From a virus (taxonomy: Duplodnaviria; Caudoviricetes), in IMG/VR virus record IMGVR_UViG_2933953506_000002, positions 1 to 64,000 of that record: 64,000 nt of DNA. The stretch is one strand, 5' to 3'. Below the pieces are notes generated by a model. That model did not search any database, was not told the origin of the DNA, and saw nothing but the letters and a program-made list of their open reading frames with translations. Numbering within the stretch: the stretch's first letter is position 1; the number at the start of each line of letters is the position of its first letter. Of this stretch, positions 1 to 64,000 are shown piece by piece. A program made the position numbers and the translations under genes.

Positions 1-423
1 TCAGATGACGTCGGTGACGTCGTAGAAGCTGGCCACGCCGCGCGTGAACCGCTCCGGGGCGAGCTGGAGCCGCGTGTGCCGGACTTCGTCGCGCACGGCC
101 TTCTCGTACGACAGCTCCGCCATGGCGCCCGTCTCGTGGTCGCTGGCCCAGTACCGCAGGACCGACCAGTAGTCGACGCCGTACCGGGTGCGCTGAGTCA
201 CCGGGTCGATGTACTCGACGAACCGGATGATCAGGACCGGCTTACCGTCCGCGCCGTTCACGACGGACTCTCGCTTGCCCTTCCCGCCGAGGATGTTGAA
301 GCGGTAGACGTCGGCCTGTTCGCGGGGGACGTCGGTGGGGGCGCTGGAGTTCAGCACGGTGCGCATCGGCCCGTACTGCGCGGTGAGCTGTTCCATGGGC
401 TTTACGGCCAGGACGGCGTTCAT
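1..423 (-). CDS. Hypothetical protein (MNAVLAVKPME..., 140 aa)
   Basis: ATG at 423 follows the repeated leader and its GAAGGA RBS; C-terminal part of ORF 1..873. Confidence 0.75.
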   Translation of the reverse strand: MNAVLAVKPMEQLTAQYGPMRTVLNSSAPTDVPREQADVYRFNILGGKGKRESVVNGADGKPVLIIRFVEYIDPVTQRTRYGVDYWSVLRYWASDHETGAMAELSYEKAVRDEVRHTRLQLAPERFTRGVASFYDVTDVI

Positions 424-432
424 CGGCGGTGT

Positions 433-495
433 TCCTTCCTTCGGGACGTTGGCGGTGCTCTCCGCCAACGAGGAAGACGGTACAGCAATGAGACT
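433..495 (-). promoter_or_regulatory. Class I leader module, copy 1
   Basis: Minus strand: AGTCTCATTGCTGTAC (495-480), CGTTGGCGG-AGAGCA-CCGCCAACG hairpin (470-447), GTCCCGAAGGAAGGA (447-433). Confidence 0.85.
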
Positions 496-532
496 CTCGT
501 GTGTAGTAGCCCCTACGAATAGGCGCAGTACG

Positions 533-575
533 CCCCCGCGAGTCTCCTTGCTGCTCCATTCGAGACTCGCGGGGG
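533..575. terminator. 14-bp perfect inverted repeat, probable terminator of the upstream minus-strand gene
   Basis: CCCCCGCGAGTCTC (533-546) / GAGACTCGCGGGGG (562-575), just past the stop at 597. Confidence 0.55.
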
Positions 576-596
576 AGCTGCCGAACGCGGGGCCGG

Positions 597-1386
597 TCAG
601 GCTGCGGTGCCGTACCAACCGGGGTCCTCCCGCCGTACGCCCGTCAGGAGGGAAACGACGGGCACCGGCACGGCCGTCGTTGGCACGCTCCCCGTCGGGG
701 CCGGCACAGACCGCGCGGTGACGTCCTGGACGGCGAACAACTCGCCCTGTTCCGGCTCCTCCGGCAGCATCCGGGCCAGGTGCGCGGCGACGCCCTCCTC
801 CACGGCTTCCGTCAGGTCGACGCCACCGACCTCCGCCCACACCTCGGCGGCCACAGTCCCGTGCTGCTCCCACAACGGCCGGGAGCTGTCACGCACCGGG
901 GAGTTCGGCACGCTCCCCCGCAGACCGCGCACCAGGGCGCTCAGGGCGTCCGCACGGAACTCCCGGGTCCGCACGCGCATGGGTGGACGCGTCCTCGTAC
1001 TCCAAGTGCGGCTCAGCGGCCACAGAACGCTTCCACGCCCCGAACACCCGGACCGCGCGGGTGGCGAGACCTTCCACGGCGTCCAACACCCGCGTCAGGG
1101 CCGCCAGGTACCGGGCCAGTGCCCGCGCGCCGCCCTGGACCGTCAGGCGCCGGTCGTCGAGTCCTCCGTACCGCTCATCGGTCCCGCACATCTCCTTGTA
1201 GTACGACCACCGGGGGTTCAGCTTGAAGGGGGTGGACGCCTCCACACCGTGGACGTCGGCCAGGGTCCACGCCACGTCGTGGTGCTGCTTCGCCCTGCGC
1301 TTCGACGCGGCGGGGAACACCAGGTCGACGGTGAACCGCCCGGGGGCCGACTCGTACGGGCGGGGGATCTCTACGTACGCGCTCAC
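597..1386 (-). pseudogene. Hypothetical gene split by a 1-nt frameshift near 981 (or sequencing error)
   Basis: ORF 889..1386 reads ...EYEDAST; removing one C from ACC-C-ATG joins it to ORF 597..980 (MRVRTREFRAD...). Confidence 0.55.
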
Positions 1387-1394
1387 GCGCTGGT

Positions 1395-1427
1395 TCCTTC
1401 CTCGGGGACGGCGGAAGCTCTCCGCCG
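1395..1427 (-). promoter_or_regulatory. Class I leader module, copy 2 (degenerate, no box)
   Basis: Minus strand CGGCGG-AGAGCTT-CCGCCG overlapping GTCCCCGAGGAAGGA; GTG at 1386. Confidence 0.65.
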
Positions 1428-1470
1428 CGGGGAGGCCGGCCGCGGGTCTGCGACCGGCACACTCAGGGGC

Positions 1471-1836
1471 TCAGCCGCAACGCAGCAACCGGGCCAGCCG
1501 GGACCGAAGGGACTGGACACGCCCCCGCCGCTCGTACGCCCGGACCATCGCGGCGACGTCGGCCGGGTCCGGCGAGTTGTGCCAGATCACCTTGATGACC
1601 AGGGCCTGACGCAGCTCCCCCGCCGGGCGGTCCATCAGCAGCACCGCGCCGTACCGGTCGGGCTTCCACAGCAGCCAGACGTGATCCGTCTCGGAGCTGC
1701 GCTCGAACTCCCCGGTGCGCATGGTCGGCGGGAGACCCAAGAGGCGGGCCACCTCGTCGGCGAACGACTCGAACGTGTACGGCGACGGCGCGGCGGCGGG
1801 CAGGTGCGAGTGGAGCCAGGACGGCAGCGGAGACAT
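1471..1836 (-). CDS. Hypothetical protein (MSPLPSWLHS..., 121 aa)
   Basis: GAGG upstream of ATG 1836; globular-looking sequence. Confidence 0.6.
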   Translation of the reverse strand: MSPLPSWLHSHLPAAAPSPYTFESFADEVARLLGLPPTMRTGEFERSSETDHVWLLWKPDRYGAVLLMDRPAGELRQALVIKVIWHNSPDPADVAAMVRAYERRGRVQSLRSRLARLLRCG

Positions 1837-2007
1837 GGGACTTCCTCGGAGCGGCGAACGGACCACGGCGGGCCCGGACGCCCAGACAGCGGGCAACAGG
1901 CAGACAGGCGGGGTTATGGGACTTCTGGGACCGTCCACACGCGCGCGGGCGCGCATGGGCCCGTGGGGCGCCGCCCGACCCCTCCGGCCGGGCGGCGCCG
2001 GGGCGGG

Positions 2008-3138
2008 TCAGGGACGGCGGTCGAGGACGTACTCGACGGGGACGGCGACGCGGATTCGGGAGCCGAACATGCGGCGGGTGTTCTCGGCGGCGTCCTCGCG
2101 GCCGTCCCGCTTGCGGAACTTCAGGACGATCGGCGGGTGCGCGGGGGCGTGCCCGATGGGCGAGTCCAGTCCGGCCGTGATCGTCGCAGTGACGGTCCAT
2201 CCGGTGCCGGAGTCGCTACGGCAGTGCACGCGCACGGTGGGCGTGCCGGTGGCGACGGCGGACAGCTCCTCGGGCGTGGCGTCGACGGCGTTGTACGCCA
2301 GGGCCGCGACGCGGATCTCCTCGGCGGTGCCGGGCATGTCCGTGCCGTGCATGCGGTGCGCGCGGGGGGCGACGGCCAGGATCGCCGCGCGGGCCCGCTC
2401 GACGGCGGTGCGCGCCTGGTCGTGGGCGGCGTTGCGGGCGGTGAGGTTGCGGGCGGTGCGCAGCACTTCCCACGCCTCCTCGACGGCGTTGTGGGACTCG
2501 ACGACTTCGAGGTGGTGCTCCGGGGCCGCGATCTTCCCCAGGGTGAACAGGTGCCGGGCGAGGTTGGCGAGGTCGCGGGGGGCACCACCGAGGGAGGCGT
2601 ACACGGTCGACTCGTACGCGGCCAGGGCGGCGTACAGGGTTGCGGTGTCCGGCGCGGCCGGGGCGGTCTCCTCGGCGGGGGCGGGACGCTCCTCGACGGC
2701 GGCCGGGCGCGGCATGCGCCACAGGCGGATGGAGACCGGCGCGCAGTTCCACAGGCGGCGCGTCTGCTGACGGTGGGAGAGGCGGACGGAGATGGCTTTC
2801 GTCAGGATCGGGTCCCAGCCGCGCGGGTCGTCGTCGCCGCCCTCGGTGATCTCGTCGCGGAGCGCGTGCACCTCGTCGGTGGTCATGTGGTGGAGCTGTT
2901 CGCGGATGGCCCAGTAGCGCTCATCCTCGGTGAAGATGACCCGGACGCGTTCCGATGCCGCCTTCTTCCGGATGATGCGGCGCACCATCTCCTTGTTCGC
3001 CTTGCCCTGCTCCTTGTCGGCGTCGCGGCTCATGACGGCGTCGACAAGGTCGTGGGTGATGACGCGGCCGTTGTGCTCCCTGGCAGCGATGAAGATCTGC
3101 AGCGCCATCCAGTCGGCGCGCTCCATGGCAGTGATCAC
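2008..3138 (-). CDS. Hypothetical protein, 376 aa
   Basis: High-GC3 ORF starting directly after leader copy 3. Confidence 0.75.
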   Translation of the reverse strand: MITAMERADWMALQIFIAAREHNGRVITHDLVDAVMSRDADKEQGKANKEMVRRIIRKKAASERVRVIFTEDERYWAIREQLHHMTTDEVHALRDEITEGGDDDPRGWDPILTKAISVRLSHRQQTRRLWNCAPVSIRLWRMPRPAAVEERPAPAEETAPAAPDTATLYAALAAYESTVYASLGGAPRDLANLARHLFTLGKIAAPEHHLEVVESHNAVEEAWEVLRTARNLTARNAAHDQARTAVERARAAILAVAPRAHRMHGTDMPGTAEEIRVAALAYNAVDATPEELSAVATGTPTVRVHCRSDSGTGWTVTATITAGLDSPIGHAPAHPPIVLKFRKRDGREDAAENTRRMFGSRIRVAVPVEYVLDRRP

Positions 3139-3145
3139 CGGGTGT

Positions 3146-3181
3146 TCCTTCGTTCGGGACGTCCCGGTTGCTCTCCGGGAC
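3146..3181 (-). promoter_or_regulatory. Class I leader module, copy 3
   Basis: Minus strand GTCCCGG-AGAGCAA-CCGGGAC then GTCCCGAACGAAGGA. Confidence 0.85.
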
Positions 3182-3253
3182 TGGGGTGGGGCGGTGCGCC
3201 CTGCGCCCGTTCCGGCGTGTGCCGGCCTCGAGGGCGGGGCGGACCGCCCCCCC

Positions 3254-3286
<33 letters not shown>

Positions 3287-3315
3287 CGGGCGCGGGGGCG
3301 GGGGGGGGGGGCGCC

Positions 3316-3350
<35 letters not shown>

Positions 3351-3383
3351 CCGGGGGAATGGCGGGCGGTGCGGGTCGGTGGG

Positions 3384-3755
3384 TCAGTCGTCCAGTCCGA
3401 GGCAGGCGCGCATCATGTCCTCGAACGTGCTGGGCACGGGGGAAATGAGCCGACGGGCCTTGAGGGCGGCGTCACCGGCGCTCACGGCGTGCACCTCGAC
3501 GTAGACCAGCTCGGGGGACTCGATGCACACCGCCTCGATGCCGAGGCGCTGGAGGCCCTGTTCCACGTCGTTGTCGGCGGCCCGCTCGACGGACAGGACG
3601 TCGATGCCGTCAGGGGTCTGGGGAGTCCACCGGCCCGTGGTGTCGGCGACGACGAAGAACGGGGCGGTGAACTTGCGGAGTTCTACGCGGTAGGCGGGGG
3701 CGCGGTCCATGTCTTCCGGGAGGGGTGCGGGGGTCTTGTCGAGGGACACGGGCAT
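3384..3755 (-). CDS. Hypothetical protein (MPVSLDKTPAP..., 123 aa)
   Basis: ATG 3755 follows leader copy 4. Confidence 0.7.
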   Translation of the reverse strand: MPVSLDKTPAPLPEDMDRAPAYRVELRKFTAPFFVVADTTGRWTPQTPDGIDVLSVERAADNDVEQGLQRLGIEAVCIESPELVYVEVHAVSAGDAALKARRLISPVPSTFEDMMRACLGLDD

Positions 3756-3762
3756 GGTGACT

Positions 3763-3839
3763 TCCTTCGTTCGGGACTGCCCCGGTTGCTCTCCGGGGCG
3801 CGGTGTGAACCACTGAGAGAACAGTACAGCAATACGACT
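3763..3839 (-). promoter_or_regulatory. Class I leader module, copy 4
   Basis: Minus strand box AGTCGTATTGCTGTAC (3839-3824), GCCCCGG-AGAGCAA-CCGGGGC, GTCCCGAACGAAGGA (3777-3763). Confidence 0.85.
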
Positions 3840-3907
3840 CGCGGGCAACAGGAACCCCGCAAGAATCCGTAAACATGCAGGTGGAGGCGCGCGCCCGTTC
3901 TCCGGTT

Positions 3908-4007
3908 AGTCTCATGGCTGTACTTTTTCGTGTCGGCTGTGTACGTTCTGGAGCCCCGCCACCCGGCGGCCCGGGGTCGAGCAACCCCGGGAGTCCCGAA
4001 CGAAGGA
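3908..4007 (+). promoter_or_regulatory. Class I leader module, copy 5 (divergent from copy 4)
   Basis: AGTCTCATGGCTGTAC (3908-3923), CCCGGGGT-CGAGCA-ACCCCGGG (3970-3991), GTCCCGAACGAAGGA (3993-4007). Confidence 0.85.
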
Positions 4008-4015
4008 TCACCAGC

Positions 4016-4528
4016 ATGCGCATGCCGCGCCTTCTCGCCCGTCGCCCCCGTCCCGCCGCGCTCCTGGCCGCTGGAGCCGCCGTGATCGCCCTCGGCACCC
4101 TGGGCACCCTCGGCGCCTCCGACGCCACCCCGGCCGACTTCGCGACCGCCCCCACTGCCACGCAGGCGGACGTGGTGGAGGCGTACAACGACGGCTGGAC
4201 CGACGGGCGCGCGGACCTGATGGGCGACGACAACCGGGACGGCTACGTCGACGAGGATGAGTCCGGTTGGGACTGCGCCACGATGGGCAACCGCCAGTGC
4301 GGCCCCGGGGTTCAGCCGCAGTGCAAGGGGGAGGACGAGTACGCCGACCTGTGCGCGACGGTAGCCGGGCGCCCGGCGTACGCCTGGACGGACGCCGATG
4401 GCACCCCGCACACCGTGGCGGCCGGGCGGAAGCTCCTCGCCCGGGTCGACGCCGTCCCGGGCACCGAGGAGTTCGCCGCCGCACTGTTCGCCCTGGACAC
4501 CCTGTGGGCGCAGCACAACGAGGACTGA
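4016..4528 (+). CDS. Secreted or membrane-anchored protein with acidic DDNRDGYVDEDE loop and Cys residues
   Basis: Basic N-terminus plus hydrophobic stretch; GDDNRDGYVDEDESGWDCATMGNRQCG. Confidence 0.75.
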   Translation: MRMPRLLARRPRPAALLAAGAAVIALGTLGTLGASDATPADFATAPTATQADVVEAYNDGWTDGRADLMGDDNRDGYVDEDESGWDCATMGNRQCGPGVQPQCKGEDEYADLCATVAGRPAYAWTDADGTPHTVAAGRKLLARVDAVPGTEEFAAALFALDTLWAQHNED

Positions 4529-4544
4529 CCGCCCGTTGACCCCA

Positions 4545-4573
4545 GCCGGGGGCGCACTGCTCGCGCCCCCGGC
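4545..4573 (+). repeat. Intergenic hairpin, 11-bp stem, ACTGCTC loop (copy A)
   Basis: GCCGGGGGCGC-ACTGCTC-GCGCCCCCGGC. Confidence 0.8.
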
Positions 4574-4596
4574 CTGGCCCCGGACAGGAGACCGCA

Positions 4597-4821
4597 GTGA
4601 CCGCCACCAAGCTCCCCGGGCGCAACTGGCTGCGCATGGTGCCCGCCGACTTCGACCGCGACGCCCCGGACGCCCCGGACGCTGCGGACCGCCCCGTCCC
4701 CGCCATCCCTGACGAGTGCGGCACCGTCCCGCTGTTCGGGGAGGAGTCGGCGGCCGCGCGCACCCCCGACGCCCGTATGCCGGCCGCGACGTTCCCCGAG
4801 CAAGCTGACACGCTGTTCTAG
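4597..4821 (+). CDS. Small hypothetical protein, 74 aa
   Basis: AGGAG RBS at 4586-4590, GTG start. Confidence 0.6.
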   Translation: MTATKLPGRNWLRMVPADFDRDAPDAPDAADRPVPAIPDECGTVPLFGEESAAARTPDARMPAATFPEQADTLF

Positions 4822-4931
4822 GCCACGATGACAGTGCAGCCGTGAGACTTCCGGCGCACGCCGTGAACCGCGGCGCTCCCCGTTCCACCTGCGAAATCTT
4901 CGATTCTTCCCGGGATCTTGCGGCGCCCAAG

Positions 4932-4995
4932 AGTCTCATTGCTGTACTATCAAGGGGTTGGCGGAGAGCACCGCCAACAAGTCCCGAACGAAGGA
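4932..4995 (+). promoter_or_regulatory. Class I leader module, copy 6
   Basis: AGTCTCATTGCTGTAC running into TACTAT, GTTGGCGG-AGAGCA-CCGCCAAC (4957-4978), GTCCCGAACGAAGGA (4981-4995); inverted box at 4834-4849. Confidence 0.9.
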
Positions 4996-5002
4996 TCACC
5001 CC

Positions 5003-5386
5003 ATGGCTTCTGTCGCCGCCCGCCGCGCACTCCGCGACCGCGTCCGCGCCCACCGCGCCGCCTCCGCCGCCCGTCGCGAAGTTGCCCGCGCCGCCCGCCG
5101 CGTCCGCCACACCGCCCGCTCCCTGGCCACGCACGTCATCGCCACCGGCGCCGACCGCGCGACCGTCAAGGGCGTCGTCAAGGCCCTCCAGGGCGTTGCC
5201 AAGACCGCCCGCACCAACGGCCTCAAGGGCAAGCGGGCCCGCATCCGCCGCACCGCCCAGGGCTTCAAGCGCCACGCCGTCACCGCCTACCGGTACACCC
5301 GCACCCAGGTCGCCCAGATCGCCGCGCAGTACAAGCCGCGCAAGGCCGAGTACAAGGCCGTCCGCGCCGCACTGATCGCCGCCTGA
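5003..5386 (+). CDS. Very basic Arg/Ala/Lys-rich protein, possibly nucleic-acid binding (127 aa)
   Basis: MASVAARRALRDRVRAH...; very strong GC3 codon bias; follows leader copy 6. Confidence 0.8.
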   Translation: MASVAARRALRDRVRAHRAASAARREVARAARRVRHTARSLATHVIATGADRATVKGVVKALQGVAKTARTNGLKGKRARIRRTAQGFKRHAVTAYRYTRTQVAQIAAQYKPRKAEYKAVRAALIAA

Positions 5387-5400
5387 CCGGCCGCCGGACC

Positions 5401-5434
5401 GCCGGGGCGCGGCCCTCCCCCGCCGCGCCCCGGC
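5401..5434 (+). terminator. 13-bp stem hairpin after 5003..5386
   Basis: GCCGGGGCGCGGC-N8-GCCGCGCCCCGGC. Confidence 0.5.
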
Positions 5435-5474
5435 ACCCCACCACACCCTTCACACCCCGTAGACGGAGACACCC

Positions 5475-6263
5475 ATGTCCTACGCCGCTTCCTCCGCCCA
5501 CCGCGCCGCCACGATCGCCACCATCGCCCGGACCCGCGCCGCATCCCCCGCGCCCATCCCGAACGCTGAGGGCCGCGCCGCGCTCACGAGGATCGCTGAC
5601 CTCCTGGACGCCGCCGCGGACGCCTTCCGGTCCTCCACTCCCGCCGTGATCGACGGCATCACCATGAACGAGATCCCGGCCGACGCCTGGTTCGCCCTCA
5701 CGGACGCTGAGAACATCGCGGCCAACACCCCCGCCGCCGGATTCCCGGTCACCCTTGGCCAGTACGTCACGCGCCGCCAGAACATCGACCTTCCCCCGTC
5801 GCTTCTCCCCGGCGGGCCCGTGCTGATCGCCAAGGAAGGCGACCTGTTCGCTCGGCTCCTCGCCCTCCACGGCCACCACCTGACCGCGACGACCACCACG
5901 GAGGAGAGCACCGCCGCCGCGCTGGAAGCCGCGTTCACCCTGCACTGGAAGCACGCCCGCCTCGCCGAGTCGGAAGCCCTCAAGACCGACCGCCCGGCCA
6001 ACCGGCCCGCCGTCCCGGCCGCCGTCGAGATCCCGACCCCGGGCACCACCATGGCGCTGCGCCGCGCTCACGAGGCGTACGGCCCGACCGTGACGTACGA
6101 GACCCACCGGCGCCTGCCGTGCCACGTCAGCGACCAGGGCGCCACGCACACCGCCGTCCGCATGGTCTCCCACTACGGCGCCACCATCGCCACCTGCGAC
6201 GACGACAGCCACCGCAACGCCGCCGCCGTCGCCGCGCGGGAGCTGTACGACTCCCTCGGCTGA
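5475..6263 (+). CDS. Hypothetical protein, 262 aa
   Basis: GGAG RBS, high-GC3 ORF. Confidence 0.75.
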   Translation: MSYAASSAHRAATIATIARTRAASPAPIPNAEGRAALTRIADLLDAAADAFRSSTPAVIDGITMNEIPADAWFALTDAENIAANTPAAGFPVTLGQYVTRRQNIDLPPSLLPGGPVLIAKEGDLFARLLALHGHHLTATTTTEESTAAALEAAFTLHWKHARLAESEALKTDRPANRPAVPAAVEIPTPGTTMALRRAHEAYGPTVTYETHRRLPCHVSDQGATHTAVRMVSHYGATIATCDDDSHRNAAAVAARELYDSLG

Positions 6264-6404
6264 CCAGCTCGCCGGGCGGGACGCGACACAAGCCGCTCCC
6301 GCCCGGCCCACTGGCCAACGGCCACACCGCCCGCCGCGCCCCGGGGCCGGACGTACGAGCCGCCCCCGGGCGCGACGCAAGCACCACCCGCATGACCACA
6401 TCAC

Positions 6405-6445
6405 CCGGCCGGAGAGCACCGCGCCGGAACGTCCCGAACGAAGGA
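6405..6445 (+). promoter_or_regulatory. Class I leader module, copy 7 (no box)
   Basis: CCGGCCGG-AGAGCA-CCGCGCCGG then GTCCCGAACGAAGGA (6431-6445). Confidence 0.85.
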
Positions 6446-6453
6446 ACACCGCA

Positions 6454-7284
6454 GTGACCGTGTCCGCCATCACCCCCGCCGAGTTCGCCGCGCCGCTCGC
6501 CGAGCTCCTGCCCGCCCGACAGGGCGCCCGCTGGATCGTCGGCCACGCCCCGTACAGCATCCGCAACAACGTCCCCACATCCCGGCTCACGAACGGCCGT
6601 CACGCCCTGATCGTGGCCGAGGAAGCGGGCCGCATCGAGGTCTTCGCCGACCGGCCCGGCATGTTCCCCGTCCACCCCGACGTGGTGGTCGACGCGACCG
6701 ACCCGGGCGCCATCGTGACGCTCGCCTCCCGCATGATGCTGTCCGTCCTCCCCGACCTCGACCACGACCAGGCGCACGAGACCGGCCGCACCAAGGGATG
6801 GGACCAGGTCCTCACCGACCGATGGGCGGAGCTGTCGGAAGTCGGGTACGCGCTGCTCGACCTCGGCGCAATCGTCACCACCGCCACGGGCGTGAACGGC
6901 CCCGGCCTGACGTGGAAGTCCGCCATGGGCGGGACGTGGGAGCTGTGGGCGTACGGCCAGGACCGGACCATCACCCTGACCTACGACGGGCCCGTGAGCG
7001 GCCTGTACGCCTTCCTGTCGATCGTCGGGACCCCGTACGGCGGACGCGACGAGGAGCGCGCCGGAAGCGCCTTCACGCGGCTCCTGACGGACCGCTTCAC
7101 CTGGCTCAGTCCGGTCGACGACCACGAGGTTCAGTTCGGCGCCCGCCGTTTCCCCTCCGGCTTCGTCGCACTCCCGTCGACGGACGAGCCCGCCGACCAC
7201 GCCGACGACACCCGGCGCGTGGTCGCCCAGGTCGGTGCCCTCGGTGTCGACCTGCTGCTCGCCACCACCACGCACCTGATCTGA
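6454..7284 (+). CDS. Hypothetical protein, paralog of the next gene
   Basis: 276 aa; follows leader copy 7. Confidence 0.8.
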   Translation: MTVSAITPAEFAAPLAELLPARQGARWIVGHAPYSIRNNVPTSRLTNGRHALIVAEEAGRIEVFADRPGMFPVHPDVVVDATDPGAIVTLASRMMLSVLPDLDHDQAHETGRTKGWDQVLTDRWAELSEVGYALLDLGAIVTTATGVNGPGLTWKSAMGGTWELWAYGQDRTITLTYDGPVSGLYAFLSIVGTPYGGRDEERAGSAFTRLLTDRFTWLSPVDDHEVQFGARRFPSGFVALPSTDEPADHADDTRRVVAQVGALGVDLLLATTTHLI

Positions 7285-7294
7285 CCCGCCGCCC

Positions 7295-7327
7295 GGCCGC
7301 GCCCCGGACTGCTCCCGGGGCGCGGCC
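7295..7327 (+). repeat. Intergenic hairpin, 13-bp stem, ACTGCTC loop (copy B)
   Basis: GGCCGCGCCCCGG-ACTGCTC-CCGGGGCGCGGCC. Confidence 0.85.
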
Positions 7328-7346
7328 CCCTCGAAAGGCCCTCGCC

Positions 7347-8210
7347 ATGACCCCGACCGCCATCGCCCCCGCCCGCCCCGTCTGCCCCGCCCAGACTCTC
7401 GCCGGACGCGTCGCCGCGCTCCTCCCGGAGCGCGCTGGCGTTCCGTGGACCGTCGAGCCGCACACCGCGTGGTGGACCGTCCGGTACCCCGCCGCCCGGC
7501 TGGTGCAGGGTGGCCGCGCCCTGGTCCTGGTCGCCCGCACCTGGGACACGCAGATTGGTTGGCAGCTCCCTGACCGCGAGCCGACCCGCCCCGACCTCCA
7601 CCTCGAGAGCATGAGCCCGGCCGTCATCGCGCGTGACGTGCTGCGCCTGGTCCTGCCCGTCCTCGACGACGAGGCCGCCGGGCGCGCCGCGAAGGACGGC
7701 CCGCGCGTGATGGGGCGGCTGGAGCTGCTGAACGAGATCGGGCACGCGATGCGCATGCAGGGCGCGGCGACGTACAACCGGATCGGTCTCCTGCCGAACA
7801 CGTCCACCCTCGCTTGGGCCGCGCCGTCCGGCGCCCGGTACTCCGTCACCCTGCATGGCACGAACCCCGTGGCCGACGTCCAGATACAGGGCCCGGTGCG
7901 CGCCGTCGAGAAGGCCGTGACCTGCTTCCTGCCCCCGGCCGCCGACGGGCGCCCTCAGATCCCCCGCGTCCGCGGCCGTCTGCAGCGCCGCCTGGCCGCC
8001 GTCCTCGCCCGGCACGGGCACGTCGAGCAGACCGACCAGGGCGGACTCGCGTTCAGCACCGGCCCCGGCCCCGGCCCCGGCCCGTACGGGTACGCCACCC
8101 CGGCCCTCGACCCCGTGGCCCGCGCACACGACACGACCCCGGCGTCCATCGACCTCCACGGCATCGGCGCGGACTTCCTGATCTCCCTCGCCCCGCAGCT
8201 CTGCCGCTGA
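7347..8210 (+). CDS. Hypothetical protein (MTPTAIAPARP...), paralog of the previous gene
   Basis: GAAAGG RBS; AALLPERAGVPWTV...RLVQGGRALVL aligns with AELLPARQGARWIV...RLTNGRHALIV. Confidence 0.8.
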   Translation: MTPTAIAPARPVCPAQTLAGRVAALLPERAGVPWTVEPHTAWWTVRYPAARLVQGGRALVLVARTWDTQIGWQLPDREPTRPDLHLESMSPAVIARDVLRLVLPVLDDEAAGRAAKDGPRVMGRLELLNEIGHAMRMQGAATYNRIGLLPNTSTLAWAAPSGARYSVTLHGTNPVADVQIQGPVRAVEKAVTCFLPPAADGRPQIPRVRGRLQRRLAAVLARHGHVEQTDQGGLAFSTGPGPGPGPYGYATPALDPVARAHDTTPASIDLHGIGADFLISLAPQLCR

Positions 8211-8273
8211 CCCACCCCGGCGCCCCGAGGCCGGCCGGGGGGCGCACCCCACCTCTGGAAGGACACACCACCC

Positions 8274-8804
8274 GTGAGCACTGCCCCCCTGACCCCGATC
8301 TCCGCCCTGGACGACGCCATAGCGAAGGCGTGCGCCGCGGCGAAAGCGATGCTGCCGCTCATCGGCACGACCCTGCACGCCCAGTTCCCGACCGGCGCGT
8401 ACCTCGTGCTGACCCGGCCGGTCGACTACGACACCGACTACGACTCGGTGCGCCTGGACTCCGTCCGTGACATCGAGGGCAACACCGTGCACGAGTTCGA
8501 CGAGTGGGCGAAGGACGCCCCGGAACTCCCCGCGGTGCCCGACGAAATCACCGCCCTGTGGGGCACCGCCGACCCGCGCAACCCGAGCGAGGTCCTGAAC
8601 CTGATCCAACGCGTCGACGAGGTCGAGCCGTACCAGTTCCTCGCGTTCCTGCCCGAGGAGCTGCGCACGGACGAGGAGATCGAGGCGGAGGACTCGGGCG
8701 GCCGTACGCCGCTGGGCATCCCGCTCGCCCCGGCCGTCTGCGTGCTGCACGGCGAGGAGTGCCCGGTGTTTGGCCACGCCGAGCCGCCCGTGCCCGTCGA
8801 CTGA
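8274..8804 (+). CDS. Acidic hypothetical protein, 176 aa
   Basis: GAAGGA upstream, GTG start, high GC3. Confidence 0.75.
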   Translation: MSTAPLTPISALDDAIAKACAAAKAMLPLIGTTLHAQFPTGAYLVLTRPVDYDTDYDSVRLDSVRDIEGNTVHEFDEWAKDAPELPAVPDEITALWGTADPRNPSEVLNLIQRVDEVEPYQFLAFLPEELRTDEEIEAEDSGGRTPLGIPLAPAVCVLHGEECPVFGHAEPPVPVD

Positions 8805-8857
8805 CCGGCCGTCCCGAGGCGCCGGTGTCACAGACCGGCGTCCCTGCCCGTTCCCTT

Positions 8858-8886
8858 CCGCGCCCGGCACTGCTCGCCGGGCGCGG
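8858..8886 (+). repeat. Intergenic hairpin, 11-bp stem, ACTGCTC loop (copy C)
   Basis: CCGCGCCCGGC-ACTGCTC-GCCGGGCGCGG. Confidence 0.8.
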
Positions 8887-8908
8887 CCCAACCCACTGGA
8901 GAGACCAC

Positions 8909-9619
8909 ATGCCCACGCACAAGCCGACCCGTGAGCACCGCCCCGGCGAAGACCCGCTGCCCGACGAGCGGCTGGCGGAGATCCGCGCCGCCGCGGGCAC
9001 ACCGGAGGTGCGCGATCTGCTCGGGGAGCTGGACCGCGTCCGCGCGCTGCTGAGCACCACCCTGGAGGCGAACGGCACGCTCCTCAACAACTGGGCCCGG
9101 CTGGAGGGCGTAGCCCCGCACCCGTTCCTCGGTGTGTTCTGCCGGACGTGCCGCGCCGAGGTGCAGGTGGGCACGGAGGGGTGCCCGCGGCACTCGCCCA
9201 CGGTGATCGGTCGCGCCCTGTACGCGATGCACGCGGAGAACCGGTCGCTCCTCGACGCGGAGGAGGCGGGCAACCGCGCGGTCGCGATGCTGGACGCGGC
9301 GCTGCCGCTGCTCGCCGCGGTGCTGAACCCGGTGGACCACAAGGAGGGGTGCCGCCCGCACGACTGCCGGTGTGCGTGCGACCGGCGGCAGAACTGCCAG
9401 GACTGCCACCGGTGCGTGTGCTGGCGGTCGGAGTGCTGCGCCGAGAAGGCGATCCGGTGGCACGCCGAGGACCGGTGGGCGCGGCTCGTCGCCGAGGCCG
9501 GCCTCGGGGCCGAGGGGTCCGGCGCCGACGCCGAGGGCCCGCGGTGCGCGGTGTGCCTGACCCCGATCTCCGAGCACGCCGGGCGGCACTGCGAGCGCCC
9601 GGCCACCCGGTACTGCTGA
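8909..9619 (+). CDS. Cys/His-rich hypothetical protein, probably metal binding
   Basis: GGAG RBS; CRTC, CRPHDCRCACDRRQNCQDCHRCVCWRSECC, CAVC. Confidence 0.7.
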   Translation: MPTHKPTREHRPGEDPLPDERLAEIRAAAGTPEVRDLLGELDRVRALLSTTLEANGTLLNNWARLEGVAPHPFLGVFCRTCRAEVQVGTEGCPRHSPTVIGRALYAMHAENRSLLDAEEAGNRAVAMLDAALPLLAAVLNPVDHKEGCRPHDCRCACDRRQNCQDCHRCVCWRSECCAEKAIRWHAEDRWARLVAEAGLGAEGSGADAEGPRCAVCLTPISEHAGRHCERPATRYC

Positions 9620-9722
9620 GCGTTGCGCCCGGTCCCGTTCGTCCACGGGGTCGGGCGCACTCGTGATTGATGGTGCAGCCGTGAGACTCGCACGAACATT
9701 TTCCCTGTTCTCCTATTGCGTG

Positions 9723-9787
9723 AGTCTCATTGCTGTACTGTTCGGGGTGTTGGTGGAGAGCAGCCGCCGACAGTCCCGAACGAAGGA
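9723..9787 (+). promoter_or_regulatory. Class I leader module, copy 8
   Basis: AGTCTCATTGCTGTAC (9723-9738), TGTTGGTGG-AGAGCAG-CCGCCGACA with two G.U pairs, GTCCCGAACGAAGGA (9773-9787); inverted box at 9673-9688. Confidence 0.9.
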
Positions 9788-9795
9788 ACGCCGCA

Positions 9796-11127
9796 ATGAG
9801 GACCCTCCCGGCCAAGGTTCAGACCGCCGTCCACGTCGCCACGCTCGCTCGCAAGGCCGGTCTGCCCATCCCCGCCAAGGTGCTCCCGGTCCTCGAAGAG
9901 GCCGCCGCCCCGTGGCCTGCCGAGTGGCTCCTCGCCCCGCTCCCCGGTGACCCGATCCGTGTCGTCGAACTGTTCGCGGGCCCCGGCGGCTGGTCCGAGG
10001 GCATCGCCGCCGTCCTCGGCGTGGCCGTCGACTCCTGCGGCGTCGACATCTCCCCGGACGCCTGCGCCACCGCCCGCGCCGCCGGTCACCGCCGGATCTG
10101 CGCCGACATCACCACCCTCGACCCCGAGCACATCGCGCTGCGCCACACCGCCGCCGTCATCGTCAGCCCGCCGTGCCCCACCTTCTCGCCCGGCGGCAAG
10201 CTCTCCGGCCTGGAGCTGGGCAACATCCAGACCCTCGGCGACGCCATCGCCTACGTCGGCGAGACCGCCGGGTTCATCCCCATGGACTGGCACCACAGCG
10301 ACTACGACGACGGCGAGTGCGAGTGCGACCCGGACGCCCCCGACGGCAAGGGATGCCACGGCGACGGCTTCGCCCCCCGCTCCGGCGCCACCTGGGACGA
10401 GGTCCGCGAGATGGCCGCGGGCGTCAGTGACCCGCGCATCGCGCTCATGCTCGAGGTCGCCATCTGGCCGATCGCCCTGCAGGCCGCCGGTGCGCCGATC
10501 CGCTGGATGGCCATGGAGCAGTCCAGCAACCTGCCCGAGGAGATCATCAGCGACCTGACCATCGAGTTCCAGTGCGCTGAGTGGTTCTACACCAGCCACG
10601 AGATCAAGGAGGCCGCCGACTACGGCCTGCCGTCCCGCCGCAAGCGCGTCTACATGATCGCCTCCCGCTCCTACTCCCCCACCGTCACCCGCTGCATCCG
10701 CCCGCTGCCCTCCACCACCATGGCGCAGGCCCTCGGCTGGCAGCCGGGGGAGCGCGTCAACACCCGCGGCAACCGCCCCGTCGACCCGAAGACCGGCCGC
10801 GCCAAGGGCGGCAACGCGTTCTCCGCCGACGGCCCGTCCTGGTGCCTCACTGGCAAGTCCCGCACCTGGAAGCGTGAGAGCGACGGGTACCGCCTCACGG
10901 AGGCCGAGGCCGGGCTGCTCGTCGGGTTCCGCCGCTCCTACCCGTGGCAGGGAAGCCGCTCCAGCGCCTTCCAGCAGGCCGCCGACGTCGTCTCACCGGT
11001 CATGGCCGCGATCGTCCTCAGCGGCGTCCTGGGCGGTCTCGGCGAGGCTCTGGTGCGCGACTACCTCGCCCAGCTCTACGACATGGACGACATGCTCAGC
11101 CCGGACGACTACGACCTGGTCAGCTAG
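9796..11127 (+). CDS. Orphan DNA (cytosine-5)-methyltransferase
   Basis: Motif I ELFAGPGG, catalytic SPPCPTFS, motif VIII SRRKRVY, motif IX/X-like RLTEAEAGLLVGF...QQAADVV. Confidence 0.9.
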   Translation: MRTLPAKVQTAVHVATLARKAGLPIPAKVLPVLEEAAAPWPAEWLLAPLPGDPIRVVELFAGPGGWSEGIAAVLGVAVDSCGVDISPDACATARAAGHRRICADITTLDPEHIALRHTAAVIVSPPCPTFSPGGKLSGLELGNIQTLGDAIAYVGETAGFIPMDWHHSDYDDGECECDPDAPDGKGCHGDGFAPRSGATWDEVREMAAGVSDPRIALMLEVAIWPIALQAAGAPIRWMAMEQSSNLPEEIISDLTIEFQCAEWFYTSHEIKEAADYGLPSRRKRVYMIASRSYSPTVTRCIRPLPSTTMAQALGWQPGERVNTRGNRPVDPKTGRAKGGNAFSADGPSWCLTGKSRTWKRESDGYRLTEAEAGLLVGFRRSYPWQGSRSSAFQQAADVVSPVMAAIVLSGVLGGLGEALVRDYLAQLYDMDDMLSPDDYDLVS

Positions 11128-11224
11128 CCCGGAGCGCCCGGTCCCCGCCCCCCGCGGAGGCCGGGCGTTCTGGCGTTCCCGGGACGGCCGTAACAGCCCT
11201 GGATGGCCCGGCGTTCCCTCGAAC

Positions 11225-11581
11225 ATGAGCAACCCCGCCCCGTCCAGCCCCGTGTACGGCGCGGCCTTCAACCCGTTCGGACCGTTCGTCATCCTGGCCG
11301 CGACGGTCGCCGTGGACGGCGAGGAGGTCACGGTCCAGCAGCAGATAGACCGCGCCGCCTGGCGAATCATCGACGGCGATCCGCAGCTCCGCGCCGACTA
11401 CGAGCGAAGCCTCCGCAACGGGCTCGCCGGGGCCCTCGTCGACCGCCTTGCCCCGGCCATCACCGTGTACGAACCGACCCTGCCGGGCGAAGCGGTGTCC
11501 GACGCCCCAGCGCGCACCGACGCCACGATGCGGAATGAGCCGGAGCTCTGTCAGTCGCTCGAACTAGGCTCCGAAGCATGA
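11225..11581 (+). CDS. Hypothetical protein (MSNPAPSS...)
   Basis: C-terminal part of ORF 10874..11581; ATGA overlap with next gene. Confidence 0.6.
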   Translation: MSNPAPSSPVYGAAFNPFGPFVILAATVAVDGEEVTVQQQIDRAAWRIIDGDPQLRADYERSLRNGLAGALVDRLAPAITVYEPTLPGEAVSDAPARTDATMRNEPELCQSLELGSEA

Positions 11582-11979
11582 GCACAGCCGCCCCCGCCTC
11601 ACCGCCGGCCTCCAGCGACCCGGCGCCGTTCGACCCGATGGCCTTCCCCTCCGACCTGATCGACCACCAGCGCCAGGCCGCCGAGCTGCACGCCTTCCAG
11701 AAGACCCTCCCCTGGTCCCGAGTACCGCACGAGGGTTGGCCGGAGGGGACCGAGCGGGGCCGGGAATCCTCCGGACGGGATGCGACGGACGGCTGGGAGC
11801 CCTGGCAGGCCGCCGAGTACGACCGGCTGTTCGAGGCACTCAGAAGTGCCACGGCGGCCGTACAGACGCACGGCTGGTGGGATCGCTGCAAGCGGGAGGG
11901 CGCCGACCTGTTCAAGATCCGGCAGGCCCTCAAGCGCGCCCCCGGCGCCGCCCCTCTCGGGCAGGCGGACGCGGAATGA
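11578..11979 (+). CDS. Hypothetical protein, 133 aa
   Basis: Translationally coupled; globular sequence FPSDL...LPWSRVPHEGW. Confidence 0.7.
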   Translation: MSTAAPASPPASSDPAPFDPMAFPSDLIDHQRQAAELHAFQKTLPWSRVPHEGWPEGTERGRESSGRDATDGWEPWQAAEYDRLFEALRSATAAVQTHGWWDRCKREGADLFKIRQALKRAPGAAPLGQADAE

Positions 11980-12235
11980 CGGGATCGGACGCGGCCGACG
12001 TCGCCCGACGGCCGCGGGGGAGCTGCGGCTCCTCCTCCGGCGGCCCGGTCTCGGGGGCAGGCATCGCGCACGCCCACGCCCCCAATTCCTTGACCATCCT
12101 CAGCACCATCTCCTGACGGGCAGTCGGGAGGAACACCCAGAGCAGCCACGCCGGGGCTGACAGGACGACGATGACGAGTACGGGAAGTACGCGAGCAGGA
12201 ACCAAGCACCACTTGGCCAGGGCCAGCGACGGCAT
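11930..12235 (-). CDS. Possible small membrane protein
   Basis: Hydrophobic segment VLPVLVIVVLSAPAWLLWVFLP; start uncertain. Confidence 0.4.
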   Translation of the reverse strand: MPSLALAKWCLVPARVLPVLVIVVLSAPAWLLWVFLPTARQEMVLRMVKELGAWACAMPAPETGPPEEEPQLPRGRRATSAASDPVIPRPPAREGRRRGRA

Positions 12236-12714
12236 CAGGAATCGCTTTCGGATCGAGAAGGGGCAGGGCGACATGTCCGGTGACCTAGGCCGTTCAGACA
12301 TTTTTTTTGAGGCCGTGCGCGGCGGACGTTTCGAAACGTCGGGCTCAGAGCTGAGCGCGCGCAGAGACCACAACCGCCCGGGGTGACCCGGGCGTCCGCC
12401 TTCCCTTTCTCGAAGGTCCTTAGTGGACCCCTTCGGTTTTCCGATGGCACGAATACTGTACGTCCCGCCATACATGATCGGTTCCGCGTCCTAAGACCGC
12501 GGCTGTGAGAGCGGGCGCGTTGCTGCTTCGGCTCGGGGCGGTGCGTACGGTGGGACATGACGGTCTCCGTTCAGGGGATGAGTCGGCTGCCCCCGCACCG
12601 CTTGTTCCTGGCCGGGATACGGTGCGGGGCGCAGTTTCTACTGCCTCAAGCCTGCTGGGTGACGTCCGCTGAATGCAGCTCCCGGCTCTCGAATCTCGAT
12701 GTAAGTTCGGCGCC

Positions 12715-13635
12715 ATGAACGAAAGTCGGCTCACCCCCTGGATCGAGGGGACGGCGGCAGATCTGGTCGCCGACGCTCTCGCTCTGGAAGTGAAGGCCAG
12801 CCCCAGGATGGTGACCTCCTGGATCGAGGACGGGCTGCTCGCCAACCCTGAGCCGCGCAAGACGAGCGCGCACGGCAGCGATCCGCGGGTCTTCCCCCGC
12901 GAGCAACGCGAGTTGTTCGCCAGACTTCTGGAAGCCCGAGAGCGCTCCCCGCTGGGGCGTATCCCGCAACGCTCGCTGGTCCGGGTCGTGCTGTACCTGT
13001 GGCTGATCGACGACACCGTGGTACTCACCCCGCAGGCGCGCCGAGCCTTGCGGACCCACGCGCGGGCCACTGGCCAGACGACCGCCGTAAGGCGACGCGA
13101 GAACGTCCGCGCCATCGTCGAGCAACTCGCCCACCCCTCGGCCACCCTCAAGCAACGGCGTGCCGCTCAGCTCGTCCTCGAGGAGGGCGAGCGGACCGGG
13201 CGGATCGACCTGGACAGGCTGACGGCGGTCCTCACGGAGTTGTACTCGCCCTGGCCAGTCCAGCCCGGAATGCCGAGGATCGAACGGGCCATGCCCGGCC
13301 CGTTCGGGCCCGTCCCCGTCCAGCACCACATCGCGATGTGGAAGGCCAGACAGCAGACGATCCGCCGCCTACGGCACGAGGAGATCGACGAGCTAGAGCT
13401 CGACAGGGTGCGCGCCGTCTTCCGGCCAGAGTGGGCGGATTACCAGGCTCGTCGGCCCGCCCTGGCGACCATCGGCGCCGGAGAGTTCGCGGCGTACTTT
13501 GCTGAGCCCGACACCATGGAGGGCCGCGCCATCGAGGCGGTCGATGCGTTCGTGTCGACGCTCGCCGGTGAACTCGGGCTGATCGAAGCCGCGTCACATG
13601 CCGCAGAGACGGCACGCCTCAGACTGGCGCGCTGA
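12715..13635 (+). CDS. Putative DNA-binding protein with MerR-like N-terminal HTH
   Basis: ASPRMVTSWIEDGLLANPE...RVF; TAAGTT 7 nt upstream of ATG suggests a leaderless start. Confidence 0.65.
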   Translation: MNESRLTPWIEGTAADLVADALALEVKASPRMVTSWIEDGLLANPEPRKTSAHGSDPRVFPREQRELFARLLEARERSPLGRIPQRSLVRVVLYLWLIDDTVVLTPQARRALRTHARATGQTTAVRRRENVRAIVEQLAHPSATLKQRRAAQLVLEEGERTGRIDLDRLTAVLTELYSPWPVQPGMPRIERAMPGPFGPVPVQHHIAMWKARQQTIRRLRHEEIDELELDRVRAVFRPEWADYQARRPALATIGAGEFAAYFAEPDTMEGRAIEAVDAFVSTLAGELGLIEAASHAAETARLRLAR

Positions 13636-13873
13636 ACGCCGCCAACACCCGACGATCTCCCCTGGTGCCCCTTGTCGGCCGCCCTGGGTGACTCCAAGCT
13701 GCTCGCACGCCCCATCCTCAACCCAGGCTGGGGCCGCCGGTACCTGCGGATCGTGACGGAGCGCTGGGCGGTCGCCGTACGACCATGCCACGCCCTTCGG
13801 AGGGAGACCCGTCTTCCCGGCGCCTTGGGCGGGCCGGCTGCGGCTCCGGCCTAGTGCTCACACCTCCACACTC

Positions 13874-13944
13874 CCGAACAGGTGTCCGATCCCCGCCGTG
13901 CACCCCGGGTCGTCAGGCTCTAGAGTTATCGAACTGGAGTGCGA
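13874..13944. promoter_or_regulatory. Two actinobacterial LexA (SOS) boxes upstream of the dinB-like gene
   Basis: CCGAAC-AGGT-GTCCGA (13874-13889) and TCGAAC-TGGA-GTGCGA (13929-13944) fit TCGAAC-N4-GNNCGA; TAGAGT -10-like hexamer at 13921. Confidence 0.7.
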
Positions 13945-13970
13945 ATTAGGACGGCGGAAGGGGCGAGGGC

Positions 13971-14993
13971 ATGAGCGATCGACACCTCGACGCGCTAACC
14001 GCCGCGCGTGTCCTTCATCTACGGGTACCTCCGGGCACCTCCGCGGACCGTTACCAGCAGCTTCTGGACCTGCTTACCTACGACATCTCGCCTATCGTCC
14101 AGGCCCTTCCACCTGCCGCAGCACTCGTCGACGTGGGGGGAGCACTCCGCTTCCACCGCCGTACTCCGCCCCAACTCGCCACCTTGATCCGTCTGCGGGC
14201 CATGGCATGGACCGACCTGGACGTCCACATCGGAGTGGCAGCAACGTGGGCACTGGCAGCAACCGCCTCCGCGCATCCCGGCCCCAACGGCATCTGCGTC
14301 ATCCCCGACGATCCGATGTCCCTGGCCGAGTGGCTGTGGCCCTTGCCCATCGACGCCCTTCACGGCATCGGTCGACAGCAGGCGAGCACTCTGCGCCACT
14401 TCGGGCTCCACACGATCGGTGCCCTGGCAGGCGTCCCGGAGGAGACCGCGCAGCGCGTCCTCGGCGGCCGTGCCGGTCGGGAGTTGCGCGATCGTGCCTG
14501 GGGCCTGGACCCTCGCGCAGTGACCCCGACGGCGTTGCCCCGGTCGACCAGCGAGCGCCGCGACTTCGCCCGTGACGTCCTGGACCCCGAGACGATCCGA
14601 ACCGCGCTCCTCGACACCGTGGTGGCCATCGCCTCCCGGCTGCGCGAACGAGAGCAGGCCGCCGCCGGCCTGGAGCTCCAACTGAGATTCGCCGACCACA
14701 CGCACCTGACCCGCTCGCGACGGCTGCCCGTACCGTCTGCCCACACCGACGAACTCCGCACGCTGGCCTACGAGATGTTCGCTCGACTCGGCCTTGAGCG
14801 AGCACGTATCCGCGGCGTCAGCGTGCGAGCCACTGGGCTTCTCGACGCCGATCAGGTCGCCGAGCAGATCACGTTCGACCGGACCACGGAGAACGGGCGG
14901 TTGGCAGAGAGCGCCGTGGACCAAGCCAACCGACGCTTCGGCGCAGGGACCGTACGGCCCGCGCGGCTCGCCCATCAACCCCGGATCGCCTGA
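13971..14993 (+). CDS. Y-family DNA polymerase-like protein (Streptomyces DinB2/ImuB type)
   Basis: SPIVQALPPAAALVDVGGA, IGVAATWALA, HhH LPIDALHGIG, C-terminal little-finger region; canonical acidic catalytic motifs not visible. Confidence 0.85.
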   Translation: MSDRHLDALTAARVLHLRVPPGTSADRYQQLLDLLTYDISPIVQALPPAAALVDVGGALRFHRRTPPQLATLIRLRAMAWTDLDVHIGVAATWALAATASAHPGPNGICVIPDDPMSLAEWLWPLPIDALHGIGRQQASTLRHFGLHTIGALAGVPEETAQRVLGGRAGRELRDRAWGLDPRAVTPTALPRSTSERRDFARDVLDPETIRTALLDTVVAIASRLREREQAAAGLELQLRFADHTHLTRSRRLPVPSAHTDELRTLAYEMFARLGLERARIRGVSVRATGLLDADQVAEQITFDRTTENGRLAESAVDQANRRFGAGTVRPARLAHQPRIA

Positions 14994-15143
14994 CAGCGCC
15001 CCCCTCCTGCACCACGCCCTTCGCCCAGACACGGCAGGAGGAGCGTAAGTCGGCTCCATGGGACTCGAACACCCTCAAGGCGCTGGAGCAGTGATCGGTC
15101 CGAGTCCGGCCGGGGTCCGTACGGGCAAGCCGATTCGGCACCG

Positions 15144-15174
15144 CGCGACGCAAGACGGTCCCGGCCTCCACGAT
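15144..15174 (+). promoter_or_regulatory. Class II promoter motif, copy 1
   Basis: CGCGACGCAAG-N14-CACGAT. Confidence 0.7.
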
Positions 15175-15209
15175 CCGCGGCCTCATCTCTTCGTCTGGAA
15201 GGCCGCACC

Positions 15210-15509
15210 GTGACCAAGCTCCTGTCCCCGCCGAACGACCGCACGTCCCGCCTGGTCGTCTCCGTCGCCGTCGGCCTCTTTGTGTTCGGCTTGGTAATCC
15301 TGTTCTCGCTCCTGGCCGCCGACATCGACGTCGACGACGACAGCGACGGTTCATCCGGGCGCTGTGCCCCGGCCGTCGTCGGCGCCGTCGACCCCGTGAC
15401 GTGCCTGCCGTACGGCAGTACGGGCGCCGCCAGTACCAGCAACTCCGGGAGCAGTACGCAGAAGCAGCCGAAGGCGCCCGCCCCGCCGCCGGTCCGGCTC
15501 ACCAAGTGA
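15210..15509 (+). CDS. Small membrane protein
   Basis: GAAGG RBS; one TM helix; two Cys. Confidence 0.65.
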   Translation: MTKLLSPPNDRTSRLVVSVAVGLFVFGLVILFSLLAADIDVDDDSDGSSGRCAPAVVGAVDPVTCLPYGSTGAASTSNSGSSTQKQPKAPAPPPVRLTK

Positions 15510-15512
15510 TGC

Positions 15513-15543
15513 CGCGACGCAAGGCACCCGAGTCGGACACGGT
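15513..15543 (+). promoter_or_regulatory. Class II promoter motif, copy 2
   Basis: CGCGACGCAAG-N14-CACGGT. Confidence 0.7.
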
Positions 15544-15577
15544 CCGGCCTTCCAGTTCCCGAACCGAAGGACCCACC

Positions 15578-15979
15578 GTGTCAGAACCCGCCCCCAGGTC
15601 CGCCTGCAGCTCCCTGTGCCCGGTCGCTCTGGAGCCCGCCGAACTCGTCTCGGACGGCAACTGCCGCACCTGCATCCGGTACAGCCGCGCGATCCTGGTG
15701 CTGCTCGTGGTCAACCTGCTCGCCTCGGTCGTCTTCGGCGTGCTCGGTGCCGTACGGGACGACTCGACGGAGCCGAGCCCGAAGCCGTCGCCGACCGCCA
15801 CGGCCACGCCGAGCCCCAGCGATCCGGACCCGTCCGGCGGCCCGACGCCCACCCCGGAGCCGACTCCGACGGCGTCCATGCCGCCGGACCCGACTGACGG
15901 CGGATGCAACATCTTCGACCCGGAGTGTTCCAGCACGGGCGGCAGCTCGAACGGCACCACGGGCGGCGTCGAGGCGTAG
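15578..15979 (+). CDS. Membrane protein with Pro/Thr-rich tail
   Basis: CCCGAACCGAAGGA RBS, GTG start; TM ILVLLVVNLLASVVFGVLG. Confidence 0.65.
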   Translation: MSEPAPRSACSSLCPVALEPAELVSDGNCRTCIRYSRAILVLLVVNLLASVVFGVLGAVRDDSTEPSPKPSPTATATPSPSDPDPSGGPTPTPEPTPTASMPPDPTDGGCNIFDPECSSTGGSSNGTTGGVEA

Positions 15980-16213
15980 CCCCTCGACGGCGCCCCGGCC
16001 GCACCCCGCGGTCGGGGCGCAACCATGTCCAGTGCCCCGTGGCCGGCCCGGAGCCGGTGACCCCGGCACGCCTCGATCGCCCCGCACGTGATCAAGGTCT
16101 CTCCTCCTGACCTGCGATTCCACCGGACGTAAGCCGCTCGTCGTCGGCACCGTGCCCGCTCGCCCGCGCCGCGACCCCGCGGCCGCCACCTCGGCGCCCC
16201 ACGGCCTGGGCAG

Positions 16214-16708
16214 ATGGGAGAGGACGTGGAAGCACACGTCAAGGAAGCCCTCGATAGCTGGTACGGCGCGTGGGAGCTGCACCAGGAGACGGCTCAGGAA
16301 GCCTTCACCGCGGCGTTCCCCGCCCTCAGTCCGGCCACCAGGTGTCAGTGCTTCGGGCCCACCCTGCGGTGGACGACGCCCGGGGAAGGCGGGGGGAAGG
16401 TCTGCTTGGACGATCACGGCCGCGCGACGATCGAGTTCGAGAAGGTCCCGAAAGTCGCGGTCGGTACGGCCATGACGGAGTGCTGGGGCGCGGACTGGTT
16501 CGACGAAGGATCGGGCGGATTCGCTGAGGCGGAGCCCGGCCAGTACCACTACGAGGACGAGCAGACCTATGCGGAGTACGAGTTCGAGGTGAACGCCGAC
16601 GGCACCGTGACGTTCGGGATCTCCTACGTGAAGGTCGACGACATCGTCACGATGCTCGACGCCCTCGAGCGGGCGCTCGCCGAACACCGCACCGCTCGAC
16701 CCGGGTGA
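16214..16708 (+). CDS. Acidic hypothetical protein, 164 aa
   Basis: Coding-like codon usage. Confidence 0.65.
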   Translation: MGEDVEAHVKEALDSWYGAWELHQETAQEAFTAAFPALSPATRCQCFGPTLRWTTPGEGGGKVCLDDHGRATIEFEKVPKVAVGTAMTECWGADWFDEGSGGFAEAEPGQYHYEDEQTYAEYEFEVNADGTVTFGISYVKVDDIVTMLDALERALAEHRTARPG

Positions 16709-17191
16709 GGTGAGGAGACCCGATCGCGTCCGCCAGAGATCGTCCCCAGAGTGCCGGGAACCGGCGGGGGCGTGGAGGGCAGCACCTCCACGCCCCCGGC
16801 CTTCAAGATCAGCGGAGGTTAACCTCGACCTTGACCTGCAGGCAGGTTCCGGCGGTGATGAGCGGGCCGCCGACGAAGGGGAAGCCGGTGAAGCACAGGG
16901 CGACTCCGGAACCGACGCAAAGCACGGAGAACCCGAGCTGGCACCAGCCGAACGCCCCCTCGGAGCGCCTCCTGCTCACGGAGACGACGGGCTGGTGCTG
17001 TGCCGGATCTGCTGGGGTACCGTCGTTGGTACTCAGGACGGACCACCTCTTTCCTGTAAGCGCAGGCCCAGGGCAGTTCTGCTTGCCGGCTCTCTGCCCG
17101 GGGCCTGCGGGACTTCTACGGCTGGAGGGTTCCAGCTCGTGAGATCCATGGTGCGTGGGCTTGACAGGCCCTCGGGGTACACTGGTCTACG

Positions 17192-17299
17192 GATTGATCC
17201 GCATGCGTCGAGTCTCAGTTAAACGGAGCTGAAACCAGGAGATGGATAGCTGGACTAGTAACCCGGCATGCGGATCAATCGGTAGCGGATAAACCGTAG
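17192..17299. repeat. 15-bp perfect inverted repeat plus a related direct copy
   Basis: GATTGATCCGCATGC (17192-17206) / GCATGCGGATCAATC (17266-17280); GCGGATAAACCGTAG (17285-17299). Confidence 0.7.
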
Positions 17300-17324
17300 C
17301 AGTTTTTTTGAGGAGGCCGGGGCT

Positions 17325-18389
17325 GTGGCCCATGAGAGGGACGGCAAGGTCGAGGTCCGCATGGAGCAACTGGCGGCCTTGATGGGGAACGACCTCCCCG
17401 AGGCGGTCCGGAAGGCTCGGGAGATCTACGAGCGGGGCAGGAAGCCGAAGACAGTGCGCGTACGGCGGTCCTTCGTGCGGCTGGAGAAGTTCGGCGGGAC
17501 GGTCGAGAACGAGCGCAAGCCTCTGCCTAGGTCAGAGCGCCCCTTCTCCGCACAGATGATCACGCCGAAGGGGCTCAGCCTGAAGCTCTACCTCGTGATG
17601 CTGTTCGCGGCGCAGTGCGAGGCGGCGATCGGGAAGGAGTGGCCCCAGCCGTACCCAATCGAGCCGAACGCCCAGACGACCGACTCGTGGGAGGGGTTGG
17701 TGGCGACCGTCGCCAAGTACGCCGGTCCCGGTGTTCAGGCGTCCTCGGTCCGCACGAACAAGCTGAGGCAGATCACCCAGGCGATGAAGACGCTGGAGGG
17801 GATGGAGCTGCTCAGGTCGGCGACCGGGGTCAAGGGACAGGTCGGCCGCGGCGTCCTGCTCCTGTGCGAGAACGGGAAGAGCAAGGACACCGGCGCCGCG
17901 AGTATCGCGTACACGGTGCCGGCGGATGCCGAGCTCTTCCTTGAGATCCCCGTGGGGTTCTTCACCAACGGCTGGATCTACGCGCTCACCAACAGCGAGA
18001 TCGCCGCCATGTTGATGTGGTTCGACGTCCTGAAGTTCGACGGCATGAAGGTGACGCCGGATGGCGGGACACCGATGAACCTCGGCTTCGTGCTGAGTAA
18101 CGTGCGCCACGGCTTCTACGGCCTCGGCCGGGACGCGTACGAGACGCACCGGCCGCTGGAGGCCTTCGGGGTCCTTGAGGTCCACCGCCACTGGAAGCGG
18201 TACGACAGCGGCAAGTGGATGGACTTCAAGGAAGAGAGCAGCGACATGGTGTGCCACCGGGTGACGCTCCAGGACGGCGCCTTCGACAGGGAGGCGGGGG
18301 CGGTCGTGCACGAGGTGCTCCGGCGGCGTGACGCCACCAACGAGTGGCGGCAGCCCATGAGCGGGTTTCTACAGCCCGGAAGGCTGTAG
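17325..18389 (+). CDS. Hypothetical protein, possibly tandem winged-helix DNA-binding or replication protein
   Basis: GAGGAGG RBS; two similar halves (LSLKLYLVML / LTNSEIAAMLM). Confidence 0.7.
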   Translation: MAHERDGKVEVRMEQLAALMGNDLPEAVRKAREIYERGRKPKTVRVRRSFVRLEKFGGTVENERKPLPRSERPFSAQMITPKGLSLKLYLVMLFAAQCEAAIGKEWPQPYPIEPNAQTTDSWEGLVATVAKYAGPGVQASSVRTNKLRQITQAMKTLEGMELLRSATGVKGQVGRGVLLLCENGKSKDTGAASIAYTVPADAELFLEIPVGFFTNGWIYALTNSEIAAMLMWFDVLKFDGMKVTPDGGTPMNLGFVLSNVRHGFYGLGRDAYETHRPLEAFGVLEVHRHWKRYDSGKWMDFKEESSDMVCHRVTLQDGAFDREAGAVVHEVLRRRDATNEWRQPMSGFLQPGRL

Positions 18390-18424
18390 AAACCCGCCGC
18401 CGCAGAGTGTCACGCGCGCCTGAT

Positions 18425-18455
18425 CGCGACGTAAGCCTCCTCGGCGCCCCATGGT
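18425..18455 (+). promoter_or_regulatory. Class II promoter motif, copy 3
   Basis: CGCGACGTAAG-N14-CATGGT. Confidence 0.7.
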
Positions 18456-18533
18456 CCCGCCTCGCTCCAGCCGTCCTCCCGTGGCCGCCGCTCCTGGCCG
18501 GTCCGACGAGCCGGGGCAGGACGGACGAACCTC

Positions 18534-20015
18534 GTGGCGGCAACGAACCTCGCCCCCGCCGGGCAGGAAGCCCTGATACCTGTGGAGGAGCTGACGGGCC
18601 CCGAGCCGGTCGTGCACTGCGCGGACGCCCTCGACCACCTTCGGACCCTCCCCGATGCCTCCGTGGACGCGGTCGTGACCGATCCGCCGTACGAGTTGGG
18701 GTTTCTCGGGAAGGCGTGGGACGCCTCCGGCATCGCGTACAGCGTGGACATGTGGGCGGAGTGCTTCCGCGTCCTCAAACCGGGCGGGCACCTGGCCGCG
18801 TTCGGCGCGACCCGCACCTACCACCGCATGGCCGTGGCCGTCGAGGACGCCGGATTCGAGATCCGTGACTCCCTGCACTGGCTGTACGGCACCGGCTTCC
18901 CCAAGGGACAGGACGTCGGGAAGCTGATCGACCGGCGCCGCGACGACCACCCCGCCCGCCGCCGCTTCACCGCCGAGTTCGCCGCGCTCCGCGACTCCGT
19001 CGGCTGGACGAACCCGCAGATCGACGCCCTGTTCGGCTTCAACGGCATGGCGCAGCACTGGACGACACAGAGCAAGACCGCCGCCGTCCCGACCGTCGAG
19101 CAGTGGGAGCAGTTGAAGGCAGAGATGGGGTTCGAGGCCCCGATCAGCGTCGAGGACCTGGTGCACGAGCTGAACGGGCGGAAGAACGCGCCCGGGGAGG
19201 CGTGGGAGGACCGGGAGGTCATCGGCAAGGGGCACCGGGCCCGGGGCGGCTCCGGGGTGTTCCCACAGCTCCAGTCCGAGACGTTCGACGTGACCGCCCC
19301 GGCGACCGCCGAGGCCGCTCGCTGGGACGGCTGGAACACCGCCCTCAAGCCCGGCCATGAGCCGATCGTCCTGGCGCGGAAGCCACTCGACGGCACGGTC
19401 GCCTCCAACGTCCTGGCGTACGGCACCGGCGCGATGAACACCGCAGCGTGCAAGACCCCGCCCGGCGACGCGGAGGGGCGTTGGCCGACCAACGTGCTGC
19501 TGTCGCACGCGTGGGCCATCGACGAGGCGGGATGGATCGTCGACGGCTGCGCGGACGGCTGCGCGGAGGGGTGCCCGGCCGCCGAGCTGGACGGCCAGTC
19601 GGGGCGGCTCACCTCCGGGGCGAACCCGCGGCGCCGCGGTTCGGACAAGTTCCGCGACGTGTACGGCGACTTCAAGGGCCAGACCGCGTGCAAGCCGGTC
19701 CGGGGCGCGGACTCCGGCGGCGCCTCCCGCTTCTACCCGGCGTTCCGCTACCAGGCCAAGGCCCCCACCAGTGAGCGGCCGCGGCTGCCGGACGGCACCG
19801 TGCACCCCACGGTGAAGCCGGTCGCGCTGATGCGCTGGCTGGTCCGGCTGCTCACCGCGCCCGGCGGGATCGTCCTGGACCCGTTCGCCGGTACCGGAAC
19901 GACGCTCGAGGCCGCCCGGCTGGAGGGCTTCGACTCCATGGGCGTGGAGGCCAAGGCCGAGTACGCCGAGCTGTGCCGTCTCCGGCTGCGCCGCGAGACC
20001 GTGAGGAGCAACTGA
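18534..20015 (+). CDS. Phage-type N6-adenine/N4-cytosine DNA methyltransferase (beta class)
   Basis: VTDPPY near N-terminus, RVLKPGG, HPTVKP, LDPFAGTGTT near C-terminus. Confidence 0.92.
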   Translation: MAATNLAPAGQEALIPVEELTGPEPVVHCADALDHLRTLPDASVDAVVTDPPYELGFLGKAWDASGIAYSVDMWAECFRVLKPGGHLAAFGATRTYHRMAVAVEDAGFEIRDSLHWLYGTGFPKGQDVGKLIDRRRDDHPARRRFTAEFAALRDSVGWTNPQIDALFGFNGMAQHWTTQSKTAAVPTVEQWEQLKAEMGFEAPISVEDLVHELNGRKNAPGEAWEDREVIGKGHRARGGSGVFPQLQSETFDVTAPATAEAARWDGWNTALKPGHEPIVLARKPLDGTVASNVLAYGTGAMNTAACKTPPGDAEGRWPTNVLLSHAWAIDEAGWIVDGCADGCAEGCPAAELDGQSGRLTSGANPRRRGSDKFRDVYGDFKGQTACKPVRGADSGGASRFYPAFRYQAKAPTSERPRLPDGTVHPTVKPVALMRWLVRLLTAPGGIVLDPFAGTGTTLEAARLEGFDSMGVEAKAEYAELCRLRLRRETVRSN

Positions 20016-20437
20016 TGCGCATGACCGGCTTCAACTCCACGCACCTGCCCGGCGGCGTGTACCTCGGCTTCCAGCGGTTCGCGGACGAGGGCGCCACCTC
20101 TCGCACCTGGTACCTGAGCGGTCTGGGGGCGCCGAAGCTGTCGCTCAGCACCCTCGTGCAGACCCGGGACGAGTTCTACGGGCCCCGGGACAAGCGGCCG
20201 CCGGGGCTGTGGAAGCGAGTGCTGCGCGCGGTCGTCAAGAGCAACGGGCGTACGACGTCGTACTACTGCCCGGACATCCGGCCATCCCGGCTCGGGATCT
20301 CCCTGGCCGTGCCCCGCTACATCGTCCAACTGCGATGGGAGACGCGCCGCTGGCACCAGGCGGTGACCGAGCACCTGGGACGGCCGTGTCCGGCGTGCAC
20401 GGCCGCGGGCTGGCGCCGGGCCGAGGACGCGACGTAA
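20015..20437 (+). CDS. Hypothetical protein (MRMTGFNSTH...)
   Basis: GAGGAG RBS; TGATG overlap with methyltransferase stop; C-terminal CPAC. Confidence 0.65.
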   Translation: MRMTGFNSTHLPGGVYLGFQRFADEGATSRTWYLSGLGAPKLSLSTLVQTRDEFYGPRDKRPPGLWKRVLRAVVKSNGRTTSYYCPDIRPSRLGISLAVPRYIVQLRWETRRWHQAVTEHLGRPCPACTAAGWRRAEDAT

Positions 20438-20458
20438 GGAGCGGCCGCCGTCCACTCT
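20428..20458 (+). promoter_or_regulatory. Class II promoter motif, copy 4
   Basis: CGCGACGTAAG-N14-CACTCT. Confidence 0.7.
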
Positions 20459-20538
20459 CCCCGCCTCGCCCCGGGGCGCGCCACCAGGACCGTGAACGAC
20501 GCGGTCCGGCGCCCGGGGCAGACGAGGAGACCAGTGCT

Positions 20539-20892
20539 GTGGCACGACGACGGACCGGCCCCACCGACGTGGTAAAGGCCATGGTCTACGACCGCGACGG
20601 CGGCGCCTGTGTGCGCTGCGGAGCGCCGGAGAACCTGACCGTCCACCACAGGGTGAACCGCGGCATGGGCGGGGCGCGGGAGCCCTGGATCAACCAGGCG
20701 CATAACCTGCTGACCGCCTGCACCGTGTGCAACGGCTGGTTCGAGGACAACCCGCGGGAGTCGTACGAGGCCGGGTGGAAGGTGCGCCGGCCGCAGCTCC
20801 CCGGCGAGGTCCTGGTGCGCTACCCAGACGGCAGCGAATACCGGCTCACCCCGGACGGCGTCCGCGCCACGACCGTGGCGGCCGCCCGATGA
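20539..20892 (+). CDS. HNH endonuclease
   Basis: GAGGAG RBS; RDGGACVRCG...VHHR...NLLTACTVCNG. Confidence 0.85.
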   Translation: MARRRTGPTDVVKAMVYDRDGGACVRCGAPENLTVHHRVNRGMGGAREPWINQAHNLLTACTVCNGWFEDNPRESYEAGWKVRRPQLPGEVLVRYPDGSEYRLTPDGVRATTVAAAR

Positions 20893-21008
20893 AGCGCCGC
20901 CGCCGCACCCGCGGCTACTCGACGTCCCGAACGGACTGGATCGCCGCCGCGGTGGAAGGCCTCTTCGACGCCGTGGCCGAGTTCCTGTGCTCCTGGGGGC
21001 CGCGATGA
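20889..21008 (+). CDS. 39-aa coupled peptide (MKRRRRTRGY...)
   Basis: ATGA overlaps at both ends. Confidence 0.45.
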   Translation: MKRRRRTRGYSTSRTDWIAAAVEGLFDAVAEFLCSWGPR

Positions 21009-21595
21009 AGCGCCGTCGCCAGTGCCCGGCGACGCCGGCCGCGCTCATCGGCTCCCAGGGCTGGCGGTGCCAGCGCCTCGTCGACCACGACGGCCGGCAC
21101 AAGGCCTCGTACTCCGACCGGTCGACCATGCACTACTCGTGGGAAGGCGACGCCACCAGCATCTTCGGGTACCAGACGCTCCCCGGCACCGTCCGCTTCC
21201 GGTCGCCGTTCTGGACGCCGCAGCGCCGGTACCGCGCCGGCGAATGGACCGTGAGCCTGCTGATCGCCCTGACGCTGGGGTGGTGCTGGTCGCTGAGCGC
21301 GGCCGCCGTGTTCCTCGTGCTGGAGCTGTTCACGCCCATCCGGCGGGCGCACTTCGTCAACGTCGGCCGGTTCACCGCCGGCGTGTACCTCGTACGCCGG
21401 GACCACTACCCGGCGTTCTTCGCGATCGGCTTTGCCCGGTACGGGCCGGAGGCCAACGCGAAGAGGAGCGGCCTGCAGGTCGTCGTCGGGCGCCTGTCGC
21501 TGATCGTGTGCGCACTGCTGCCGCGAGACGAGTGGGCCGACTACCAGCACCGCAAGGCCGAGCGCGAGGCACTGCGGAAGGACGGCCCCCGATGA
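21005..21595 (+). CDS. Hypothetical membrane protein
   Basis: ATGA coupling; hydrophobic hairpin WTVSLLIALTLGWCWSLSAAAVFLVL. Confidence 0.6.
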   Translation: MKRRRQCPATPAALIGSQGWRCQRLVDHDGRHKASYSDRSTMHYSWEGDATSIFGYQTLPGTVRFRSPFWTPQRRYRAGEWTVSLLIALTLGWCWSLSAAAVFLVLELFTPIRRAHFVNVGRFTAGVYLVRRDHYPAFFAIGFARYGPEANAKRSGLQVVVGRLSLIVCALLPRDEWADYQHRKAEREALRKDGPR

Positions 21596-21840
21596 GCCCC
21601 CGAATCACGATGAAGACCCGCGTACGGCGACCTCGCGAGCTGCGCCTCGGGCCGTGGCTGCTGTGGGTCGTCCGCCTCCCGCAGGGACCGAACCTTGGTG
21701 TCGGGCGGATCGCGATCACGGACACGCCCCGCGACCCAGCTCCCGGCCAGACCCGGGCGAGAGACGGCCAAGGACGGGTTCTGATCGTCGGCGGCGTCGC
21801 GTTCGCAGTGCTCCGATGCAGGTCAGTACCTGTGCACTGA
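21592..21840 (+). CDS. Small hypothetical protein (MSPRITMKTR...)
   Basis: ATGA coupling; C-terminal part of ORF 21022..21840. Confidence 0.5.
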   Translation: MSPRITMKTRVRRPRELRLGPWLLWVVRLPQGPNLGVGRIAITDTPRDPAPGQTRARDGQGRVLIVGGVAFAVLRCRSVPVH

Positions 21841-21865
21841 CACGGCGCTCTCGTGGCTGTATCAT
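21837..21865 (+). promoter_or_regulatory. Sigma70/HrdB-like promoter containing a variant of the class I box
   Basis: CTGACA-17 nt-TATCAT; TCTCGTGGCTGTA resembles TCTCATGGCTGTA. Confidence 0.5.
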
Positions 21866-21949
21866 TTCCGGCTGTGCGCAGGCGTGGGGTTACCCCAGTC
21901 GGCGTGAGGCGCAGCCCCGCGCCACAGCTTGAGACGGGAAATGGCAGCC

Positions 21950-22591
21950 ATGCCCAAGGCCGGGATCACCTACTCGAAGAAGAAGATCGAGAAGACCGAC
22001 TTCAAAGCCCTCCGCGAGGCCGCGGAGCGCGCCGTGACGGAGGAGCTGGGCAGGATCACCCGCCCGGACGACCGGATCGAGCGCGCCGCCGAGATCATCC
22101 GCCAAGCGGACGCCGAGGTCGCGCTGCACCTCGATGACCGCGACAAGGCCGTGGCCTCCCTCTGGTTCTACGAGCACGTTCCTGGTCTCGCCGGCGCGAT
22201 CGGTGTCACGCCGACCGCCTACCGCGAGGTCCTGAGTAAGGCGTTCTACGGCGGCCCCGAGCGAGTGCGCACCGACAGCGGGCACTACGAGCTGCGACCC
22301 GTTCCCGACCTCCCGGGCCCCAAGCTCGTCGAGGCGGCCCGGGAAGCGGGCGTGCCGTTCGTCGAGGACGCCGACGAGAAGCTGCCGAAGCTGGCTACCG
22401 TCGTCGCCGAGGCGCGCGCCCGCCGCGGCGCCGCCGTGGTGTTCATGCGGGATGCCGCGCTGGCCCTGTCGGAGGAGCCGTACGGCTGGGACGGGCCGAG
22501 GATCGCCGAGCACGCCGGCGTGCAGAAGAAGCTGATCTGGCAGCAGCAGGCAGCCGCCCGCGCGGCCCGCGAGCGCGCTGCCAAGCGCTGA
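21950..22591 (+). CDS. Putative DNA-binding protein with two HTH-like segments
   Basis: GLAGAIGVTPTAYREVL and GWDGPRIAEHAGVQKKLIW; start could be 21941. Confidence 0.7.
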   Translation: MPKAGITYSKKKIEKTDFKALREAAERAVTEELGRITRPDDRIERAAEIIRQADAEVALHLDDRDKAVASLWFYEHVPGLAGAIGVTPTAYREVLSKAFYGGPERVRTDSGHYELRPVPDLPGPKLVEAAREAGVPFVEDADEKLPKLATVVAEARARRGAAVVFMRDAALALSEEPYGWDGPRIAEHAGVQKKLIWQQQAAARAARERAAKR

Positions 22592-22662
22592 CCGATCCGC
22601 CACACACCCCAGACCGGCCCCGAGCACCCACGGGCGGGTCTTGCCTTTGCTCCCAGGTCAGA

Positions 22663-22760
22663 CCGGGGCCTGATTATCAGGCGCCGGTCACCGGGGCCTG
22701 GAAATCCGGCTTCCGGTAGGACGGACACCGGTAGTCCGGTCGCCGGTAGATCAGGCGCCT
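22663..22760 (+). repeat. Degenerate 15-bp-period tandem repeat
   Basis: CCGGGGCCTGATTAT ... CCGGGGCCTGGAAAT CCGGCTTCCGGTAGG ACGGACACCGGTAGT CCGGTCGCCGGTAGA. Confidence 0.6.
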
Positions 22761-22895
22761 TCAGTAACAAGATCAAGCACCACAATGAAGTAAGAGTTCC
22801 GATGCCTTCGCTTCGCTCAGGCATCGGCGTGCATCGCCTCCGAAGGATCCTCGAACCGACCTCCAGCGCAGCAGCAGGGCGGCGAAGTAGGAGGG

Positions 22896-23630
22896 GTGTC
22901 ACAGAATCCGGCCGTTGGCGTTCTCCCAGACATGACGATGCGATCCATGCCCACGCGCACGATGCTCCCGCCGAACCTGACCCGGCACTTCTACGAGACC
23001 CGCCGGGCGTTCCTCAAGAGCGCCGGACAGGACTCCACCCCGTGGTTCCAGCTCTCCCCGTTGGAGCGCGGCGTCGTCGAGTCGGAGATGGAGATCTTCC
23101 GGCAGTCGATACGGCGGGCCGAGGAGGAGCAGGACCTGCTCGCCAGCCTCGACGCCACCCGGACTGCCGCCATCGACGAGCCGGCCGCCGAGGAGGCACC
23201 GGAAGCCGCAGCCGACGAGGACTCCGAGGAGGAATGCTGCCTCGGGTGCGCGGCCGTCGCCGCAGTCCTGGCCCTCATCCAGGCGACGGACGGCAAGCCG
23301 GAGTCGGCCGCCCAGACTCCGGGCCGGAACTACTTCCCGTTCAATATCGCCGAGGTCACCAACGCCCCGCTCGACACCCGCCCCTGGGGCGTACCTCTGA
23401 GCGAAGACGAGAAGGCGCGCCTGCAGGCGGCCCCCAAGGGCAATATGCCCGCGTGGCTGATGACCGCGGGCATCGACCTCGACGTCCTCGACGGCACGGT
23501 GCCCGGCCTGCCGCTCACCTTCGACTCCCGTCCGATCAGCGTCATGCGCCTGCTGGTTGAGGACTCCCCCTTCGACGACGTTCGCGCCGAGTTCTGGCGC
23601 AAGAAGCCCCCGATCGGCGACAAGGCGTAA
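22896..23630 (+). CDS. Hypothetical protein upstream of terminase
   Basis: High-GC3 ORF; start uncertain. Confidence 0.7.
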   Translation: MSQNPAVGVLPDMTMRSMPTRTMLPPNLTRHFYETRRAFLKSAGQDSTPWFQLSPLERGVVESEMEIFRQSIRRAEEEQDLLASLDATRTAAIDEPAAEEAPEAAADEDSEEECCLGCAAVAAVLALIQATDGKPESAAQTPGRNYFPFNIAEVTNAPLDTRPWGVPLSEDEKARLQAAPKGNMPAWLMTAGIDLDVLDGTVPGLPLTFDSRPISVMRLLVEDSPFDDVRAEFWRKKPPIGDKA

Positions 23631-23879
23631 CGGAATTCGGCGCACGACGTACTACAGAGTGCGGCTGGCCCTCTGACCCCGACGCCCCCGCGGGGAAAGC
23701 ACTCCAGCCGCGGCCCCTCGGCCGGGGCGAAGCCCCTGCTCCATCTCCCCGGTGCAGGGCCATCGCCCCGGCACAGACTTCCGGCACAAGCCCCCTGAGA
23801 GGCGGGGTGGCTTCGTTCTCGAGATCGTGCCGGAACCTCGCGGCCTGGTCGGCGGTCTGGGCATGGGCCCCGGCCAGGC

Positions 23880-23910
23880 CGCGACACTAGATCCCTGCGG
23901 GCGGCACCTT
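23880..23910 (+). promoter_or_regulatory. Class II promoter motif, copy 5 (leaderless terL)
   Basis: CGCGACACTAG-N14-CACCTT, then 7 nt to ATG 23918; no Shine-Dalgarno. Confidence 0.75.
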
Positions 23911-23917
23911 CCCCGCC

Positions 23918-25714
23918 ATGTCCCGCACGCAGCTCCCGCCCCCCGTACGCTCCCGCGTGGTCCCACCGGCCCGGGACCTACGGAACGGGCGTCAGCCCGG
24001 CGTCGTATCCCGTGACGCCTCCAACGTCGCCGACATCCTGCTCCGCGCCCCCGCGGGCGCCCGCCGCCACGCCTTCAAGCACGACATCACCGCCCGCGAA
24101 CGCCCACACGTCATGCGGGAAGTCGAGCGGGCCACCGGCTCGATGTACGGGCTCTGGCACGACACCCCCAGCGGCTTCATCGAGGACGTACTGGGGGAGA
24201 GCATCTGGAGCCGTCAGCGCGAGATCGTCGACGCCGTCCCCTTCAAGAAGCGCATCGCCGTCCCGGCCGGCTTCGGCGTCGGCAAAACGTGGATCGCGGG
24301 CAGGCTCGTCGCCTGGGCCGGAGCCGTCAACGCCCCCGGAACCATGGTCATCGTCACCACGGCGACCCGATTCCGCCAGGTCAGGAACCAGCTCTGGCCC
24401 CACATCAGGAAGACCGTCGCCCGCGCGGGCCTGCCCGGATACTGCGACACAACCCAGTGGAAGATCCCCGACCAGTGGGGCAATGACGTCATCGTCGCGT
24501 ACGGCTTCACCGCGCCGGAGAACGACGAAGCGGCCATGCAGGGCATCCACGGCACGCCCAAGCTGCTCATCGTCGTCGACGAGGCCGGCGGTATCGCCCG
24601 CACCATCGGCAACGGCACCAACAACCTCTTGACCGGCGACGCCAGGATGTTGGCGATCGGCAACCCCGCGATGGACGACCCGCGGAGCTGGTTCGAGACG
24701 CTGTGCGAGGAGGGCGAGGACCCCGAGGAACCGTCCACGGTCACCATCCCCATCGCGACCTTCGACTCCCCGGCCATCACCCGCGAGCGTGTCCCCTACT
24801 GCAACGACTGCCCCGACGGCGTACCCCCGCACTCCCTCGCGATCCACCTCCCAGACCAGGACTGGGTGGACCGCACCATCAGGGAGTACGGAGAAGATCA
24901 CCCGTACGTCATCGCCAAGGTGCACGCCCGCTTCCCCAAGGGCGGAGGCGGCCTCGCGATACCCGTGACCTGGGTCGAGGACGCCCAGAACAACGACGAC
25001 CCGACCGGCCCCGGCTGGCACCGACTGTGTGACCTCGGCCTGGAAGGGGAGACCGCCAAGCACACCGTGAAGGAAGGCGCCTGGATCAGGCTCGGCGTCG
25101 ACGTCGCCGCCGACGGAGGCGACGAATTCACGATCTACAGGGCGGTCGGAGACGCGATCGAGATGCGGCACGCCAGCTCCGGCACCGCCAACGACAACCA
25201 GGTGAAGGTCGCAGAGAAGATCCTCGAGGAGATCCGCGCAGCGCAGCGCCTCGCGGCCGCCCTGAACTCCCCACACCCCGTCCGCGTGAAGATCGACAAA
25301 AACGGCATCGGCCACGGCGCCACCAGCATGCTGGAGGTCTGGGCGGAGAACGGCACCCACCAGGCACAGATCGTGGGCGTCATGGTGTCCGAGTCCCCCA
25401 GCCAGGACGACCCGGGCGCCGTCATGCGCCCGTACCGCAAGCGTGACGAGATGTGGCTCGCCACCAGGGCACTCCTCCAGCCGGACCCATCGACCGGCAC
25501 CGGCCGCCTGCGCCTCCGCGTCGACCGGCAGGCCGGTATCCAGCTCTCCACCCCGAAGCTCGGATCGAACACGGCCGGGTACAGCATCATCGAGTCGAAG
25601 AAGACCATGAAGGCCCGCGGCATGAAGAGTCCCGACCGGGCCGAGGCCGCCCTGCTGGCCGTGTACGAGCCCGAGCCGCTGAACCAGCCGCGCCGTCGCG
25701 GCCTCCTCAACTGA
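23918..25714 (+). CDS. terL: Phage terminase large subunit
   Basis: Q motif IWSRQREI, Walker A AGFGVGKT, Walker B IVVDEA, GNP, RNase H LGVDVAADGGD, C-terminal SPDRAEA. Confidence 0.9.
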   Translation: MSRTQLPPPVRSRVVPPARDLRNGRQPGVVSRDASNVADILLRAPAGARRHAFKHDITARERPHVMREVERATGSMYGLWHDTPSGFIEDVLGESIWSRQREIVDAVPFKKRIAVPAGFGVGKTWIAGRLVAWAGAVNAPGTMVIVTTATRFRQVRNQLWPHIRKTVARAGLPGYCDTTQWKIPDQWGNDVIVAYGFTAPENDEAAMQGIHGTPKLLIVVDEAGGIARTIGNGTNNLLTGDARMLAIGNPAMDDPRSWFETLCEEGEDPEEPSTVTIPIATFDSPAITRERVPYCNDCPDGVPPHSLAIHLPDQDWVDRTIREYGEDHPYVIAKVHARFPKGGGGLAIPVTWVEDAQNNDDPTGPGWHRLCDLGLEGETAKHTVKEGAWIRLGVDVAADGGDEFTIYRAVGDAIEMRHASSGTANDNQVKVAEKILEEIRAAQRLAAALNSPHPVRVKIDKNGIGHGATSMLEVWAENGTHQAQIVGVMVSESPSQDDPGAVMRPYRKRDEMWLATRALLQPDPSTGTGRLRLRVDRQAGIQLSTPKLGSNTAGYSIIESKKTMKARGMKSPDRAEAALLAVYEPEPLNQPRRRGLLN

Positions 25715-25853
25715 CGGGGCTTCCGGTCTCGGATGTAGCCATGCTGATAGCAGGCCGGGAATCTGCGGGTGCCAGAGGATCGATTCAGACCCTCGGCCTG
25801 GGGCTCACCAGTAGGGTTATGGGGATTCCGGTGTTAGGCCACGCAGCGCGCAC

Positions 25854-28800
25854 ATGCGCGCTACCGAGTGTGATGGGGTGCGAAGCGCGTTGAGCGGGAC
25901 CACGACGACGGTGCACGACGTTCTGAGGGCGATCCGTGACGGCTCCACCGGGAATCGGGACCGGGGGACCCGCTTCGAGGAGTTCATGGTCCAGTACCTG
26001 AGCACCGATCCGCAGTGGACCGAGCAGTTCAGCCGTGTGTGGATGTGGGCCGACTGGCCGGGCGCCGAGCACGACAAACGGGACACGGGCATCGACCTTG
26101 TCGCGCAGGACCGGGAAACCGGCGGCTTCTGTGCCATCCAGTGCAAGTTCTACGAACCGCAGCACACGATCCACAAGGAGGACATCGACTCCTTCTTCAC
26201 GGCCTCGGGCAAGGGCGCCTTCACCCGCCGGATGATCATCTCCACGACGGACAAGTGGAGCGTCCACGCCGAGGAGGCGCTGGACGACCAGCAGATCCCC
26301 GTCACCCGGCTCGGCCTGTCGGACATCGCGAGCAGCCCGGTGGAGTGGCGCATGCCCACGCCGGGCCTGCACGTCGAGTTCGAGATGACGCTGCGTCAGA
26401 AGAAGAAGCCGCGCCCTCACCAGCGTGAGGCGATCGACGACGTCTTCGCCGGCTTCGCCGAGCACGAGCGCGGCAAGCTCATCATGGCCTGCGGAACCGG
26501 CAAGACCTTCACCAGCTTGAAGATTGCCGAGCGTCTCCAGCAGGAGCGGGCGGAGGCAGGCCAGGGGGAGCACACCACTGTCCTGTTCCTGGTCCCCTCC
26601 ATCGCACTCCTTTCGCAGACACTGCGCGAGTGGTCGTACGAGGCTGAGGTGCCGCTGCGCGCCTTCGCTGTCTGCTCCGACACCAAGGTCGGCAAGCAGA
26701 AGGCCCAGGGTGACGACAAGGACATGTCCACCCATGACCTGGCCCTGCCCGCCACCACCGACCCGGACCGACTGGTCGCGCAGATGGCGAGCGTGGAGGC
26801 GACGCCGGGCCTCACGGTGGTGTTCTCCACCTACCAGTCGATCGCGACCGTTTCCGCGGCCCAGCAGCAGGGCCTGCCCCGCTTCGATCTGATCCTGTGC
26901 GATGAAGCCCACCGCACCACGGGCGTCACCCTCTCCGGTCACGACGAGTCCGCGTTCGTCCGTGTCCACGACGACTCCTTCCTCGGCGCGGACCGCCGCC
27001 TGTACATGACCGCGACCCCGCGGGTGTACAACGACGACACCAAGCAGGACGCCAAGCACGCCGACGCGGCCGTCGCCTCGATGGACGACGAAGCGACGTA
27101 TGGCCCCGAGTTCCACCGGCTCGGCTTCGGCAAGGCCGTGGAGCAGGGGCTGCTCACCGACTACAAAGTCCTCATCCTCACGATCGATGAGGGCGCCGTC
27201 GCCAAGACCCTCCAGGAGAGCCTGGCCGGGGCGGACGCCGAGTTGAGCCTCGACGACGCAGCGAAGATCATCGGCTGCTGGAACGCGATGGCCAAGCGCA
27301 CCGGCACCTTCGCCGACGGCTCCGGTTTCGGCAAGGACGAGGCCCCGATGAAGCGGGCCGTCGCCTTCGCCCGCTCCATCGCCGACTCCAAGTCCGTCGC
27401 CGCCCGGTTCAACGAGGTCGTCGACGCCTACGACGACGCGGATGACGAGGTGCTGCACTGCGAGGTCGACCACGTCGACGGCACCTTCAACACCCTCCAG
27501 CGCAACCGGCTCCTCGACTGGCTCAAGCAGGACCCCGGCCCGGCCAACGCCCGCATTCTGTCCAACGCCCGCTGCCTGTCCGAGGGCGTCGACGTGCCGA
27601 GCCTGGACGCGGTGCTGTTCCTGCACCCGCGCAACTCCGTGGTGGACGTCGTCCAGTCCGTCGGCCGCGTCATGCGCACCGCCCCCGGCAAGAACTACGG
27701 CTACATCATCCTGCCCGTCGCCGTCCCCGCGGGTATGCCGCCGGAGAAGGCACTCGCGGACAACCAGCGCTTCAAGACCGTCTGGCAGGTTCTCCAGGCC
27801 CTGCGCGCCCACGACGACCGCTTCAACGCCACCGTCAACCAGATCGAGCTCAACAAGAAGAAGCCCGACACCATCGGCATCGGCCACATCGGCGCGGGCG
27901 ACGAGACGGTCGGCGACCAGGACGGCTCCAGCACCGCCGACAGCGCCCAGGCCGCCAAGGAGAAGGAAGCTCAGAGCGCCCAGCACATCCAGGACGCCCT
28001 GTTCTCCGTGAGCGACTGGCGGGACGCTATCTACGCCCGCATCGTCGACAAGGTCGGCGAGCGCCACTACTGGGAGGACTGGGCCAAGGACATCGCCCAG
28101 ATCGCCGACCGCCACGTCACCCGCATCAAGGCCGCGCTTGTCCTTCCCGAAAAGCAGGCCGCATTCGAGGAGTTTGTCGCCGAGCTGCGGGTGACCATAA
28201 ACCCAGGTGTGACCGATGACGCGGCCGTCGACATGCTCGCCCAGCACATTGTCACAAAGCCCGTCTTCGACGCCCTCTTCAAGGATTACGGCTTCGCCCA
28301 GCACAACCCAGTCTCGAAGGCTATGCAGGGCATGCTCGACATCCTCGATGATCAGGGCCTCGATACAGAGACCAAGACCCTGGGGGCGTTCTACGAGTCG
28401 GTGCGGGTGCGCGCCGAGGGCATCGATAACCACGAAGGCCGCCAGCGCGTCATCGTCGAGCTCTATGACAAGTTCTTCAAGACCGCCCTGCCCAAGACAG
28501 CCGACGCCTTGGGCATCGTCTACACCCCGATCGAAGTCGTCGACTTTATAATCCGCTCCACCGAGCAGGCGCTGTCTAAGCACTTCGGCAAGTCCCTATC
28601 CGACGCAGGCGTCCAGATTATCGACCCCTTCGTTGGCACCGGCACGTTTCCTGTGCGGCTGCTCCAGTCCGGCCTGATCAAGCCGGAGGACTTGCTGCGC
28701 AAGTACACCAGCGAACTGCACGCCAACGAAATCGTGCTGCTGGCCTACTACATCGCCGCAGTCAACATCGAGGCTGCCTTCCACGACCTGGCTGGCGGTG

Positions 28801-30770
28801 ATTACCAGCCATTCGAAGGCATCGTCCTGACCGACACCTTCCAGCTCGCCGAGGGTGGTGTGGCCAAGCTTGACGGCATGGAGGTGCTCGAGGGCAACAG
28901 TGAGCGCGCGATGAAGCAGCGCGAGCAGCCCATCACAGTCGTCGTCGGCAACCCGCCTTACTCAGTTGGGCAGGACAGCATGAACGACGACAACCAGAAC
29001 CTCAAGTACGAGGTGCTCGATCGCCGCATCGCTGAGACTTACGCGGCTCGGTCAGTGGCAGCGAACAAGAGCAGGCTGTACGACTCGTACATCCGCGCCA
29101 TTCGATGGGCTTCCGATCGCATTACGGACGAGGGCGTTGTGGCTTTCGTTTCCAACGGCGGGTATATCGACGGCACCAGCGCAGATGGCTTGCGTAAGTC
29201 GTTGGTCAGCGAGTTTGACGCTATCTACTGCTACAACCTACGCGGCAACCAGCGCACCGCTGGCGAGCAGTCTCGGAGGGAAGGCGGTAAAATTTTCGGC
29301 TCGGGTAGCCGGAATACCGTCGCCATCCTGATTCTCGTTAAGGGCAGTAAAATAAATACCGCCGCCTCAGGCTGCACCCTTTATTATCGCGACATCGGAG
29401 ATAACCTTAGTCGCGAGGAAAAGCTTCGCATCCTCAGTGCGGAGAGCCTCAACACTTTGAAATGGAAGGAACTCAGTCCGAACCCCGAAGGTGACTGGAT
29501 CAACCAGCGAGACGAGAGTTTCGCCACTTTTCAGCAGCTTGGTGACAAGTCTCGTAAGGCCGATTCGACTCCGGTGTTTGAGACTTATTCTGCGGGACTC
29601 CAGACGAACCGCGACGTATGGGTCTACAACTACTCGGCCGACCGCATGCGCGAGAACGCCGAGTCGATGATTGATTTCTACAATTCGCAGGTACTGGCCT
29701 TCGGTGCGCACTGTGAGGGACATAGAGTCACCCAACCCCGTGACCATGTTGACGGTTTCATCGACCTCGACCCGAAAAAGATCAGCTGGTCCCGGAGCCT
29801 CAAGGGGTATTTGGCCAAGAAAGAGAAGGTCGCGTTTGAGGCGGACCACGTCTCTCTCTCGATGTATCGACCGTTCATGAAGCAGGCTGTCTACTTCGAT
29901 CGTCACCTGAATCATGAGCGGGCGCAGCTCCCTCGAGTTTTCCCCACGGCGGAGCATGAGAACTTCGGTTTCTACATGACTGGAGTAAGTGCGCTCAAGC
30001 CTTACTCGATTCTGATGGTCGGCTTTATCCCCGATCTAAACTTCTGGGGTTCGGAAGGTGGTCAATTTTTCCCCCGCTACACCTACCGCGAGCTCGGCCA
30101 GGGCGACGACCTGTTCTCTGTTGAAGAGGAAGGTGGCGGATATGAGCGCATCGACAACATCACCGACGCCGCCCTCACCGCCTACCGCAAGACCTACAGC
30201 CCCGCCATCGACAAAGACGATATCTTCTACTACACCTACGCCCTGCTCCACTCCCCGGAGTACCGCGAGCGCTTCGCCGCAGACCTGAAGAAGTCTCTTC
30301 CGCGTATTCCTAAGGTCCGGGATTTCCAGGGCTTTGCCGCCGCTGGCCGCGCGCTTGCGAACCTGCACATCGGCTACGAACAGTCTGAGCCGTACAAGGG
30401 CATCGTCGAAACGCCTCCGGTCGGCGCCTCCGCAACCCCGCCTGGCGAGCTGTATCGGGTCGCCAAGATGAAGATCCCCAAGGTGAAGGGCCAGCCGGAT
30501 CGTTCGACGATCGTCTACAACAACCGGGTCACCCTCACCAATATCCCGGAGGAGGCGTACCGCTATCAGCTCGGTGCGCGTTCCGCGATCGAGTGGATCA
30601 TCGATCGCTACCAGATCAAGGTTGACAAGGCATCGGAGATCGTCAACGACCCCAACGACTGGTCCGACGACCCGCGCTACATCATCGACCTGCTCAAGCG
30701 AATCGTGACCGTGAGCCTGGAGACCATGAAGATCGTGGATACACTGCCTGCCCTGGACATCCTGGAATAG
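25854..30770 (+). CDS. Type ISP restriction-modification enzyme (LlaGI/LlaBIII family)
   Basis: Mrr-like GIDLVA...AIQCKFY, SF2 helicase MACGTGKT/DEAH/TATP, methyltransferase DPFVGTG and GNPPY, C-terminal specificity domain; start may be TTG 25890. Confidence 0.95.
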   Translation: MRATECDGVRSALSGTTTTVHDVLRAIRDGSTGNRDRGTRFEEFMVQYLSTDPQWTEQFSRVWMWADWPGAEHDKRDTGIDLVAQDRETGGFCAIQCKFYEPQHTIHKEDIDSFFTASGKGAFTRRMIISTTDKWSVHAEEALDDQQIPVTRLGLSDIASSPVEWRMPTPGLHVEFEMTLRQKKKPRPHQREAIDDVFAGFAEHERGKLIMACGTGKTFTSLKIAERLQQERAEAGQGEHTTVLFLVPSIALLSQTLREWSYEAEVPLRAFAVCSDTKVGKQKAQGDDKDMSTHDLALPATTDPDRLVAQMASVEATPGLTVVFSTYQSIATVSAAQQQGLPRFDLILCDEAHRTTGVTLSGHDESAFVRVHDDSFLGADRRLYMTATPRVYNDDTKQDAKHADAAVASMDDEATYGPEFHRLGFGKAVEQGLLTDYKVLILTIDEGAVAKTLQESLAGADAELSLDDAAKIIGCWNAMAKRTGTFADGSGFGKDEAPMKRAVAFARSIADSKSVAARFNEVVDAYDDADDEVLHCEVDHVDGTFNTLQRNRLLDWLKQDPGPANARILSNARCLSEGVDVPSLDAVLFLHPRNSVVDVVQSVGRVMRTAPGKNYGYIILPVAVPAGMPPEKALADNQRFKTVWQVLQALRAHDDRFNATVNQIELNKKKPDTIGIGHIGAGDETVGDQDGSSTADSAQAAKEKEAQSAQHIQDALFSVSDWRDAIYARIVDKVGERHYWEDWAKDIAQIADRHVTRIKAALVLPEKQAAFEEFVAELRVTINPGVTDDAAVDMLAQHIVTKPVFDALFKDYGFAQHNPVSKAMQGMLDILDDQGLDTETKTLGAFYESVRVRAEGIDNHEGRQRVIVELYDKFFKTALPKTADALGIVYTPIEVVDFIIRSTEQALSKHFGKSLSDAGVQIIDPFVGTGTFPVRLLQSGLIKPEDLLRKYTSELHANEIVLLAYYIAAVNIEAAFHDLAGGDYQPFEGIVLTDTFQLAEGGVAKLDGMEVLEGNSERAMKQREQPITVVVGNPPYSVGQDSMNDDNQNLKYEVLDRRIAETYAARSVAANKSRLYDSYIRAIRWASDRITDEGVVAFVSNGGYIDGTSADGLRKSLVSEFDAIYCYNLRGNQRTAGEQSRREGGKIFGSGSRNTVAILILVKGSKINTAASGCTLYYRDIGDNLSREEKLRILSAESLNTLKWKELSPNPEGDWINQRDESFATFQQLGDKSRKADSTPVFETYSAGLQTNRDVWVYNYSADRMRENAESMIDFYNSQVLAFGAHCEGHRVTQPRDHVDGFIDLDPKKISWSRSLKGYLAKKEKVAFEADHVSLSMYRPFMKQAVYFDRHLNHERAQLPRVFPTAEHENFGFYMTGVSALKPYSILMVGFIPDLNFWGSEGGQFFPRYTYRELGQGDDLFSVEEEGGGYERIDNITDAALTAYRKTYSPAIDKDDIFYYTYALLHSPEYRERFAADLKKSLPRIPKVRDFQGFAAAGRALANLHIGYEQSEPYKGIVETPPVGASATPPGELYRVAKMKIPKVKGQPDRSTIVYNNRVTLTNIPEEAYRYQLGARSAIEWIIDRYQIKVDKASEIVNDPNDWSDDPRYIIDLLKRIVTVSLETMKIVDTLPALDILE

Positions 30771-30781
30771 CAACCAGCCTG

Positions 30782-30815
30782 GCACGGGTACGCGCTCGCC
30801 GAGGCGTACCCGTGC
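30782..30815. terminator. Probable bidirectional terminator between convergent genes
   Basis: GCACGGGTACGC-N10-GCGTACCCGTGC. Confidence 0.7.
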
Positions 30816-30859
30816 GGCCCGTCAGCGTTGGGAAGTCGCCCGCCCGCTGTTTCTCCAGA

Positions 30860-32029
30860 TCACCTCTGCGTTTTGCCCTCCGGGTCGTGCATCGGGACCT
30901 TCTTGAAGGGGTCCTTGGACGGGTCCTTTGCCGGGCGTACGTACCTTTCCCGAGGGATGCGCGAGCCCTTCTTCCACCGGCCAGCCAGCTCGAGTTCTTC
31001 GTCCGTCGCGCCGTTCATACCGAGGTCGGTGGCGCCGCCGGCGCGAAGGCTATGGGAGGACACGGGGCGGCCGTCGGTCTTGAGCCCGGCCGCCGCGAAC
31101 CACAACTTCACGCGCTCATTGACAGTCTGCGGGCGCAGGTGGGCACCGCGCTTGGTGGCCCCCCGCCTCGCCCGTGTCTCCGACGATGCGACCTTGCCGC
31201 TCCGTAGAACCTCGCGGAATACGGGGCCGGTGGTGATGCCCTGCTCGGCGAGATAGCCAACCCAACGGCGCAGCCGGAAGATCAGGTTGAGGTCCGGCCG
31301 GTCATGAAGGACGAGCGTCTGTTCCTCACCCTTGTGGGTCTTGTCCTCGGCGAGCCACACCAACACGCGGTCGTCGAGGATGGTCACGTCCTCGAGCTCC
31401 AGGTCGACATCCTCGACACTTCGGCCGAGGAACCGGTATCCGAAGGCGAACATCGCCGAGTCGCGCCAGCCGATCGGTCGGTCGCCAGCCTCCGCCTTCT
31501 CCATCATCGGGACCAGGTACGGCAGCGTGATGGGGAACGCTTCCTTTCTGCGTAGCGCTCGCTTGTTCTTCTTCCGGTACTGCGTCAGGAGCAGCAGGAA
31601 CAGGCTGTTGTCCGGCTTCTTCCCGGGCGGCATGGACGTCCGGATCAGCGACATGTAGTGCCGGATCGTGGTGACCTTGAGCTGCCTCGCCATAAGGTGA
31701 CGGCCGTACTCTGTGTACGTCGCCGTCGTGCAGGGCTTCGCCACCCGCCCCTGTTCCGCACACCATGCCTCGAACAGGCCCATGGCGGTCCGGCGCTGAG
31801 GCGATCCCTCCTCCTCGGCCTCCTTGAGGGCCTGGGCGGTCTCCTCGCTGACATACAGGTCCCGATCCGTGTACGTCGTGCGTGGATCGTCACTGGTTGG
31901 GATGGACTCGCCGGGCATCAACACTGTGTGCTCGTCGACGAGCGGACGGGCAGTCGGCGCCGCGGGCACCAGTTCCCCGTCCTCGACGAGTTCGGCGTCA
32001 ATGATCTCGTGGGTATCACGCAGGCTCAT
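30860..32029 (-). CDS. Tyrosine recombinase (Cre/XerD-like)
   Basis: RDSAMF...LGRSVE (R), KTHK (K), HSLR, GRW, RYVR (Y). Confidence 0.9.
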   Translation of the reverse strand: MSLRDTHEIIDAELVEDGELVPAAPTARPLVDEHTVLMPGESIPTSDDPRTTYTDRDLYVSEETAQALKEAEEEGSPQRRTAMGLFEAWCAEQGRVAKPCTTATYTEYGRHLMARQLKVTTIRHYMSLIRTSMPPGKKPDNSLFLLLLTQYRKKNKRALRRKEAFPITLPYLVPMMEKAEAGDRPIGWRDSAMFAFGYRFLGRSVEDVDLELEDVTILDDRVLVWLAEDKTHKGEEQTLVLHDRPDLNLIFRLRRWVGYLAEQGITTGPVFREVLRSGKVASSETRARRGATKRGAHLRPQTVNERVKLWFAAAGLKTDGRPVSSHSLRAGGATDLGMNGATDEELELAGRWKKGSRIPRERYVRPAKDPSKDPFKKVPMHDPEGKTQR

Positions 32030-32415
32030 GCCGGTGCCGCGTCCTGGGGGGCTCGCTCGGACGCGCGCTGGTAACCGTCGAGCAGCGTCGACAGCATGAG
32101 GATCTGGTCGTTTGTGGTCGTGTCTGCTGTTGCCTGCTCCTCAGCGAGTTGCCGGACTAGGTGCAGGACGGCCCCTAGTCCTGGCTGATCATGCGTGTAA
32201 AGCAAGACACGGGCGTTCCGGTCACGAGGAAGCTTGGAAGGGAAGTGGCCGATGGATCGGGCGGCAAGCTCCCGCTCGATACCCGCGACGACGCGGACCC
32301 CCGCGGCTTTCGCCCCGGCGAAGACGAGTAGCTCTTCAACGGTCCACCGCAGGTAGCCACCGGTGAAGAGCTTGGGCAGGTTGTCCCACGCGGCGGCCTT
32401 CGGGTTTACGGTCAT
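32026..32415 (-). CDS. Hypothetical protein (MTVNPKAAAW...), coupled on both sides
   Basis: AAGGAG RBS; ATGA overlaps with both neighbours. Confidence 0.7.
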   Translation of the reverse strand: MTVNPKAAAWDNLPKLFTGGYLRWTVEELLVFAGAKAAGVRVVAGIERELAARSIGHFPSKLPRDRNARVLLYTHDQPGLGAVLHLVRQLAEEQATADTTTNDQILMLSTLLDGYQRASERAPQDAAPA

Positions 32416-33329
32416 TCTTTCTCCTTGTAGGCGAATCCACAGTGGAAGCACAGCAGGATGTCGGTGTGCTTGTCCGCGGCTACGCTCGCCCACATCATCA
32501 CGTCATCTTTTTCACACACGGGGCAGTCCCCTGCCCCGTCAGGGTCGGCCGCGTTGAGGACGTCCCTCCAGTAGTTGACGACGGCGTCGGTAGGAAACTC
32601 GAACGCCCGCAGGCAGAATCGGCAGGTCAGGGGGGTCTCCCCCACCACTAGTGCCCACTGTCTGCAGCTCGGGCAGACCACGGTACGCTCGGCGACCGCG
32701 TCGAGTTCGCTGGCTAGGTCCTGCATACGCTTCTTCACCAGTGCGTCGATGTGCTTCAGCGAGTTCCGAACGGCATCCATCGTCTTCGAGACGATCTCGG
32801 CATCGCGTGAGAGCGTTGGGTGTAGATACTGGGAGACGAAGTCGATGAGGAAACTCATCGCGCGGGCAGCGCGTGCCTCCACGGCGTAGGCGTTGCCCGT
32901 GTGCCCGTAGTGGGTCAGGGCGTTCCTGGTCTCCGCCAAGTCGGTAATGGCCCTGCGTTGCTTGACTGTGATCGGTACGTTGGCGATTTGGGTGAGGCGG
33001 TCCAGGGCGGTGTTTGTGTCACAGCTCTTGAATTTGCCCTGCTCGTACGAGGCGCGCGTGGCACTGCCGGGGTCCGTGAAGACCAGGCACCAGTGCTCGC
33101 GTACGAGGCGAGCCTTCAGGAGAACCTCGACGGCCGCTTGGAGGTGAAGGACGCCGTACTTCAGGTGCCGGGCACTGAGCCAGAACGGCGCTGGCTGCGA
33201 GAAGACGGAGCCGTGGGCAACCTCCGGCCACAGAGGCTGCGCGTCCATCGGTACCTGGATCTTGCCAGTCAGATACAGCACCGCACTGCTGAGGTAGTCC
33301 ATGCCGTTGCGCACGAGCGTGAAATCCAT
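32412..33329 (-). CDS. HEPN-like protein with C-terminal Zn ribbons
   Basis: VLHLQAAVEVLLKARL, Rx4H motif RNALTH; CPSC, CRFC, CPVC, CFHC. Confidence 0.75.
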   Translation of the reverse strand: MDFTLVRNGMDYLSSAVLYLTGKIQVPMDAQPLWPEVAHGSVFSQPAPFWLSARHLKYGVLHLQAAVEVLLKARLVREHWCLVFTDPGSATRASYEQGKFKSCDTNTALDRLTQIANVPITVKQRRAITDLAETRNALTHYGHTGNAYAVEARAARAMSFLIDFVSQYLHPTLSRDAEIVSKTMDAVRNSLKHIDALVKKRMQDLASELDAVAERTVVCPSCRQWALVVGETPLTCRFCLRAFEFPTDAVVNYWRDVLNAADPDGAGDCPVCEKDDVMMWASVAADKHTDILLCFHCGFAYKEKE

Positions 33330-33411
33330 CTCGGGGCGCTCGGGCAGTGACTCGACGTCGGCGTTGTGCAAGGTACCCCCTGAGGCTGGTGGCTGACGTG
33401 ACGCCAGATTA

Positions 33412-33437
33412 CCGACAACAATCACAGTTGTTGTCGG
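33412..33437. repeat. 10-bp perfect inverted repeat with 6-bp spacer
   Basis: CCGACAACAA-TCACAG-TTGTTGTCGG in a divergent intergenic region. Confidence 0.7.
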
Positions 33438-33582
33438 CTACTTGTCAGTAACAACGTAGAGCCCTCTGGAGACTTGAGACGGCGTTCCGGGCAAGCAGTA
33501 CATCAGCGGCCGCCCCGGACTACATCACGAGATTGCTGAAGTTCGCACCGAGGTGGGGCGGCTGCTCAGGTAGCGTCGGGTC

Positions 33583-34422
33583 ATGCAGTTCCACATCACC
33601 GATGAAGAGCTCCGCGCGACTCTGCACGAGGTTGAGCTCAGCGCCGCAGCAATGCGGAGCCAGCTTGAGGCCGAACAGGGAAGCGGCCCTTCTTCGAGTG
33701 TCGCTGAGGTGAACCGGCTGTTGAAGGCGATGCGGGACACAGAGCTCGCGCTGCGGGATGGGACCATCTACGCGCTGTACGACCCGCGCACAGTCGAGGT
33801 TCGCTATGTGGGCGAGACCATGACCCCGCTGCGCGTGCGCCTGTCCGGCCACCGGAGCAAGGTTGAGCGCCCGGTCGGGCAGTGGTGGGCTGAGTTGAAA
33901 GAGCAGGGGCTGGAGCCGCTCGTTGACGATCTGCGCTACGTACCGGCGAAGTTCCGCCGGACGTACGAGCAGCAGACCATCATCCACTACACCTGGCTCG
34001 GCTTTGACTTGCTCAACCGCTCGACGGCCGATGACGATGCGGTGGCATACCGCTGGCTCCAGAAGCGCCACGGGTACCCGGCCGAGCCGGAGGCGTCCAC
34101 TCCTGGGTGGTGGTGGGACGAGGCCGCAGGGGACTGGCACTGGATGCCGCCGGAGTGGCCGGTCTGGCACTCCATGCGCCAGTGGCGCTACCGGGTCCGC
34201 GGGGCTCACTGCCCTGAGTGCTCGGCGCGGCCGGGGCAGGCGTGCACCGGCATGCGGCAGTCGGCTGCATCACTGAGCGAGGGACGCTCGAACCACCTCG
34301 GGAGGATAGCCGCGCGAGTTCGCCACGAGGGCGGGTGGGAGACCTGGGCGGCTCGCAGGTGGACCGCCGGTCGCCGGCGTTCCTGGCGAGGTGCAAGCGC
34401 CCCCTGTCCGGCCGTGTGTTGA
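33583..34422 (+). CDS. GIY-YIG-like nuclease with C-terminal zinc finger
   Basis: GTIYALYDPRTVEVRYVGET...RLSGH...EQQTI...LLN; CPECSARPGQAC...HLGR. Confidence 0.75.
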   Translation: MQFHITDEELRATLHEVELSAAAMRSQLEAEQGSGPSSSVAEVNRLLKAMRDTELALRDGTIYALYDPRTVEVRYVGETMTPLRVRLSGHRSKVERPVGQWWAELKEQGLEPLVDDLRYVPAKFRRTYEQQTIIHYTWLGFDLLNRSTADDDAVAYRWLQKRHGYPAEPEASTPGWWWDEAAGDWHWMPPEWPVWHSMRQWRYRVRGAHCPECSARPGQACTGMRQSAASLSEGRSNHLGRIAARVRHEGGWETWAARRWTAGRRRSWRGASAPCPAVC

Positions 34423-34494
34423 CTCTCAGAGAGGAACGGCACTCGTACGCCCCGCGCGGTGTCGAGGACGCCTGCTTCAGGTGCTGGCCGCGTC

Positions 34495-35625
34495 CTACCG
34501 GAGGATCGCCACCACCTCCTGGAGGACCGCGTTGAGGCGGACGGGCTCCGGGATGTCGTCCATGCTGATACGCGGCACGGAGGGGCCGATCGGCCGGTGC
34601 ATCACGTCGTCGGCTATGTCCTTGAAGGCCGCGAGCTTCTGGGCGTGCGACTTGTCGGTCCGCTTCACGGTGAACACGTGTTGGCTCGCGACCACCTTGA
34701 AGTCCGTGTGCCCGAAAAGCGGCGGGATGTGGTCCAGGATGGCCCGGATCATCGCGCCGCAGACGTATGGGTTTCCGGCCGCGTAGGCGTCGTTCAGTCC
34801 CTCGCACAGCGCGATCAGCTTGTGCACCCGCCACCGCGTCGTCTTCGCCGCCTCATCCAGATCCTTCAGGAGGCCTGGGTCGACGTACGGCCCGCGCGCG
34901 GGCTCGGCGGGAAGCGGCGGCCCCTCCGCAACGGTGGCAGGCACGTACTGGGAGGCCGCCTTGGCGACGGTCTCGCACGTTTGTGTGATGTAGTCCTCCA
35001 AAGTCTTCGCGTCTCGGAACTGCATCACGCTGCGGGTGATCTGCCGCTCCCAGGAGCCGTCCCCGAGTTGGGCGCCACCGGTGCTGATGAGGGGTTCGTA
35101 GGAGAGCAGCTCGGGCAGTGCTTCAACAAACCCAGGCTCGAGGTCCGGCATCGCGGCCATGAGCTCACCGGAACGCAGCATGACGGTGGTGATCTCGCTG
35201 GTAATCGGCCGGTCAAGGTACAGCTTGATCATATGGTGGAGGACTCGCAGGAACGGCTCACAGAACTTCGTCCGCCATGGGGTAATCCAGAGAGAGGCGG
35301 CTATCGTGAGCCGTACCCTCTCGCCCTCGCCGATGGGGCGGCGCATGGGGGCGGTGAGGCCGTACCCGGACGCGAACGGGGCGCTGTTGCCCACGCGCGG
35401 CAGGGAGTGGAACAGTTCCTCGGCGTCCCTGCCTTGCTTGTCGAAGTGGTGCTGGATGTGACCCCACAGTGGCCATTCGCCCTTCGGGAGTCCCTTCGGG
35501 GGCCGCGTCCCGTAGATGTAGGGGGTGGCGTAATTTGCCTGGCCCGTATCGAACCACGGCAGGGCGATGGCTTCGAGAAGTTCCCGCTGGGCCTGCGTGA
35601 GCTGTACGTCGAGGAGAGTGTCCAA
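34495..35625 (-). CDS. Hypothetical protein with HEPN/Abi-like C-terminal domain
   Basis: LCEGLNDAY...GAMIRAILDHIPPLFG...IADDVMH. Confidence 0.6.
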   Translation of the reverse strand: MDTLLDVQLTQAQRELLEAIALPWFDTGQANYATPYIYGTRPPKGLPKGEWPLWGHIQHHFDKQGRDAEELFHSLPRVGNSAPFASGYGLTAPMRRPIGEGERVRLTIAASLWITPWRTKFCEPFLRVLHHMIKLYLDRPITSEITTVMLRSGELMAAMPDLEPGFVEALPELLSYEPLISTGGAQLGDGSWERQITRSVMQFRDAKTLEDYITQTCETVAKAASQYVPATVAEGPPLPAEPARGPYVDPGLLKDLDEAAKTTRWRVHKLIALCEGLNDAYAAGNPYVCGAMIRAILDHIPPLFGHTDFKVVASQHVFTVKRTDKSHAQKLAAFKDIADDVMHRPIGPSVPRISMDDIPEPVRLNAVLQEVVAILR

Positions 35626-36129
35626 GGAAACCTCTTGGTACGAGGCGGGGGTGACGGACCGCCATGGGGCGCGTCCGTGTCCGACAGAGCGTCAGGCCGC
35701 TCATCCTAACGGCGCAATTGGCATCACCCTCGCATAATTTCCCTGATACGTGCCTGGTTGTAAGGGAGGGATCCGCATGGACGGCGCTGTCGAGGCCGGA
35801 AGCCAGGGCGCGAGAGGTTCGGGTCTCTGAATCAGGCCGATGCCCTGATGAGGATCTCTGAAATCGGCCAGGGCCGCTCGTCGCCCCACATGCTCCGTCG
35901 TTCAAGCGAGTGAGGAGTTTCAGCGAGCGCCTCACAGGTGGTCGACTGTGGCCCCGCTCGTGGAGCGTGGCGTCCGTGCCAGCGGTCGAGGTGCCTAGGG
36001 CGGCGGCCGCGCGCCAGCCCGTCGGCGGGGTGTGCCCAGGTACGCCGAAACTCGCTACGGGATGATTTTGAGGATCAGTCGACCCGACGGCTACCGGCCG
36101 CTGCGTCCAAGCGCCAGAGCAACGGAGGG

Positions 36130-37617
36130 TCAGTCCACGTCTTGTTCGACGGAGCAGGGTTGGTCCGCTGCCTGGAATACGCTGGCCATCGCCTCGGCCC
36201 ACGCTGCCGCCGGCTCAAGGTCCTGGCCCGGAGCGCTGATTCGCGCTCCGGGTTGGCTCTCTGAGGCGCGCCCCGTACGCAGGAGCCACTGAACAAACTC
36301 GGTACCAGCGTCTGGGAAACAGACCCACGCGAAGCCTGCCAGCCCCTCAGCAATGACCTCGACTCCCCCTGGGCCCTTCAGCGCCATCGGAGTAGGTCGG
36401 CATTCCTGCCTGGCCCGCTCCGCGACCATCAGCGCGATCTCGTAAAGGCTGGCCCAGTCGCCAGGAATGATCGCTGGCGAGTCAACGGCACCAGAGACCT
36501 TCTTACCGGGGGTCAGCGTGACAAGTTGGACAGGAGCATCATCCTCGATCTTCCACGCAGCCGTGACCTGCTTGCTCTGGCCGTTTAGACCGACAACCGG
36601 AGCACTGATCTCGAACCGGAGATGCTGTGCGTCTCCGTGCGCTGTTTCGTCCCTGAACTTCTTCGGCTCGGCACCATGCAGAGCCGAGAGCAACTGGATC
36701 GCGAGGAGTCTCCAGTTGCTCTGCTCGATTCCCAACTCTCGTTGGAAGAACCTGGCCTTCGAGCCGCCAACGGGATGGGCAAGGTTCAGGGCGTAGTCAT
36801 GCAACTTACTCCGCAGGTCGTCCACCAGGGGCTGCTGACGTCCTACCTTGAAGGACAGGCGACGTTCGGCTTCCTGGTAGTCATGAACGAGTGCCACGAT
36901 CGACTCTTGGTAGGTCCTGCCCCCGGAGAATGCGAGGGCACCTAGCGTCACCGGAGCCCCGGACGGAACCGGGGCGGGGTTCCACAGAATCTGGCAGTGG
37001 GGTTCGGCGATCGGACGATCTTCCAGGCCGATGCCATCCACCGCTATACCCGCGAAGAGTTTCCCCGCCGAGATGCCCTCCTCGCCCGGGTGATCCACCC
37101 ACCCCCGCGAGTACCTCCACCCGGGAAGCAAGGAGAACACCTCTTGGTGGAGGGGGTCGTTCGGGTCGACTTCCATCGCACCGAGGTACCAGCGAAACGC
37201 CCGCAGCCGGTCGTCCAGCGGTGCACGCAGCTCGCTCGGCAGCCGCGAGATCACACCGACGTAGACATTCGATGTCCCGAGAAGCCACGGCGCGTGTGCA
37301 TCCAGTGTGCTCCAGCGGCCTTCGCCGCCTCGGCACAGCGTGGAGGCTGAAGACCACAGGAGAAACGGATCGCGCGCCAGCGTCAACTTGCCGTCGGACG
37401 AGGAACTCTCACAGCGGAAGGTCGGCAACATGAGCGAGCCCCAGTACGTCTGGAACTGGCACCTTCGGGGTTCATCCACGGTGAGGATGGCCGAGAGGAT
37501 CGCCCGTTTGATCCTCGAACCGTACTCAAACTCGCGCGACAGAACAGGATCGTCCGCGCTGACAAAGATGGCAATGGGCCCCTGGTGAGAGATCGCCGCT
37601 GCGGATGCTTCAGCCAT
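36130..37617 (-). CDS. Multidomain protein with DUF6883-like domain
   Basis: KLHDYALNLAHPVGGSKARFF...VVGLNGQSKQVTAAWKIE...LVTL; lower GC than flanks. Confidence 0.65.
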   Translation of the reverse strand: MAEASAAAISHQGPIAIFVSADDPVLSREFEYGSRIKRAILSAILTVDEPRRCQFQTYWGSLMLPTFRCESSSSDGKLTLARDPFLLWSSASTLCRGGEGRWSTLDAHAPWLLGTSNVYVGVISRLPSELRAPLDDRLRAFRWYLGAMEVDPNDPLHQEVFSLLPGWRYSRGWVDHPGEEGISAGKLFAGIAVDGIGLEDRPIAEPHCQILWNPAPVPSGAPVTLGALAFSGGRTYQESIVALVHDYQEAERRLSFKVGRQQPLVDDLRSKLHDYALNLAHPVGGSKARFFQRELGIEQSNWRLLAIQLLSALHGAEPKKFRDETAHGDAQHLRFEISAPVVGLNGQSKQVTAAWKIEDDAPVQLVTLTPGKKVSGAVDSPAIIPGDWASLYEIALMVAERARQECRPTPMALKGPGGVEVIAEGLAGFAWVCFPDAGTEFVQWLLRTGRASESQPGARISAPGQDLEPAAAWAEAMASVFQAADQPCSVEQDVD

Positions 37618-38109
37618 GCCCGCCAGTATTCGCGACGGTCCGAGCGCCGAACACACCTGTGACGTAGACAGGTACAGATCGAGCAGGCCGGCAGCCGATC
37701 AGCACGGTCAGGGAGAGCCCGCCCCAAGGACAACGACGCGACGGCCGAGAGTGACCACTTCCGCTCGTTGCTCGCCGGGCCAGACAAAGGCGTCGCGGCG
37801 GGGGCCAATCCAGGCGGCCCCTTCCTTGTGGTGGTGCCCGCCCGCAGGTCAGGTGCGGACGGGTGAGGAGAGCCACTGAGCAGGTCTGGGGCTACCCAGA
37901 GCAAGGGGTGGCCGCTTTCAGAGAGCGCCATCAGCCCGCCGCGCAATAACGCGGCACAGCCCGGCACCTGTTCCCAGATGACGACCACGAGCACCTGCTG
38001 GGCCCGAACCCGGTCATGGGCGCGTCCGTCTCCACGGGATTCGCCCGCATGCCGCTGGTCAGCGTCGAACTGACCAACGTCCTGACGTGACGGAGACCCC
38101 ACGACGGGC

Positions 38110-38307
38110 CTACCCGGTAGCGGGCGGCTCCTCGTTGTCCGCCCGGGGCCGCCCCTCGGGCTTCTTGAAACGGTGCCACGCGTCGCGTGCTTTCCCGGCG
38201 GAGTCGATCACGTCCGGGACCTGGTCGAGCAGCCCCTTTAGAGCGAAGAGGCAGATCGAAGCCACGCCAGCGACGGCGAGAATGAAGAGGATGGCTGCGC
38301 CGTCCAC
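38110..38307 (-). CDS. Small single-TM protein
   Basis: AILFILAVAGVASICLFALKG; GGAAGG/AGGGA upstream. Confidence 0.55.
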   Translation of the reverse strand: MDGAAILFILAVAGVASICLFALKGLLDQVPDVIDSAGKARDAWHRFKKPEGRPRADNEEPPATG

Positions 38308-38849
38308 CGATCCCTACCTTCCCTGTCATGGGTCGGATCGGGTGCGCAGGCAGCCTCGATCCGAACCCTTACGGTTCGGACCGAGACACCCGCGCCGACG
38401 TGTGCGCAAATGTTCTCGGTTCTCAGCAGTCGCCAACAGTCCGAGCGAACAAGCTAGCTCGGAGTCTGGAGCGGTCCGCCTCATTGATTCCAGCTCACGC
38501 CGTACAGGTGTGCATTGCGATTGCCGCAGTGCACCCAGCCGGAATGCTCGGAAGCAGCCCGCGAGGCCTCAAGTAGAGAGCCTGACGACTTACCGGTTTG
38601 AATGTAGCACGGGTCAAGGTAGGTGCGGCCGAACGTAACTAGACCGCAGCCCGGTCGAGTTGGGGTGGGGTTGACCAGCCGGTTACGAAGAAGATGTAAC
38701 AGGAACTGGGAGTTCGACGTACAGCAGATGAGGGATGGCCCGGTCTCGCCCCCAGCAAACAGGAGATGCCCCTCTATGAGCACTGAACACGCTGCGCCCC
38801 ACACACCGATCTCGGATCGCGCCCACTCGGCTGGCCAGGGCGGTCACGC

Positions 38850-39092
38850 GTGATATCTCCCCTGTCCGTCCTTATCCCGTCCCTGGCCGCGGACGCCGCC
38901 CACGACGCCGCACATCAGACGCACGCGCAGTTCCGGCACGGCGTCTACTCCGTGCCGTGCGGGACGTGCCACGTCCCGGCCGGCGAACTGTGCCTATCCC
39001 GGCGCGCCGTGCACCCCGCCCGCCGGGACCTGTACCGGAAGAACCAGGAGGCCACCACGCTGGTGCCCCTACTGGTGGGGCGCGTCCGATGA
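38850..39092 (+). CDS. Small zinc-finger protein
   Basis: VPCGTCHVPAGELC...HPAR; GTGA-coupled to a 25-aa ORF at 38776. Confidence 0.6.
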   Translation: MISPLSVLIPSLAADAAHDAAHQTHAQFRHGVYSVPCGTCHVPAGELCLSRRAVHPARRDLYRKNQEATTLVPLLVGRVR

Positions 39093-39742
39093 GCGCCCTC
39101 GCCATCGAGGTCCTGGCCGCCCCGCCCGAGTGGGACGGTCGCCTGGTCGTGCGCGCCGCGGGCCGCCCCGTCCTGCATATCGGCGCCGAAGGCATCACGG
39201 CCCCATCCGTGCCAGTCTTTGCCGTGGCGCTGGAGTGCACGCCGGACGCCGAACGGGCCCCGGGCGTACGGCCGTGGGACGGCCCGGTCACCGAGTCCGC
39301 AATCTGCCCGGCCTGCCTGCGCTCCCTACGTGGAGAGGCGGAACCCGAGGCGCCCCACCTCGTTCCCGTCGGCGTCGCCAAGGCCCTGCCCGAGCCTGAC
39401 CGCCGCGGCCGCCACTTGCAAGTTGTCCTGGACCCGGTCACGTACGCCGAGGCGTGCCTGCCCGACGAGCACGCCGGACGCCCGATCACGTGGTCCCCCT
39501 GGAAACCAGCCCCGACCATCTCCCACTACGACCCTTCGTGTGATTGGTGCGGCCGCCAGGACCACAGCGAGCTGAGCAGTGGCTGCCAGGGACACCCCGG
39601 ATCCAAGACGCCTCCCCCTCGCTTATTCCTCGCCCGCCGGTACACCGCTTGCCAGTTGATGACCGCCTACGAGCAGGTCGGTAGCGAACTCAAGAAGATC
39701 GCACACCACAAGTCGCGCGCCCCCAAGGACTGCAACCGATGA
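39089..39742 (+). CDS. Cys-containing hypothetical protein
   Basis: ATGA coupling; CPAC, CDWC. Confidence 0.55.
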   Translation: MSALAIEVLAAPPEWDGRLVVRAAGRPVLHIGAEGITAPSVPVFAVALECTPDAERAPGVRPWDGPVTESAICPACLRSLRGEAEPEAPHLVPVGVAKALPEPDRRGRHLQVVLDPVTYAEACLPDEHAGRPITWSPWKPAPTISHYDPSCDWCGRQDHSELSSGCQGHPGSKTPPPRLFLARRYTACQLMTAYEQVGSELKKIAHHKSRAPKDCNR

Positions 39743-39996
39743 GTTCCATCTTCACCCCCGACGCAACCGCCCTCGAGCAGCGCATCGCCTTGGTCGCGTG
39801 CGGCCCCCGCCCGGGTAAGACACAGGCCTGCGACCACCACCGGCACAAGGCCCGGGGACTGATGGAGGTCGCCTCTTGGGGCGCCATCGACGCTCTCGCA
39901 GCGGCGATATGCGATTCCACGCACCTCCGGGCCTGCGTCGTCTGCGTGGAGAAGGCCGTCGACATCATCCGCGTCGTCAACGGGGAGGTCGAGTGA
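39739..39996 (+). CDS. Small Cys-rich protein
   Basis: ATGA coupling; CDHH, CVVC. Confidence 0.55.
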   Translation: MSSIFTPDATALEQRIALVACGPRPGKTQACDHHRHKARGLMEVASWGAIDALAAAICDSTHLRACVVCVEKAVDIIRVVNGEVE

Positions 39997-40109
39997 CCAC
40001 GGCTGTTGCCGACCTTGGGTAGTCCGCGAATCTCCGCGGCCCTTATAAAACTCAAACCGCATTTGAGGTAGAGTCTTTATAAGCCTACTGTCGACTCCCG
40101 GAGGTCCCC

Positions 40110-40793
40110 TTGGCCCTGCCCCTCGTAACGCCGTCCCCTGAACCCGATGACGTACAGGCCCAGTTGGGCGGTATGGGGACCAGGTTGGAGTTCCTGCACG
40201 ACGTATTGCGCGCAGGCGAGGCGGCGCGACGCACCGCCGTCCCCAATGACCCGACGGGGACGGCGGGCCGACGGGCCTATGAGGCGCACGTGAGGACCAT
40301 CCGCGAACTGCACATCGAGCGGGAGGGGTGGGCCCGGCTCGTTCACGGTCGCCTCGAGCTTGTCTGCAACGCGGACCGGTCGGTCGCGATGGGCGTGATG
40401 GTCGGCGACGCCGCCACAGGGCAGGCAAGCCTCTTCCCGAAGAACGCACGCCGACGCGGACCCGCTACCGACATGGTCACTCGCGCCAATGCCGGTGAGG
40501 GCGCCCCGCACGTACAGACGGCTCTGTTCGTAGCCGGTGCCGGCCCTGACGGGGTTGCTCTAAGCGATGAAGAAGCATTCGCCCTGAAGACGTGGTTCCT
40601 ACTGTCCTATCGCACCCAGATCGGCGAGACGGTGCGGATCGACTGTGAGCTGTCGCAGCCTAAGAGGTTCGAGGACGGCTTCGTGGTCGAATGGGGTCCG
40701 CGGATTCCGCTTCCTGCCCTCGTGATGGACGGAATCGAACCTACGAACGATGATGGGCCCGGAGAGATCGACATCCCCGTCGACTTCCGCTGA
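40110..40793 (+). CDS. Putative toxin of a RosmerTA-like pair
   Basis: Directly upstream of HTH-peptidase; WFLL...CELSQP...EWGPRIPL; GGAGG RBS. Confidence 0.6.
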   Translation: MALPLVTPSPEPDDVQAQLGGMGTRLEFLHDVLRAGEAARRTAVPNDPTGTAGRRAYEAHVRTIRELHIEREGWARLVHGRLELVCNADRSVAMGVMVGDAATGQASLFPKNARRRGPATDMVTRANAGEGAPHVQTALFVAGAGPDGVALSDEEAFALKTWFLLSYRTQIGETVRIDCELSQPKRFEDGFVVEWGPRIPLPALVMDGIEPTNDDGPGEIDIPVDFR

Positions 40794-40859
40794 GGCCCGT
40801 CGGTGGGGCGGCGAACCCTGTCGCCCCACCGTGCACCACCAATAACTGAGGCAGCCCAC

Positions 40860-41948
40860 ATGGTGACCCCGTCCCGTATCACATTGGCCCGCAAGCGCAG
40901 AGGCCTCACTCTCGCCGAGCTCTCGGACCAGGCCGAGGTGTCACTGCAAAGCCTGTCAAACTACGAGACAGGTCGAACCTCGCCACGTTCCGAAACCCTC
41001 GACAAGATCGCCTCAGCGCTGGACTTTCCTGTTGCCTTCTTCGAAGGTCCTGCGCTGGACGAGCTCCCCGCGGAAGGCATCTCCTGGCGCGCGCGCAGCA
41101 AGACGTCGGCGAGGGTCCTCGAAGCCGCTCGGGCCGGTGGCACGCTGGGCGCGATGTTGTACGACTGGATCGATGAAAGATTCCGCCTGCCAGCAGCGAA
41201 CGTGCCCTCACTGGGCAAACCCGACCCAGAGACAGCCGCTGCCATGGTCCGCACCCGCTGGGGTCTGGGAGAAGCGCCAGCGCCCAACATGGTGCACCTA
41301 CTGGAGGCACACGGTGTTCGGGTGTTCTCGCTGGATCCCGATCACGCCGAGGTCGACGCATTCGCGGTATGGCGCGACGGCGTTCCGTTCGTGTTTCTTA
41401 ACACGCTCAAGTCAGCCGAGCGGGGCCGCTTCGACGCAGCCCACGAACTGGGCCATCTCGTCATGCACGGCAGTGAGCACGCCTGTTCAGGGCCTGAGGC
41501 AGAACGGCAAGCGAACGAGTTCGCCTCCGCCTTCTTGATGCCTCGATCGAGCGTTCTGGGGCACATGCCATCAGGTGCGCACGTCGACCAGATCCTTCGC
41601 GCCAAGCAGATTTGGAACGTCTCCGCCATGGCATTGACCTACCGCATCCACGATCTGGGGCTACTTTCGGACTGGCAGTACCGGTCCACCTGCGCCGAGC
41701 TGAGCCGTTTGGGGTATCGGTCCGGTGAGCCCCAGGGCATGGGCCAGCGCGAAACGTCGCAGGTGTTGACGAAGGTCTTCGCCGCGCTGCGCTCGAAGCG
41801 CGTTCGCCCCTCGACCGTCGCCGCCGAGCTCGGGCTCACAAGTAAGGAAATGAACCGACTCCTGTTCGGGCTCACGCTCACCACCTTCGAGGGTCAGGGA
41901 CGATTCGTGACGGCTTCGGCGAAACGCAGCCTGTCCATCGTCCCCTGA
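40860..41948 (+). CDS. XRE HTH + ImmA/IrrE (M78) Zn-peptidase, RmrA-like
   Basis: RITLARKRRGLTLAELSDQAEVSLQSLSNYETG; RFDAAHELGH; ERQANEFASAFLMP. Confidence 0.92.
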   Translation: MVTPSRITLARKRRGLTLAELSDQAEVSLQSLSNYETGRTSPRSETLDKIASALDFPVAFFEGPALDELPAEGISWRARSKTSARVLEAARAGGTLGAMLYDWIDERFRLPAANVPSLGKPDPETAAAMVRTRWGLGEAPAPNMVHLLEAHGVRVFSLDPDHAEVDAFAVWRDGVPFVFLNTLKSAERGRFDAAHELGHLVMHGSEHACSGPEAERQANEFASAFLMPRSSVLGHMPSGAHVDQILRAKQIWNVSAMALTYRIHDLGLLSDWQYRSTCAELSRLGYRSGEPQGMGQRETSQVLTKVFAALRSKRVRPSTVAAELGLTSKEMNRLLFGLTLTTFEGQGRFVTASAKRSLSIVP

Positions 41949-42037
41949 GAAACCACATCCACGCAGAGCGCGGGCAGCGCTATGGCCCCCGGGCAGTTGC
42001 GTCCTCGATTCAGCGACCCATGCGATGATCCTCCGTC

Positions 42038-42505
42038 ATGGGGAGACACACATGGGGGAAGACTGCCAGCGCGCTGATCCTGGCCGTGACTGCGGCGGCC
42101 GCGAGCGCCTGCAGCAGCTCGAACGACGACGGCGACGCAAAGCCGGCCGCGAAGGCGAAGACGGTGACCGTGGAGGCCGCGACCACCACGTTCCAGGACG
42201 CGGTGACCAAGTTCGACACGGACGGCGGCTGTCTTGAGCAGGAGCCGGGTACGTGCTGGGACCAGATGCAGGCGCTCATGAAGCCCACCCGCGACCTGCG
42301 GAAGGCCATGAATGCGGAGAAGTCCGTGGGCGCCGACTTCTGGACCGAGGCGTACGCCCTGATCGACACCATGGAAGACGGCATCGCGGTCGGCGAGGAC
42401 CAGGGCGTTCCGGCTGGCGGCGCCACGGAGCTGACGAACCGGGACGACGTCCTCGGCTCCGCGCACGACCTGTCCGACTGGCTCGACGCCCACCCAATCA
42501 AGTAG
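42038..42505 (+). CDS. Lipoprotein
   Basis: Signal peptide ending AAASAC-SSS. Confidence 0.75.
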   Translation: MGRHTWGKTASALILAVTAAAASACSSSNDDGDAKPAAKAKTVTVEAATTTFQDAVTKFDTDGGCLEQEPGTCWDQMQALMKPTRDLRKAMNAEKSVGADFWTEAYALIDTMEDGIAVGEDQGVPAGGATELTNRDDVLGSAHDLSDWLDAHPIK

Positions 42506-42559
42506 CGGAGATAGGGCCGCATCCGCGCGGGCAGCCGCTCACCGGCTGCCCGCGCTGGC

Positions 42560-43024
42560 CTACTCGCCCTTCGGCTCGCCTGCAGCCAAGCGAGGACCGA
42601 TGCGCCCGCACCGTTCCGCATAAGCCGACAGGTGCCGGGCCTGGAACTCCTCAGCGTCCCAGTCCTCGGTGCGGACATCGACGCCCTGCCAGACGTACGC
42701 CAACCCCATCGTGCCGGTGGAGAGGGACAGTTCCCGCAGTTCGTACTGATCGTCCTCGAATGCGTTCAGAATGCGCCACTCCTCGTTGCTCAGATCGGTG
42801 AGCACCACGCCAGGCGCCGAGCAGCCGAGAGCTTGGACGACGAGGCCAGGGTAGACACGCCCCTCAAGGGCGGCTGCGCGATAGCCGGGAGCGGACGCGG
42901 GCAAGCGGTGGGGAACCCGCCCCAACAGCCCCTTGAGGACGTCATCGAACTGGAGCGTGCCGTAGCAGAACAGCCCCCTGGGGCCTGCCGGGAAGCGATC
43001 TAAGCGCCGTGAGTTGCCTGACAC
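42560..43024 (-). CDS. Gamma-glutamylcyclotransferase (GGCT/AIG2-like)
   Basis: LFCYGTL, YPGLV, LNAFEDDQY; start approximate. Confidence 0.8.
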   Translation of the reverse strand: MSGNSRRLDRFPAGPRGLFCYGTLQFDDVLKGLLGRVPHRLPASAPGYRAAALEGRVYPGLVVQALGCSAPGVVLTDLSNEEWRILNAFEDDQYELRELSLSTGTMGLAYVWQGVDVRTEDWDAEEFQARHLSAYAERCGRIGPRLAAGEPKGE

Positions 43025-43121
43025 CAGGGTATCCACCCTCCATAGGCTTCGACTTGAGCAGAAACCTACCGGTGCCCTCCCCCGCTTCCCGAAGCCCGAT
43101 ACAGACAGGCAGGATCGGCAC

Positions 43122-44138
43122 ATGAGGATTCTGGTAATCGGCGGTACCTGGTTCCTGGGGAAGTGCATCGCAGAGGGGGCCTTGGCGAGAGGGTGGTCCG
43201 TCACCACCTTCAACCGGGGGCGGTCCGGCCGAGATGTCGAGGGCGTGAGTCCCGTGCACGGCGACCGCACCGACCGGGGAGACCTTCAACGGCTCGCCCA
43301 ACACGGCCCGTGGGAAGCCGTGGTGGACACCTCCAGCTCCGACTTCCCGCCACGCGACGTGCTGCTCGCAGCAACCGCGCTACGCGGCGCCGCGCGACGC
43401 TGGGTGCACATCTCCACCGTATCCGTGTACCAGGGCTGGCCGCACCAGCCGCTCACTGACGCCTCACCAGTCCTGGACTGCCGCACGGATGCTGACGAGT
43501 CGTACGGGTACACCGGTGAAGACGGCAGCCCGACCATCTACGGGTTCCAGAAGGCCGGCGGCGAGCGAGCAGTGGCCGAGGCGTTCGGCGACGCCGCGGT
43601 TTTCCTCCGGCCCGGAGTCATCCTGGGCCCCGGCGAGTACGTCGGTCGGCTGCCCTGGTGGCTGACCCGGGCCAAACGAGGCGGGCGGATTCTGGCGCCC
43701 GCCCCGGCCGATCAGCGCATCCAACCCGTCGACGTCCGTGACGTCGCCGCGTTCGCGCTCGACCAGGCCGCCAGCGACACAAGCGGCGGGTACAACGTCA
43801 CCCACCCGGAGGGCATCACCTTCGCCGACTTCATCAGCGAGTGCCTGACGGTCACCGGCGGAGCTGGGAAACCGGAGTGGGCGGCGCCGGACGTCCTGAT
43901 CGACCACGGCGTCGTGCAGTGGACAGAACTCCCCCTGTGGCGGACGCACGCAGGCGTGTGGTCGGTCGACTCCAGCCGGGCCGTGGCCGCGGGCCTACGC
44001 TGCCGGCCGATCGTCGACACCATCCGCGACACCTGGGCCTGGCTGGCATCCGACGGACGTCCCGTGGACCACCCGAGGTGGGCGGAGCACGGGATCGCCG
44101 AGGAGAAGGAAGCGAAAATCCTCGCCTCCCTCGCCTGA
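43122..44138 (+). CDS. NAD-dependent epimerase/dehydratase family protein
   Basis: MRILVIGGTWFLG, ISTVSVY, YGFQK, LRPGVILGP. Confidence 0.9.
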   Translation: MRILVIGGTWFLGKCIAEGALARGWSVTTFNRGRSGRDVEGVSPVHGDRTDRGDLQRLAQHGPWEAVVDTSSSDFPPRDVLLAATALRGAARRWVHISTVSVYQGWPHQPLTDASPVLDCRTDADESYGYTGEDGSPTIYGFQKAGGERAVAEAFGDAAVFLRPGVILGPGEYVGRLPWWLTRAKRGGRILAPAPADQRIQPVDVRDVAAFALDQAASDTSGGYNVTHPEGITFADFISECLTVTGGAGKPEWAAPDVLIDHGVVQWTELPLWRTHAGVWSVDSSRAVAAGLRCRPIVDTIRDTWAWLASDGRPVDHPRWAEHGIAEEKEAKILASLA

Positions 44139-44139
44139 G

Positions 44140-45465
44140 TCAGGCTTCCAACTGGAGCAGCGCTGAGCGGGTGCTTAGCTGGTGAGTGCTCGCACTGCGG
44201 GTGAAGTCCTCGACGCGGTCGCGCAGCTCGCGCGGCAGCGTCGAGGCACGGTAGACCGGCTGGGCGAGGAACTGCTGGATCTGCCCCGTCCGCACTAGGA
44301 CACCCGTCACCCGCTGGTCTCCCGGGATGTCCCACAGCGGGGTCATCGCGTCGGCAGCTCCCTCGACGTCGTTCGCCAGGAGCCGGGCCATGGCGAGATC
44401 GGCAGCAGCACCACCGAGGACATGCGCCGAACGGCTGGCCTGCGGCCTCTGGCCGATGAGCTCCAGGGCACGACGTGCGGACTGCTCCGCCTGCTCCCCG
44501 TCGTGGATGAGGAGGGCGGTGGAGCTGCTGGACATGGCCAGGCGCTCCGGGGTGAATCCGAACTCGCCCCCGACACCATCGTGGAGGTCGTCCCGGACGC
44601 CGCTCTCCGCCGCCATGGAGAGCTGGAGGGCATGGCGAGCGGAGTCGGTGTCGCCGAGGTATCCGTGCGCCCGCGCCTCGATGGCGAGAAGCCGGCGCCG
44701 GGCCACATCGCCCAGTCCGCCGTAGGCCTGCGCCCGGCGGGCCTTGCTGACGGCCTCGCCCGGCATGCCGGTGAAGTACGCGATATACGCCAAGATGCCG
44801 TCCGCGTACGCCCGCAGCGGCTCGAACCTGGCGCTCTCGCCGTAGAGGTCAGCCGCGCGGGCCAGACGGCGGGCATTGTCGAAGGAACCGAGGTCGAAGG
44901 CCGCTGCGGCGAGCAGCGCCATCGTCTGGCCGGTCAGCTCAAGCAGACGCTGCTGCTGTGTGGGAATCTGCGTGCGATCGCGCTGGCCTTGCAGCTCCTC
45001 CTGGAGCGTGCGGCCGCGTCGGAACACGTCCATCGGAGGGAGCGAAGCGTAAGCGCGCGCGAGGGACGCCACGTCATCGGTGAGTTGGTCGAGGCTGGTG
45101 TCGGAGACGGACGCTGCGGCTGTTGCGCTGGCGTCGTCCTGAGCATCGCGTGCGGTCATGTTGATCTCGTGCTCCAGGTTGAACGCGGGTGCCTGGGAAT
45201 CCTCGGTGGGCGGAGGAGCGAACAAGACTGCGACATCACAGCCGAACATGGCTTGTAAAACGCGCCTGGTGTCCGCGGAAAGCGACTCGGGACGGGCCTT
45301 GCCCGCCTTCCAACGGAACACTGTCCGCTCACTGCAGGTCGGGTTGTTGCCGCCCTTCCCGACGACCTCGTCAGCGGTTCCGTCGAACAGCGTCACGAAG
45401 TCGGGAGCGCCCAAGTTGCGCCTGTCGCAGAGGACCTTGAGCAGCGTCTCGGGTTGTTCGGTCAC
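44140..45465 (-). CDS. XRE-type regulator with helical (TPR-like) C-terminal domain
   Basis: SERTVFRWKAG...RRVLQAMFG...LF followed by Ala/Leu-rich helices. Confidence 0.8.
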   Translation of the reverse strand: MTEQPETLLKVLCDRRNLGAPDFVTLFDGTADEVVGKGGNNPTCSERTVFRWKAGKARPESLSADTRRVLQAMFGCDVAVLFAPPPTEDSQAPAFNLEHEINMTARDAQDDASATAAASVSDTSLDQLTDDVASLARAYASLPPMDVFRRGRTLQEELQGQRDRTQIPTQQQRLLELTGQTMALLAAAAFDLGSFDNARRLARAADLYGESARFEPLRAYADGILAYIAYFTGMPGEAVSKARRAQAYGGLGDVARRRLLAIEARAHGYLGDTDSARHALQLSMAAESGVRDDLHDGVGGEFGFTPERLAMSSSSTALLIHDGEQAEQSARRALELIGQRPQASRSAHVLGGAAADLAMARLLANDVEGAADAMTPLWDIPGDQRVTGVLVRTGQIQQFLAQPVYRASTLPRELRDRVEDFTRSASTHQLSTRSALLQLEA

Positions 45466-45756
45466 ATCGCCCCCAGATATCGCGCCTCGGCCAGTTGGCG
45501 GCCCACCTACGGATCGATCCCTTTGTACGAAGGGGATACCGCCGTCTCGGTCCAGTGCAACACATCTCGCACAGATGGCAGTTGGCTAGCAGTCAGGTGT
45601 CAGTCCGCCGCCCCGATGTCGCTGAGACGGCAGCCCCTCGACATGGCGGTGACACCGCGTGCGGGACCACGCTGATCTACACCCTCGCTGAGAGTGTCCA
45701 AACACACACGTGGACGTAATCGCCGCAGTGACGGACCAACACCCCTAGAGGACGTG

Positions 45757-46236
45757 ATGACGACGACAGCCGTACGGACGCCTCTCGCGGGTCTACGCCG
45801 CGACCAGGACGTGCTGAAGCAGTGGGTCGACATCGGCCCCCGCCAAGCCGACGGCACGCCCGGACGAGCGGCCGCGCACTACGTGGGAGTTCTGCGCCGG
45901 ATCGCCGTCGCCCGAATCCGGTACCACGGCCTTGGCGCGCTGACCGACGAGGTGATGCTCCTCGTCTCCGAGCTGGTGACCAATGCGGTGCTGCACAGCG
46001 GGACCCTCAAGGTCGGCCTGGAGATGGCTGTGAAGGACGGCTTCCTGGACATCGCTGTCATCGACGGCATGCCGGGCGTCGCGACGCTCAAGGAGGCCGA
46101 CGAGGACGCGGAGTCGGGGCGGGGCCTCGCCTTGGTGCAGATGGTGGTCAAGGAGCGCGGCGGAGCCTGGGGAACGAGGGACGCCGGCGCGACGACTTGG
46201 TGCCGCCTCGCCGTACCAGAGGAGGCGGAGGAATGA
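45757..46236 (+). CDS. ATP-binding anti-sigma-type protein (HATPase_c)
   Basis: LLVSELVTNAVLH, VIDG, ESGRGLALV, WG...TTWC. Confidence 0.9.
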   Translation: MTTTAVRTPLAGLRRDQDVLKQWVDIGPRQADGTPGRAAAHYVGVLRRIAVARIRYHGLGALTDEVMLLVSELVTNAVLHSGTLKVGLEMAVKDGFLDIAVIDGMPGVATLKEADEDAESGRGLALVQMVVKERGGAWGTRDAGATTWCRLAVPEEAEE

Positions 46237-46661
46237 CGGCCGCCGCCCTCTCCCCCGGCTGGGCCCATCCCGTGCGGGCGGCCGTGCCGCCCTTCACCGA
46301 GGCTGGTCTGAGACGAGTCCTGGAGAAGGTGCAGCGCTGGGCCCCGTACGTTGACGGTTCCTTACTCGACGACGTCGCGGCCGTCCTGGACGACTACACG
46401 CCCCCCGAAGACGAGGTCGAGGAGCACGCGCAGCGGCTCCGCGGCCATCTGATGCGACTCGTCAACCTCGCAGTCACCTCCCAGACAAACCAGAAAGACC
46501 AGCGAATAGCCGACCTCGTCGAGCGGGGCCGCCACATCCGATCCGAGGAAGTACCCAGCGACCATCGCCGTGCCGTTGGGCACGTCCGACAGATGGCATG
46601 GACGCTCAACGAACTCCTCGAACTGCTGGTGGAGAACCAGTGCCTAACGGAGGAGCCGTGA
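46233..46661 (+). CDS. DUF6415-like protein
   Basis: GGAGG RBS, ATGA coupling; QRLRGHLMRL...GHVRQMAWT. Confidence 0.65.
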   Translation: MTAAALSPGWAHPVRAAVPPFTEAGLRRVLEKVQRWAPYVDGSLLDDVAAVLDDYTPPEDEVEEHAQRLRGHLMRLVNLAVTSQTNQKDQRIADLVERGRHIRSEEVPSDHRRAVGHVRQMAWTLNELLELLVENQCLTEEP

Positions 46662-47368
46662 CTTTCCCGTCCCTCAGACTCGCGTACAACCCCCGGGCCA
46701 TAGAGCCCCGGGACCCGCGCCTGTCCCTAGTGCCCTACATCACGCAGAGGGCTGGGGAAGACGCAGCTCCGGAGAACCTCTTCATCATCCGGCACGCGTC
46801 CGGTCCGCGGCTGTACTACCGAGATGAGGACCCCAGGGACCGAGACCCGCGAGGCGCCCTGTGGGCCCGGTGCGGCTGGAACCCCGTCGACGCGCAAGGC
46901 CGGATCACCGGTGAACCGCAGTGGAAGCTGATGCACCCCCACCGGCAGATGGTGTGCATGCAGACGATGCTCTGTCAGATCTGCTCACTCCCTGCCAGGA
47001 CGCCGCTCGGCTTCATCTTCCTCGCCGGCCCCCGGGACCACGCCCCGGCCCAGGCGAGCATCCTCACGAATCAGCCGCCCGTGTGCCGCCGGCACGCTCG
47101 TGCAGCCGCGAAGCTCTGTCCGCACCTGGAGGACAACCCGATGGTGTTCCTGGCCAGGAGCGCGCCCCTATACGGCGTGCACGGCACCGTATACGGCCTC
47201 GACGGTGGAGGCGTGAAGGTCGTCGCCCAGCCGGACGCACCGTTGCCCTACGGCCACGCGAACATCGGAACGTTCCTCGCCTCGCAGTTGGTCCGCCGCC
47301 TCCAGTCGTTCCGCGCCGTCGGCCTCGACGAGCTGCTCGAGGACCTGGCGGCGCCCGCCGCCGCATAG
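46658..47368 (+). CDS. Conserved-type Cys/His protein
   Basis: GTGA coupling; VPYIT, HPHRQMVCM...LCQIC, PPVC...CPHL. Confidence 0.75.
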   Translation: MTFPSLRLAYNPRAIEPRDPRLSLVPYITQRAGEDAAPENLFIIRHASGPRLYYRDEDPRDRDPRGALWARCGWNPVDAQGRITGEPQWKLMHPHRQMVCMQTMLCQICSLPARTPLGFIFLAGPRDHAPAQASILTNQPPVCRRHARAAAKLCPHLEDNPMVFLARSAPLYGVHGTVYGLDGGGVKVVAQPDAPLPYGHANIGTFLASQLVRRLQSFRAVGLDELLEDLAAPAAA

Positions 47369-47650
47369 ACCCCTGCCTGGTGACCACACGACCGGCTCTG
47401 TGGCCATCAGGCAGGCAGCAAGCTCCGCCCGTACGACAACGGCATTCGGCGCGGGCGGAGGACGGCGCTGGGGCCCACGTCCCCCAAAGGCCCCAGCGCC
47501 GGACCAATTCGCCGCAATCCGACAGTCGATCGCTGCCCCTGAGGCCCCACGGCCCCACGGCCCCACCCGCTGTCGGGCCGCCTTCGGCGCCCGGGCGGGA
47601 GCACCAGCAAAGCGACACCTCGAGGACCCCAAGAGACAAGGAAGCTCCGC

Positions 47651-48553
47651 GTGTTCATCGACATCCCGAGCGAACTCGAAGCCTCTCTGATCGAACGTTC
47701 TCTCCCGCCCTGGGAACTGGACGGTTCGTTCCTGGCGCAGTCCACCATTGCGGAGTACCGGACCGAGCTGACGGCCGCCCCGCGATTCGAGGAGGTCACC
47801 GCGACCCTGCGCCACGCGCTGACCGGAGAGGGTGGCGGATACGCCGTCCTGCGCCTGGGAAACCTCGCCAAGGCGCTGGGGATCGACGATGACCGGTTCC
47901 TGCGGCTGGTGACGGGCTTCGCGGCCGAGGTGGCTGTCCCCTTCTCGCCCTTCCCGCGGTGGCCCCTTTGGAAGGACATCGGGGTCAAGGTCGACAAGGA
48001 CCCCGGCAAGTCCAGCGGCATCGGGTACAACGCGTTTCACATGGACCTGGTGAACGGGACCCTGCCCCCGGACTACACCACGCTCCTCTGCGTTCGCCGC
48101 GACCCGCTCGGCGGCGGCCCCAGCATCCTTTCCGACGCCCACGCGGCGGTGGCGCGGCTGTCGGAGGACAGCCGCGCTCTGCTGGCCGAGTCGGCCTACC
48201 ACTACGGGACCTTCTTCGACCTGTTCGGCGTGGGCGAGGAGTACAAGCCGTTTCCGATCCTGGACGGCTCCGACCCGGGCGAGGGGTTCGTCCGGTTCAC
48301 CGCCAAGATGCTGGAGAGGTCCGAGCTCGGCCAGGCGCACGCCGACGCCGCCAGGGAACTCGCCGAAGAGCTCGTCCGGGGTCAGGTCTCCTTCATGCTT
48401 CAGCCCGGGGACTACCTCATCGTGAACCAGCGCCGTTTCCTGCACGGTCGGGAGGCGCTCCACAGCGGTCAGGAAACCGTCCCGGTCTCCGACCGGCGGC
48501 TACTCCTCCAGTTGTTCCTGCGCGCGAGGGCCGGCGATGGCTCGGCCGCGTAG
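47651..48553 (+). CDS. TauD/clavaminate-synthase-like Fe(II)/2-oxoglutarate oxygenase
   Basis: FHMD (HxD), PDYTTLLCVR, GG, NQRRFLHGR. Confidence 0.85.
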   Translation: MFIDIPSELEASLIERSLPPWELDGSFLAQSTIAEYRTELTAAPRFEEVTATLRHALTGEGGGYAVLRLGNLAKALGIDDDRFLRLVTGFAAEVAVPFSPFPRWPLWKDIGVKVDKDPGKSSGIGYNAFHMDLVNGTLPPDYTTLLCVRRDPLGGGPSILSDAHAAVARLSEDSRALLAESAYHYGTFFDLFGVGEEYKPFPILDGSDPGEGFVRFTAKMLERSELGQAHADAARELAEELVRGQVSFMLQPGDYLIVNQRRFLHGREALHSGQETVPVSDRRLLLQLFLRARAGDGSAA

Positions 48554-48692
48554 CCGGCCGACGGCACCGGTGACCCACCCAGCCCCGCCCCCGGGTCCAG
48601 CCCCGGAGCACGCGGCACGGCCACGGGGCTGGGGCCGGTCGGGCGCCCCCGGAAACCGTCGCGCACCCGGTTCCCCGGGCCCGTGCACGGAT

Positions 48693-49466
48693 CTAGATGC
48701 GCGAGTTGCTCAGCGACTGCCACACAGCGCCGGCGAGCGCCCGCGTCGCCCGCGGGACCGACAGGCGCTCGTGCCGGCGGTACAGGGACCAGTTGTATTG
48801 CACGAGCGACAGCTTGTTGGAGGACAGCGATCCCGCCTGGTGGGCCCTGTAAATCGCAAGTGGCTCAGCCAGGCCACGGGCGTCAGCGCCGTCCCGCATG
48901 ATCGACAGCCACAGGGCGTAATCCTGGCGTTTGCGCATCTCCGGCATCAGCCTCGTGCCCAGGACATTGCGGTCGTACATGGCGGTGAGTGCACCGATGT
49001 GGTCTCGGACCAGCATCGCGCGGTAGTCCACGTGCTCCCGCGCACGGACCACCCGCCCGTTCGGGACCCAGTCGGTGCTCTCGCCGTCGTAGTCGGCGTC
49101 CATCTTGAAGTACGAGGTGAACGTCAGCGGCGCACCACCTTCCGCGGCGAAGGCGAGCTGCTTCTCGGTCTTCTCCGGAAGCCACATGTCGTCGCTGTCG
49201 AGAAAGGCGATGTAGTCCCCGCGGGCCCGCTCGATCGCGAGGTTGCGGGCCCGGCCCGCACCGCCCCGTTCGGGTGCCGACTGAGGCAGGACGCGCTCGT
49301 CCTGCTTGGCGAACTCGCGGAGCAGGTCCATGGAGGCATCGGAGGACTGGTCGTCGGTGACCAGCAGCTCCAGGTCGCTGTGGGTCTGCGTGAGTACCGA
49401 TCGGACGGCCGCGCCGAGGGTGGCTGCCGAGTTGTACACGGGCATCACGACCGACACCAGGGGCAC
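48693..49466 (-). CDS. Family 2 glycosyltransferase (TuaG-like)
   Basis: AAGGAG RBS; PLVSVVMPVYN, DDQSSD, ARNLAI, FLDSDD, QDYALW. Confidence 0.92.
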   Translation of the reverse strand: MPLVSVVMPVYNSAATLGAAVRSVLTQTHSDLELLVTDDQSSDASMDLLREFAKQDERVLPQSAPERGGAGRARNLAIERARGDYIAFLDSDDMWLPEKTEKQLAFAAEGGAPLTFTSYFKMDADYDGESTDWVPNGRVVRAREHVDYRAMLVRDHIGALTAMYDRNVLGTRLMPEMRKRQDYALWLSIMRDGADARGLAEPLAIYRAHQAGSLSSNKLSLVQYNWSLYRRHERLSVPRATRALAGAVWQSLSNSRI

Positions 49467-49532
49467 AGCACTTCTCCTTGCCAGACCAGGAACGACGGTC
49501 CATTCAAGCACCGGAATCGAGCAGGAGCTGCC

Positions 49533-50783
49533 ATGCAGATAGTTGTCGCTGGTCAGGGCTATGTAGGGCTTCCCCTGGCCGTACGCGCGGCCGAGGTGGG
49601 ACACCGTGTCGTCGGCTACGACGTGGACACGGACCGTGTCCAGCAGCTCGCCGCCGGCCAGTCCTACGTGCGGGACGTGGACTCCTCGCGGCTGCGCGCA
49701 GTGCTGGACTCCGGGGCCTACTCCTCGACCGCCGACGGTGCCGCGCTGGCCGGCTTCGACATCGCGGTGATCACCGTGCCGACCCCGCTGCGGGACGGCG
49801 TGCCCGACCTGACCTACATCGAGTCCTGCGCCCGGACACTGGGGGAGCACCTGTACCCCGGCGCGACGGTGGTCCTGGAGTCCACGAGCTATCCCGGCAC
49901 CACCGAGGAGCTGCTGCTGCCGATCCTGGAAGAGACCTCGGGCCTCAAGGGCGGGGCGGACTTCCTGGCCGGCTTCAGCCCCGAGCGGATCGGAAACAAG
50001 CGGTGGTCGTTCGACGGGACGCCGAAGCTGGTGTCCGGAATCGACGCCAAATCGCTCGACGTGATCAAGGGTTTCTACGACGGCATCTTCGAGACCACGG
50101 TGCCGGTGTCAGGGCCGAAGGTCGCCGAGCTGGCCAAGCTGCTGGAGAACACCTTCCGGTTCGTCAACATCTCCATGATCAACGAGATGGCGATGCTGGC
50201 CGATGCCCTCGGCGTGAACATCTGGGAGGCGATCGACGCCGCCGCGACCAAGCCGTTCGGATTCACGAAGTTCACCCCGGGGCCGGGGGTCGGCGGGCAC
50301 TGTCTGCCCGTCGACCCGATGTTCCTCTCGTGGAAGGCCCAGCAGGAGCTTGGCATCCCGTTCCGGTTCGCGGAACTCGCCGCCGACGTGAACTTGCACA
50401 TGCCCGACTACGTCGTCCGGCGCCTCGTGGAAGCACTCAACAAGCGAGGCATGCCGGTCAACGGATCTCGGATTCTGCTGCTCGGCCTGACCTACAAGTT
50501 CAACGCCACCGACCTTCGCAATTCCCCTTCGACACGTGTCGCCGAACTTCTCATCGGCCTCGGCGCCGATGTCCGCGGCGCCGAACCCAACATCCCGGAC
50601 AACGACGACACCCGGCTGAACGTGCCCCGGGTCGATGCCACCCCGGAAGAGGTGGCCGCCGCTGATGCGGTGGTTCTTCTCATGGATCATCCGCGATTCG
50701 ACCTCGCGATGATCGAGGAGCACGCGCCGTACGTGCTCGACTGCCGAAACCGCCTGTCCGGAGCGAACGTCGAGACCCTGTAG
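49533..50783 (+). CDS. UDP-N-acetylhexosamine/nucleotide-sugar dehydrogenase
   Basis: GQGYVG, VPTP, ESTSYPGTT, KLLENTFR, GVGGHCLPVDP. Confidence 0.93.
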   Translation: MQIVVAGQGYVGLPLAVRAAEVGHRVVGYDVDTDRVQQLAAGQSYVRDVDSSRLRAVLDSGAYSSTADGAALAGFDIAVITVPTPLRDGVPDLTYIESCARTLGEHLYPGATVVLESTSYPGTTEELLLPILEETSGLKGGADFLAGFSPERIGNKRWSFDGTPKLVSGIDAKSLDVIKGFYDGIFETTVPVSGPKVAELAKLLENTFRFVNISMINEMAMLADALGVNIWEAIDAAATKPFGFTKFTPGPGVGGHCLPVDPMFLSWKAQQELGIPFRFAELAADVNLHMPDYVVRRLVEALNKRGMPVNGSRILLLGLTYKFNATDLRNSPSTRVAELLIGLGADVRGAEPNIPDNDDTRLNVPRVDATPEEVAAADAVVLLMDHPRFDLAMIEEHAPYVLDCRNRLSGANVETL

Positions 50784-50831
50784 CTCCCGAACTCCCCTGG
50801 CCTGCTGCTGACTTCAACCCCCGGAGTTCCC

Positions 50832-52217
50832 TTGCGTGAAGAATGGGAGCACGTCCACACGGACTACGCCCGGCCCGCGCAGCGCCCCGCTCCTGCCTCG
50901 TTGGCCGAGAGCGAGGGCGACTGGCGCCGCTACCTGGAAGATGACACCCCGAACGGTTGGCTGATCCAGCACAGCGCGATGGCGGAAGCACTCGCCAGCG
51001 GCCGACCCATGTACCTGCTGCACACCACCAAGGACATCGCCGCGATCCGCACCAGCGGTGAGCTGCACGTCTCCACCGGGTGCCTGGTCGGGGCCCTGTA
51101 CTGCTCCCCTCTGGTACGTCAGCGTGAAGGAATGCGTCCGCACAATCTCGGCGCCTACCTGATGCAGACGAAGCCCGACACCACGCCCATGATCTTCGAG
51201 GTCATCCCGGACGCTCCGATCCCAACCAAGGGTGTGGATTATCTGCGTCTCGGTGCCATCCACCTGCGTACCTACCTGCGCTACCGGAGCTTTCTCACCC
51301 GGGCCGAGAACGGCCAGCTCGACCATGTCGTGCTGGCCGGACTGGGCGCCGCGGCCGGATTCCTCGACCTGGCCCTGCGCAACGCAGTCGGCCGCGCCAC
51401 GGCGGCCCCCGAGTTCATCGACCAGTTGGCCGCTGCCGTGCCCGCCGTACCGTTTCTCGGCTACCTGTACTTCGAGGTGCTGTCCGAGTACCTGATGCTC
51501 AACTCCACGACTCCGGAGACCAAGGGCTACGCCCAGGTCGGAGAGCTGAACAACTGGCTGTACAAGCGACTCGCGTTCGCCGCCGTGGACGGCATGCACC
51601 GGTTGTTCGACCTGGCCCGCTTCCATCCGCGCCACCAGCAGCTCGTCCAGCTCATCGCCAGCGTGGAACCGGCGCTCGCTCCGGGAGTCGCCGAGTACGT
51701 GCGGCGGCGGCTGTCCCATCTGTTCGCCCGGATCGCGCTGCACCCGTCCCAGGACGCGGCCACGGTGACCTTCCGGGGCATTGATCTCAGCGCGCTCCGG
51801 TACGTCGCGCCGGGACTGACCGGGCAGATGATCTTTCGCGAGATCCGGTACATGCCGCGCTATCGGCAGCTCTACCACTGCTTCGAGAAGGCCAAGGCAC
51901 TGGAGGCTTGGGACTACTGGAACCACGAGGGCATCCCCACGCCCTTCAACGGCATCCTCCCCAAGGGCGAGATCGGGATACATCCCGTCTACCCCCGGTC
52001 GGCCGTCAGGGCGTGGACGGCAAAGCAGGACAGCAGAGGCTTCCTGCACCCAGCCCAGGAGATCACCGCGGTTCTCACGCCGCACCTGGCGTCGTGGTGG
52101 GCGCCCCCTCGCAACCGCGGACGGGTGATCACCACCGATCCGCAGGTCACAGTGGACCGTAGTGCCCCGTCCTCGGTTCCCGCCCACCGATCATCCATCG
52201 AGGGGATCTCCGCGTGA
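50832..52217 (+). CDS. Hypothetical protein, 461 aa, N-terminus reminiscent of an ADP-ribosyltransferase fold
   Basis: GGAG RBS; LLHTT...IRTSGEL...GALYCSP; GTGA-coupled to the GT4 gene. Confidence 0.7.
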   Translation: MREEWEHVHTDYARPAQRPAPASLAESEGDWRRYLEDDTPNGWLIQHSAMAEALASGRPMYLLHTTKDIAAIRTSGELHVSTGCLVGALYCSPLVRQREGMRPHNLGAYLMQTKPDTTPMIFEVIPDAPIPTKGVDYLRLGAIHLRTYLRYRSFLTRAENGQLDHVVLAGLGAAAGFLDLALRNAVGRATAAPEFIDQLAAAVPAVPFLGYLYFEVLSEYLMLNSTTPETKGYAQVGELNNWLYKRLAFAAVDGMHRLFDLARFHPRHQQLVQLIASVEPALAPGVAEYVRRRLSHLFARIALHPSQDAATVTFRGIDLSALRYVAPGLTGQMIFREIRYMPRYRQLYHCFEKAKALEAWDYWNHEGIPTPFNGILPKGEIGIHPVYPRSAVRAWTAKQDSRGFLHPAQEITAVLTPHLASWWAPPRNRGRVITTDPQVTVDRSAPSSVPAHRSSIEGISA

Positions 52218-53380
52218 CCACGAAACCCTTGACGATCCTCACGGGCATCAACCGCACGTCCGAGCCTTCGTCCGGCAGCATGATCCTCGTCAGCGACCTC
52301 TACCGCGCCATGCCCGACACCCATACGACCTTCCTCGGCCGGACACCGGTCCATCACGTGTGGAAGACCGCGTTCGATCACCTGATCCCCCTCTCCACGA
52401 CGAAACGACCCCAGGGCCCCGGCTTCGACACCTACGTGGACAAGCTGACGCAAGAGGTAGGGACGCTCATCGAGCAGATCCGACCCGACGCCATCCACGC
52501 CCAGAACGTCGGGTTCGCGCTCAGCCTCGCGCTCAGTCGCACCGCCGGCACCATCCCGATCATCTCCATCGCTCACGGCCCCGAAGTGATGGCGGCCGAG
52601 CGCAACACGGCGGAACACGAGGCCCTGCTCGAAGTCGCCGGCGCCAGCGCCGCGATCGTCACCCCGACCTCCGTCCTCGCCGACCGCATCGACCGCCTCA
52701 CCGGGCGCCGGTTCACCGACCGCATCGTCATCATCCCGTGGGGCATCCGTCTGGCCGATGCCCATGTACGTGATCAGCCCTCCGCAGGGACCGGACCCCT
52801 GTCTCTGGTACAGGCCGGCCGCCTGGACGACAACAAATCCACGATCACCGCCGTCGAATCCCTCGCATTGACCGATCAGCCACACCACTTGACCGTGATC
52901 GGCAACGGACCCCTACGCGAGTACCTGGAACAGCGGGCTACCGACCTCGGCCTGCGGGATCGGGTCCATTTTCATCCGTTCCTGCCCCGTGCCGAACTCT
53001 GGCGCCGCCTGCCGAACTTCGACGCCTGGGTCTTCACAACCACGGGTCTGGAGGCTTTCGGACTCGTCCTCATTGAGGCTCAAGCCCACGGACTCCCGGT
53101 TGTCTACTCCGATCTTCCCGGAGTGAGGGAAATCCTCGGAGGCGCTGGCATCGCCTACACTCCGGGCGACCCGCTCTCGCTGGCTGCGGCCCTAGACGAG
53201 ATGGGCCGGGACTCCCACCAACGCCGGGCCCTGAACAAAGCGGCTCTCAATAACGCGCGCCGATACGACATCACTACCACCGGCCGCCAGCTTCGCGAAC
53301 TGACGCTCCGCGTTACCTCCCCACGGGGCAGTCATCGGTGGGGCCCGTGCACCAAGGGCCCCACCGATGTTGGGGTGTAA
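52214..53380 (+). CDS. Family 4 (GT-B) glycosyltransferase
   Basis: PDAIHAQ, AGRLDDNK, IGNGP, EAFGLVLIEAQAHGLPVV. Confidence 0.9.
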   Translation: MTTKPLTILTGINRTSEPSSGSMILVSDLYRAMPDTHTTFLGRTPVHHVWKTAFDHLIPLSTTKRPQGPGFDTYVDKLTQEVGTLIEQIRPDAIHAQNVGFALSLALSRTAGTIPIISIAHGPEVMAAERNTAEHEALLEVAGASAAIVTPTSVLADRIDRLTGRRFTDRIVIIPWGIRLADAHVRDQPSAGTGPLSLVQAGRLDDNKSTITAVESLALTDQPHHLTVIGNGPLREYLEQRATDLGLRDRVHFHPFLPRAELWRRLPNFDAWVFTTTGLEAFGLVLIEAQAHGLPVVYSDLPGVREILGGAGIAYTPGDPLSLAAALDEMGRDSHQRRALNKAALNNARRYDITTTGRQLRELTLRVTSPRGSHRWGPCTKGPTDVGV

Positions 53381-53456
53381 CAGAACGCGGTCGTTGACGT
53401 TCCGGCTGTGAAGGGGGTTGCGCTTTACGTCAATCCCGCGTTGATCCGGAGGAACG

Positions 53457-53966
53457 GTGACGACCGCTATAGCTGCCCTTTCGTCCACGACCGGCAGGTC
53501 GCACCTGCAGGAGTCTCTGTTCTCGTGGCTCGCCCCGGAGAGCACTCCGCCCCTGCCCGAGACCAAGGCCCTGGTGGAGTCCGACCCCGAAGGCCCGCCC
53601 GAGCCCCCCGCCGAGGAGGAGAAGGCCGACCTCTCCCACGTCTGGGTTGTGGCCGCGGAGATCGAGGTCATCCCGAAGATTGCGAAGGTGGCCGACTACC
53701 GCGGCAGCTTCAAGGCGAGCGAGGGCCAGCGCATCGACGCGCTCGAGGTCTACTGCAAGGGATGCCGACGCCCGTACGACGAAGTCACCGGCCAGGACTG
53801 CTCAGCGAAGATCGACAACCGGCACTTGATCGGCGGCGACCAGAGCACCCGGGCCAAGCGGAAGATCCCCGTCCCGCCCCGGAACGCCCGGGTCGTGCCC
53901 GGCGGCCGTATCCAGCGCCGCGGCATCGAGGCCTACGTGGGAGGGGTGTCGCGGCCCCCGCGCTGA
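53457..53966 (+). CDS. Hypothetical phage protein upstream of the portal operon
   Basis: GGAGG RBS, GTG start; CKGC; high GC3. Confidence 0.7.
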   Translation: MTTAIAALSSTTGRSHLQESLFSWLAPESTPPLPETKALVESDPEGPPEPPAEEEKADLSHVWVVAAEIEVIPKIAKVADYRGSFKASEGQRIDALEVYCKGCRRPYDEVTGQDCSAKIDNRHLIGGDQSTRAKRKIPVPPRNARVVPGGRIQRRGIEAYVGGVSRPPR

Positions 53967-53969
53967 CCA

Positions 53970-54000
53970 CGCGACACTAACGCCGCCCGCTGTCCACTGT
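53970..54000 (+). promoter_or_regulatory. Class II promoter motif, copy 6 (leaderless portal operon)
   Basis: CGCGACACTAA-N14-CACTGT, then 7 nt to GTG 54008. Confidence 0.75.
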
Positions 54001-54007
54001 GCGCGGC

Positions 54008-54361
54008 GTGACTACTCAGCGAACCTCCTGGGCGCTCGCGCGTGAAGCCGCCGGCCTGTTCCTCACCGCGTTCGGCCTGCTCGGCGTCCTCGTGGCGTTG
54101 GGCGCACTCCACTGGGCCGCCGGACTCTCCGCCGCGATGGCCGGTCTCCTCGCCACGGGCCTGTTCATGCGCCCGAAGCCGACCGCAGCGCCCTGGGCGC
54201 ACCTTGCCCGTGCCGCCGTCTGCATCCTCGGCTACGGCGGTCTCACCGGCTGCGCGTTCGCCCTCTGCACCCCCCTGGGCTGGATCGGCGTCGCCCTGGC
54301 GGTCGTGCTCCTCGGCCTGTGGCTCACCACCCGTGAGCACGAGGACGAGGGGGCCGCCTGA
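54008..54361 (+). CDS. Small 4-TM membrane protein coupled to portal
   Basis: Four hydrophobic segments; TGATG overlap with portal; start placed by the promoter motif. Confidence 0.75.
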   Translation: MTTQRTSWALAREAAGLFLTAFGLLGVLVALGALHWAAGLSAAMAGLLATGLFMRPKPTAAPWAHLARAAVCILGYGGLTGCAFALCTPLGWIGVALAVVLLGLWLTTREHEDEGAA

Positions 54362-56820
54362 TGCCCCGCCAGTTCCTCCCCACGCTCCGGGGACTCCTCG
54401 TTCCGCGCTCCGCTGCTCCCCCACCCGCACCGACCGCTGAGACCAAGGACCTGCTCGCGGGCAACGCGTACGTGTCGATGACCTACGCCGGCGTCACGAA
54501 CGTGTGGGGCACGCCCGGCCGAGCGGACGGCTGGGACATGGAACGCGTCATCGTCGAGGGTTACGAGCGCTCCATCTGGACCTTCAAGTCCATCGAGGCG
54601 ATCAGCAAGCACGCCAGCACCCTCCCGATTCAAATCGGCCGAGGCGGAGACGAACGGCGCTTCGAGGAGACCCTCGACGATCACCCGCTGTTGAAGCTGC
54701 TCAACAAGAAGGCCAATCCGCTGGAGAGCGGCGATGTCTTCAAGAAGCGGCTGAGCGCGCAGCTCCTTCTGTCGAAGAAGGGCGTCTTCATCGAGAAGAC
54801 CTACAGCCGTGGCGGCACCCTCGTACGTCTCGACCTGCTTCCGCCGGACCGCGTCCAGATCATCCCCGACGACCGCAACGCCGACTATGTGAAGCACTTT
54901 GAGTTCACGGACTACAGCGGCCACGTCCGGGAGCTGCTGCCCAATCACGTCATTTGGATTCGCGATCCCCACCCCGTCGACCCTTTTTGCGGCGTCACCC
55001 CGCTCGAAGCGGCGGGCCTGTCCATCGACCTGGACGTGAAGGCCCGCACCTACAACATCAGTTTTATTGACAATGACGGCAGACCGGGCGGAATTGTCGG
55101 TATCGACCTGGACGGCGTCGACCAGCGCGAGGTCGACCGCATCCAGAAGCGACTGGCCCCCGGCGCGCACAACGCCGGCCAGCTCACCCTCGTCGGCACC
55201 GGGCCCGGCGGCGTCACCTACGTCGACACCTCCGCCCGCCCCCGCGAGATGGCCTACGAGACGCTGTCCAGTACCTCCAAGGGCGAGATCCTGGCCGCGT
55301 TCGGCGTCCCAGAGAGCATCGTCGGCAATGCCTCCGAGCGGACCTACGCGAACGCCGACCGCGAGGAATACAACTTCTGGGACCACACGGAACTGCCCCA
55401 CCTCAACCTGATCGCGTCCGGGTTCGACGCGGACCTTGATGACGAGTGGATCGTCCGCTTCGACACCTCCAGTGTTCAGGCGTTGGAGTTTCCCCGTCGT
55501 CAGGCCCGGGAGGAAGCCCGCAAGGAGTGGGAAGCCGGCCTCATCACGATCGACGAGTACCGGGAGATCGCGGGGCGCCCGGCATTCAACGTCCCACAGT
55601 CCCGGGCCCTGTGGATCTCTCCGCAGAAGGCCCCCGTCCCCGCCAACGACCAGGACGCCGCCGCACTGGGCCTCGGCCCCGACCCGGCCGCGGGTGGAAC
55701 ACCCGGAGCCGCGCCCACCGGCGCCCCGCTCCCGCCGACCGCTCCGGACACCGCGGCCGCCGACGTCGCCGCCGCCCGCGCTCTGGACGCTGGCCCGAGC
55801 GCCGCCGCGGATGTCGCCGCCGCACGGGCGCAGGGCACTCCCCTCGCCCTGCCTGCCGGTTCGACGGCTACCGACGCCGTCGCCGCGGCCCGCGCCACCA
55901 CTACCGACAGCGGCCCCGGCGACGCGGCCGCCGACGTCGACCGCGCCCGCAGCACTCAGAACGCTGCACTCCCCGGCGACGCCGCCGAGGACGTCGAAGC
56001 CGCACGCGCCACGGTCGAGACCAAGGCCCTGCCCGAGGACGACGGATACGAGGTCACTGACGACGACTTCGACGCTCTGTCTATGGCCGTGGCCACAGCC
56101 GTCACCGCGCTCCTCGCACGCCAGGAAGGCGTCATACTCGCCCGGCTCCGCGCCCCGAAAATCCGCAAGTACACGAGGTACTGGGAGCCAGAGAACGACG
56201 ACGACGTCCGGCACGTCGACACCGACCTCGACCAGGACCGTGTGGTCAGCGCCGCCCGCTGGGCCGAGGAGACCAGCCAATCCCTGACCCCGATCCTGCA
56301 GCAGGCGGCCATCGCCACGGCACGCAAGGTCGGCCAGGCCCTCACCAGCACGGACGAGGTCCCGCCGGCCGCGGCCGCGGCCGCCATTGTTACCGCGGCG
56401 TACGCCGGCGAGGCCATGACCACGTTCCTCCGCGAACTGGCCACCGCCTTGTTCGACGCGCAGCACGGCGTACCGACGATCAGCGACCTCGAGAACACAG
56501 TCGCCTTCTTCTACCGCTCCGCGGCCCCCAGCCTGGTGGCACGGCTGGCCGAAGCCTGCGCCGTGGCGACCATCAACGGCGCCGCAGACGCGGCCGCGGA
56601 GCACGCCGGCCCCGATGTCGTCCGGACCTGGATCACCCGCGGAGACACCCGCGTACGGCCCGCTCACAAGGCGCTCCACGGCACGACGCTGCCCGTCGGC
56701 ACCCCGTACACCGTCGACGGCGCCAGCCTCCGCTACCCCGGCGACCCCTTCGCCCCCATCGCCCTCACGATCAACTGCCGCTGCCGCCTGCACTACGCCA
56801 CCGACAAGGAGCCCCAGTGA
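54361..56820 (+). CDS. Phage portal protein fused to a Mu gpF-like head morphogenesis domain
   Basis: HPLLKLLNKKANP, LPPDRVQI, GVTPLEAA, EILAAFGVPESIVG, TYAN, TIDEYR; C-terminal WITRGDTRVRPAH...PGDP...INCRC. Confidence 0.92.
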   Translation: MPRQFLPTLRGLLVPRSAAPPPAPTAETKDLLAGNAYVSMTYAGVTNVWGTPGRADGWDMERVIVEGYERSIWTFKSIEAISKHASTLPIQIGRGGDERRFEETLDDHPLLKLLNKKANPLESGDVFKKRLSAQLLLSKKGVFIEKTYSRGGTLVRLDLLPPDRVQIIPDDRNADYVKHFEFTDYSGHVRELLPNHVIWIRDPHPVDPFCGVTPLEAAGLSIDLDVKARTYNISFIDNDGRPGGIVGIDLDGVDQREVDRIQKRLAPGAHNAGQLTLVGTGPGGVTYVDTSARPREMAYETLSSTSKGEILAAFGVPESIVGNASERTYANADREEYNFWDHTELPHLNLIASGFDADLDDEWIVRFDTSSVQALEFPRRQAREEARKEWEAGLITIDEYREIAGRPAFNVPQSRALWISPQKAPVPANDQDAAALGLGPDPAAGGTPGAAPTGAPLPPTAPDTAAADVAAARALDAGPSAAADVAAARAQGTPLALPAGSTATDAVAAARATTTDSGPGDAAADVDRARSTQNAALPGDAAEDVEAARATVETKALPEDDGYEVTDDDFDALSMAVATAVTALLARQEGVILARLRAPKIRKYTRYWEPENDDDVRHVDTDLDQDRVVSAARWAEETSQSLTPILQQAAIATARKVGQALTSTDEVPPAAAAAAIVTAAYAGEAMTTFLRELATALFDAQHGVPTISDLENTVAFFYRSAAPSLVARLAEACAVATINGAADAAAEHAGPDVVRTWITRGDTRVRPAHKALHGTTLPVGTPYTVDGASLRYPGDPFAPIALTINCRCRLHYATDKEPQ

Positions 56821-57062
56821 GACGCACAGCCAGCTTCATCCGACGGAACCTCAGCGCGTTTCTCTGGGGCGGCTGGGCGCTGTTCTTCGCCGTCTACGAG
56901 ACCATCGCGCTGATTACCAAGAAGGACGACGACACGCTGAGCGAGAACACGCGCAAGCTGTTCCGCATTCGCAGCTCGAAGGCAGGACGCGCCGCGTTCA
57001 CGGTCATCTTGGGCGGGGGCGCAGCGTGGTTCCTCCTGCACATCCTCACCGAGACGATGTAA
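56817..57062 (+). CDS. Small 2-TM membrane protein
   Basis: AAGGAG RBS, GTGA coupling; two hydrophobic segments around DDTLSE. Confidence 0.7.
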   Translation: MRRTASFIRRNLSAFLWGGWALFFAVYETIALITKKDDDTLSENTRKLFRIRSSKAGRAAFTVILGGGAAWFLLHILTETM

Positions 57063-57080
57063 GAGCGGGCTCGCGGGCGG

Positions 57081-57098
57081 CTTGCACAATTGTGCAAG
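57081..57098. promoter_or_regulatory. Perfect 18-bp palindrome, candidate operator
   Basis: CTTGCACAATTGTGCAAG. Confidence 0.55.
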
Positions 57099-57132
57099 AA
57101 CGATCTTGGGTGCGGAGGGTTGTCCCGCAGCG

Positions 57133-57163
57133 CGCGACGCTAACCACCCGCACTGTGCATGGT
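57133..57163 (+). promoter_or_regulatory. Class II promoter motif, copy 7 (leaderless giant gene)
   Basis: CGCGACGCTAA-N14-CATGGT, then 7 nt to ATG 57171. Confidence 0.75.
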
Positions 57164-57170
57164 CCGCGCC

Positions 57171-60100
57171 ATGCTGAATCGCCCCACTGCACAGGCTGAG
57201 TCGCAGGACCTGAGTCGCGACCTCGAGGTCAAGGTCACGCGCCGGCCGTGGAACCCTGCCCTGCACCCCCGGGACAGCAAGGGCCGCTTCATCGAGACCG
57301 GCGGCGTGGTGAGGACCTGGGGCGGCAAGCTCGCGCGCGTCATCCGTGCGCTCCCGCACGACCGCATCCTCGTCCAGGACCAGACCGGCCCGGACGAGTT
57401 CCGCGGCCGCAGGCACACCACCAGTGCCAAGTGGGTCAGCATGGTCGCGCGCCCCGACGGCAGCGCGCCCACCGACGACGAAGAGAAGGTCGCCGAAGAG
57501 GACGAGCGGCGCACCCAGGACCCGCGCCGCGGCAACGGCGTTGCCCGCGACGACGACGGCGACCCCAACACCCCGAACGAGCCTCACGACCAGGACGACA
57601 AGGGCCGCCCGATCGGCGCCGATGACGGCGACGGCCCGGACGACGATGACGACCAGGACGAGCCCGAGGACGGCGCCCACCCGGTCAACGTCGATGCCCT
57701 GCCGAACCAGCAGCATGCCGCCGGGGCCCGGTACGCCGATACCGCCGCCGTCCGCCGCCACTTCATGCAGGTAGCCGCCCAGCCCGGCACGAGCACGGAC
57801 ATGGCCACCTTCCTGCGCTCGGTGGCACACGACGACGACCTGCGGACCACACCGTCCGGCCGACTCCTCATCCTCCTCGACGACCGGCCCGAACACGCCG
57901 GCCGCTGGAACCTCACCGCAACCGGCTCCGGACAGCGCGTCGACGCCGCCGGCACCTTTGCCACCGCCGAGGACGCCGCCCGATTCGCCGAACACCTCGA
58001 CAAGACCGCCGTCAACGGTCAGCTCACCAAGTTCCAGCAGCCGTTCGACTTCTCCGACCCACAACTGGACCGGGCCGCCCACGACTGGCGCTCCACCAAG
58101 GGCGAGAACATCCAGGGCGCCATCCAGCGGGCCCGCACGGAGTTCGACGGCACCCCGGCACCCGCGGCCGCGCCGAAGGCCACCACGGACAGCCCGACCG
58201 ACGGCAACGGCCAGCGCTTCAGCACGCTCCAGGCCGTTCGCGCCCACTGGCAGCAGCGCCTCGACCAGATCAACGAACTCGGCCCGGACAGCCTCCGAGA
58301 GCAGCGCGCCGCGCGACACCTGGAAGGCCTGATTGGCAACGACCGGATCAAGCTTGTCGGCCGCGGCCAGTTCGTCGTCGGCCAGGACCAGAACGGCGAG
58401 TGGTACCTGGTCGCCACTGGCAACGGCCTGCCGCTCCGCCGTCGGTGGACCTCCCAGCAGGAAGCGCAGGCATTCGCCCAGTCCTTCACCGAGAACGCCC
58501 CCATGGGCGACGACGGAAAGCCACTGGACCTCTCCGACCCCAACGTCCGCATCGCGACGTGGCGCTCGGACGACAACCGGTCGATCAGCGAGGTCATCGA
58601 CGCGGCCGCCGAGAGGTTCCAGCGCGACGACGCCGCGGAGGGCGGCCCGGAGGCGACCCCGGCGCCGGCCGCCGCTCCGGAGACGCCCGCCGCCCCGCAG
58701 GCACCGGAGACCCCGGAGGAGCCTCAGACGCCCGCACTGCCGGGCAACGCCGAGCCCGTCGAGGGCGTCGAGGGGTACCACTACGTCAACGACGGCGGCT
58801 CAATCACGCTGTACGGCCCGGACGGACAGGTCGCCGCGACCAGCGAGCGCGGCTACCCGCCGAAGGCCAAGATCGACGGCGTCACCGTGCCCGTGCCGCA
58901 GTACCCGAAGCAAGGCGCCGCGGTGATGGCCCGGCTGCACCGCGCCGCCCAGAACCCCGACCAGCGCGACCGGATCACCGCGGCGTGGGTGATGAAGCCC
59001 GGCAAGGAAGGCAAGCCCGCCAAGCGGGTCATGGTCTTCCGCGGCACCATCAAGGGCGACGAGCGGGACTACAGCGCCGTCGGCTCCACGCGTGCCATCA
59101 AATGGGCCCCGTCCCTGCGGGGGTACTCGACCCAGTCGAACATGACCGAGGCCACCCGGGACGAGCGGATTACCGAGGTCCTGTCCAAGCTCGCCCGCCA
59201 GGGCCGCAACATCCACGTCACCGACGAGACCGCCGCGGGCACCCCCAACGCTCCGGCCAACGCCGTCGACGAGACCGAGGCTCTGCGCGAGGCCATCGCC
59301 AACGCGGACGACCCCCGCCTGTCGCAGATGAAGCACGAGCGGTGGGGCATGCTCAACAGCACCCGCTCCGAGGCCAAGCGCAAGCGACTCAACTCCGAGA
59401 TCGAAATGATCAACGAGGAGTTGAAGCGCCGTCGGCAGGAGCGGGACGAGGCTGCCGCCCGGGACGCCACATCGCTCAGCGACGACGACATCGCCAACCG
59501 CATCCGCGAGTCGCAGGAAGAACGCGGCACGTACGGCTCCCGCAGGGGCCAGGAAGCCAACGACGTTGAGCGGGCCATCTACAGCGAGCGCCGCCGCCGT
59601 TCGCAGGCCCTCGTCGACGATGACACCGATCTGACCACGGCCGCTGAGGACGACCTGGTAAAGGCCCGCGAGACGATCGCCGAACGGGTCCGCATGCACC
59701 AGGCCGCCGGCGACGACCCCGAGGCCGAGCGCATCATGCGCCAGGCCCTGCAGGCGCGGCACGACGCCGTCGTCGGCGAGCAGCAGCGCCGCCATGCCCA
59801 GCAGATCGCCGACCGGCCGCCGGTCGTCGACCTCACCGACGAGGAACTGTCGCAGGAGTACAACGACTTGCTCCGGCGCGACTTCCGGAAGGCCCCGCCG
59901 GAGGCGCAGCAGGTCCTCGAGGGCCGCATGGAGGACGTCAAGCGGGAGCGCCGCGACCGGGAGAAGCGGGCTATCACCGACCGGGACGCCCCCGAGAACC
60001 TGAGTGATGAGGACCTGAAGGCGGAGTACACCGAGCTTCGCCGAACGCGCTCCTCGTACACCGGGACCGACGACGTCAAGGCGGCCCGCAAGGAACGCAT

Positions 60101-63100
60101 GGCCGTGCTGGAGGCCGAGCAGAACCGCCGCAGCACTACGCCGGAGGTCGAGCAGCTCGTCGCGCGCGTCGACAACCCCGACGACAACGGCATGATCAGC
60201 ATCGGCGGCGGCAGCGATTACGGCTACGTCGACTACCGGGACCAGACACACGGGCACACGACCCGCGAGATCGGATGGACCTGGGGCAAGCACAGTTGGG
60301 GGCACGCAGACACCGCCTACCCCTCCCGCGCCGCAGCTCTGGCAGCGATGGTCCAGGCGTACGACAACGACCCCGACACCCGCGGTGAGCGCACCTGGGG
60401 CCGTAAGCGCCCCGTGTTCGTGCCGAAGATGTTCGTCGAGCTCTACCAGAACGAGCGTCTTCGCGACCGGCTCGCCGATGCCAGCGAGGAGCGGAAGTAC
60501 CTCTACAGCCTGTTCCGGGACCGGTACGGCTGGGACGACGGCGTGAACCCCCTGGTGCCCAGCAACAAAAAGGGCCACCACATCAAGGGCCGGAAGCTGT
60601 GGGTGCCCGAAGGCCTCCTCGCCGAGCTGAACCGGGTGACGGAGGAGCTTTCCCGGGAGATGTCCGTACGGGCCACGGACCGGGACGCGGACAGTTCCGA
60701 CCGGCAGAAGGCCAAGACCCGGCTCGCGTCCATCAACGTGGCTCTGCACGGCATTGAGGCGCTGCGCGAGTCAGTCCGCAAGAATGGCGGGGACGACGAC
60801 CGGAAGGTCATCTCCCGCGAGGAGATCGAGGCACAGCAGGCCGCGCTCCGTGCAGCGCTGGGAGGCGACGATGACGAACATGTTCAGTCCGATGGTCCGG
60901 GATCACTGGCGGACGTACCGGCCCAAGGAGTGGGCGGCGATGACCGATCCGGAGGCGTTCGTGGAGACGAAGGCCAGGGAGATCGAGACTCAGATTCTGA
61001 AGGCCGAGGAGGCGCTGGAGCAGACGGTTCCGGAGCCGACGGAGTACGAGGAGCAGGTCGGCCGGCACAAGCAGATCAGGGCGGACGCAACGGCGATGGT
61101 CCTGGCGGATCTTCTGCCGGAGCCGGAGCCCGGGGCGGAGACGGCGCCGGAGCAGACGCCGATGGAGCAGCACCTGCAGGAGATCAGGGACCTGATGTAC
61201 GACGCGTAGCGCGGTTCCGGCCGGACCCGGCCGACGCGCCCAAGGGCGCCCGCGCGCGTGCGACGGCCAATGTCGAGGCCATCCGCGTCCTCAAGAAGGT
61301 TGAGGCCGAGAACCGGCCGGCCACCGACGAGGAGCGCCGCATCCTCGCCCGCTGGTCCGGCTGGGGCTCGGTTCCGATCCTCTTCGCCAACGAGCCGAAC
61401 GAGAAGGAGCCCCGCTACCAGCAGGGCGGCACCCGGTACGGCAAGTTCGCCAAGGACCACGAGCGGTGGTCCGAGTACAGCGACATTCGCAGCGAGTTGC
61501 AGCGCGTGCTCACGCCTGTGGAGTTCCGGCAGGCATCCCGCGGCGTGCTGTCCATGCACTACACGCCGCAGCCCATCGCTGAGGCGATGTGGGAAGGCCT
61601 TCGGGCATTCGGCTTCGAGCGCGGCGACGTCCTTGAAGCCGGCTCCGGCGCGGGCACGTTCTTCGGCGTCGCTCCGGACGGCGCCCGCCTGACCGGCGTC
61701 GAACTGGACCCGACCACGGCCCGGATCGCTCAGGCGATCTACCCGCACGCCAACGTTCTCAACGAGTCTTTCGCGGAGACCGACGCCCGGCCGGGCACCT
61801 TTGACGCCGCCATCGGCAACGTGCCCTTCGCTCGGGTCCCGTTCGATGACAAGCGGTACCCGGCAGAGAGCCTTCACAACGGCTTCGTCACCAAGGAGAT
61901 CGCCCTCGTCCGGCCCGGCGGTATCACCGCCGTCATCACCTCCCGCCAGACCCTCGACTCCAAGGGCGACAAGGCCCGCCGCCAGATGGCCAAGTACGGC
62001 GACCTGGTCGGCGCCGTCCGCCTGCCCTCCGGCGTCTTCACCGACGCCGGCACCGGGGTCACCACCGACGTCCTCGTGTTCCGCCGCCGCGAGGACGGCA
62101 CCGAGCCGGCCGACACGTCATGGCTGGACGCCCCTGAGCGGGACATCAACGGCACCGCGCACCACATCAACGCCTACTTCGACGAGCACCCCGAGCACAT
62201 CCTCGGCACGCTCACCACGCAGTCCGGCCCGTACGGGCCCGAGGTGACCGTCAAGGGCGACCCGGCCAAGGCCGCCGAGCAGCTTCGCGCCGCGCTCGAC
62301 GACATCGCCACCAAGGCGAAGGCCGACGGCCGCGGCTACGAGCCGCACCCCGACGGCGACAACCGGCCTCCGGTACAGCTCCAGGCGGCCCGGGAGAAGC
62401 ACGCGAACGACTGGACCGGCCGCCTCTACGAGGGCGACGACGGCCAGTTGTACCAGCACGTGAACGGTGCCGAACCGGTCCTGCTGGAGCCCGCCGACGG
62501 CAACACCGCCCAGCTTCGCGCCCTCATGCAGCTCCGCGACGTCGCCGCCGAACTGCGCGAGCTGGACCGGAAGAACGACGAGGAGGAGCGCGCCGAGGCT
62601 CTGCGCGCCCAACTCCGCGACTTGCACGCCGCCTACGTCGCCGAGTACGGCCCCCTGTCCAAGCCGGGCCAGCACCGCACCAAGGGCGGCCGCCCGACGG
62701 CGTGGGGGTACTTCCGGGCCGACCCGGACGCCGCGGCGGTCCTCGCTCTGGAACGGTGGGACGCCAACAAGGGTGAGCCTGTCCTCTCCCGCGTCTTCAC
62801 TGAGCGCGCCGCGGCCCGCCGACAGCCGCTCTCCTCGACCAACGACCCGAAGGCGGCCCTGGCCGCGGTCGTCGCTGCCAAGGGCGAAGTGGACCTCGGC
62901 GAGATCGCCCGGCTCCTCGACGTCACCCCGCAGGAGGCGGTGAAGCGCCTCGGCAACGAGGTCTTCACCGACCCGGAGACCGGCCGCCTCGAACTGGCCA
63001 GCGCCTACCTGTCCGGCGCCGTCCGCGACAAGCTCGACGCCGCCCGCAAGGCCGCCGAGCGCGACCCGGCGTACGCGGTCAACGTCGCCGCGCTGGAGGC

Positions 63101-64000
63101 CGTGCAGCCGCCGGACCGCACCATCGGCCAGTTCACGCCTGAGATGGGCGCCCACTGGACGCCCCCAGAGCTTCTGCAGGGCTTCCTGCGCGAGTACCTG
63201 GGCGACCGCACACTCCGCGTCGCTCATGACGACCGGTACGGCTGGATTCTCAACACCGGCCGCGTGCCCGAGGCCAACAACGTCATGTACGGCGTCCCGG
63301 CCGTCGAGCCCGACCCGGAAAAGGGCATCAAGGGCAACAAGGGCAAGAACGCCGTGGAGATCGCCCGCGCGATCCTCGGCTTCGGCTCGCTGACCGTCTA
63401 CGAGGACGACAAGCGCAAGGAAGTCGACGAGGCGACCTCACGTCTGATCCGGCAGAAGGCCGATCAGATGCGGGCCGAGTTCGCCAAGTACGCCACGGCG
63501 AACGCCGAGCGGCTGAGCGTCCTCACCGACTCGTACAACCGCATCATGAACGGGCACATCGTCCGTTCGTACGAGGGCATGTCGCCCACCCTCGAGGGCT
63601 TCACCCCCGACCGGAACCCGCACGCCTGGCAGCGCTCCGGCGCGGCCCGGATGCAGTTCGAGCGGGGCGTGATCCTCGCCCATGAGGTGGGCCTCGGTAA
63701 GACGTCCACGCTCGTCATGGGTACCCAGGCCCTCAAGGCGTCCGGGCAGATCGAAAAGCCCATGGCCGTGGTGCCGAACCACCTCGCGCGCCAGTGGTAC
63801 AACGAGGCCCGGTTCCTGTACCCGAACGCCGACATCCACCTGATCACCTCGGCGGACCTGGCCGGCGACCGGCGCGGCAGCACGCTGGAGTGGCTGCGCG
63901 CCAACAGGCCGGACCTGGTCATCTTCACTGAAGAGGCGTTCGGCTCGATCAAGATGAGCCCGGAGGCTCAGGACGAGTACGAGTTCCGGGAGCTGGAGGC
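57171..64000 (+). CDS. Giant DarB-like N6-methyltransferase/SNF2 helicase protein, truncated by window end (>2,270 aa)
   Basis: Same frame carries WNPALHPRDSKGRF (57249), HYTP (61557), LEAGSGAG (61632), GNVPF (61815), HEVGLGKT (63681); no ORF in this frame is in the track, consistent with no stop before the window end. Confidence 0.88.
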   Translation, partial: MLNRPTAQAESQDLSRDLEVKVTRRPWNPALHPRDSKGRFIETGGVVRTWGGKLARVIRALPHDRILVQDQTGPDEFRGRRHTTSAKWVSMVARPDGSAPTDDEEKVAEEDERRTQDPRRGNGVARDDDGDPNTPNEPHDQDDKGRPIGADDGDGPDDDDDQDEPEDGAHPVNVDALPNQQHAAGARYADTAAVRRHFMQVAAQPGTSTDMATFLRSVAHDDDLRTTPSGRLLILLDDRPEHAGRWNLTATGSGQRVDAAGTFATAEDAARFAEHLDKTAVNGQLTKFQQPFDFSDPQLDRAAHDWRSTKGENIQGAIQRARTEFDGTPAPAAAPKATTDSPTDGNGQRFSTLQAVRAHWQQRLDQINELGPDSLREQRAARHLEGLIGNDRIKLVGRGQFVVGQDQNGEWYLVATGNGLPLRRRWTSQQEAQAFAQSFTENAPMGDDGKPLDLSDPNVRIATWRSDDNRSISEVIDAAAERFQRDDAAEGGPEATPAPAAAPETPAAPQAPETPEEPQTPALPGNAEPVEGVEGYHYVNDGGSITLYGPDGQVAATSERGYPPKAKIDGVTVPVPQYPKQGAAVMARLHRAAQNPDQRDRITAAWVMKPGKEGKPAKRVMVFRGTIKGDERDYSAVGSTRAIKWAPSLRGYSTQSNMTEATRDERITEVLSKLARQGRNIHVTDETAAGTPNAPANAVDETEALREAIANADDPRLSQMKHERWGMLNSTRSEAKRKRLNSEIEMINEELKRRRQERDEAAARDATSLSDDDIANRIRESQEERGTYGSRRGQEANDVERAIYSERRRRSQALVDDDTDLTTAAEDDLVKARETIAERVRMHQAAGDDPEAERIMRQALQARHDAVVGEQQRRHAQQIADRPPVVDLTDEELSQEYNDLLRRDFRKAPPEAQQVLEGRMEDVKRERRDREKRAITDRDAPENLSDEDLKAEYTELRRTRSSYTGTDDVKAARKERMAVLEAEQNRRSTTPEVEQLVARVDNPDDNGMISIGGGSDYGYVDYRDQTHGHTTREIGWTWGKHSWGHADTAYPSRAAALAAMVQAYDNDPDTRGERTWGRKRPVFVPKMFVELYQNERLRDRLADASEERKYLYSLFRDRYGWDDGVNPLVPSNKKGHHIKGRKLWVPEGLLAELNRVTEELSREMSVRATDRDADSSDRQKAKTRLASINVALHGIEALRESVRKNGGDDDRKVISREEIEAQQAALRAALGGDDDEHVQSDGPGSLADVPAQGVGGDDRSGGVRGDEGQGDRDSDSEGRGGAGADGSGADGVRGAGRPAQADQGGRNGDGPGGSSAGAGARGGDGAGADADGAAPAGDQGPDVRRVARFRPDPADAPKGARARATANVEAIRVLKKVEAENRPATDEERRILARWSGWGSVPILFANEPNEKEPRYQQGGTRYGKFAKDHERWSEYSDIRSELQRVLTPVEFRQASRGVLSMHYTPQPIAEAMWEGLRAFGFERGDVLEAGSGAGTFFGVAPDGARLTGVELDPTTARIAQAIYPHANVLNESFAETDARPGTFDAAIGNVPFARVPFDDKRYPAESLHNGFVTKEIALVRPGGITAVITSRQTLDSKGDKARRQMAKYGDLVGAVRLPSGVFTDAGTGVTTDVLVFRRREDGTEPADTSWLDAPERDINGTAHHINAYFDEHPEHILGTLTTQSGPYGPEVTVKGDPAKAAEQLRAALDDIATKAKADGRGYEPHPDGDNRPPVQLQAAREKHANDWTGRLYEGDDGQLYQHVNGAEPVLLEPADGNTAQLRALMQLRDVAAELRELDRKNDEEERAEALRAQLRDLHAAYVAEYGPLSKPGQHRTKGGRPTAWGYFRADPDAAAVLALERWDANKGEPVLSRVFTERAAARRQPLSSTNDPKAALAAVVAAKGEVDLGEIARLLDVTPQEAVKRLGNEVFTDPETGRLELASAYLSGAVRDKLDAARKAAERDPAYAVNVAALEAVQPPDRTIGQFTPEMGAHWTPPELLQGFLREYLGDRTLRVAHDDRYGWILNTGRVPEANNVMYGVPAVEPDPEKGIKGNKGKNAVEIARAILGFGSLTVYEDDKRKEVDEATSRLIRQKADQMRAEFAKYATANAERLSVLTDSYNRIMNGHIVRSYEGMSPTLEGFTPDRNPHAWQRSGAARMQFERGVILAHEVGLGKTSTLVMGTQALKASGQIEKPMAVVPNHLARQWYNEARFLYPNADIHLITSADLAGDRRGSTLEWLRANRPDLVIFTEEAFGSIKMSPEAQDEYEFRELE
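60871..61209 (+). CDS. 112-aa helical acidic protein nested in the +1 frame of the giant gene (TnpV-like)
   Basis: GGAGG 5 nt before ATG; GC3 bias switches to this frame; MTNMFSPMVRDHWRTYRPKEWAAMTDPEAFVETKAREIE... Confidence 0.75.
   Translation: MTNMFSPMVRDHWRTYRPKEWAAMTDPEAFVETKAREIETQILKAEEALEQTVPEPTEYEEQVGRHKQIRADATAMVLADLLPEPEPGAETAPEQTPMEQHLQEIRDLMYDA

Follow-up and report, generated by a model that had tools for sequence, protein, structure and literature searches.

What common function is served by a short leader, a hairpin followed by a conserved ribosome-binding site (RBS), that stands before eight genes on both strands of a Streptomyces phage genome, and is it read as DNA or as RNA? 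To answer this, we analysed a 64,000-nt stretch of the viral record (the window; positions 1 to 64,000) together with the complete genome and its relatives.

Module architecture and copy number

A first-pass annotation of the window had listed eight modules as leaders of co-regulated early genes. All eight sites were recovered in a search with the 15-mer GTCCCGAACGAAGGA; under a covariance model trained on 119 copies, seven scored 48–59 bits and the degenerate module 2 scored 19.1 bits (E = 4e-4; Table 1). The stems given for modules 1, 3, 5 and 8 (the last with two U·G pairs) and the five loop variants AGAGCA, AGAGCAA, CGAGCA, AGAGCAG and AGAGCTT were as described. Eight copies was nevertheless an undercount: the model found 10 in the 115,774-bp genome, all at about E = 4e-4 or lower (next best match, 12.5 bits), and up to 17 in relatives. 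All 10 were confined to one 23-kb arc of non-structural genes, from 102.8 kb to 9.8 kb with the record taken as circular. In the whole window the 15-mer occurred 12 times at up to 3 mismatches, compared with 3.54 ± 1.89 expected, a count reached in none of 100 shuffles.

In each module, a stem that varies in sequence and is closed by two G-C pairs carries the loop (A/C/U)GAGCA(A/G); CCCGAACGAAGGA follows 0–7 nt past the hairpin, and the start codon usually lies 7–8 nt further. Start codons in the window lay 6–9 nt past the motif, and an open reading frame (ORF) of at least 50 codons began 3–12 nt past GGA in 127 of 135 distinct copies (mode 7–8 nt), bearing out the proposed tie to translation starts. 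Genes headed by the module are non-structural throughout; besides orphans they include a methyltransferase and genes for replication and recombination. Pfam and PHROG matches agreed with the earlier statement that the headed genes in the window are nearly all orphans, plus the C5 methyltransferase; judging from gene content and position, the labels 'early' and 'regulon' may suit them.

Table 1 Modules, promoter-like P boxes and module-headed genes (window coordinates unless marked 'genome'; 15-mer, GTCCCGAACGAAGGA)
Feature	Coordinates	Strand	Sequence, context or family match	Start codon	Score (bits)
Module 1	433–478	−	CGTTGGCGG-AGAGCA-CCGCCAACG (447–470), sharing 1 nt with variant 15-mer GTCCCGAAGGAAGGA (433–447, 1 mismatch)	ATG 423	58.8
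Module 2 (degenerate)	1395–1438	−	GGCGG-AGAGCTT-CCGCC + GTCCCCGAGGAAGGA; 15-mer with 3 mismatches at 1395–1409; no P box	GTG 1386	19.1 (E = 4e-4)
Module 3	3146–3191	−	GTCCCGG-AGAGCAA-CCGGGAC + exact 15-mer (3146–3160); intra-operon, no P box	GTG 3138	56.1
Module 4	3763–3809	−	GCCCCGG-AGAGCAA-CCGGGGC + exact 15-mer (3763–3777)	ATG 3755	59
Module 5	3961–4007	+	CCCGGGGT-CGAGCA-ACCCCGGG (3970–3991) + exact 15-mer (3993–4007)	ATG 4016	48.2
Module 6	4948–4995	+	GTTGGCGG-AGAGCA-CCGCCAAC (4957–4978) + exact 15-mer (4981–4995)	ATG 5003	56.5
Module 7	6396–6445	+	Bulged CCGGCCGG-AGAGCA-CCGCGCCGG (6405–6427) + exact 15-mer (6431–6445); no P box	GTG 6454	51.8
Module 8	9740–9787	+	TGTTGGTGG-AGAGCAG-CCGCCGACA (9748–9772, two U·G pairs) + exact 15-mer (9773–9787)	ATG 9796	55.1
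Module outside window	genome 102807–102853	−			47.2
Module outside window	genome 104608–104660	−			27.8
P box	479–496	−	GAGTCTCATTGCTGTACC, 1 mismatch; TANNNT −10-like end; 8 nt upstream of hairpin 1		
P box, leftward operon	3823–3840	−	2 mismatches; divergent from P box 3907–3924		
P box, rightward operon	3907–3924	+	2 mismatches; 45 nt upstream of hairpin 5		
P box	4931–4948	+	Exact; −10-like TACTAT stops 6 nt short of hairpin 6		
P box	9722–9739	+	Exact		
Partial inverted P-box copy	9672–9689	−			
140-aa gene	1–423	−	No family match		
165-aa gene	889–1386	−	No family match; homologues in G002 and Gilgamesh 70–74% identical		
376-aa gene	2008–3138	−	No family match		
123-aa gene	3384–3755	−	No family match		
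170-aa gene	4016–4528	+	phrog_1148 (unknown function)		
127-aa gene (P0001)	5003–5386	+	phrog_10890 (unknown function)		
276-aa gene	6454–7284	+	No family match		
C-5 cytosine DNA methyltransferase, 443 aa	9796–11127	+	Pfam PF00145 (E = 2.9e-16); phrog_116		

Covariation and strand

In a MAFFT alignment of 119 distinct copies (A1), 90.9% of stem cells were paired, compared with 66.1% after shuffling, and the covariation score was 0.484 against 0.138 (slid controls ≤0.149); neither value was reached in 500 shuffles. Double-change cells numbered 175 versus 58.5 in shuffles, pair counts in which many cells come from related copies and are therefore not independent events. RNAalifold, unaided, returned the same helix, and a model-fitted alignment that is biased toward structure (A3, 140 distinct rows) gave 97.0% paired against 65.5%. 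Independent compensatory changes were present within orthologous leaders, among them TGCGCGGG/CCCGCGCG versus TCCGCGGG/CCCGCGGA and GTCCCGG/CCGGGAC versus GCCCCGG/CCGGGGC, and one pair of the methyltransferase leader occurred as U·G, C-G and U-A. The covariance check proposed in the first-pass annotation thus found stem covariation in relatives.

In a double-stranded DNA palindrome, G·U and A·C counts are expected to be equal. Here, G·U exceeded A·C by 70 to 14 overall and by 35 to 3 across the six loop-proximal pairs, again counted over partly related copies; because of this large excess, we conclude that the structure is one of the sense strand and acts as RNA. The sequences therefore show a stem-loop under selection on the sense strand, and a sense-strand RNA element acting post-transcriptionally is probable. 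Of the two forms previously suggested, RNA or single-stranded DNA, nothing supports the latter, which on sequence alone is the less likely.

Two DNA-based explanations were weighed against these data. In one, the inverted repeat belongs to a promoter or operator and is bound by a DNA-binding protein. Modules often adjoin a promoter-like box, and, in the available text on Cluster K mycobacteriophages, ESAS repeats did not support RNA pairing, the authors favouring DNA-binding proteins (PMC3203893), and putative promoters lie inside the Adephagia ESAS (PMC11373665). A sequence-specific duplex binder would, however, conserve its half-sites, whereas the hairpins here use 64 different stem sequences with pairing preserved by compensatory changes; together with the G·U excess in the inner six pairs and the lack of a TANNNT hexamer in the module itself, this makes a DNA-level element decidedly improbable. 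The other invokes N4-type single-stranded hairpins as promoters for an injected virion polymerase, in keeping with a strand-specific hairpin of variable stem and with a 5,686-aa ORF that adjoins the portal gene. That ORF, however, matches DarB-like antirestriction (phrog_10089, E = 8e-178) and carries methylase and SNF2 helicase domains; none of it matches a polymerase, an objection tempered by the last ~2,600 residues, which match nothing. The loops are 6–7 nt rather than the 3 nt of N4, and we consider this explanation barely credible.

Loop, RBS and promoter-like boxes

The loop was the best-conserved part of the module: of 116 hairpins scored strictly, 97 had AGAGCA or AGAGCAA, an invariance partly built in since the fetch patterns included part of the loop and A1 was filtered for GAGC. 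In copies chosen by the RBS side alone from two complete genomes, the loop was unchanged, and it was retained in Gilgamesh and G002 despite divergence of the promoter box and RBS-side motif. Stability alone would call for no fixed loop in a hairpin. Computed RBS accessibility was the same after shuffling the upstream 32 nt, so no thermodynamic influence of the structure on the Shine-Dalgarno site is evident.

Five of the eight window modules are preceded by a conserved 18-nt sequence, GAGTCTCATTGCTGTACT, whose 3' part is a TANNNT −10-like hexamer (P box); modules 2, 3 and 7, which lack it, are intra-operon. The P box had been overlooked in the first-pass annotation. A P-like octamer was present in 58 copies; in 32 of these the −10-like hexamer ended 15–17 nt upstream of the loop GAGC, or ~6 nt upstream of the stem.

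Such spacing is what a factor-independent expression cassette might display. Stem-loops at the 5' end stabilise bacterial mRNAs, and a hairpin ~6 nt past the hexamer in those 32 copies would sit at the transcript 5' end, shielding it from 5'-end-dependent RNases; the A-rich 13-mer would simply be a good unstructured RBS, with the 7–8 nt start spacing that is optimal for one, and the whole would have spread and been kept because it secures strong, dependable expression in a genome of 70% G+C. We think this unlikely. A stabiliser does not need the fixed loop that is best conserved family-wide, three of the eight window modules are intra-operon without a P box, and two further ones lie 24–45 nt from theirs. 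Nor does such a cassette account for the unchanged accessibility after upstream shuffling, or for the CCCGAAC stretch conserved ahead of the Shine-Dalgarno core, which presumably pairs with nothing at the 16S 3' end.

The modules without a P box also resemble, in their position between operon genes, the RNase III sites of T7 early genes, and the GGAG conserved where stem meets loop is the sequence that T4 RegB cleaves; Cas6, too, cleaves at repeat hairpins. The module could accordingly be a processing or decay tag, with a phage or host endoribonuclease recognising the loop or stem base and either releasing monocistronic mRNAs or shutting marked genes off later. Against this, the proteins scanned included no candidate nuclease, and RNase III requires stems longer than these 5–10 bp; we judge a tag of this kind improbable.

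Distribution

The phage is one of a family of 115–132-kb temperate Streptomyces phages and phage-plasmids that includes phage Gilgamesh and plasmids CP108533 and CP109288. Members carry 7–17 modules, with 16 in the syntenic phage G002, where the module is also directly upstream of five of the seven module-headed genes with a homologue there. The suggested Rfam search gave no match to the module. In three whole Streptomyces genomes, all matches at E ≤ 1e-5 fell within one element each; at 1e-8, matches were limited to 5 of the 151 genomes of Streptomyces species, and beyond the phage element the host genomes searched yielded no module (41–150 candidates scored per genome). In those host genomes, the module is phage-specific.

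A proposed mRNA leader

The repeat, its RNA-type covariation, sense orientation, start spacing and restriction to one arc are demonstrated by these analyses, and it is from such sequence patterns that we infer function. We favour, with a probability of roughly 0.55, a cis-acting mRNA leader that is read by a factor and sets translation or mRNA stability for a defined group of genes. Its stem-loop would tolerate any stem sequence around a fixed AGAGCA or AGAGCAA loop closed by two G-C pairs, followed by the over-conserved ribosome-binding stretch CCCGAACGAAGGA(ACACC) and a start codon 7–8 nt past GGA. In roughly half of the copies, transcription would start from the P box and the hairpin, ~6 nt past the −10-like box, would form the extreme 5' end of the transcript; the remaining copies lie within operons. 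A trans-acting factor, most likely a protein encoded by the phage family, may read the loop with or without the adjoining single-stranded stretch, and this one signal could alter, in either direction, translation initiation and/or mRNA lifetime across all marked non-structural genes. Action through binding of a dedicated factor is plausible, and we advance it tentatively. P0001, arginine-rich and itself module-headed, is an attractive candidate factor; no homologue was found in G002 despite the 16 modules there.

The earlier interpretation is thus supported in part: sense-strand structure, the tie to starts, the orphan genes and the Cluster K analogy stand, and the copy number does not.

Comparison with known systems

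Lambda nut sites consist of boxA and a boxB hairpin bound by N. Like the module, they lie downstream of early promoters and set a fixed-loop, free-stem hairpin beside a conserved linear element, and P0001, which is very basic and whose conserved N-terminal helix (residues 4–36) is Arg-rich, could pass for an N-like partner in processive antitermination. Unlike nut, which occurs once or twice per operon with no tie to start codons and the elements in reverse order, the module has 10–17 start-codon-locked copies per genome; moreover, P0001 was not found in module-rich G002 and terminator-like sites were not found in 1–10200. A nut-like site is therefore highly improbable. The ompA leader, T7 RNase III sites and T4 RegB targets are likewise 5' or intercistronic mRNA elements setting stability or processing; to our knowledge, none unites a fixed loop, a free stem, an over-conserved RBS and many copies. 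IncN CUP repeats, the other analogy drawn in the first-pass annotation, may be likened to the module as a repeated upstream element before several mobile-element establishment genes, but they are longer DNA repeats that carry promoters and operators, whereas the module is a short co-varying hairpin.

Among actinobacterial phages, Cluster EF Microbacterium phages are described as carrying a 13-nt motif at the RBS position, GGGAAAGGACCCC, in ten copies, each joined to an element further upstream whose conservation is weak save for a central, very well conserved GTAGAG (PMC7302621). That element, compared by description only, would fit a variable stem and fixed loop, as in the module around AGAGCA; unlike for the module, the available text reports no hairpin or covariation (PMC7302621). 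Start-associated sequences (SAS) of Cluster K are, in the accessible parts of the reports, 13-nt asymmetric RBS-position motifs in 11–19 copies and one orientation (PMC3203893, PMC11373665, PMC12699233), and SAS/ESAS function was still termed unknown in 2024–2025 (PMC11373665; 188-genome survey, PMC12699233). As described there, SAS share with the module such a motif in one orientation, conservation well past Shine-Dalgarno pairing, a position a few nucleotides before starts, location in the non-structural genome half, unrelated gene families downstream and, in about half of copies, an inverted repeat and putative promoter just upstream. They differ in motif sequence (GGGATAGGAGCCC), in Mycobacterium hosts and ~60-kb genomes, unlike the Streptomyces phage here, and in ESAS arms that are 17 bp, sequence-conserved and reported not to pair as RNA, whereas module arms are 5–10 bp, free and co-varying around a fixed loop. 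The analogy with Cluster K drawn in the first-pass annotation is apt, and we regard the module as a new, much better supported relative of the start-associated sequences of actinobacterial phages.

Module structure and placement

Modules follow a fixed 5' to 3' order on the gene strand: in some copies a promoter-like P box, then stem, loop, RBS-side motif and start codon. The stem is free in sequence, 5-10 bp long and closed by two G-C pairs. Among 116 strictly scored hairpins the loop was AGAGCA in 66, AGAGCAA in 31, AGAGCAG in seven, CGAGCA in five, TGAGCA in three and another sequence in four. The RBS-side motif CCCGAACGAAGGA, which holds a moderate Shine-Dalgarno (GAAGGA), begins 0-7 nt after the hairpin (mode 3) and is often followed by ACACC. 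In 127 of 135 distinct copies a start codon (ATG 89, GTG 34, TTG 4) follows GGA by 3-12 nt, most often by 7-8 nt.

The first-pass annotation had listed eight modules in the window. All eight are present, with their stems, loops and start codons as described and with GTCCCGAACGAAGGA exact in six of them and variant in two, but the full genome holds ten according to a covariance model, each in sense orientation relative to its gene. All ten fall within a 23-kb arc running from 102.8 kb through the record ends to 9.8 kb, with none in the other 93 kb; the portal-to-tail region is free of them, and only non-structural genes are headed. Four of these encode, respectively, a C-5 DNA methyltransferase, a Sak4/AAA_24-like protein, a DUF2637 protein (for which module spacing predicts an in-frame TTG start 8 nt past the motif) and P0001 (window 5003-5386), a strongly basic protein of 127 aa that contains an Arg-rich helix. 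For one more the only matches are to PHROGs of unknown function, while the remaining five match nothing in Pfam, PHROGs or NCBIfam, which makes 'orphan regulon', the earlier term, a fair description. Position and content lead us to guess that these genes are early; none of 24 sequencing runs screened was an RNA run containing the region.

The DUF2637 leader carries a second, longer conserved element (..GACGCTATATCGTTTGGTCGACCCGG..CATGAGCATA..), in which GAGCA sits in a larger loop followed by CCCGAACGAAGGG. It is nearly unchanged in relatives (loci L011, L015, L016, L018, L032, L039, L053, L067, L076 and L078).

Coordinates of modules, P boxes and selected genes in the window (first 64 kb) or full genome
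Feature	Location (strand)	Description or basis
Module	genome 102807-102853(-)	heads Sak4/AAA_24-like gene
Module	genome 104608-104660(-)	heads DUF2637 gene
DUF2637 leader, longer element	genome 104608-104700(-)	4608-4700 of locus L004
Split eleventh version	107.6-107.76 kb(-)	P box, GCTGGG-AGAGCGA-CCCAGC hairpin and, ~100 nt on, a degenerate RBS motif before ATG
P box copies	window 479-496(-), 540-557(+), 3823-3840(-), 3907-3924(+), 4833-4850(-), 4931-4948(+), 9672-9689(-), 9722-9739(+)	
P box copies	genome 102875-102892(+), 107744-107761(-)	
N6/N4 DNA methylase	window 18534-20015(+)	
Integrase-family gene, second in record	window 30860-32029(-)	Pfam match
Small phage zinc-finger protein	window 38850-39092(+)	
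TauD-family dioxygenase	window 47651-48553(+)	
Giant ORF, 5,686 aa, adjoining portal gene	window 57159-64000, on to genome 74219	DarB-like antirestriction, phrog_10089, E 8e-178
Putative tyrosine-integrase gene	ends at genome 115772-115774	reading of C-terminal sequence

Compensatory change in the stem

Module copies were gathered from relatives by pattern scans, which gave 46 genome loci (43 from Streptomyces records) and 17 + 6 viral loci; sites chosen by the 13-mer provided 150 distinct instances with 64 different stem pairs. Loci without hairpin or start context were dropped as chance before pairs and starts were counted, namely L036, L041 and L057 from non-Streptomyces metagenome bins and the viral loci L072 and L073. 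The alignment A1 comprises 119 of the 120 listed copies; L005, with its 12-nt spacer, was excluded.

Across the 7-bp helix of A1, 90.9% of cells were paired compared with 66.1% after partner shuffling, a level reached in none of 500 shuffles, and 175 cells had double changes compared with 58.5 after shuffling; since the copies are related, these cells are not independent events. The covariation score was 0.484, against 0.138 for shuffled partners and at most 0.149 when the partner was slid by 1-3 columns, and RNAalifold predicted the same helix unaided. In a model-realigned set of 140 distinct rows, 97.0% of cells were paired compared with 65.5%, although an alignment fitted to structure leans towards structure. 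A lack of covariation in homologues would have counted against the first-pass annotation; covariation is present. Because copies are related, pairing was also examined within groups of orthologous leaders, and these likewise show double compensatory changes: G-C to C-G in the Sak4-like leader, U-A to C-G in leaders of orthologues of a 376-aa gene, and the series U.G, C-G, U-A at one pair of the methyltransferase leader.

Non-Watson-Crick cells comprised 70 G.U and 14 A.C, or 35 and 3 when only the six loop-proximal pairs are counted. As a sense-strand G.U is an A.C on the other strand, this excess indicates that the sense strand folds; the folding molecule would be mRNA or, less likely, sense-strand single-stranded DNA. 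A duplex-DNA operator, by contrast, is contradicted both by the diversity of stems and by the G.U excess.

Loop invariance in A1 is partly by construction, as the fetch patterns included part of the loop and the alignment was filtered for GAGC. In two complete genomes, however, copies selected solely on their RBS side have the loop as well. All loops are AGAGCA or AGAGCAA in the model-found modules of the cultured phage Gilgamesh and in the 16 of G002, a complete IMG/VR virus, and in these two relatives the RBS-side motif differs (CCGAA(N)CGAAGGA, ACCACGAAGGA).

Distribution in a family of Streptomyces elements

The virus record is a single contig of 115,774 bp with 69% G+C, of which the window is the first 64 kb. 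It encodes a portal protein, a capsid protein, a prohead protease fused to a NUDIX domain, an amidase endolysin, a small terminase subunit, ParB-like, replication-initiator-like and Sak4-like proteins, a DnaC/IstB-like ATPase and a long ORF that is likely the tape measure, judging by size and place. This gene content points to a large temperate Streptomyces siphovirus-like element. It is related to circular 'plasmids' of 126-130 kb (CP108533, CP109288), Gilgamesh (MN234216; 129 kb, isolated on S. lividans, with an annotated ParA-like gene and sigma factor), G002 (131.8 kb, direct terminal repeats), which is syntenic with the record from end to end (149 ORF-level tblastn matches), and an integrated copy inside a 10-Mb Streptomyces chromosome. 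Elements of 115-132 kb have thus been variously filed as circular plasmid, cultured phage, terminal-repeat virus and integrated prophage, and they likely form a large phage-plasmid family. No paper on Gilgamesh itself was found in the part of PMC covered.

The first three bases of the record (window 1-3) are the stop codon of a leftward gene, and its last three are that of the putative integrase gene; as both ends coincide exactly with stop codons, they probably reflect trimming to gene borders and not the natural ends of the element. Between two module-headed genes, window 3231-3362 consists of a run of ~8 C, ~40 G, mixed G/C and ~35 C. Contigs of run X1, a possible source of the DNA, cover 2900-3230 and 3363-3700 and none bridges this G/C tract, a gap in coverage that carries no evidential weight by itself. 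The tract could have arisen during assembly, or it could be a G/C palindrome that is difficult to sequence.

Rfam 15 gave no match at gathering thresholds in the 64-kb window and none at E ≤1 in positions 1-10200, so that the motif, unrecognised at first pass, matches no described family there. Nor was a description of it found in literature titles and abstracts or by a string search for the 13-mer in the part of PMC covered. In three whole Streptomyces genomes, all matches at E ≤1e-5 lay inside one element each, either a 117-kb chromosome stretch or one contig of 126-128 kb. Five of 151 sampled Streptomyces species genomes matched at 1e-8; with only 41 candidates scored per genome, absence from the others holds within that search. 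Copy numbers in relatives are 7 (in an 83%-complete record), 14, 15, 16 and 17. For five of the seven module-headed genes with a G002 homologue found, a module is directly upstream in G002 too, and the other two genes carry the weakest modules of this genome. At equivalent positions, genes that are not homologous can be module-headed as well.

A promoter-like box upstream of some modules

The 18-nt P box GAGTCTCATTGCTGTACT, which ends in a TANNNT hexamer, is upstream of five of the eight window modules, and a P-like octamer is present in 58 of 135 distinct copies. In 32 of these 58, the -10-like hexamer ends 15-17 nt before the loop GAGC (~6 nt before the stem), so that, at the usual -10-to-start distance, the transcript would begin at the foot of the hairpin. 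A sigma-70 consensus scan returned no promoters; the boxes are putative ones. The box often occurs as an inverted pair 32-80 bp apart, and in three cases the partner copy (four mismatches) does not face a gene start; the box resembles a promoter that may also supply half of an operator recognised by a phage-specific repressor. A different box, CGTTTCC-N-TGGTGTACT, precedes the same -10-like TACTRT in Gilgamesh and G002.

A candidate RNA operator

That the module is a real, phage-specific structured leader is strongly supported. Its free stem, fixed loop, fixed single-stranded stretch, rigid start spacing, sense-strand pairing and restriction to one family together read as an mRNA leader. In such a leader the loop, probably with the adjoining CCCGAAC, would be the recognition site of a trans-acting factor that sets translation initiation and/or mRNA life of the marked genes, and the hairpin may also cap the 5' end where a P box precedes it. 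We give a probability of roughly one in three to the reading that the AGAGCA hairpin and 13-mer are the RNA operator of a dedicated RNA-binding regulator or nuclease, encoded by this widespread 115-132-kb Streptomyces phage-plasmid family, and that once the element has entered the cell this factor controls when or whether the entire set of non-structural genes is translated.

A factor-independent cassette of stabiliser and RBS would account for the position of the module, but leaves its loop unexplained. The idea of the hairpin as an insulator keeping the RBS open was rejected: the unpaired probability from 13-mer to start was 0.51-0.61 in nine copies and the same, 0.51-0.61, with the upstream 32 nt shuffled. 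A purely thermodynamic RBS-opening role is not supported.

P0001 was considered as the loop-binding factor, being itself module-headed with a conserved Arg-rich helix. Ten invariant or near-invariant arginines lie in a predicted 33-residue N-terminal helix, which precedes a small alpha/beta domain (AlphaFold model, pLDDT 85.8). Its 88 homologues are mostly on Streptomyces contigs of 121-132 kb from dozens of assemblies, and it is conserved in Gilgamesh. It was found in three of five module-bearing genomes; it was not found in G002, despite 16 modules, or in G128, and YDN12, a phage with a distant homologue, has no convincing module (best 15 bits), so P0001 was rejected for this role. It has no relatives in Pfam; a PDB sequence search gave a best E of 1.1, and Foldseek against PDB returned none at E ≤0.001. 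The same patchy occurrence weighs against a nut-like antitermination site of the boxB-N type with P0001 as the Arg-rich partner, and copy number and coupling to start codons contradict a nut-like role.

The hairpins could also be imagined as N4-like single-stranded DNA promoters served by a virion RNA polymerase. The giant ORF of the virion region matches only DarB-like antirestriction, with parts similar to N6-methylase and SNF2 helicase, and the final ~2,600 residues match nothing; because this ORF is DarB-like, such a promoter is unsupported. The mRNA leader read by a trans-acting factor remains our preferred reading.

Comparison with start-associated sequences

[quoted passage not shown] The present leader is not a new category. 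SAS have been catalogued in actinobacteriophages since 2011, and their role is still called unknown in the 2024 and 2025 papers cited (PMC11373665, PMC12699233). As described for Cluster K, the SAS is an asymmetric ~13-nt motif that takes the place of the RBS 3-9 nt ahead of the start codon (PMC3203893), much as the 13-mer here occupies the RBS position with the ORF opening 3-12 nt past GGA in 127 of 135 copies. Both occur in at least ten copies in one orientation, are confined to non-structural genes and, for SAS as reported, head non-homologous genes at equivalent positions. The overall logic is alike: an over-conserved 13-mer in 10-19 copies at genes of unrelated families, with an upstream inverted repeat and a putative promoter in about half.

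The differences lie in sequence and in pairing. SAS are defined by the consensus GGGATAGGAGCCC with at most two mismatches (PMC3203893, PMC12699233), and the present CCCGAACGAAGGA falls outside it; the motif is therefore an analogue and not a member by the published definition. The Cluster K ESAS consists of a pair of imperfect 17-bp inverted repeats, conserved in sequence and separated by 4-14 bp, which were judged not to support RNA pairing (PMC3203893), whereas the arms here are 5-10 bp long, free in sequence (64 stem sequences) and paired in 90.9% of cells, with compensatory changes around a fixed loop. Where ESAS has a putative promoter, the module has a candidate TANNNT box at five of eight window copies and 58 of 135 in total, with none recovered by the sigma-70 scan. 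The upstream element of Cluster EF is described as 'poorly conserved, centred on a very well conserved GTAGAG' (PMC7302621), which, compared by description only, sounds like the same architecture as the present hairpin.

The modules mark out a sizeable, barely described Streptomyces phage-plasmid family, and their compact cassette of promoter, 5' hairpin and RBS may serve expression in high-G+C hosts. The Streptomyces version is the first SAS-like element with clear RNA-type covariation, so that precise arm, compensatory and loop mutants can be defined; it comes with a large natural alignment of more than 140 distinct copies and a culturable relative, Gilgamesh on S. lividans, in which function is testable with such mutants. 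If the RNA-operator reading is true, this would be the first SAS system with demonstrable RNA structure and could therefore answer what SAS and ESAS do. The present leader offers the best-supported way into this question, which dates from 2011.

Follow-up and report, generated by a model that had tools for sequence, protein, structure and literature searches.

The window analysed here, a 64,000-nucleotide stretch of phage DNA, ends within a giant plus-strand open reading frame (ORF) for a DarB-like methyltransferase-helicase. This ORF begins at position 57159 and is still open at the window end (64000), with zero stops in frame 0 from 57159 to 63998; in full it extends to position 74219 of the record and encodes 5686 aa. 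The phrog_10089 profile ('DarB-like antirestriction') matches residues 1192-2273 of the giant protein over profile positions 1416-2476 (E 7.9e-178). PF02384 (N6_Mtase) scored 22.0 bits against a cut-off of 20.4 and PF00176 (SNF2-type helicase) scored 20.6 bits against a cut-off of 24.9, the part translated in the window holding only the start of the helicase. Two genes upstream on the same strand lies a portal protein gene with a C-terminal head-morphogenesis region (54361-56820; phrog_2662 portal, E 5.9e-83; phrog_2468 head morphogenesis, E 4.2e-20).

A preliminary description of this DNA had placed a nested +1-frame gene just before the methyltransferase module of the giant ORF, and the sequence agrees with it. 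The nested gene (60871-61209, plus strand) runs from an ATG at 60871 to a TAG at 61207-61209 and encodes a predicted 112-aa acidic, five-helix, TnpV-like protein, P0001. A Shine-Dalgarno (SD)-like GGGAGG (60860-60865, plus strand), which reads Gly-Gly in frame 0, stands 5 nt ahead of the nested ATG; its GGAGG core (60861-60865), the 5-nt spacer and the 112-aa ORF are as described earlier. Further ATGs at 60880 and 60892 could serve as alternative starts. The frame-0 reading of the overlap (60864-61208, plus strand, residues ~1236-1350 of the giant protein) remains open as a G/D/A/R-rich linker that joins the N-terminal region to the enzyme core, and its text, GGDDDEHVQSDGPGSLAD...DQGPDVRRVARFRPDP, matches the earlier quotation. 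The first 460 residues past the overlap (61209-62588, plus strand, residues 1351-1810 of the giant protein) cover a conserved, helical N-terminal portion with the sequence RFRP...ANVEAIRVLK...RWSGWGS as well as the N6-adenine methyltransferase core. A direct reading of the sequence gave no ATG, GTG or TTG in frame 0 from the nested stop up to the RFRP motif.

The reported move of the codon bias to the +1 frame over 60871-61209 was recovered when GC was computed in 150-nt windows. Over 60819-61208 the GC of the giant frame was 0.90-0.94 at position 1 and 0.36-0.58 at position 3, against 0.86-1.00 at position 3 in the flanks, and the overlap read in the +1 frame had GC1/GC2/GC3 of 0.66/0.40/0.92. 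In the whole 17-kb giant ORF, GC3 falls below 0.78 at the overlap only. The same GC3 switch is present in two relatives at 85% and 68% nucleotide identity (L001 and L003) and in the phages Bcep22 and Itty13, and because it recurs in this way the codon-position pattern at the overlap exceeds chance.

The two readings of the overlap were modelled with AlphaFold2. P0001, which has a net charge of -13, gave a coevolution-supported fold of five helices (mean pLDDT 94.0, pTM 0.74), in agreement with the helical protein proposed earlier. The frame-0 linker, modelled from a 23-sequence alignment, had a pLDDT of 31-39 and no secondary structure across exactly the overlap span, while its flanks in the same model reached 52-73 and 89-96, the latter in the 460-residue module. 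Foldseek of the P0001 model against PDB and BFVD returned nothing at E<=0.001, a wide VIA-align comparison gave generic helical pairs only (best Z 6.0), and a sequence profile search of PDB had 0 matches. The Foldseek check that had been suggested for this protein thus gave no solved-structure counterpart in PDB or BFVD for the confident model.

Conservation was scored over 54 related actinobacterial loci (6041 codons). The nested ORF was intact in all 54, and stops numbered 0 in the nested frame, 0 in the giant frame and 182 in the +2 frame, which carries them in 54/54 loci. Among 43 loci from 43 species' genomes the nested ORF was intact in every one, and in 39 of them frame 0 ran on unbroken, upstream for 2 kb or more and onward to the locus end. 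All seven Streptomyces plasmid loci keep the +1 ORF, its start and its SD-like site. Most relatives have GGGAGG or GAGG with ATG or GTG ahead of the small ORF; one sub-clade has AAGGGG only, a weak SD, and in one locus (L005) the nested ORF is shortened to 90 aa. Frame openness alone would be weak evidence at 70% GC, since one antisense frame is also open in 52/54 loci. The preliminary description had named +1-frame stops in homologs, and a stop or frameshift in the host frame, as observations that would speak against the nested gene; there were 0 such +1 stops and 0 host-frame stops among the 54 loci, no host-frame stop in the window and no indels in the contigs over 60300-61800.

Two compensating indels in the record, that is, a sequencing or assembly error, could in principle produce such a pattern, and its oddity is the only point in favour of that explanation. 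The same structure is found in more than 60 independent assemblies and the contigs of two runs, one of which may be the source of this DNA, have no indels over 60300-61800, so that the comparative data refute such an error and its probability is negligible. Contigs from an RNA library span 61169-61380 only; they may be DNA, so transcription is not shown by them.

Small TnpV-like genes had been said to stand separately upstream of the enzyme gene. This failed in every annotated-as-separate case that was opened (L007-L010), where the start of the big frame lies ahead of the small gene and no stop interrupts that frame anywhere within it; in L008-L010 the annotated enzyme starts cut through a conserved motif. 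In actinobacterial plasmids with a separately annotated small gene, the big frame begins upstream with a conserved short leader. An SD and an ATG of their own are present in the short-leader forms, whose leader, ~80 nt upstream of the small ATG, is conserved, and leaders of ~22-27 residues precede the overlap in other Actinomycetes. Fused upstream of the small gene is a phage head-module protein here and a gene adjoining a type IV coupling protein in plasmids. The earlier model of an N-terminal fusion by read-through stands in that both genes are kept; its other part, that the read-through was created by the N-terminal region of this element, does not, because read-through is also present behind short leaders in Actinomycetes, in proteobacterial phages and in a low-GC record. 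These cases point to a systematic annotation error, in which records call the giant ORF or the small gene, not both, and in which the enzyme receives a truncated, wrong start where the small gene is called.

The family of P0001 is broad, with 143 matching protein clusters at E<=1e-3 and a net negative charge in 78/80 members, and the small proteins share only 28-44% identity across lineages. Its proposed TnpV likeness was supported by way of relatives. PF14198 (TnpV) was matched by 18 of 80 phmmer relatives (best E 5.1e-5), the nearest ESM-Atlas clusters carry the TnpV name (scores 0.92 and 0.91), and the positional counterpart in a Listeria-phage record reached 29.0 bits, above the Pfam gathering threshold of 27 bits for this family. 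The NCBI name 'TnpV protein' is borne by 6 of the 40 listed plasmid counterparts. P0001 itself had no Pfam match, TnpV being absent even at E<=1, and a PF14198 search across the record found nothing, so the relation is one of homology traced through intermediate sequences. The best PHROGs match of P0001 was at E 0.081 only, and five family members had no match in NCBIfam. With hhalign, the A1 group aligned to the MNLN group at 90.8% probability, but across 29 columns only, and to the Bcep22/Gerry pair at 38.9%; the A1 HMM scored the phage +1 ORFs at -1.4 to 19.9 bits, each weak by itself. A composition screen for low-GC members of the family gave nothing useful.

The phage counterparts of the small gene were reached only through a search with the enzyme module. 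The phage collection gave no match to tblastn with P0001 or a more typical family member, nor to blastn with this region. The 460-residue module had tblastn matches in 121 phage records, Bcep22 gp75 included, many of them beginning at query residue 1-3; on the plasmid side, 74 records carry DarB-like genes. A +1 ORF lies at the same spot in 10/12 DarB-like phage loci examined, from Burkholderia, Pseudomonas, Klebsiella, Vibrio, the 39% GC Listeria-phage record and others. The remaining two loci are without any such ORF, and the enzyme can thus do without the small gene. The inner gene is listed in 0/8 of the annotated phage loci that could be judged. In the low-GC relatives no off-frame run is longer than the +1 ORF, which reaches 121 codons where the median run is 12 and 143 codons where it is 7. 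In genomes of 38-50% GC an unused frame closes within ~7-19 codons, yet the +1 ORF is kept. No TnpV similarity was detectable in the +1 ORFs of H. ganmani and Bacteroides.

Chance openness of the giant frame was estimated by redrawing the synonymous codons of the small gene and checking frame 0 for stops. The probability of an open frame 0 was 0.009-0.58 per locus (median 0.31), and frame 0 was observed open in 52/52; with seven deep lineages each represented by a single value, the product is ~2e-6. For the low-GC relatives, 0/4000 resamples kept the giant frame open, with ~8 stops expected and none observed. These values bear on the reading of the giant ORF as an annotation artefact, three tandem genes that look fused through off-frame openness at high GC, for which speak the chance openness of ~0.3 per locus, the open antisense frame in 52/54 loci and the fact that the PGAP annotation splits some relatives. 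We regard it as very improbable, because in no case was there a stop in the upstream part or an enzyme start codon ahead of the conserved RFRP motif, the phase is kept in 39/43 loci and frame 0 is open in low-GC relatives where no resample was.

Substitution rates were compared by parsimony in three clades, and in none of them does any codon position of the overlap change at the synonymous rate of the flanks. With 22 sequences, the three codon positions of the overlap had 1.35/1.29/1.35 changes per site against 2.64-4.61 at the third positions of the flanks; the values were 0.75/0.56/0.49 against 0.86-1.61 in the second clade (14 sequences) and 0.51/0.30/0.33 against 1.03-1.88 in the third (10 sequences). 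The overlap falls below all 26 flank windows across the three clades, and pairwise comparisons concur. Such suppressed synonymous-site variation is a mark of dual coding. The dN/dS analysis that had been proposed gave values for the +1 frame of only 0.52-0.60 in close pairs, which speaks against dual coding. In clade A the three codon positions of the overlap are equal in rate; equal rates there are also expected from a recently homogenised neutral stretch. Two decayed remnants (L002 and L019), in which the small ORF is still intact, might have offered a natural experiment on whether it functions independently, but were dropped because of a dN/dS of 0.87.

The dN/dS of 0.52-0.60, the equal rates in clade A, the neutral evolution of remnants that keep the small ORF and the truncation in L005 would all suit a +1 ORF that survives as a fossil or by-product, the ancestral gene having been absorbed and left untranslated, with the giant protein as sole product. 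We find this unlikely, given that ORF, start and SD-like site are retained by lineages sharing only 28-44% identity in the small protein, that the fold is supported by coevolution at pLDDT 94, and that the ORF persists in 38-50% GC genomes with their rapidly closing unused frames. Positions 60871-61209 can be taken with good confidence as dual-coding, a nested gene in the giant ORF with both frames kept. Judging from the comparisons across relatives, selection holds both frames open, here and in distant relatives, and the overlapping gene pair is evidently real and old, the same pair recurring in many unrelated plasmids and phages and having been missed by annotation.

Ribosomes starting at 57159 would have to cross the overlap in frame 0, since there is no stop to end the upstream part and no separate start for the methyltransferase-helicase part. 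The frame-0 product of the overlap would be a disordered G/D/A/R-rich linker from the element-specific N-terminal region to the conserved enzyme core, and the +1 frame carries a conserved, uninterrupted gene whose acidic, TnpV-like product is predicted to fold. We infer that ribosomes initiate separately at the internal GGGAGG-N5-ATG of the same mRNA to make the small protein, as they do for Rz1 inside Rz. As the linker is the disordered frame in the models, the small gene would be the older reading and the linker overprinted. Frameshift fusions are common in mobile elements, and the two frames lie one base apart on one mRNA, so programmed frameshifting might instead join the TnpV-like segment to the N-terminal part or to the enzyme without any free protein. 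Such recoding appears quite improbable: in every clade the +1 frame is closed by stops 50-230 nt before its ATG, and it has another at its end, no slippery heptamer was seen by eye near either end of the overlap, alignments to the relatives, which are small proteins standing alone, begin at their residue 2, and the start and SD of the small gene are conserved.

The small protein could be a dedicated partner of the enzyme, because its gene always borders on the methyltransferase module, regardless of what is joined on the upstream side. Its likeliest role would be that of an acidic chaperone or inhibitor that occupies the nucleic-acid-binding surface until the enzyme is delivered, a proposal that we put forward tentatively and at somewhat less than an even chance. 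It is more doubtful whether TnpV-family proteins in general are obligate partners, encoded in cis, of DarB-like methyltransferase-helicases, with the overlap as an ancient cross-phylum device coupling their production to that of the giant enzyme and the acidic small protein as a DNA mimic that, in the manner of a chaperone or inhibitor, holds the enzyme inactive until delivery with the DNA by virion or conjugation. If true, an orphan Pfam family would gain its first function, and antirestriction systems a new component. The small protein may be a so far overlooked component of DarB-type antirestriction.

The openly readable literature yielded no account of such nesting in a DarB-like gene. The giant protein resembles P1 DarB and the DarB-like giant virion proteins Bcep22 gp75 and JC1 gp69 in that a head-module gene encodes a methyltransferase joined to a helicase, both predicted here, and it shares 33-36% identity with Bcep22-type proteins across 460 aa. 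The match of P1 DarB to the module is limited to residues 114-293, so that P1 DarB is without the N-terminal part next to the nested gene. The passages of PMC9144972 on these phages report the detection of JC1 gp69 in virions by mass spectrometry and describe an embedded Rz1 class for Bcep22-like phages. The virion-targeting proposed earlier for the N-terminal region is putative and has the upstream portal gene as its context; the putative packaging of the giant protein in virions, where it would shield incoming DNA from restriction, has both that gene and the JC1 gp69 finding as context.

The nested gene is like Rz/Rz1 in that it too is a small gene in the +1 frame of another on the same strand, with its own SD-like site. 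In phage lambda and its relatives, where the pair encodes spanins, a whole gene likewise lies in the +1 frame of the other with its own ribosome-binding site, and the two products cooperate. The differences are that the host gene here encodes a 5686-aa enzyme and that the overlap falls in a predicted disordered linker; Rz1 is a lipoprotein, whereas the nested protein is predicted to be cytoplasmic, acidic and helical, and the partnership that Rz and Rz1 display is here putative. In Bacillus subtilis, comS encodes a small regulatory protein out of frame inside srfAB, the gene of a giant multidomain enzyme. That arrangement is confined to close Bacillus relatives, whereas the nested pair here spans phyla. 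TnpV (PF14198) resembles the nested protein in size, helical build, an N-terminal HW..P..Y motif and a C-terminal AEE..L motif; it is filed as a free-standing transposon gene, in contrast to the nested counterpart here, by which this family, so far without a function, becomes attached to a defined enzyme. Long out-of-frame overlaps conserved across phyla are, to our knowledge, rare in bacteria and phages, and at high GC such overlaps are usually dismissed as artefacts. The overlapping pair described here has strong comparative support, genomes of 38-50% GC included.

The source of the window is a provirus record of 115,774 bases, with a GC content of about 70% in the window itself. Frame 0 of the giant gene runs on the + strand without a stop from 57159 to the window end and extends to position 74219 of the record, giving a protein of 5686 aa. 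Residues 1192-2273 of this protein match phrog_10089 ('DarB-like antirestriction', E 7.9e-178), and Pfam N6_Mtase is also matched. Inside this ORF and on the same strand, a +1 ORF of 112 codons extends from the ATG at 60871 to the TAG at 61207-61209, and is preceded by an SD-like GGGAGG at 60860-60865 with a 5-nt spacer. In 150-nt windows, the GC content of the third codon position (GC3) of the giant frame is 0.86-1.00 on either side of the overlap; across 60819-61208 it drops to 0.36-0.58 and GC1 rises to 0.90-0.94. Over the whole 17-kb giant ORF, GC3 falls below 0.78 at the overlap only. In the +1 frame, the GC1/GC2/GC3 values of the overlap are 0.66/0.40/0.92, the usual coding-frame pattern of this genome. 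The nested ORF, its GGAGG-N5-ATG start and the GC3 switch noticed in the preliminary description were therefore borne out in all details.

Other features of the region were recorded. Unrelated contigs of high depth from three runs also match, with 5 mismatches, a 35-nt GC-rich stretch at 61116-61150 that codes for PEPEPGAETAPE in the +1 frame; the stretch is low complexity and not a repeat of this element. The N-terminal region of the giant protein (window 57159-58700) matched no family in Pfam and PHROGs profile searches. By eye, it carries a WNPALHPRDSKGRFIE motif near its start and, at residues about 250-500, two copies of a ~180-residue module (..FDFSDPQLDRAAHDWRS.. and ..LDLSDPNVRIATWRSDD..). 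Directly before the giant gene, within 54361-57062, an 81-aa ORF (phrog_3555, unknown function) overlaps by 4 nt the preceding gene of a portal protein (phrog_2662) with a C-terminal head-morphogenesis region.

The small protein, P0001, was compared with 1.8 billion representatives by phmmer, and 143 clusters matched at E<=1e-3. These are 75-275 aa long and the alignment mostly begins at their residue 2, so that they have been called as small proteins in their own right. AlphaFold2, run on an alignment of 80 relatives, gave a model of five helices (mean pLDDT 94.0, pTM 0.74), in agreement with the helical protein first predicted. Pfam TnpV (PF14198) was matched by 18 of the 80 relatives (best E 5.1e-5) and the closest ESM-Atlas clusters carry the name TnpV; the Pfam search with P0001 itself gave no PF14198 match. 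No structural likeness to the model was found among solved or predicted viral structures by PDB sequence profile, Foldseek and structure alignment. The net charge is negative in 78 of the 80 family members (median -12.5; -13 for P0001). Judged from these models and alignments, the +1 frame is a real gene, whose product is predicted to be folded, acidic and of an old family.

The frame-0 product was modelled in the same way from a 273-residue segment with an alignment of 23 sequences. Residues 59-173 of the segment (window 60864-61208, exactly the overlap) have a pLDDT of 31-39 and no secondary structure; the helices preceding them reach 52-73 and the methyltransferase N-terminal part following them 89-96. 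According to the models, the overlap codes for a folded protein when read in the +1 frame; its frame-0 product is a disordered linker, placed exactly before the conserved N-terminal part of the enzyme.

The small protein was detected by tblastn in 13 plasmid records. In all six Streptomyces records inspected, the match is the +1 frame within an annotated giant CDS and GGGAGG or GAGG with the ATG is kept; the GC3 shift was seen again in relatives with nucleotide identities of 85% and 68%. When one genome was scanned for each species, 43 loci from 43 species were obtained, in all of which the nested ORF is unbroken. In 39 of the 43, frame 0 has no stop from at least 2 kb upstream through to the locus end; the exceptions are L019 (a remnant), L028 and L033 (both frameshifted) and L037 (another broken copy). 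Stops in the +1 frame of homologs, named beforehand as evidence against a nested gene, were not found: over 54 loci and 6041 nested codons there are 0 in frame 0 and 0 in the nested frame, and the +2 frame has 182, present in 54 of 54 loci. Openness by itself is weak evidence at this GC content, since one antisense frame is also stop-free over the nested region in 52 of the 54 loci, a reminder that long spurious ORFs readily appear opposite genes of high GC3.

Some copies are reduced. In one Streptomyces plasmid (L005 2974-3246) the inner ORF has 90 aa instead of 114 and has lost its last helix, with the giant frame still open. L002 (6001-6687) and L019 (5901-6563) hold a ~660-bp fragment with a common right boundary (window 60744/60774-61404), just the small gene and its flanks, with a methyltransferase stub broken by an indel or stop; the small ORF is unbroken (dN/dS 0.87), and an IS5 follows the fragment in L002.

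To evaluate chance openness, synonymous codons of each small gene were resampled with the codon usage of its own locus. The probability that frame 0 stays open was 0.009-0.58 per locus (median 0.31), and 52 of 52 were observed open; by our arithmetic, the product of one probability from each of seven deep lineages is ~2e-6. The N-terminal part of the giant ORF never has its own stop, and no ATG, GTG or TTG occurs in the enzyme part from the nested stop to the conserved RFRP motif, so frame 0 must be translated across the overlap to yield the enzyme.

Plasmids of Ruania, Nocardioides, Pimelobacter and Arthrobacter have the small gene annotated as a separate gene, in the last three just ahead of an SNF2/helicase gene. 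The preliminary description had such genes standing separately upstream; they proved to be nested too, because the big frame is open across the entire small gene, which is +1 to it, and starts upstream of it at its own start followed by a conserved leader, with an SD-like site in the clearest cases (L007, L010). A conserved FRP..LAPSGAKAR..AN motif precedes the annotated SNF2/helicase starts (L008 3447, L009 3633, L010 3714); these PGAP starts exclude it and leave it in 'intergenic' DNA. The true big ORFs of these three loci start upstream of the small gene. The Ruania record carries no annotation of a full-length big gene, and its big frame stops after ~1.7 kb. A typical family member matches 74 plasmid records, all Actinomycetota; among the 40 matches listed, the underlying feature is a 'TnpV protein' in 6 and a big helicase or methyltransferase in 4.

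The small gene was found in 15 of 401 sampled Actinomycetes genomes. In 13 of 15 locus rows, frame 0 continues through the small gene as far as the locus end, L067 and L072 being the same ORF; L058 and L061 are broken and L069 is without an in-frame upstream start. The typical starting point of frame 0 is a leader ~80 nt ahead of the small ATG, MARRK.QIDGQLSLESLW being one example. In L059-L064, L007, L009, L010, L070 and L071, the big gene has a short-leader form that opens with a conserved frame-0 peptide (such as MARRK.QIDGQLSLESLW, ..EFDLWG.. or ..QPDLFSLFDE..) ~60-110 nt upstream of the small gene, and we take this peptide to resemble a sliding-clamp-binding QL[SD]LF-type motif. In the L067/L072 genome (G199:C7:149454-150348) the small-protein family is matched twice on one strand, at sites ~600 nt from each other; the analysis covered the stronger match.

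Beyond actinobacteria, phage records with a match to the 460 residues downstream of the overlap number 121. In many of them the match starts at residue 1-3, with 33-36% identity; among these are DarB-like proteins of Bcep22, BcepIL02, DC1 and phages of Ralstonia, Erwinia, Klebsiella, Vibrio and Pseudomonas; for P1 DarB the match is restricted to residues 114-293. Ten of 12 inspected phage loci carry a +1 ORF whose stop-free run spans 107 codons or more (87-134 aa when counted from the chosen start); none was seen in Streptococcus phage phi-SgaBSJ31_rum and the fecal record MT835857. These ORFs sit within the open giant frame and end just before the matched module (~600 nt before in Atu_ph08), most with a purine-rich SD-like stretch before the ATG, and the GC3 switch is also seen in Bcep22 and Itty13. 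Against Pfam TnpV (cut-off 27), the ORF of a Listeria-phage record with 39% GC reaches 29.0 bits; SopranoGao (17.7), Itty13 (15.7) and Bcep22 (14.2 bits) are under the cut-off, and no TnpV match was obtained for the +1 ORFs of Gerry, Atu_ph08, the H. ganmani prophage and Bacteroides phage BKO1-TP3. Compared by hhalign, the window's family and the MNLN..HWKE group gave a probability of 90.8% across 29 columns. In low-GC loci no off-frame run is longer than the inner ORF, at 121 codons (median 12) and 143 codons (median 7). In the Listeria record, VvAW1, the H. ganmani prophage and BKO1-TP3, where ~8 stops were expected, frame 0 was open in 0 of 4000 resamples. It stayed open with a probability of 0.0015-0.04 in SopranoGao, Atu_ph08 and Pavtok, and of 0.20-0.28 in the 67% GC phages. 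Of the ten loci with the ORF, the Listeria record is unannotated and the Itty13 genes are shown on the other strand; the inner ORF is listed in none of the remaining eight. The Itty13 locus (L075, NC_070969.1 3151-9422) shows its three CDSs opposite the DarB-like frame, itself free of stops across all 6.3 kb; the strand may have been wrongly annotated in this genome of 67% GC, or the display may be a quirk of labelling.

Substitutions were then considered. Between the window and its relative L001, third-position differences number 16-44 in the 19 flanking 113-codon windows; for the overlap, the counts at the three codon positions are 14, 11 and 14. The dN/dS of the overlap is 1.2-1.3 when read in frame 0 and 0.52 when read in the +1 frame. 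Four sequence pairs of a second clade behaved in the same way. Parsimony counts on trees, from which L028 was excluded for its frameshift, L005 for its truncated inner ORF and L045 for its short flank, gave changes per site at overlap frame-0 positions 1/2/3 of 1.35/1.29/1.35 in clade A (22 sequences; flank third positions 2.64-4.61), 0.75/0.56/0.49 in clade B (14 sequences; 0.86-1.61) and 0.51/0.30/0.33 in clade C (10 sequences; 1.03-1.88). The overlap rate is lower than in all 26 flank windows. By these counts no overlap position evolves as synonymous, which is the prediction of dual coding. The equal, lowered rates of clade A would also be compatible with a locally younger neutral stretch, a reading disfavoured by the deep protein conservation and the low-GC loci.

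Both frames are kept open and conserved. Under dual coding, the small protein would be produced by internal initiation at its own SD and ATG, by analogy with Rz1 in Rz, and would work with the enzyme. That it is the enzyme's partner is suggested by the gene holding its position whatever is fused upstream: here a head-module protein after the portal, in plasmids the gene following the type IV coupling protein gene, elsewhere a leader of about 22-27 residues. The acidic charge hints, tentatively, at a chaperone or inhibitor covering a nucleic-acid-binding surface. In overprinting the disordered frame is usually the younger one, so the linker probably arose, as first proposed, by read-through of the pre-existing small gene; however, the event would be ancient or recurrent and not this element's own. 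The nested pair is of real interest for its breadth and length and for what it does to annotation. No description of this gene pair was found in the openly readable main-text literature. Embedded +1 genes are a known kind, as in Rz/Rz1 and comS in srfAB, and the DarB-like/TnpV-like pair is a new case of it.
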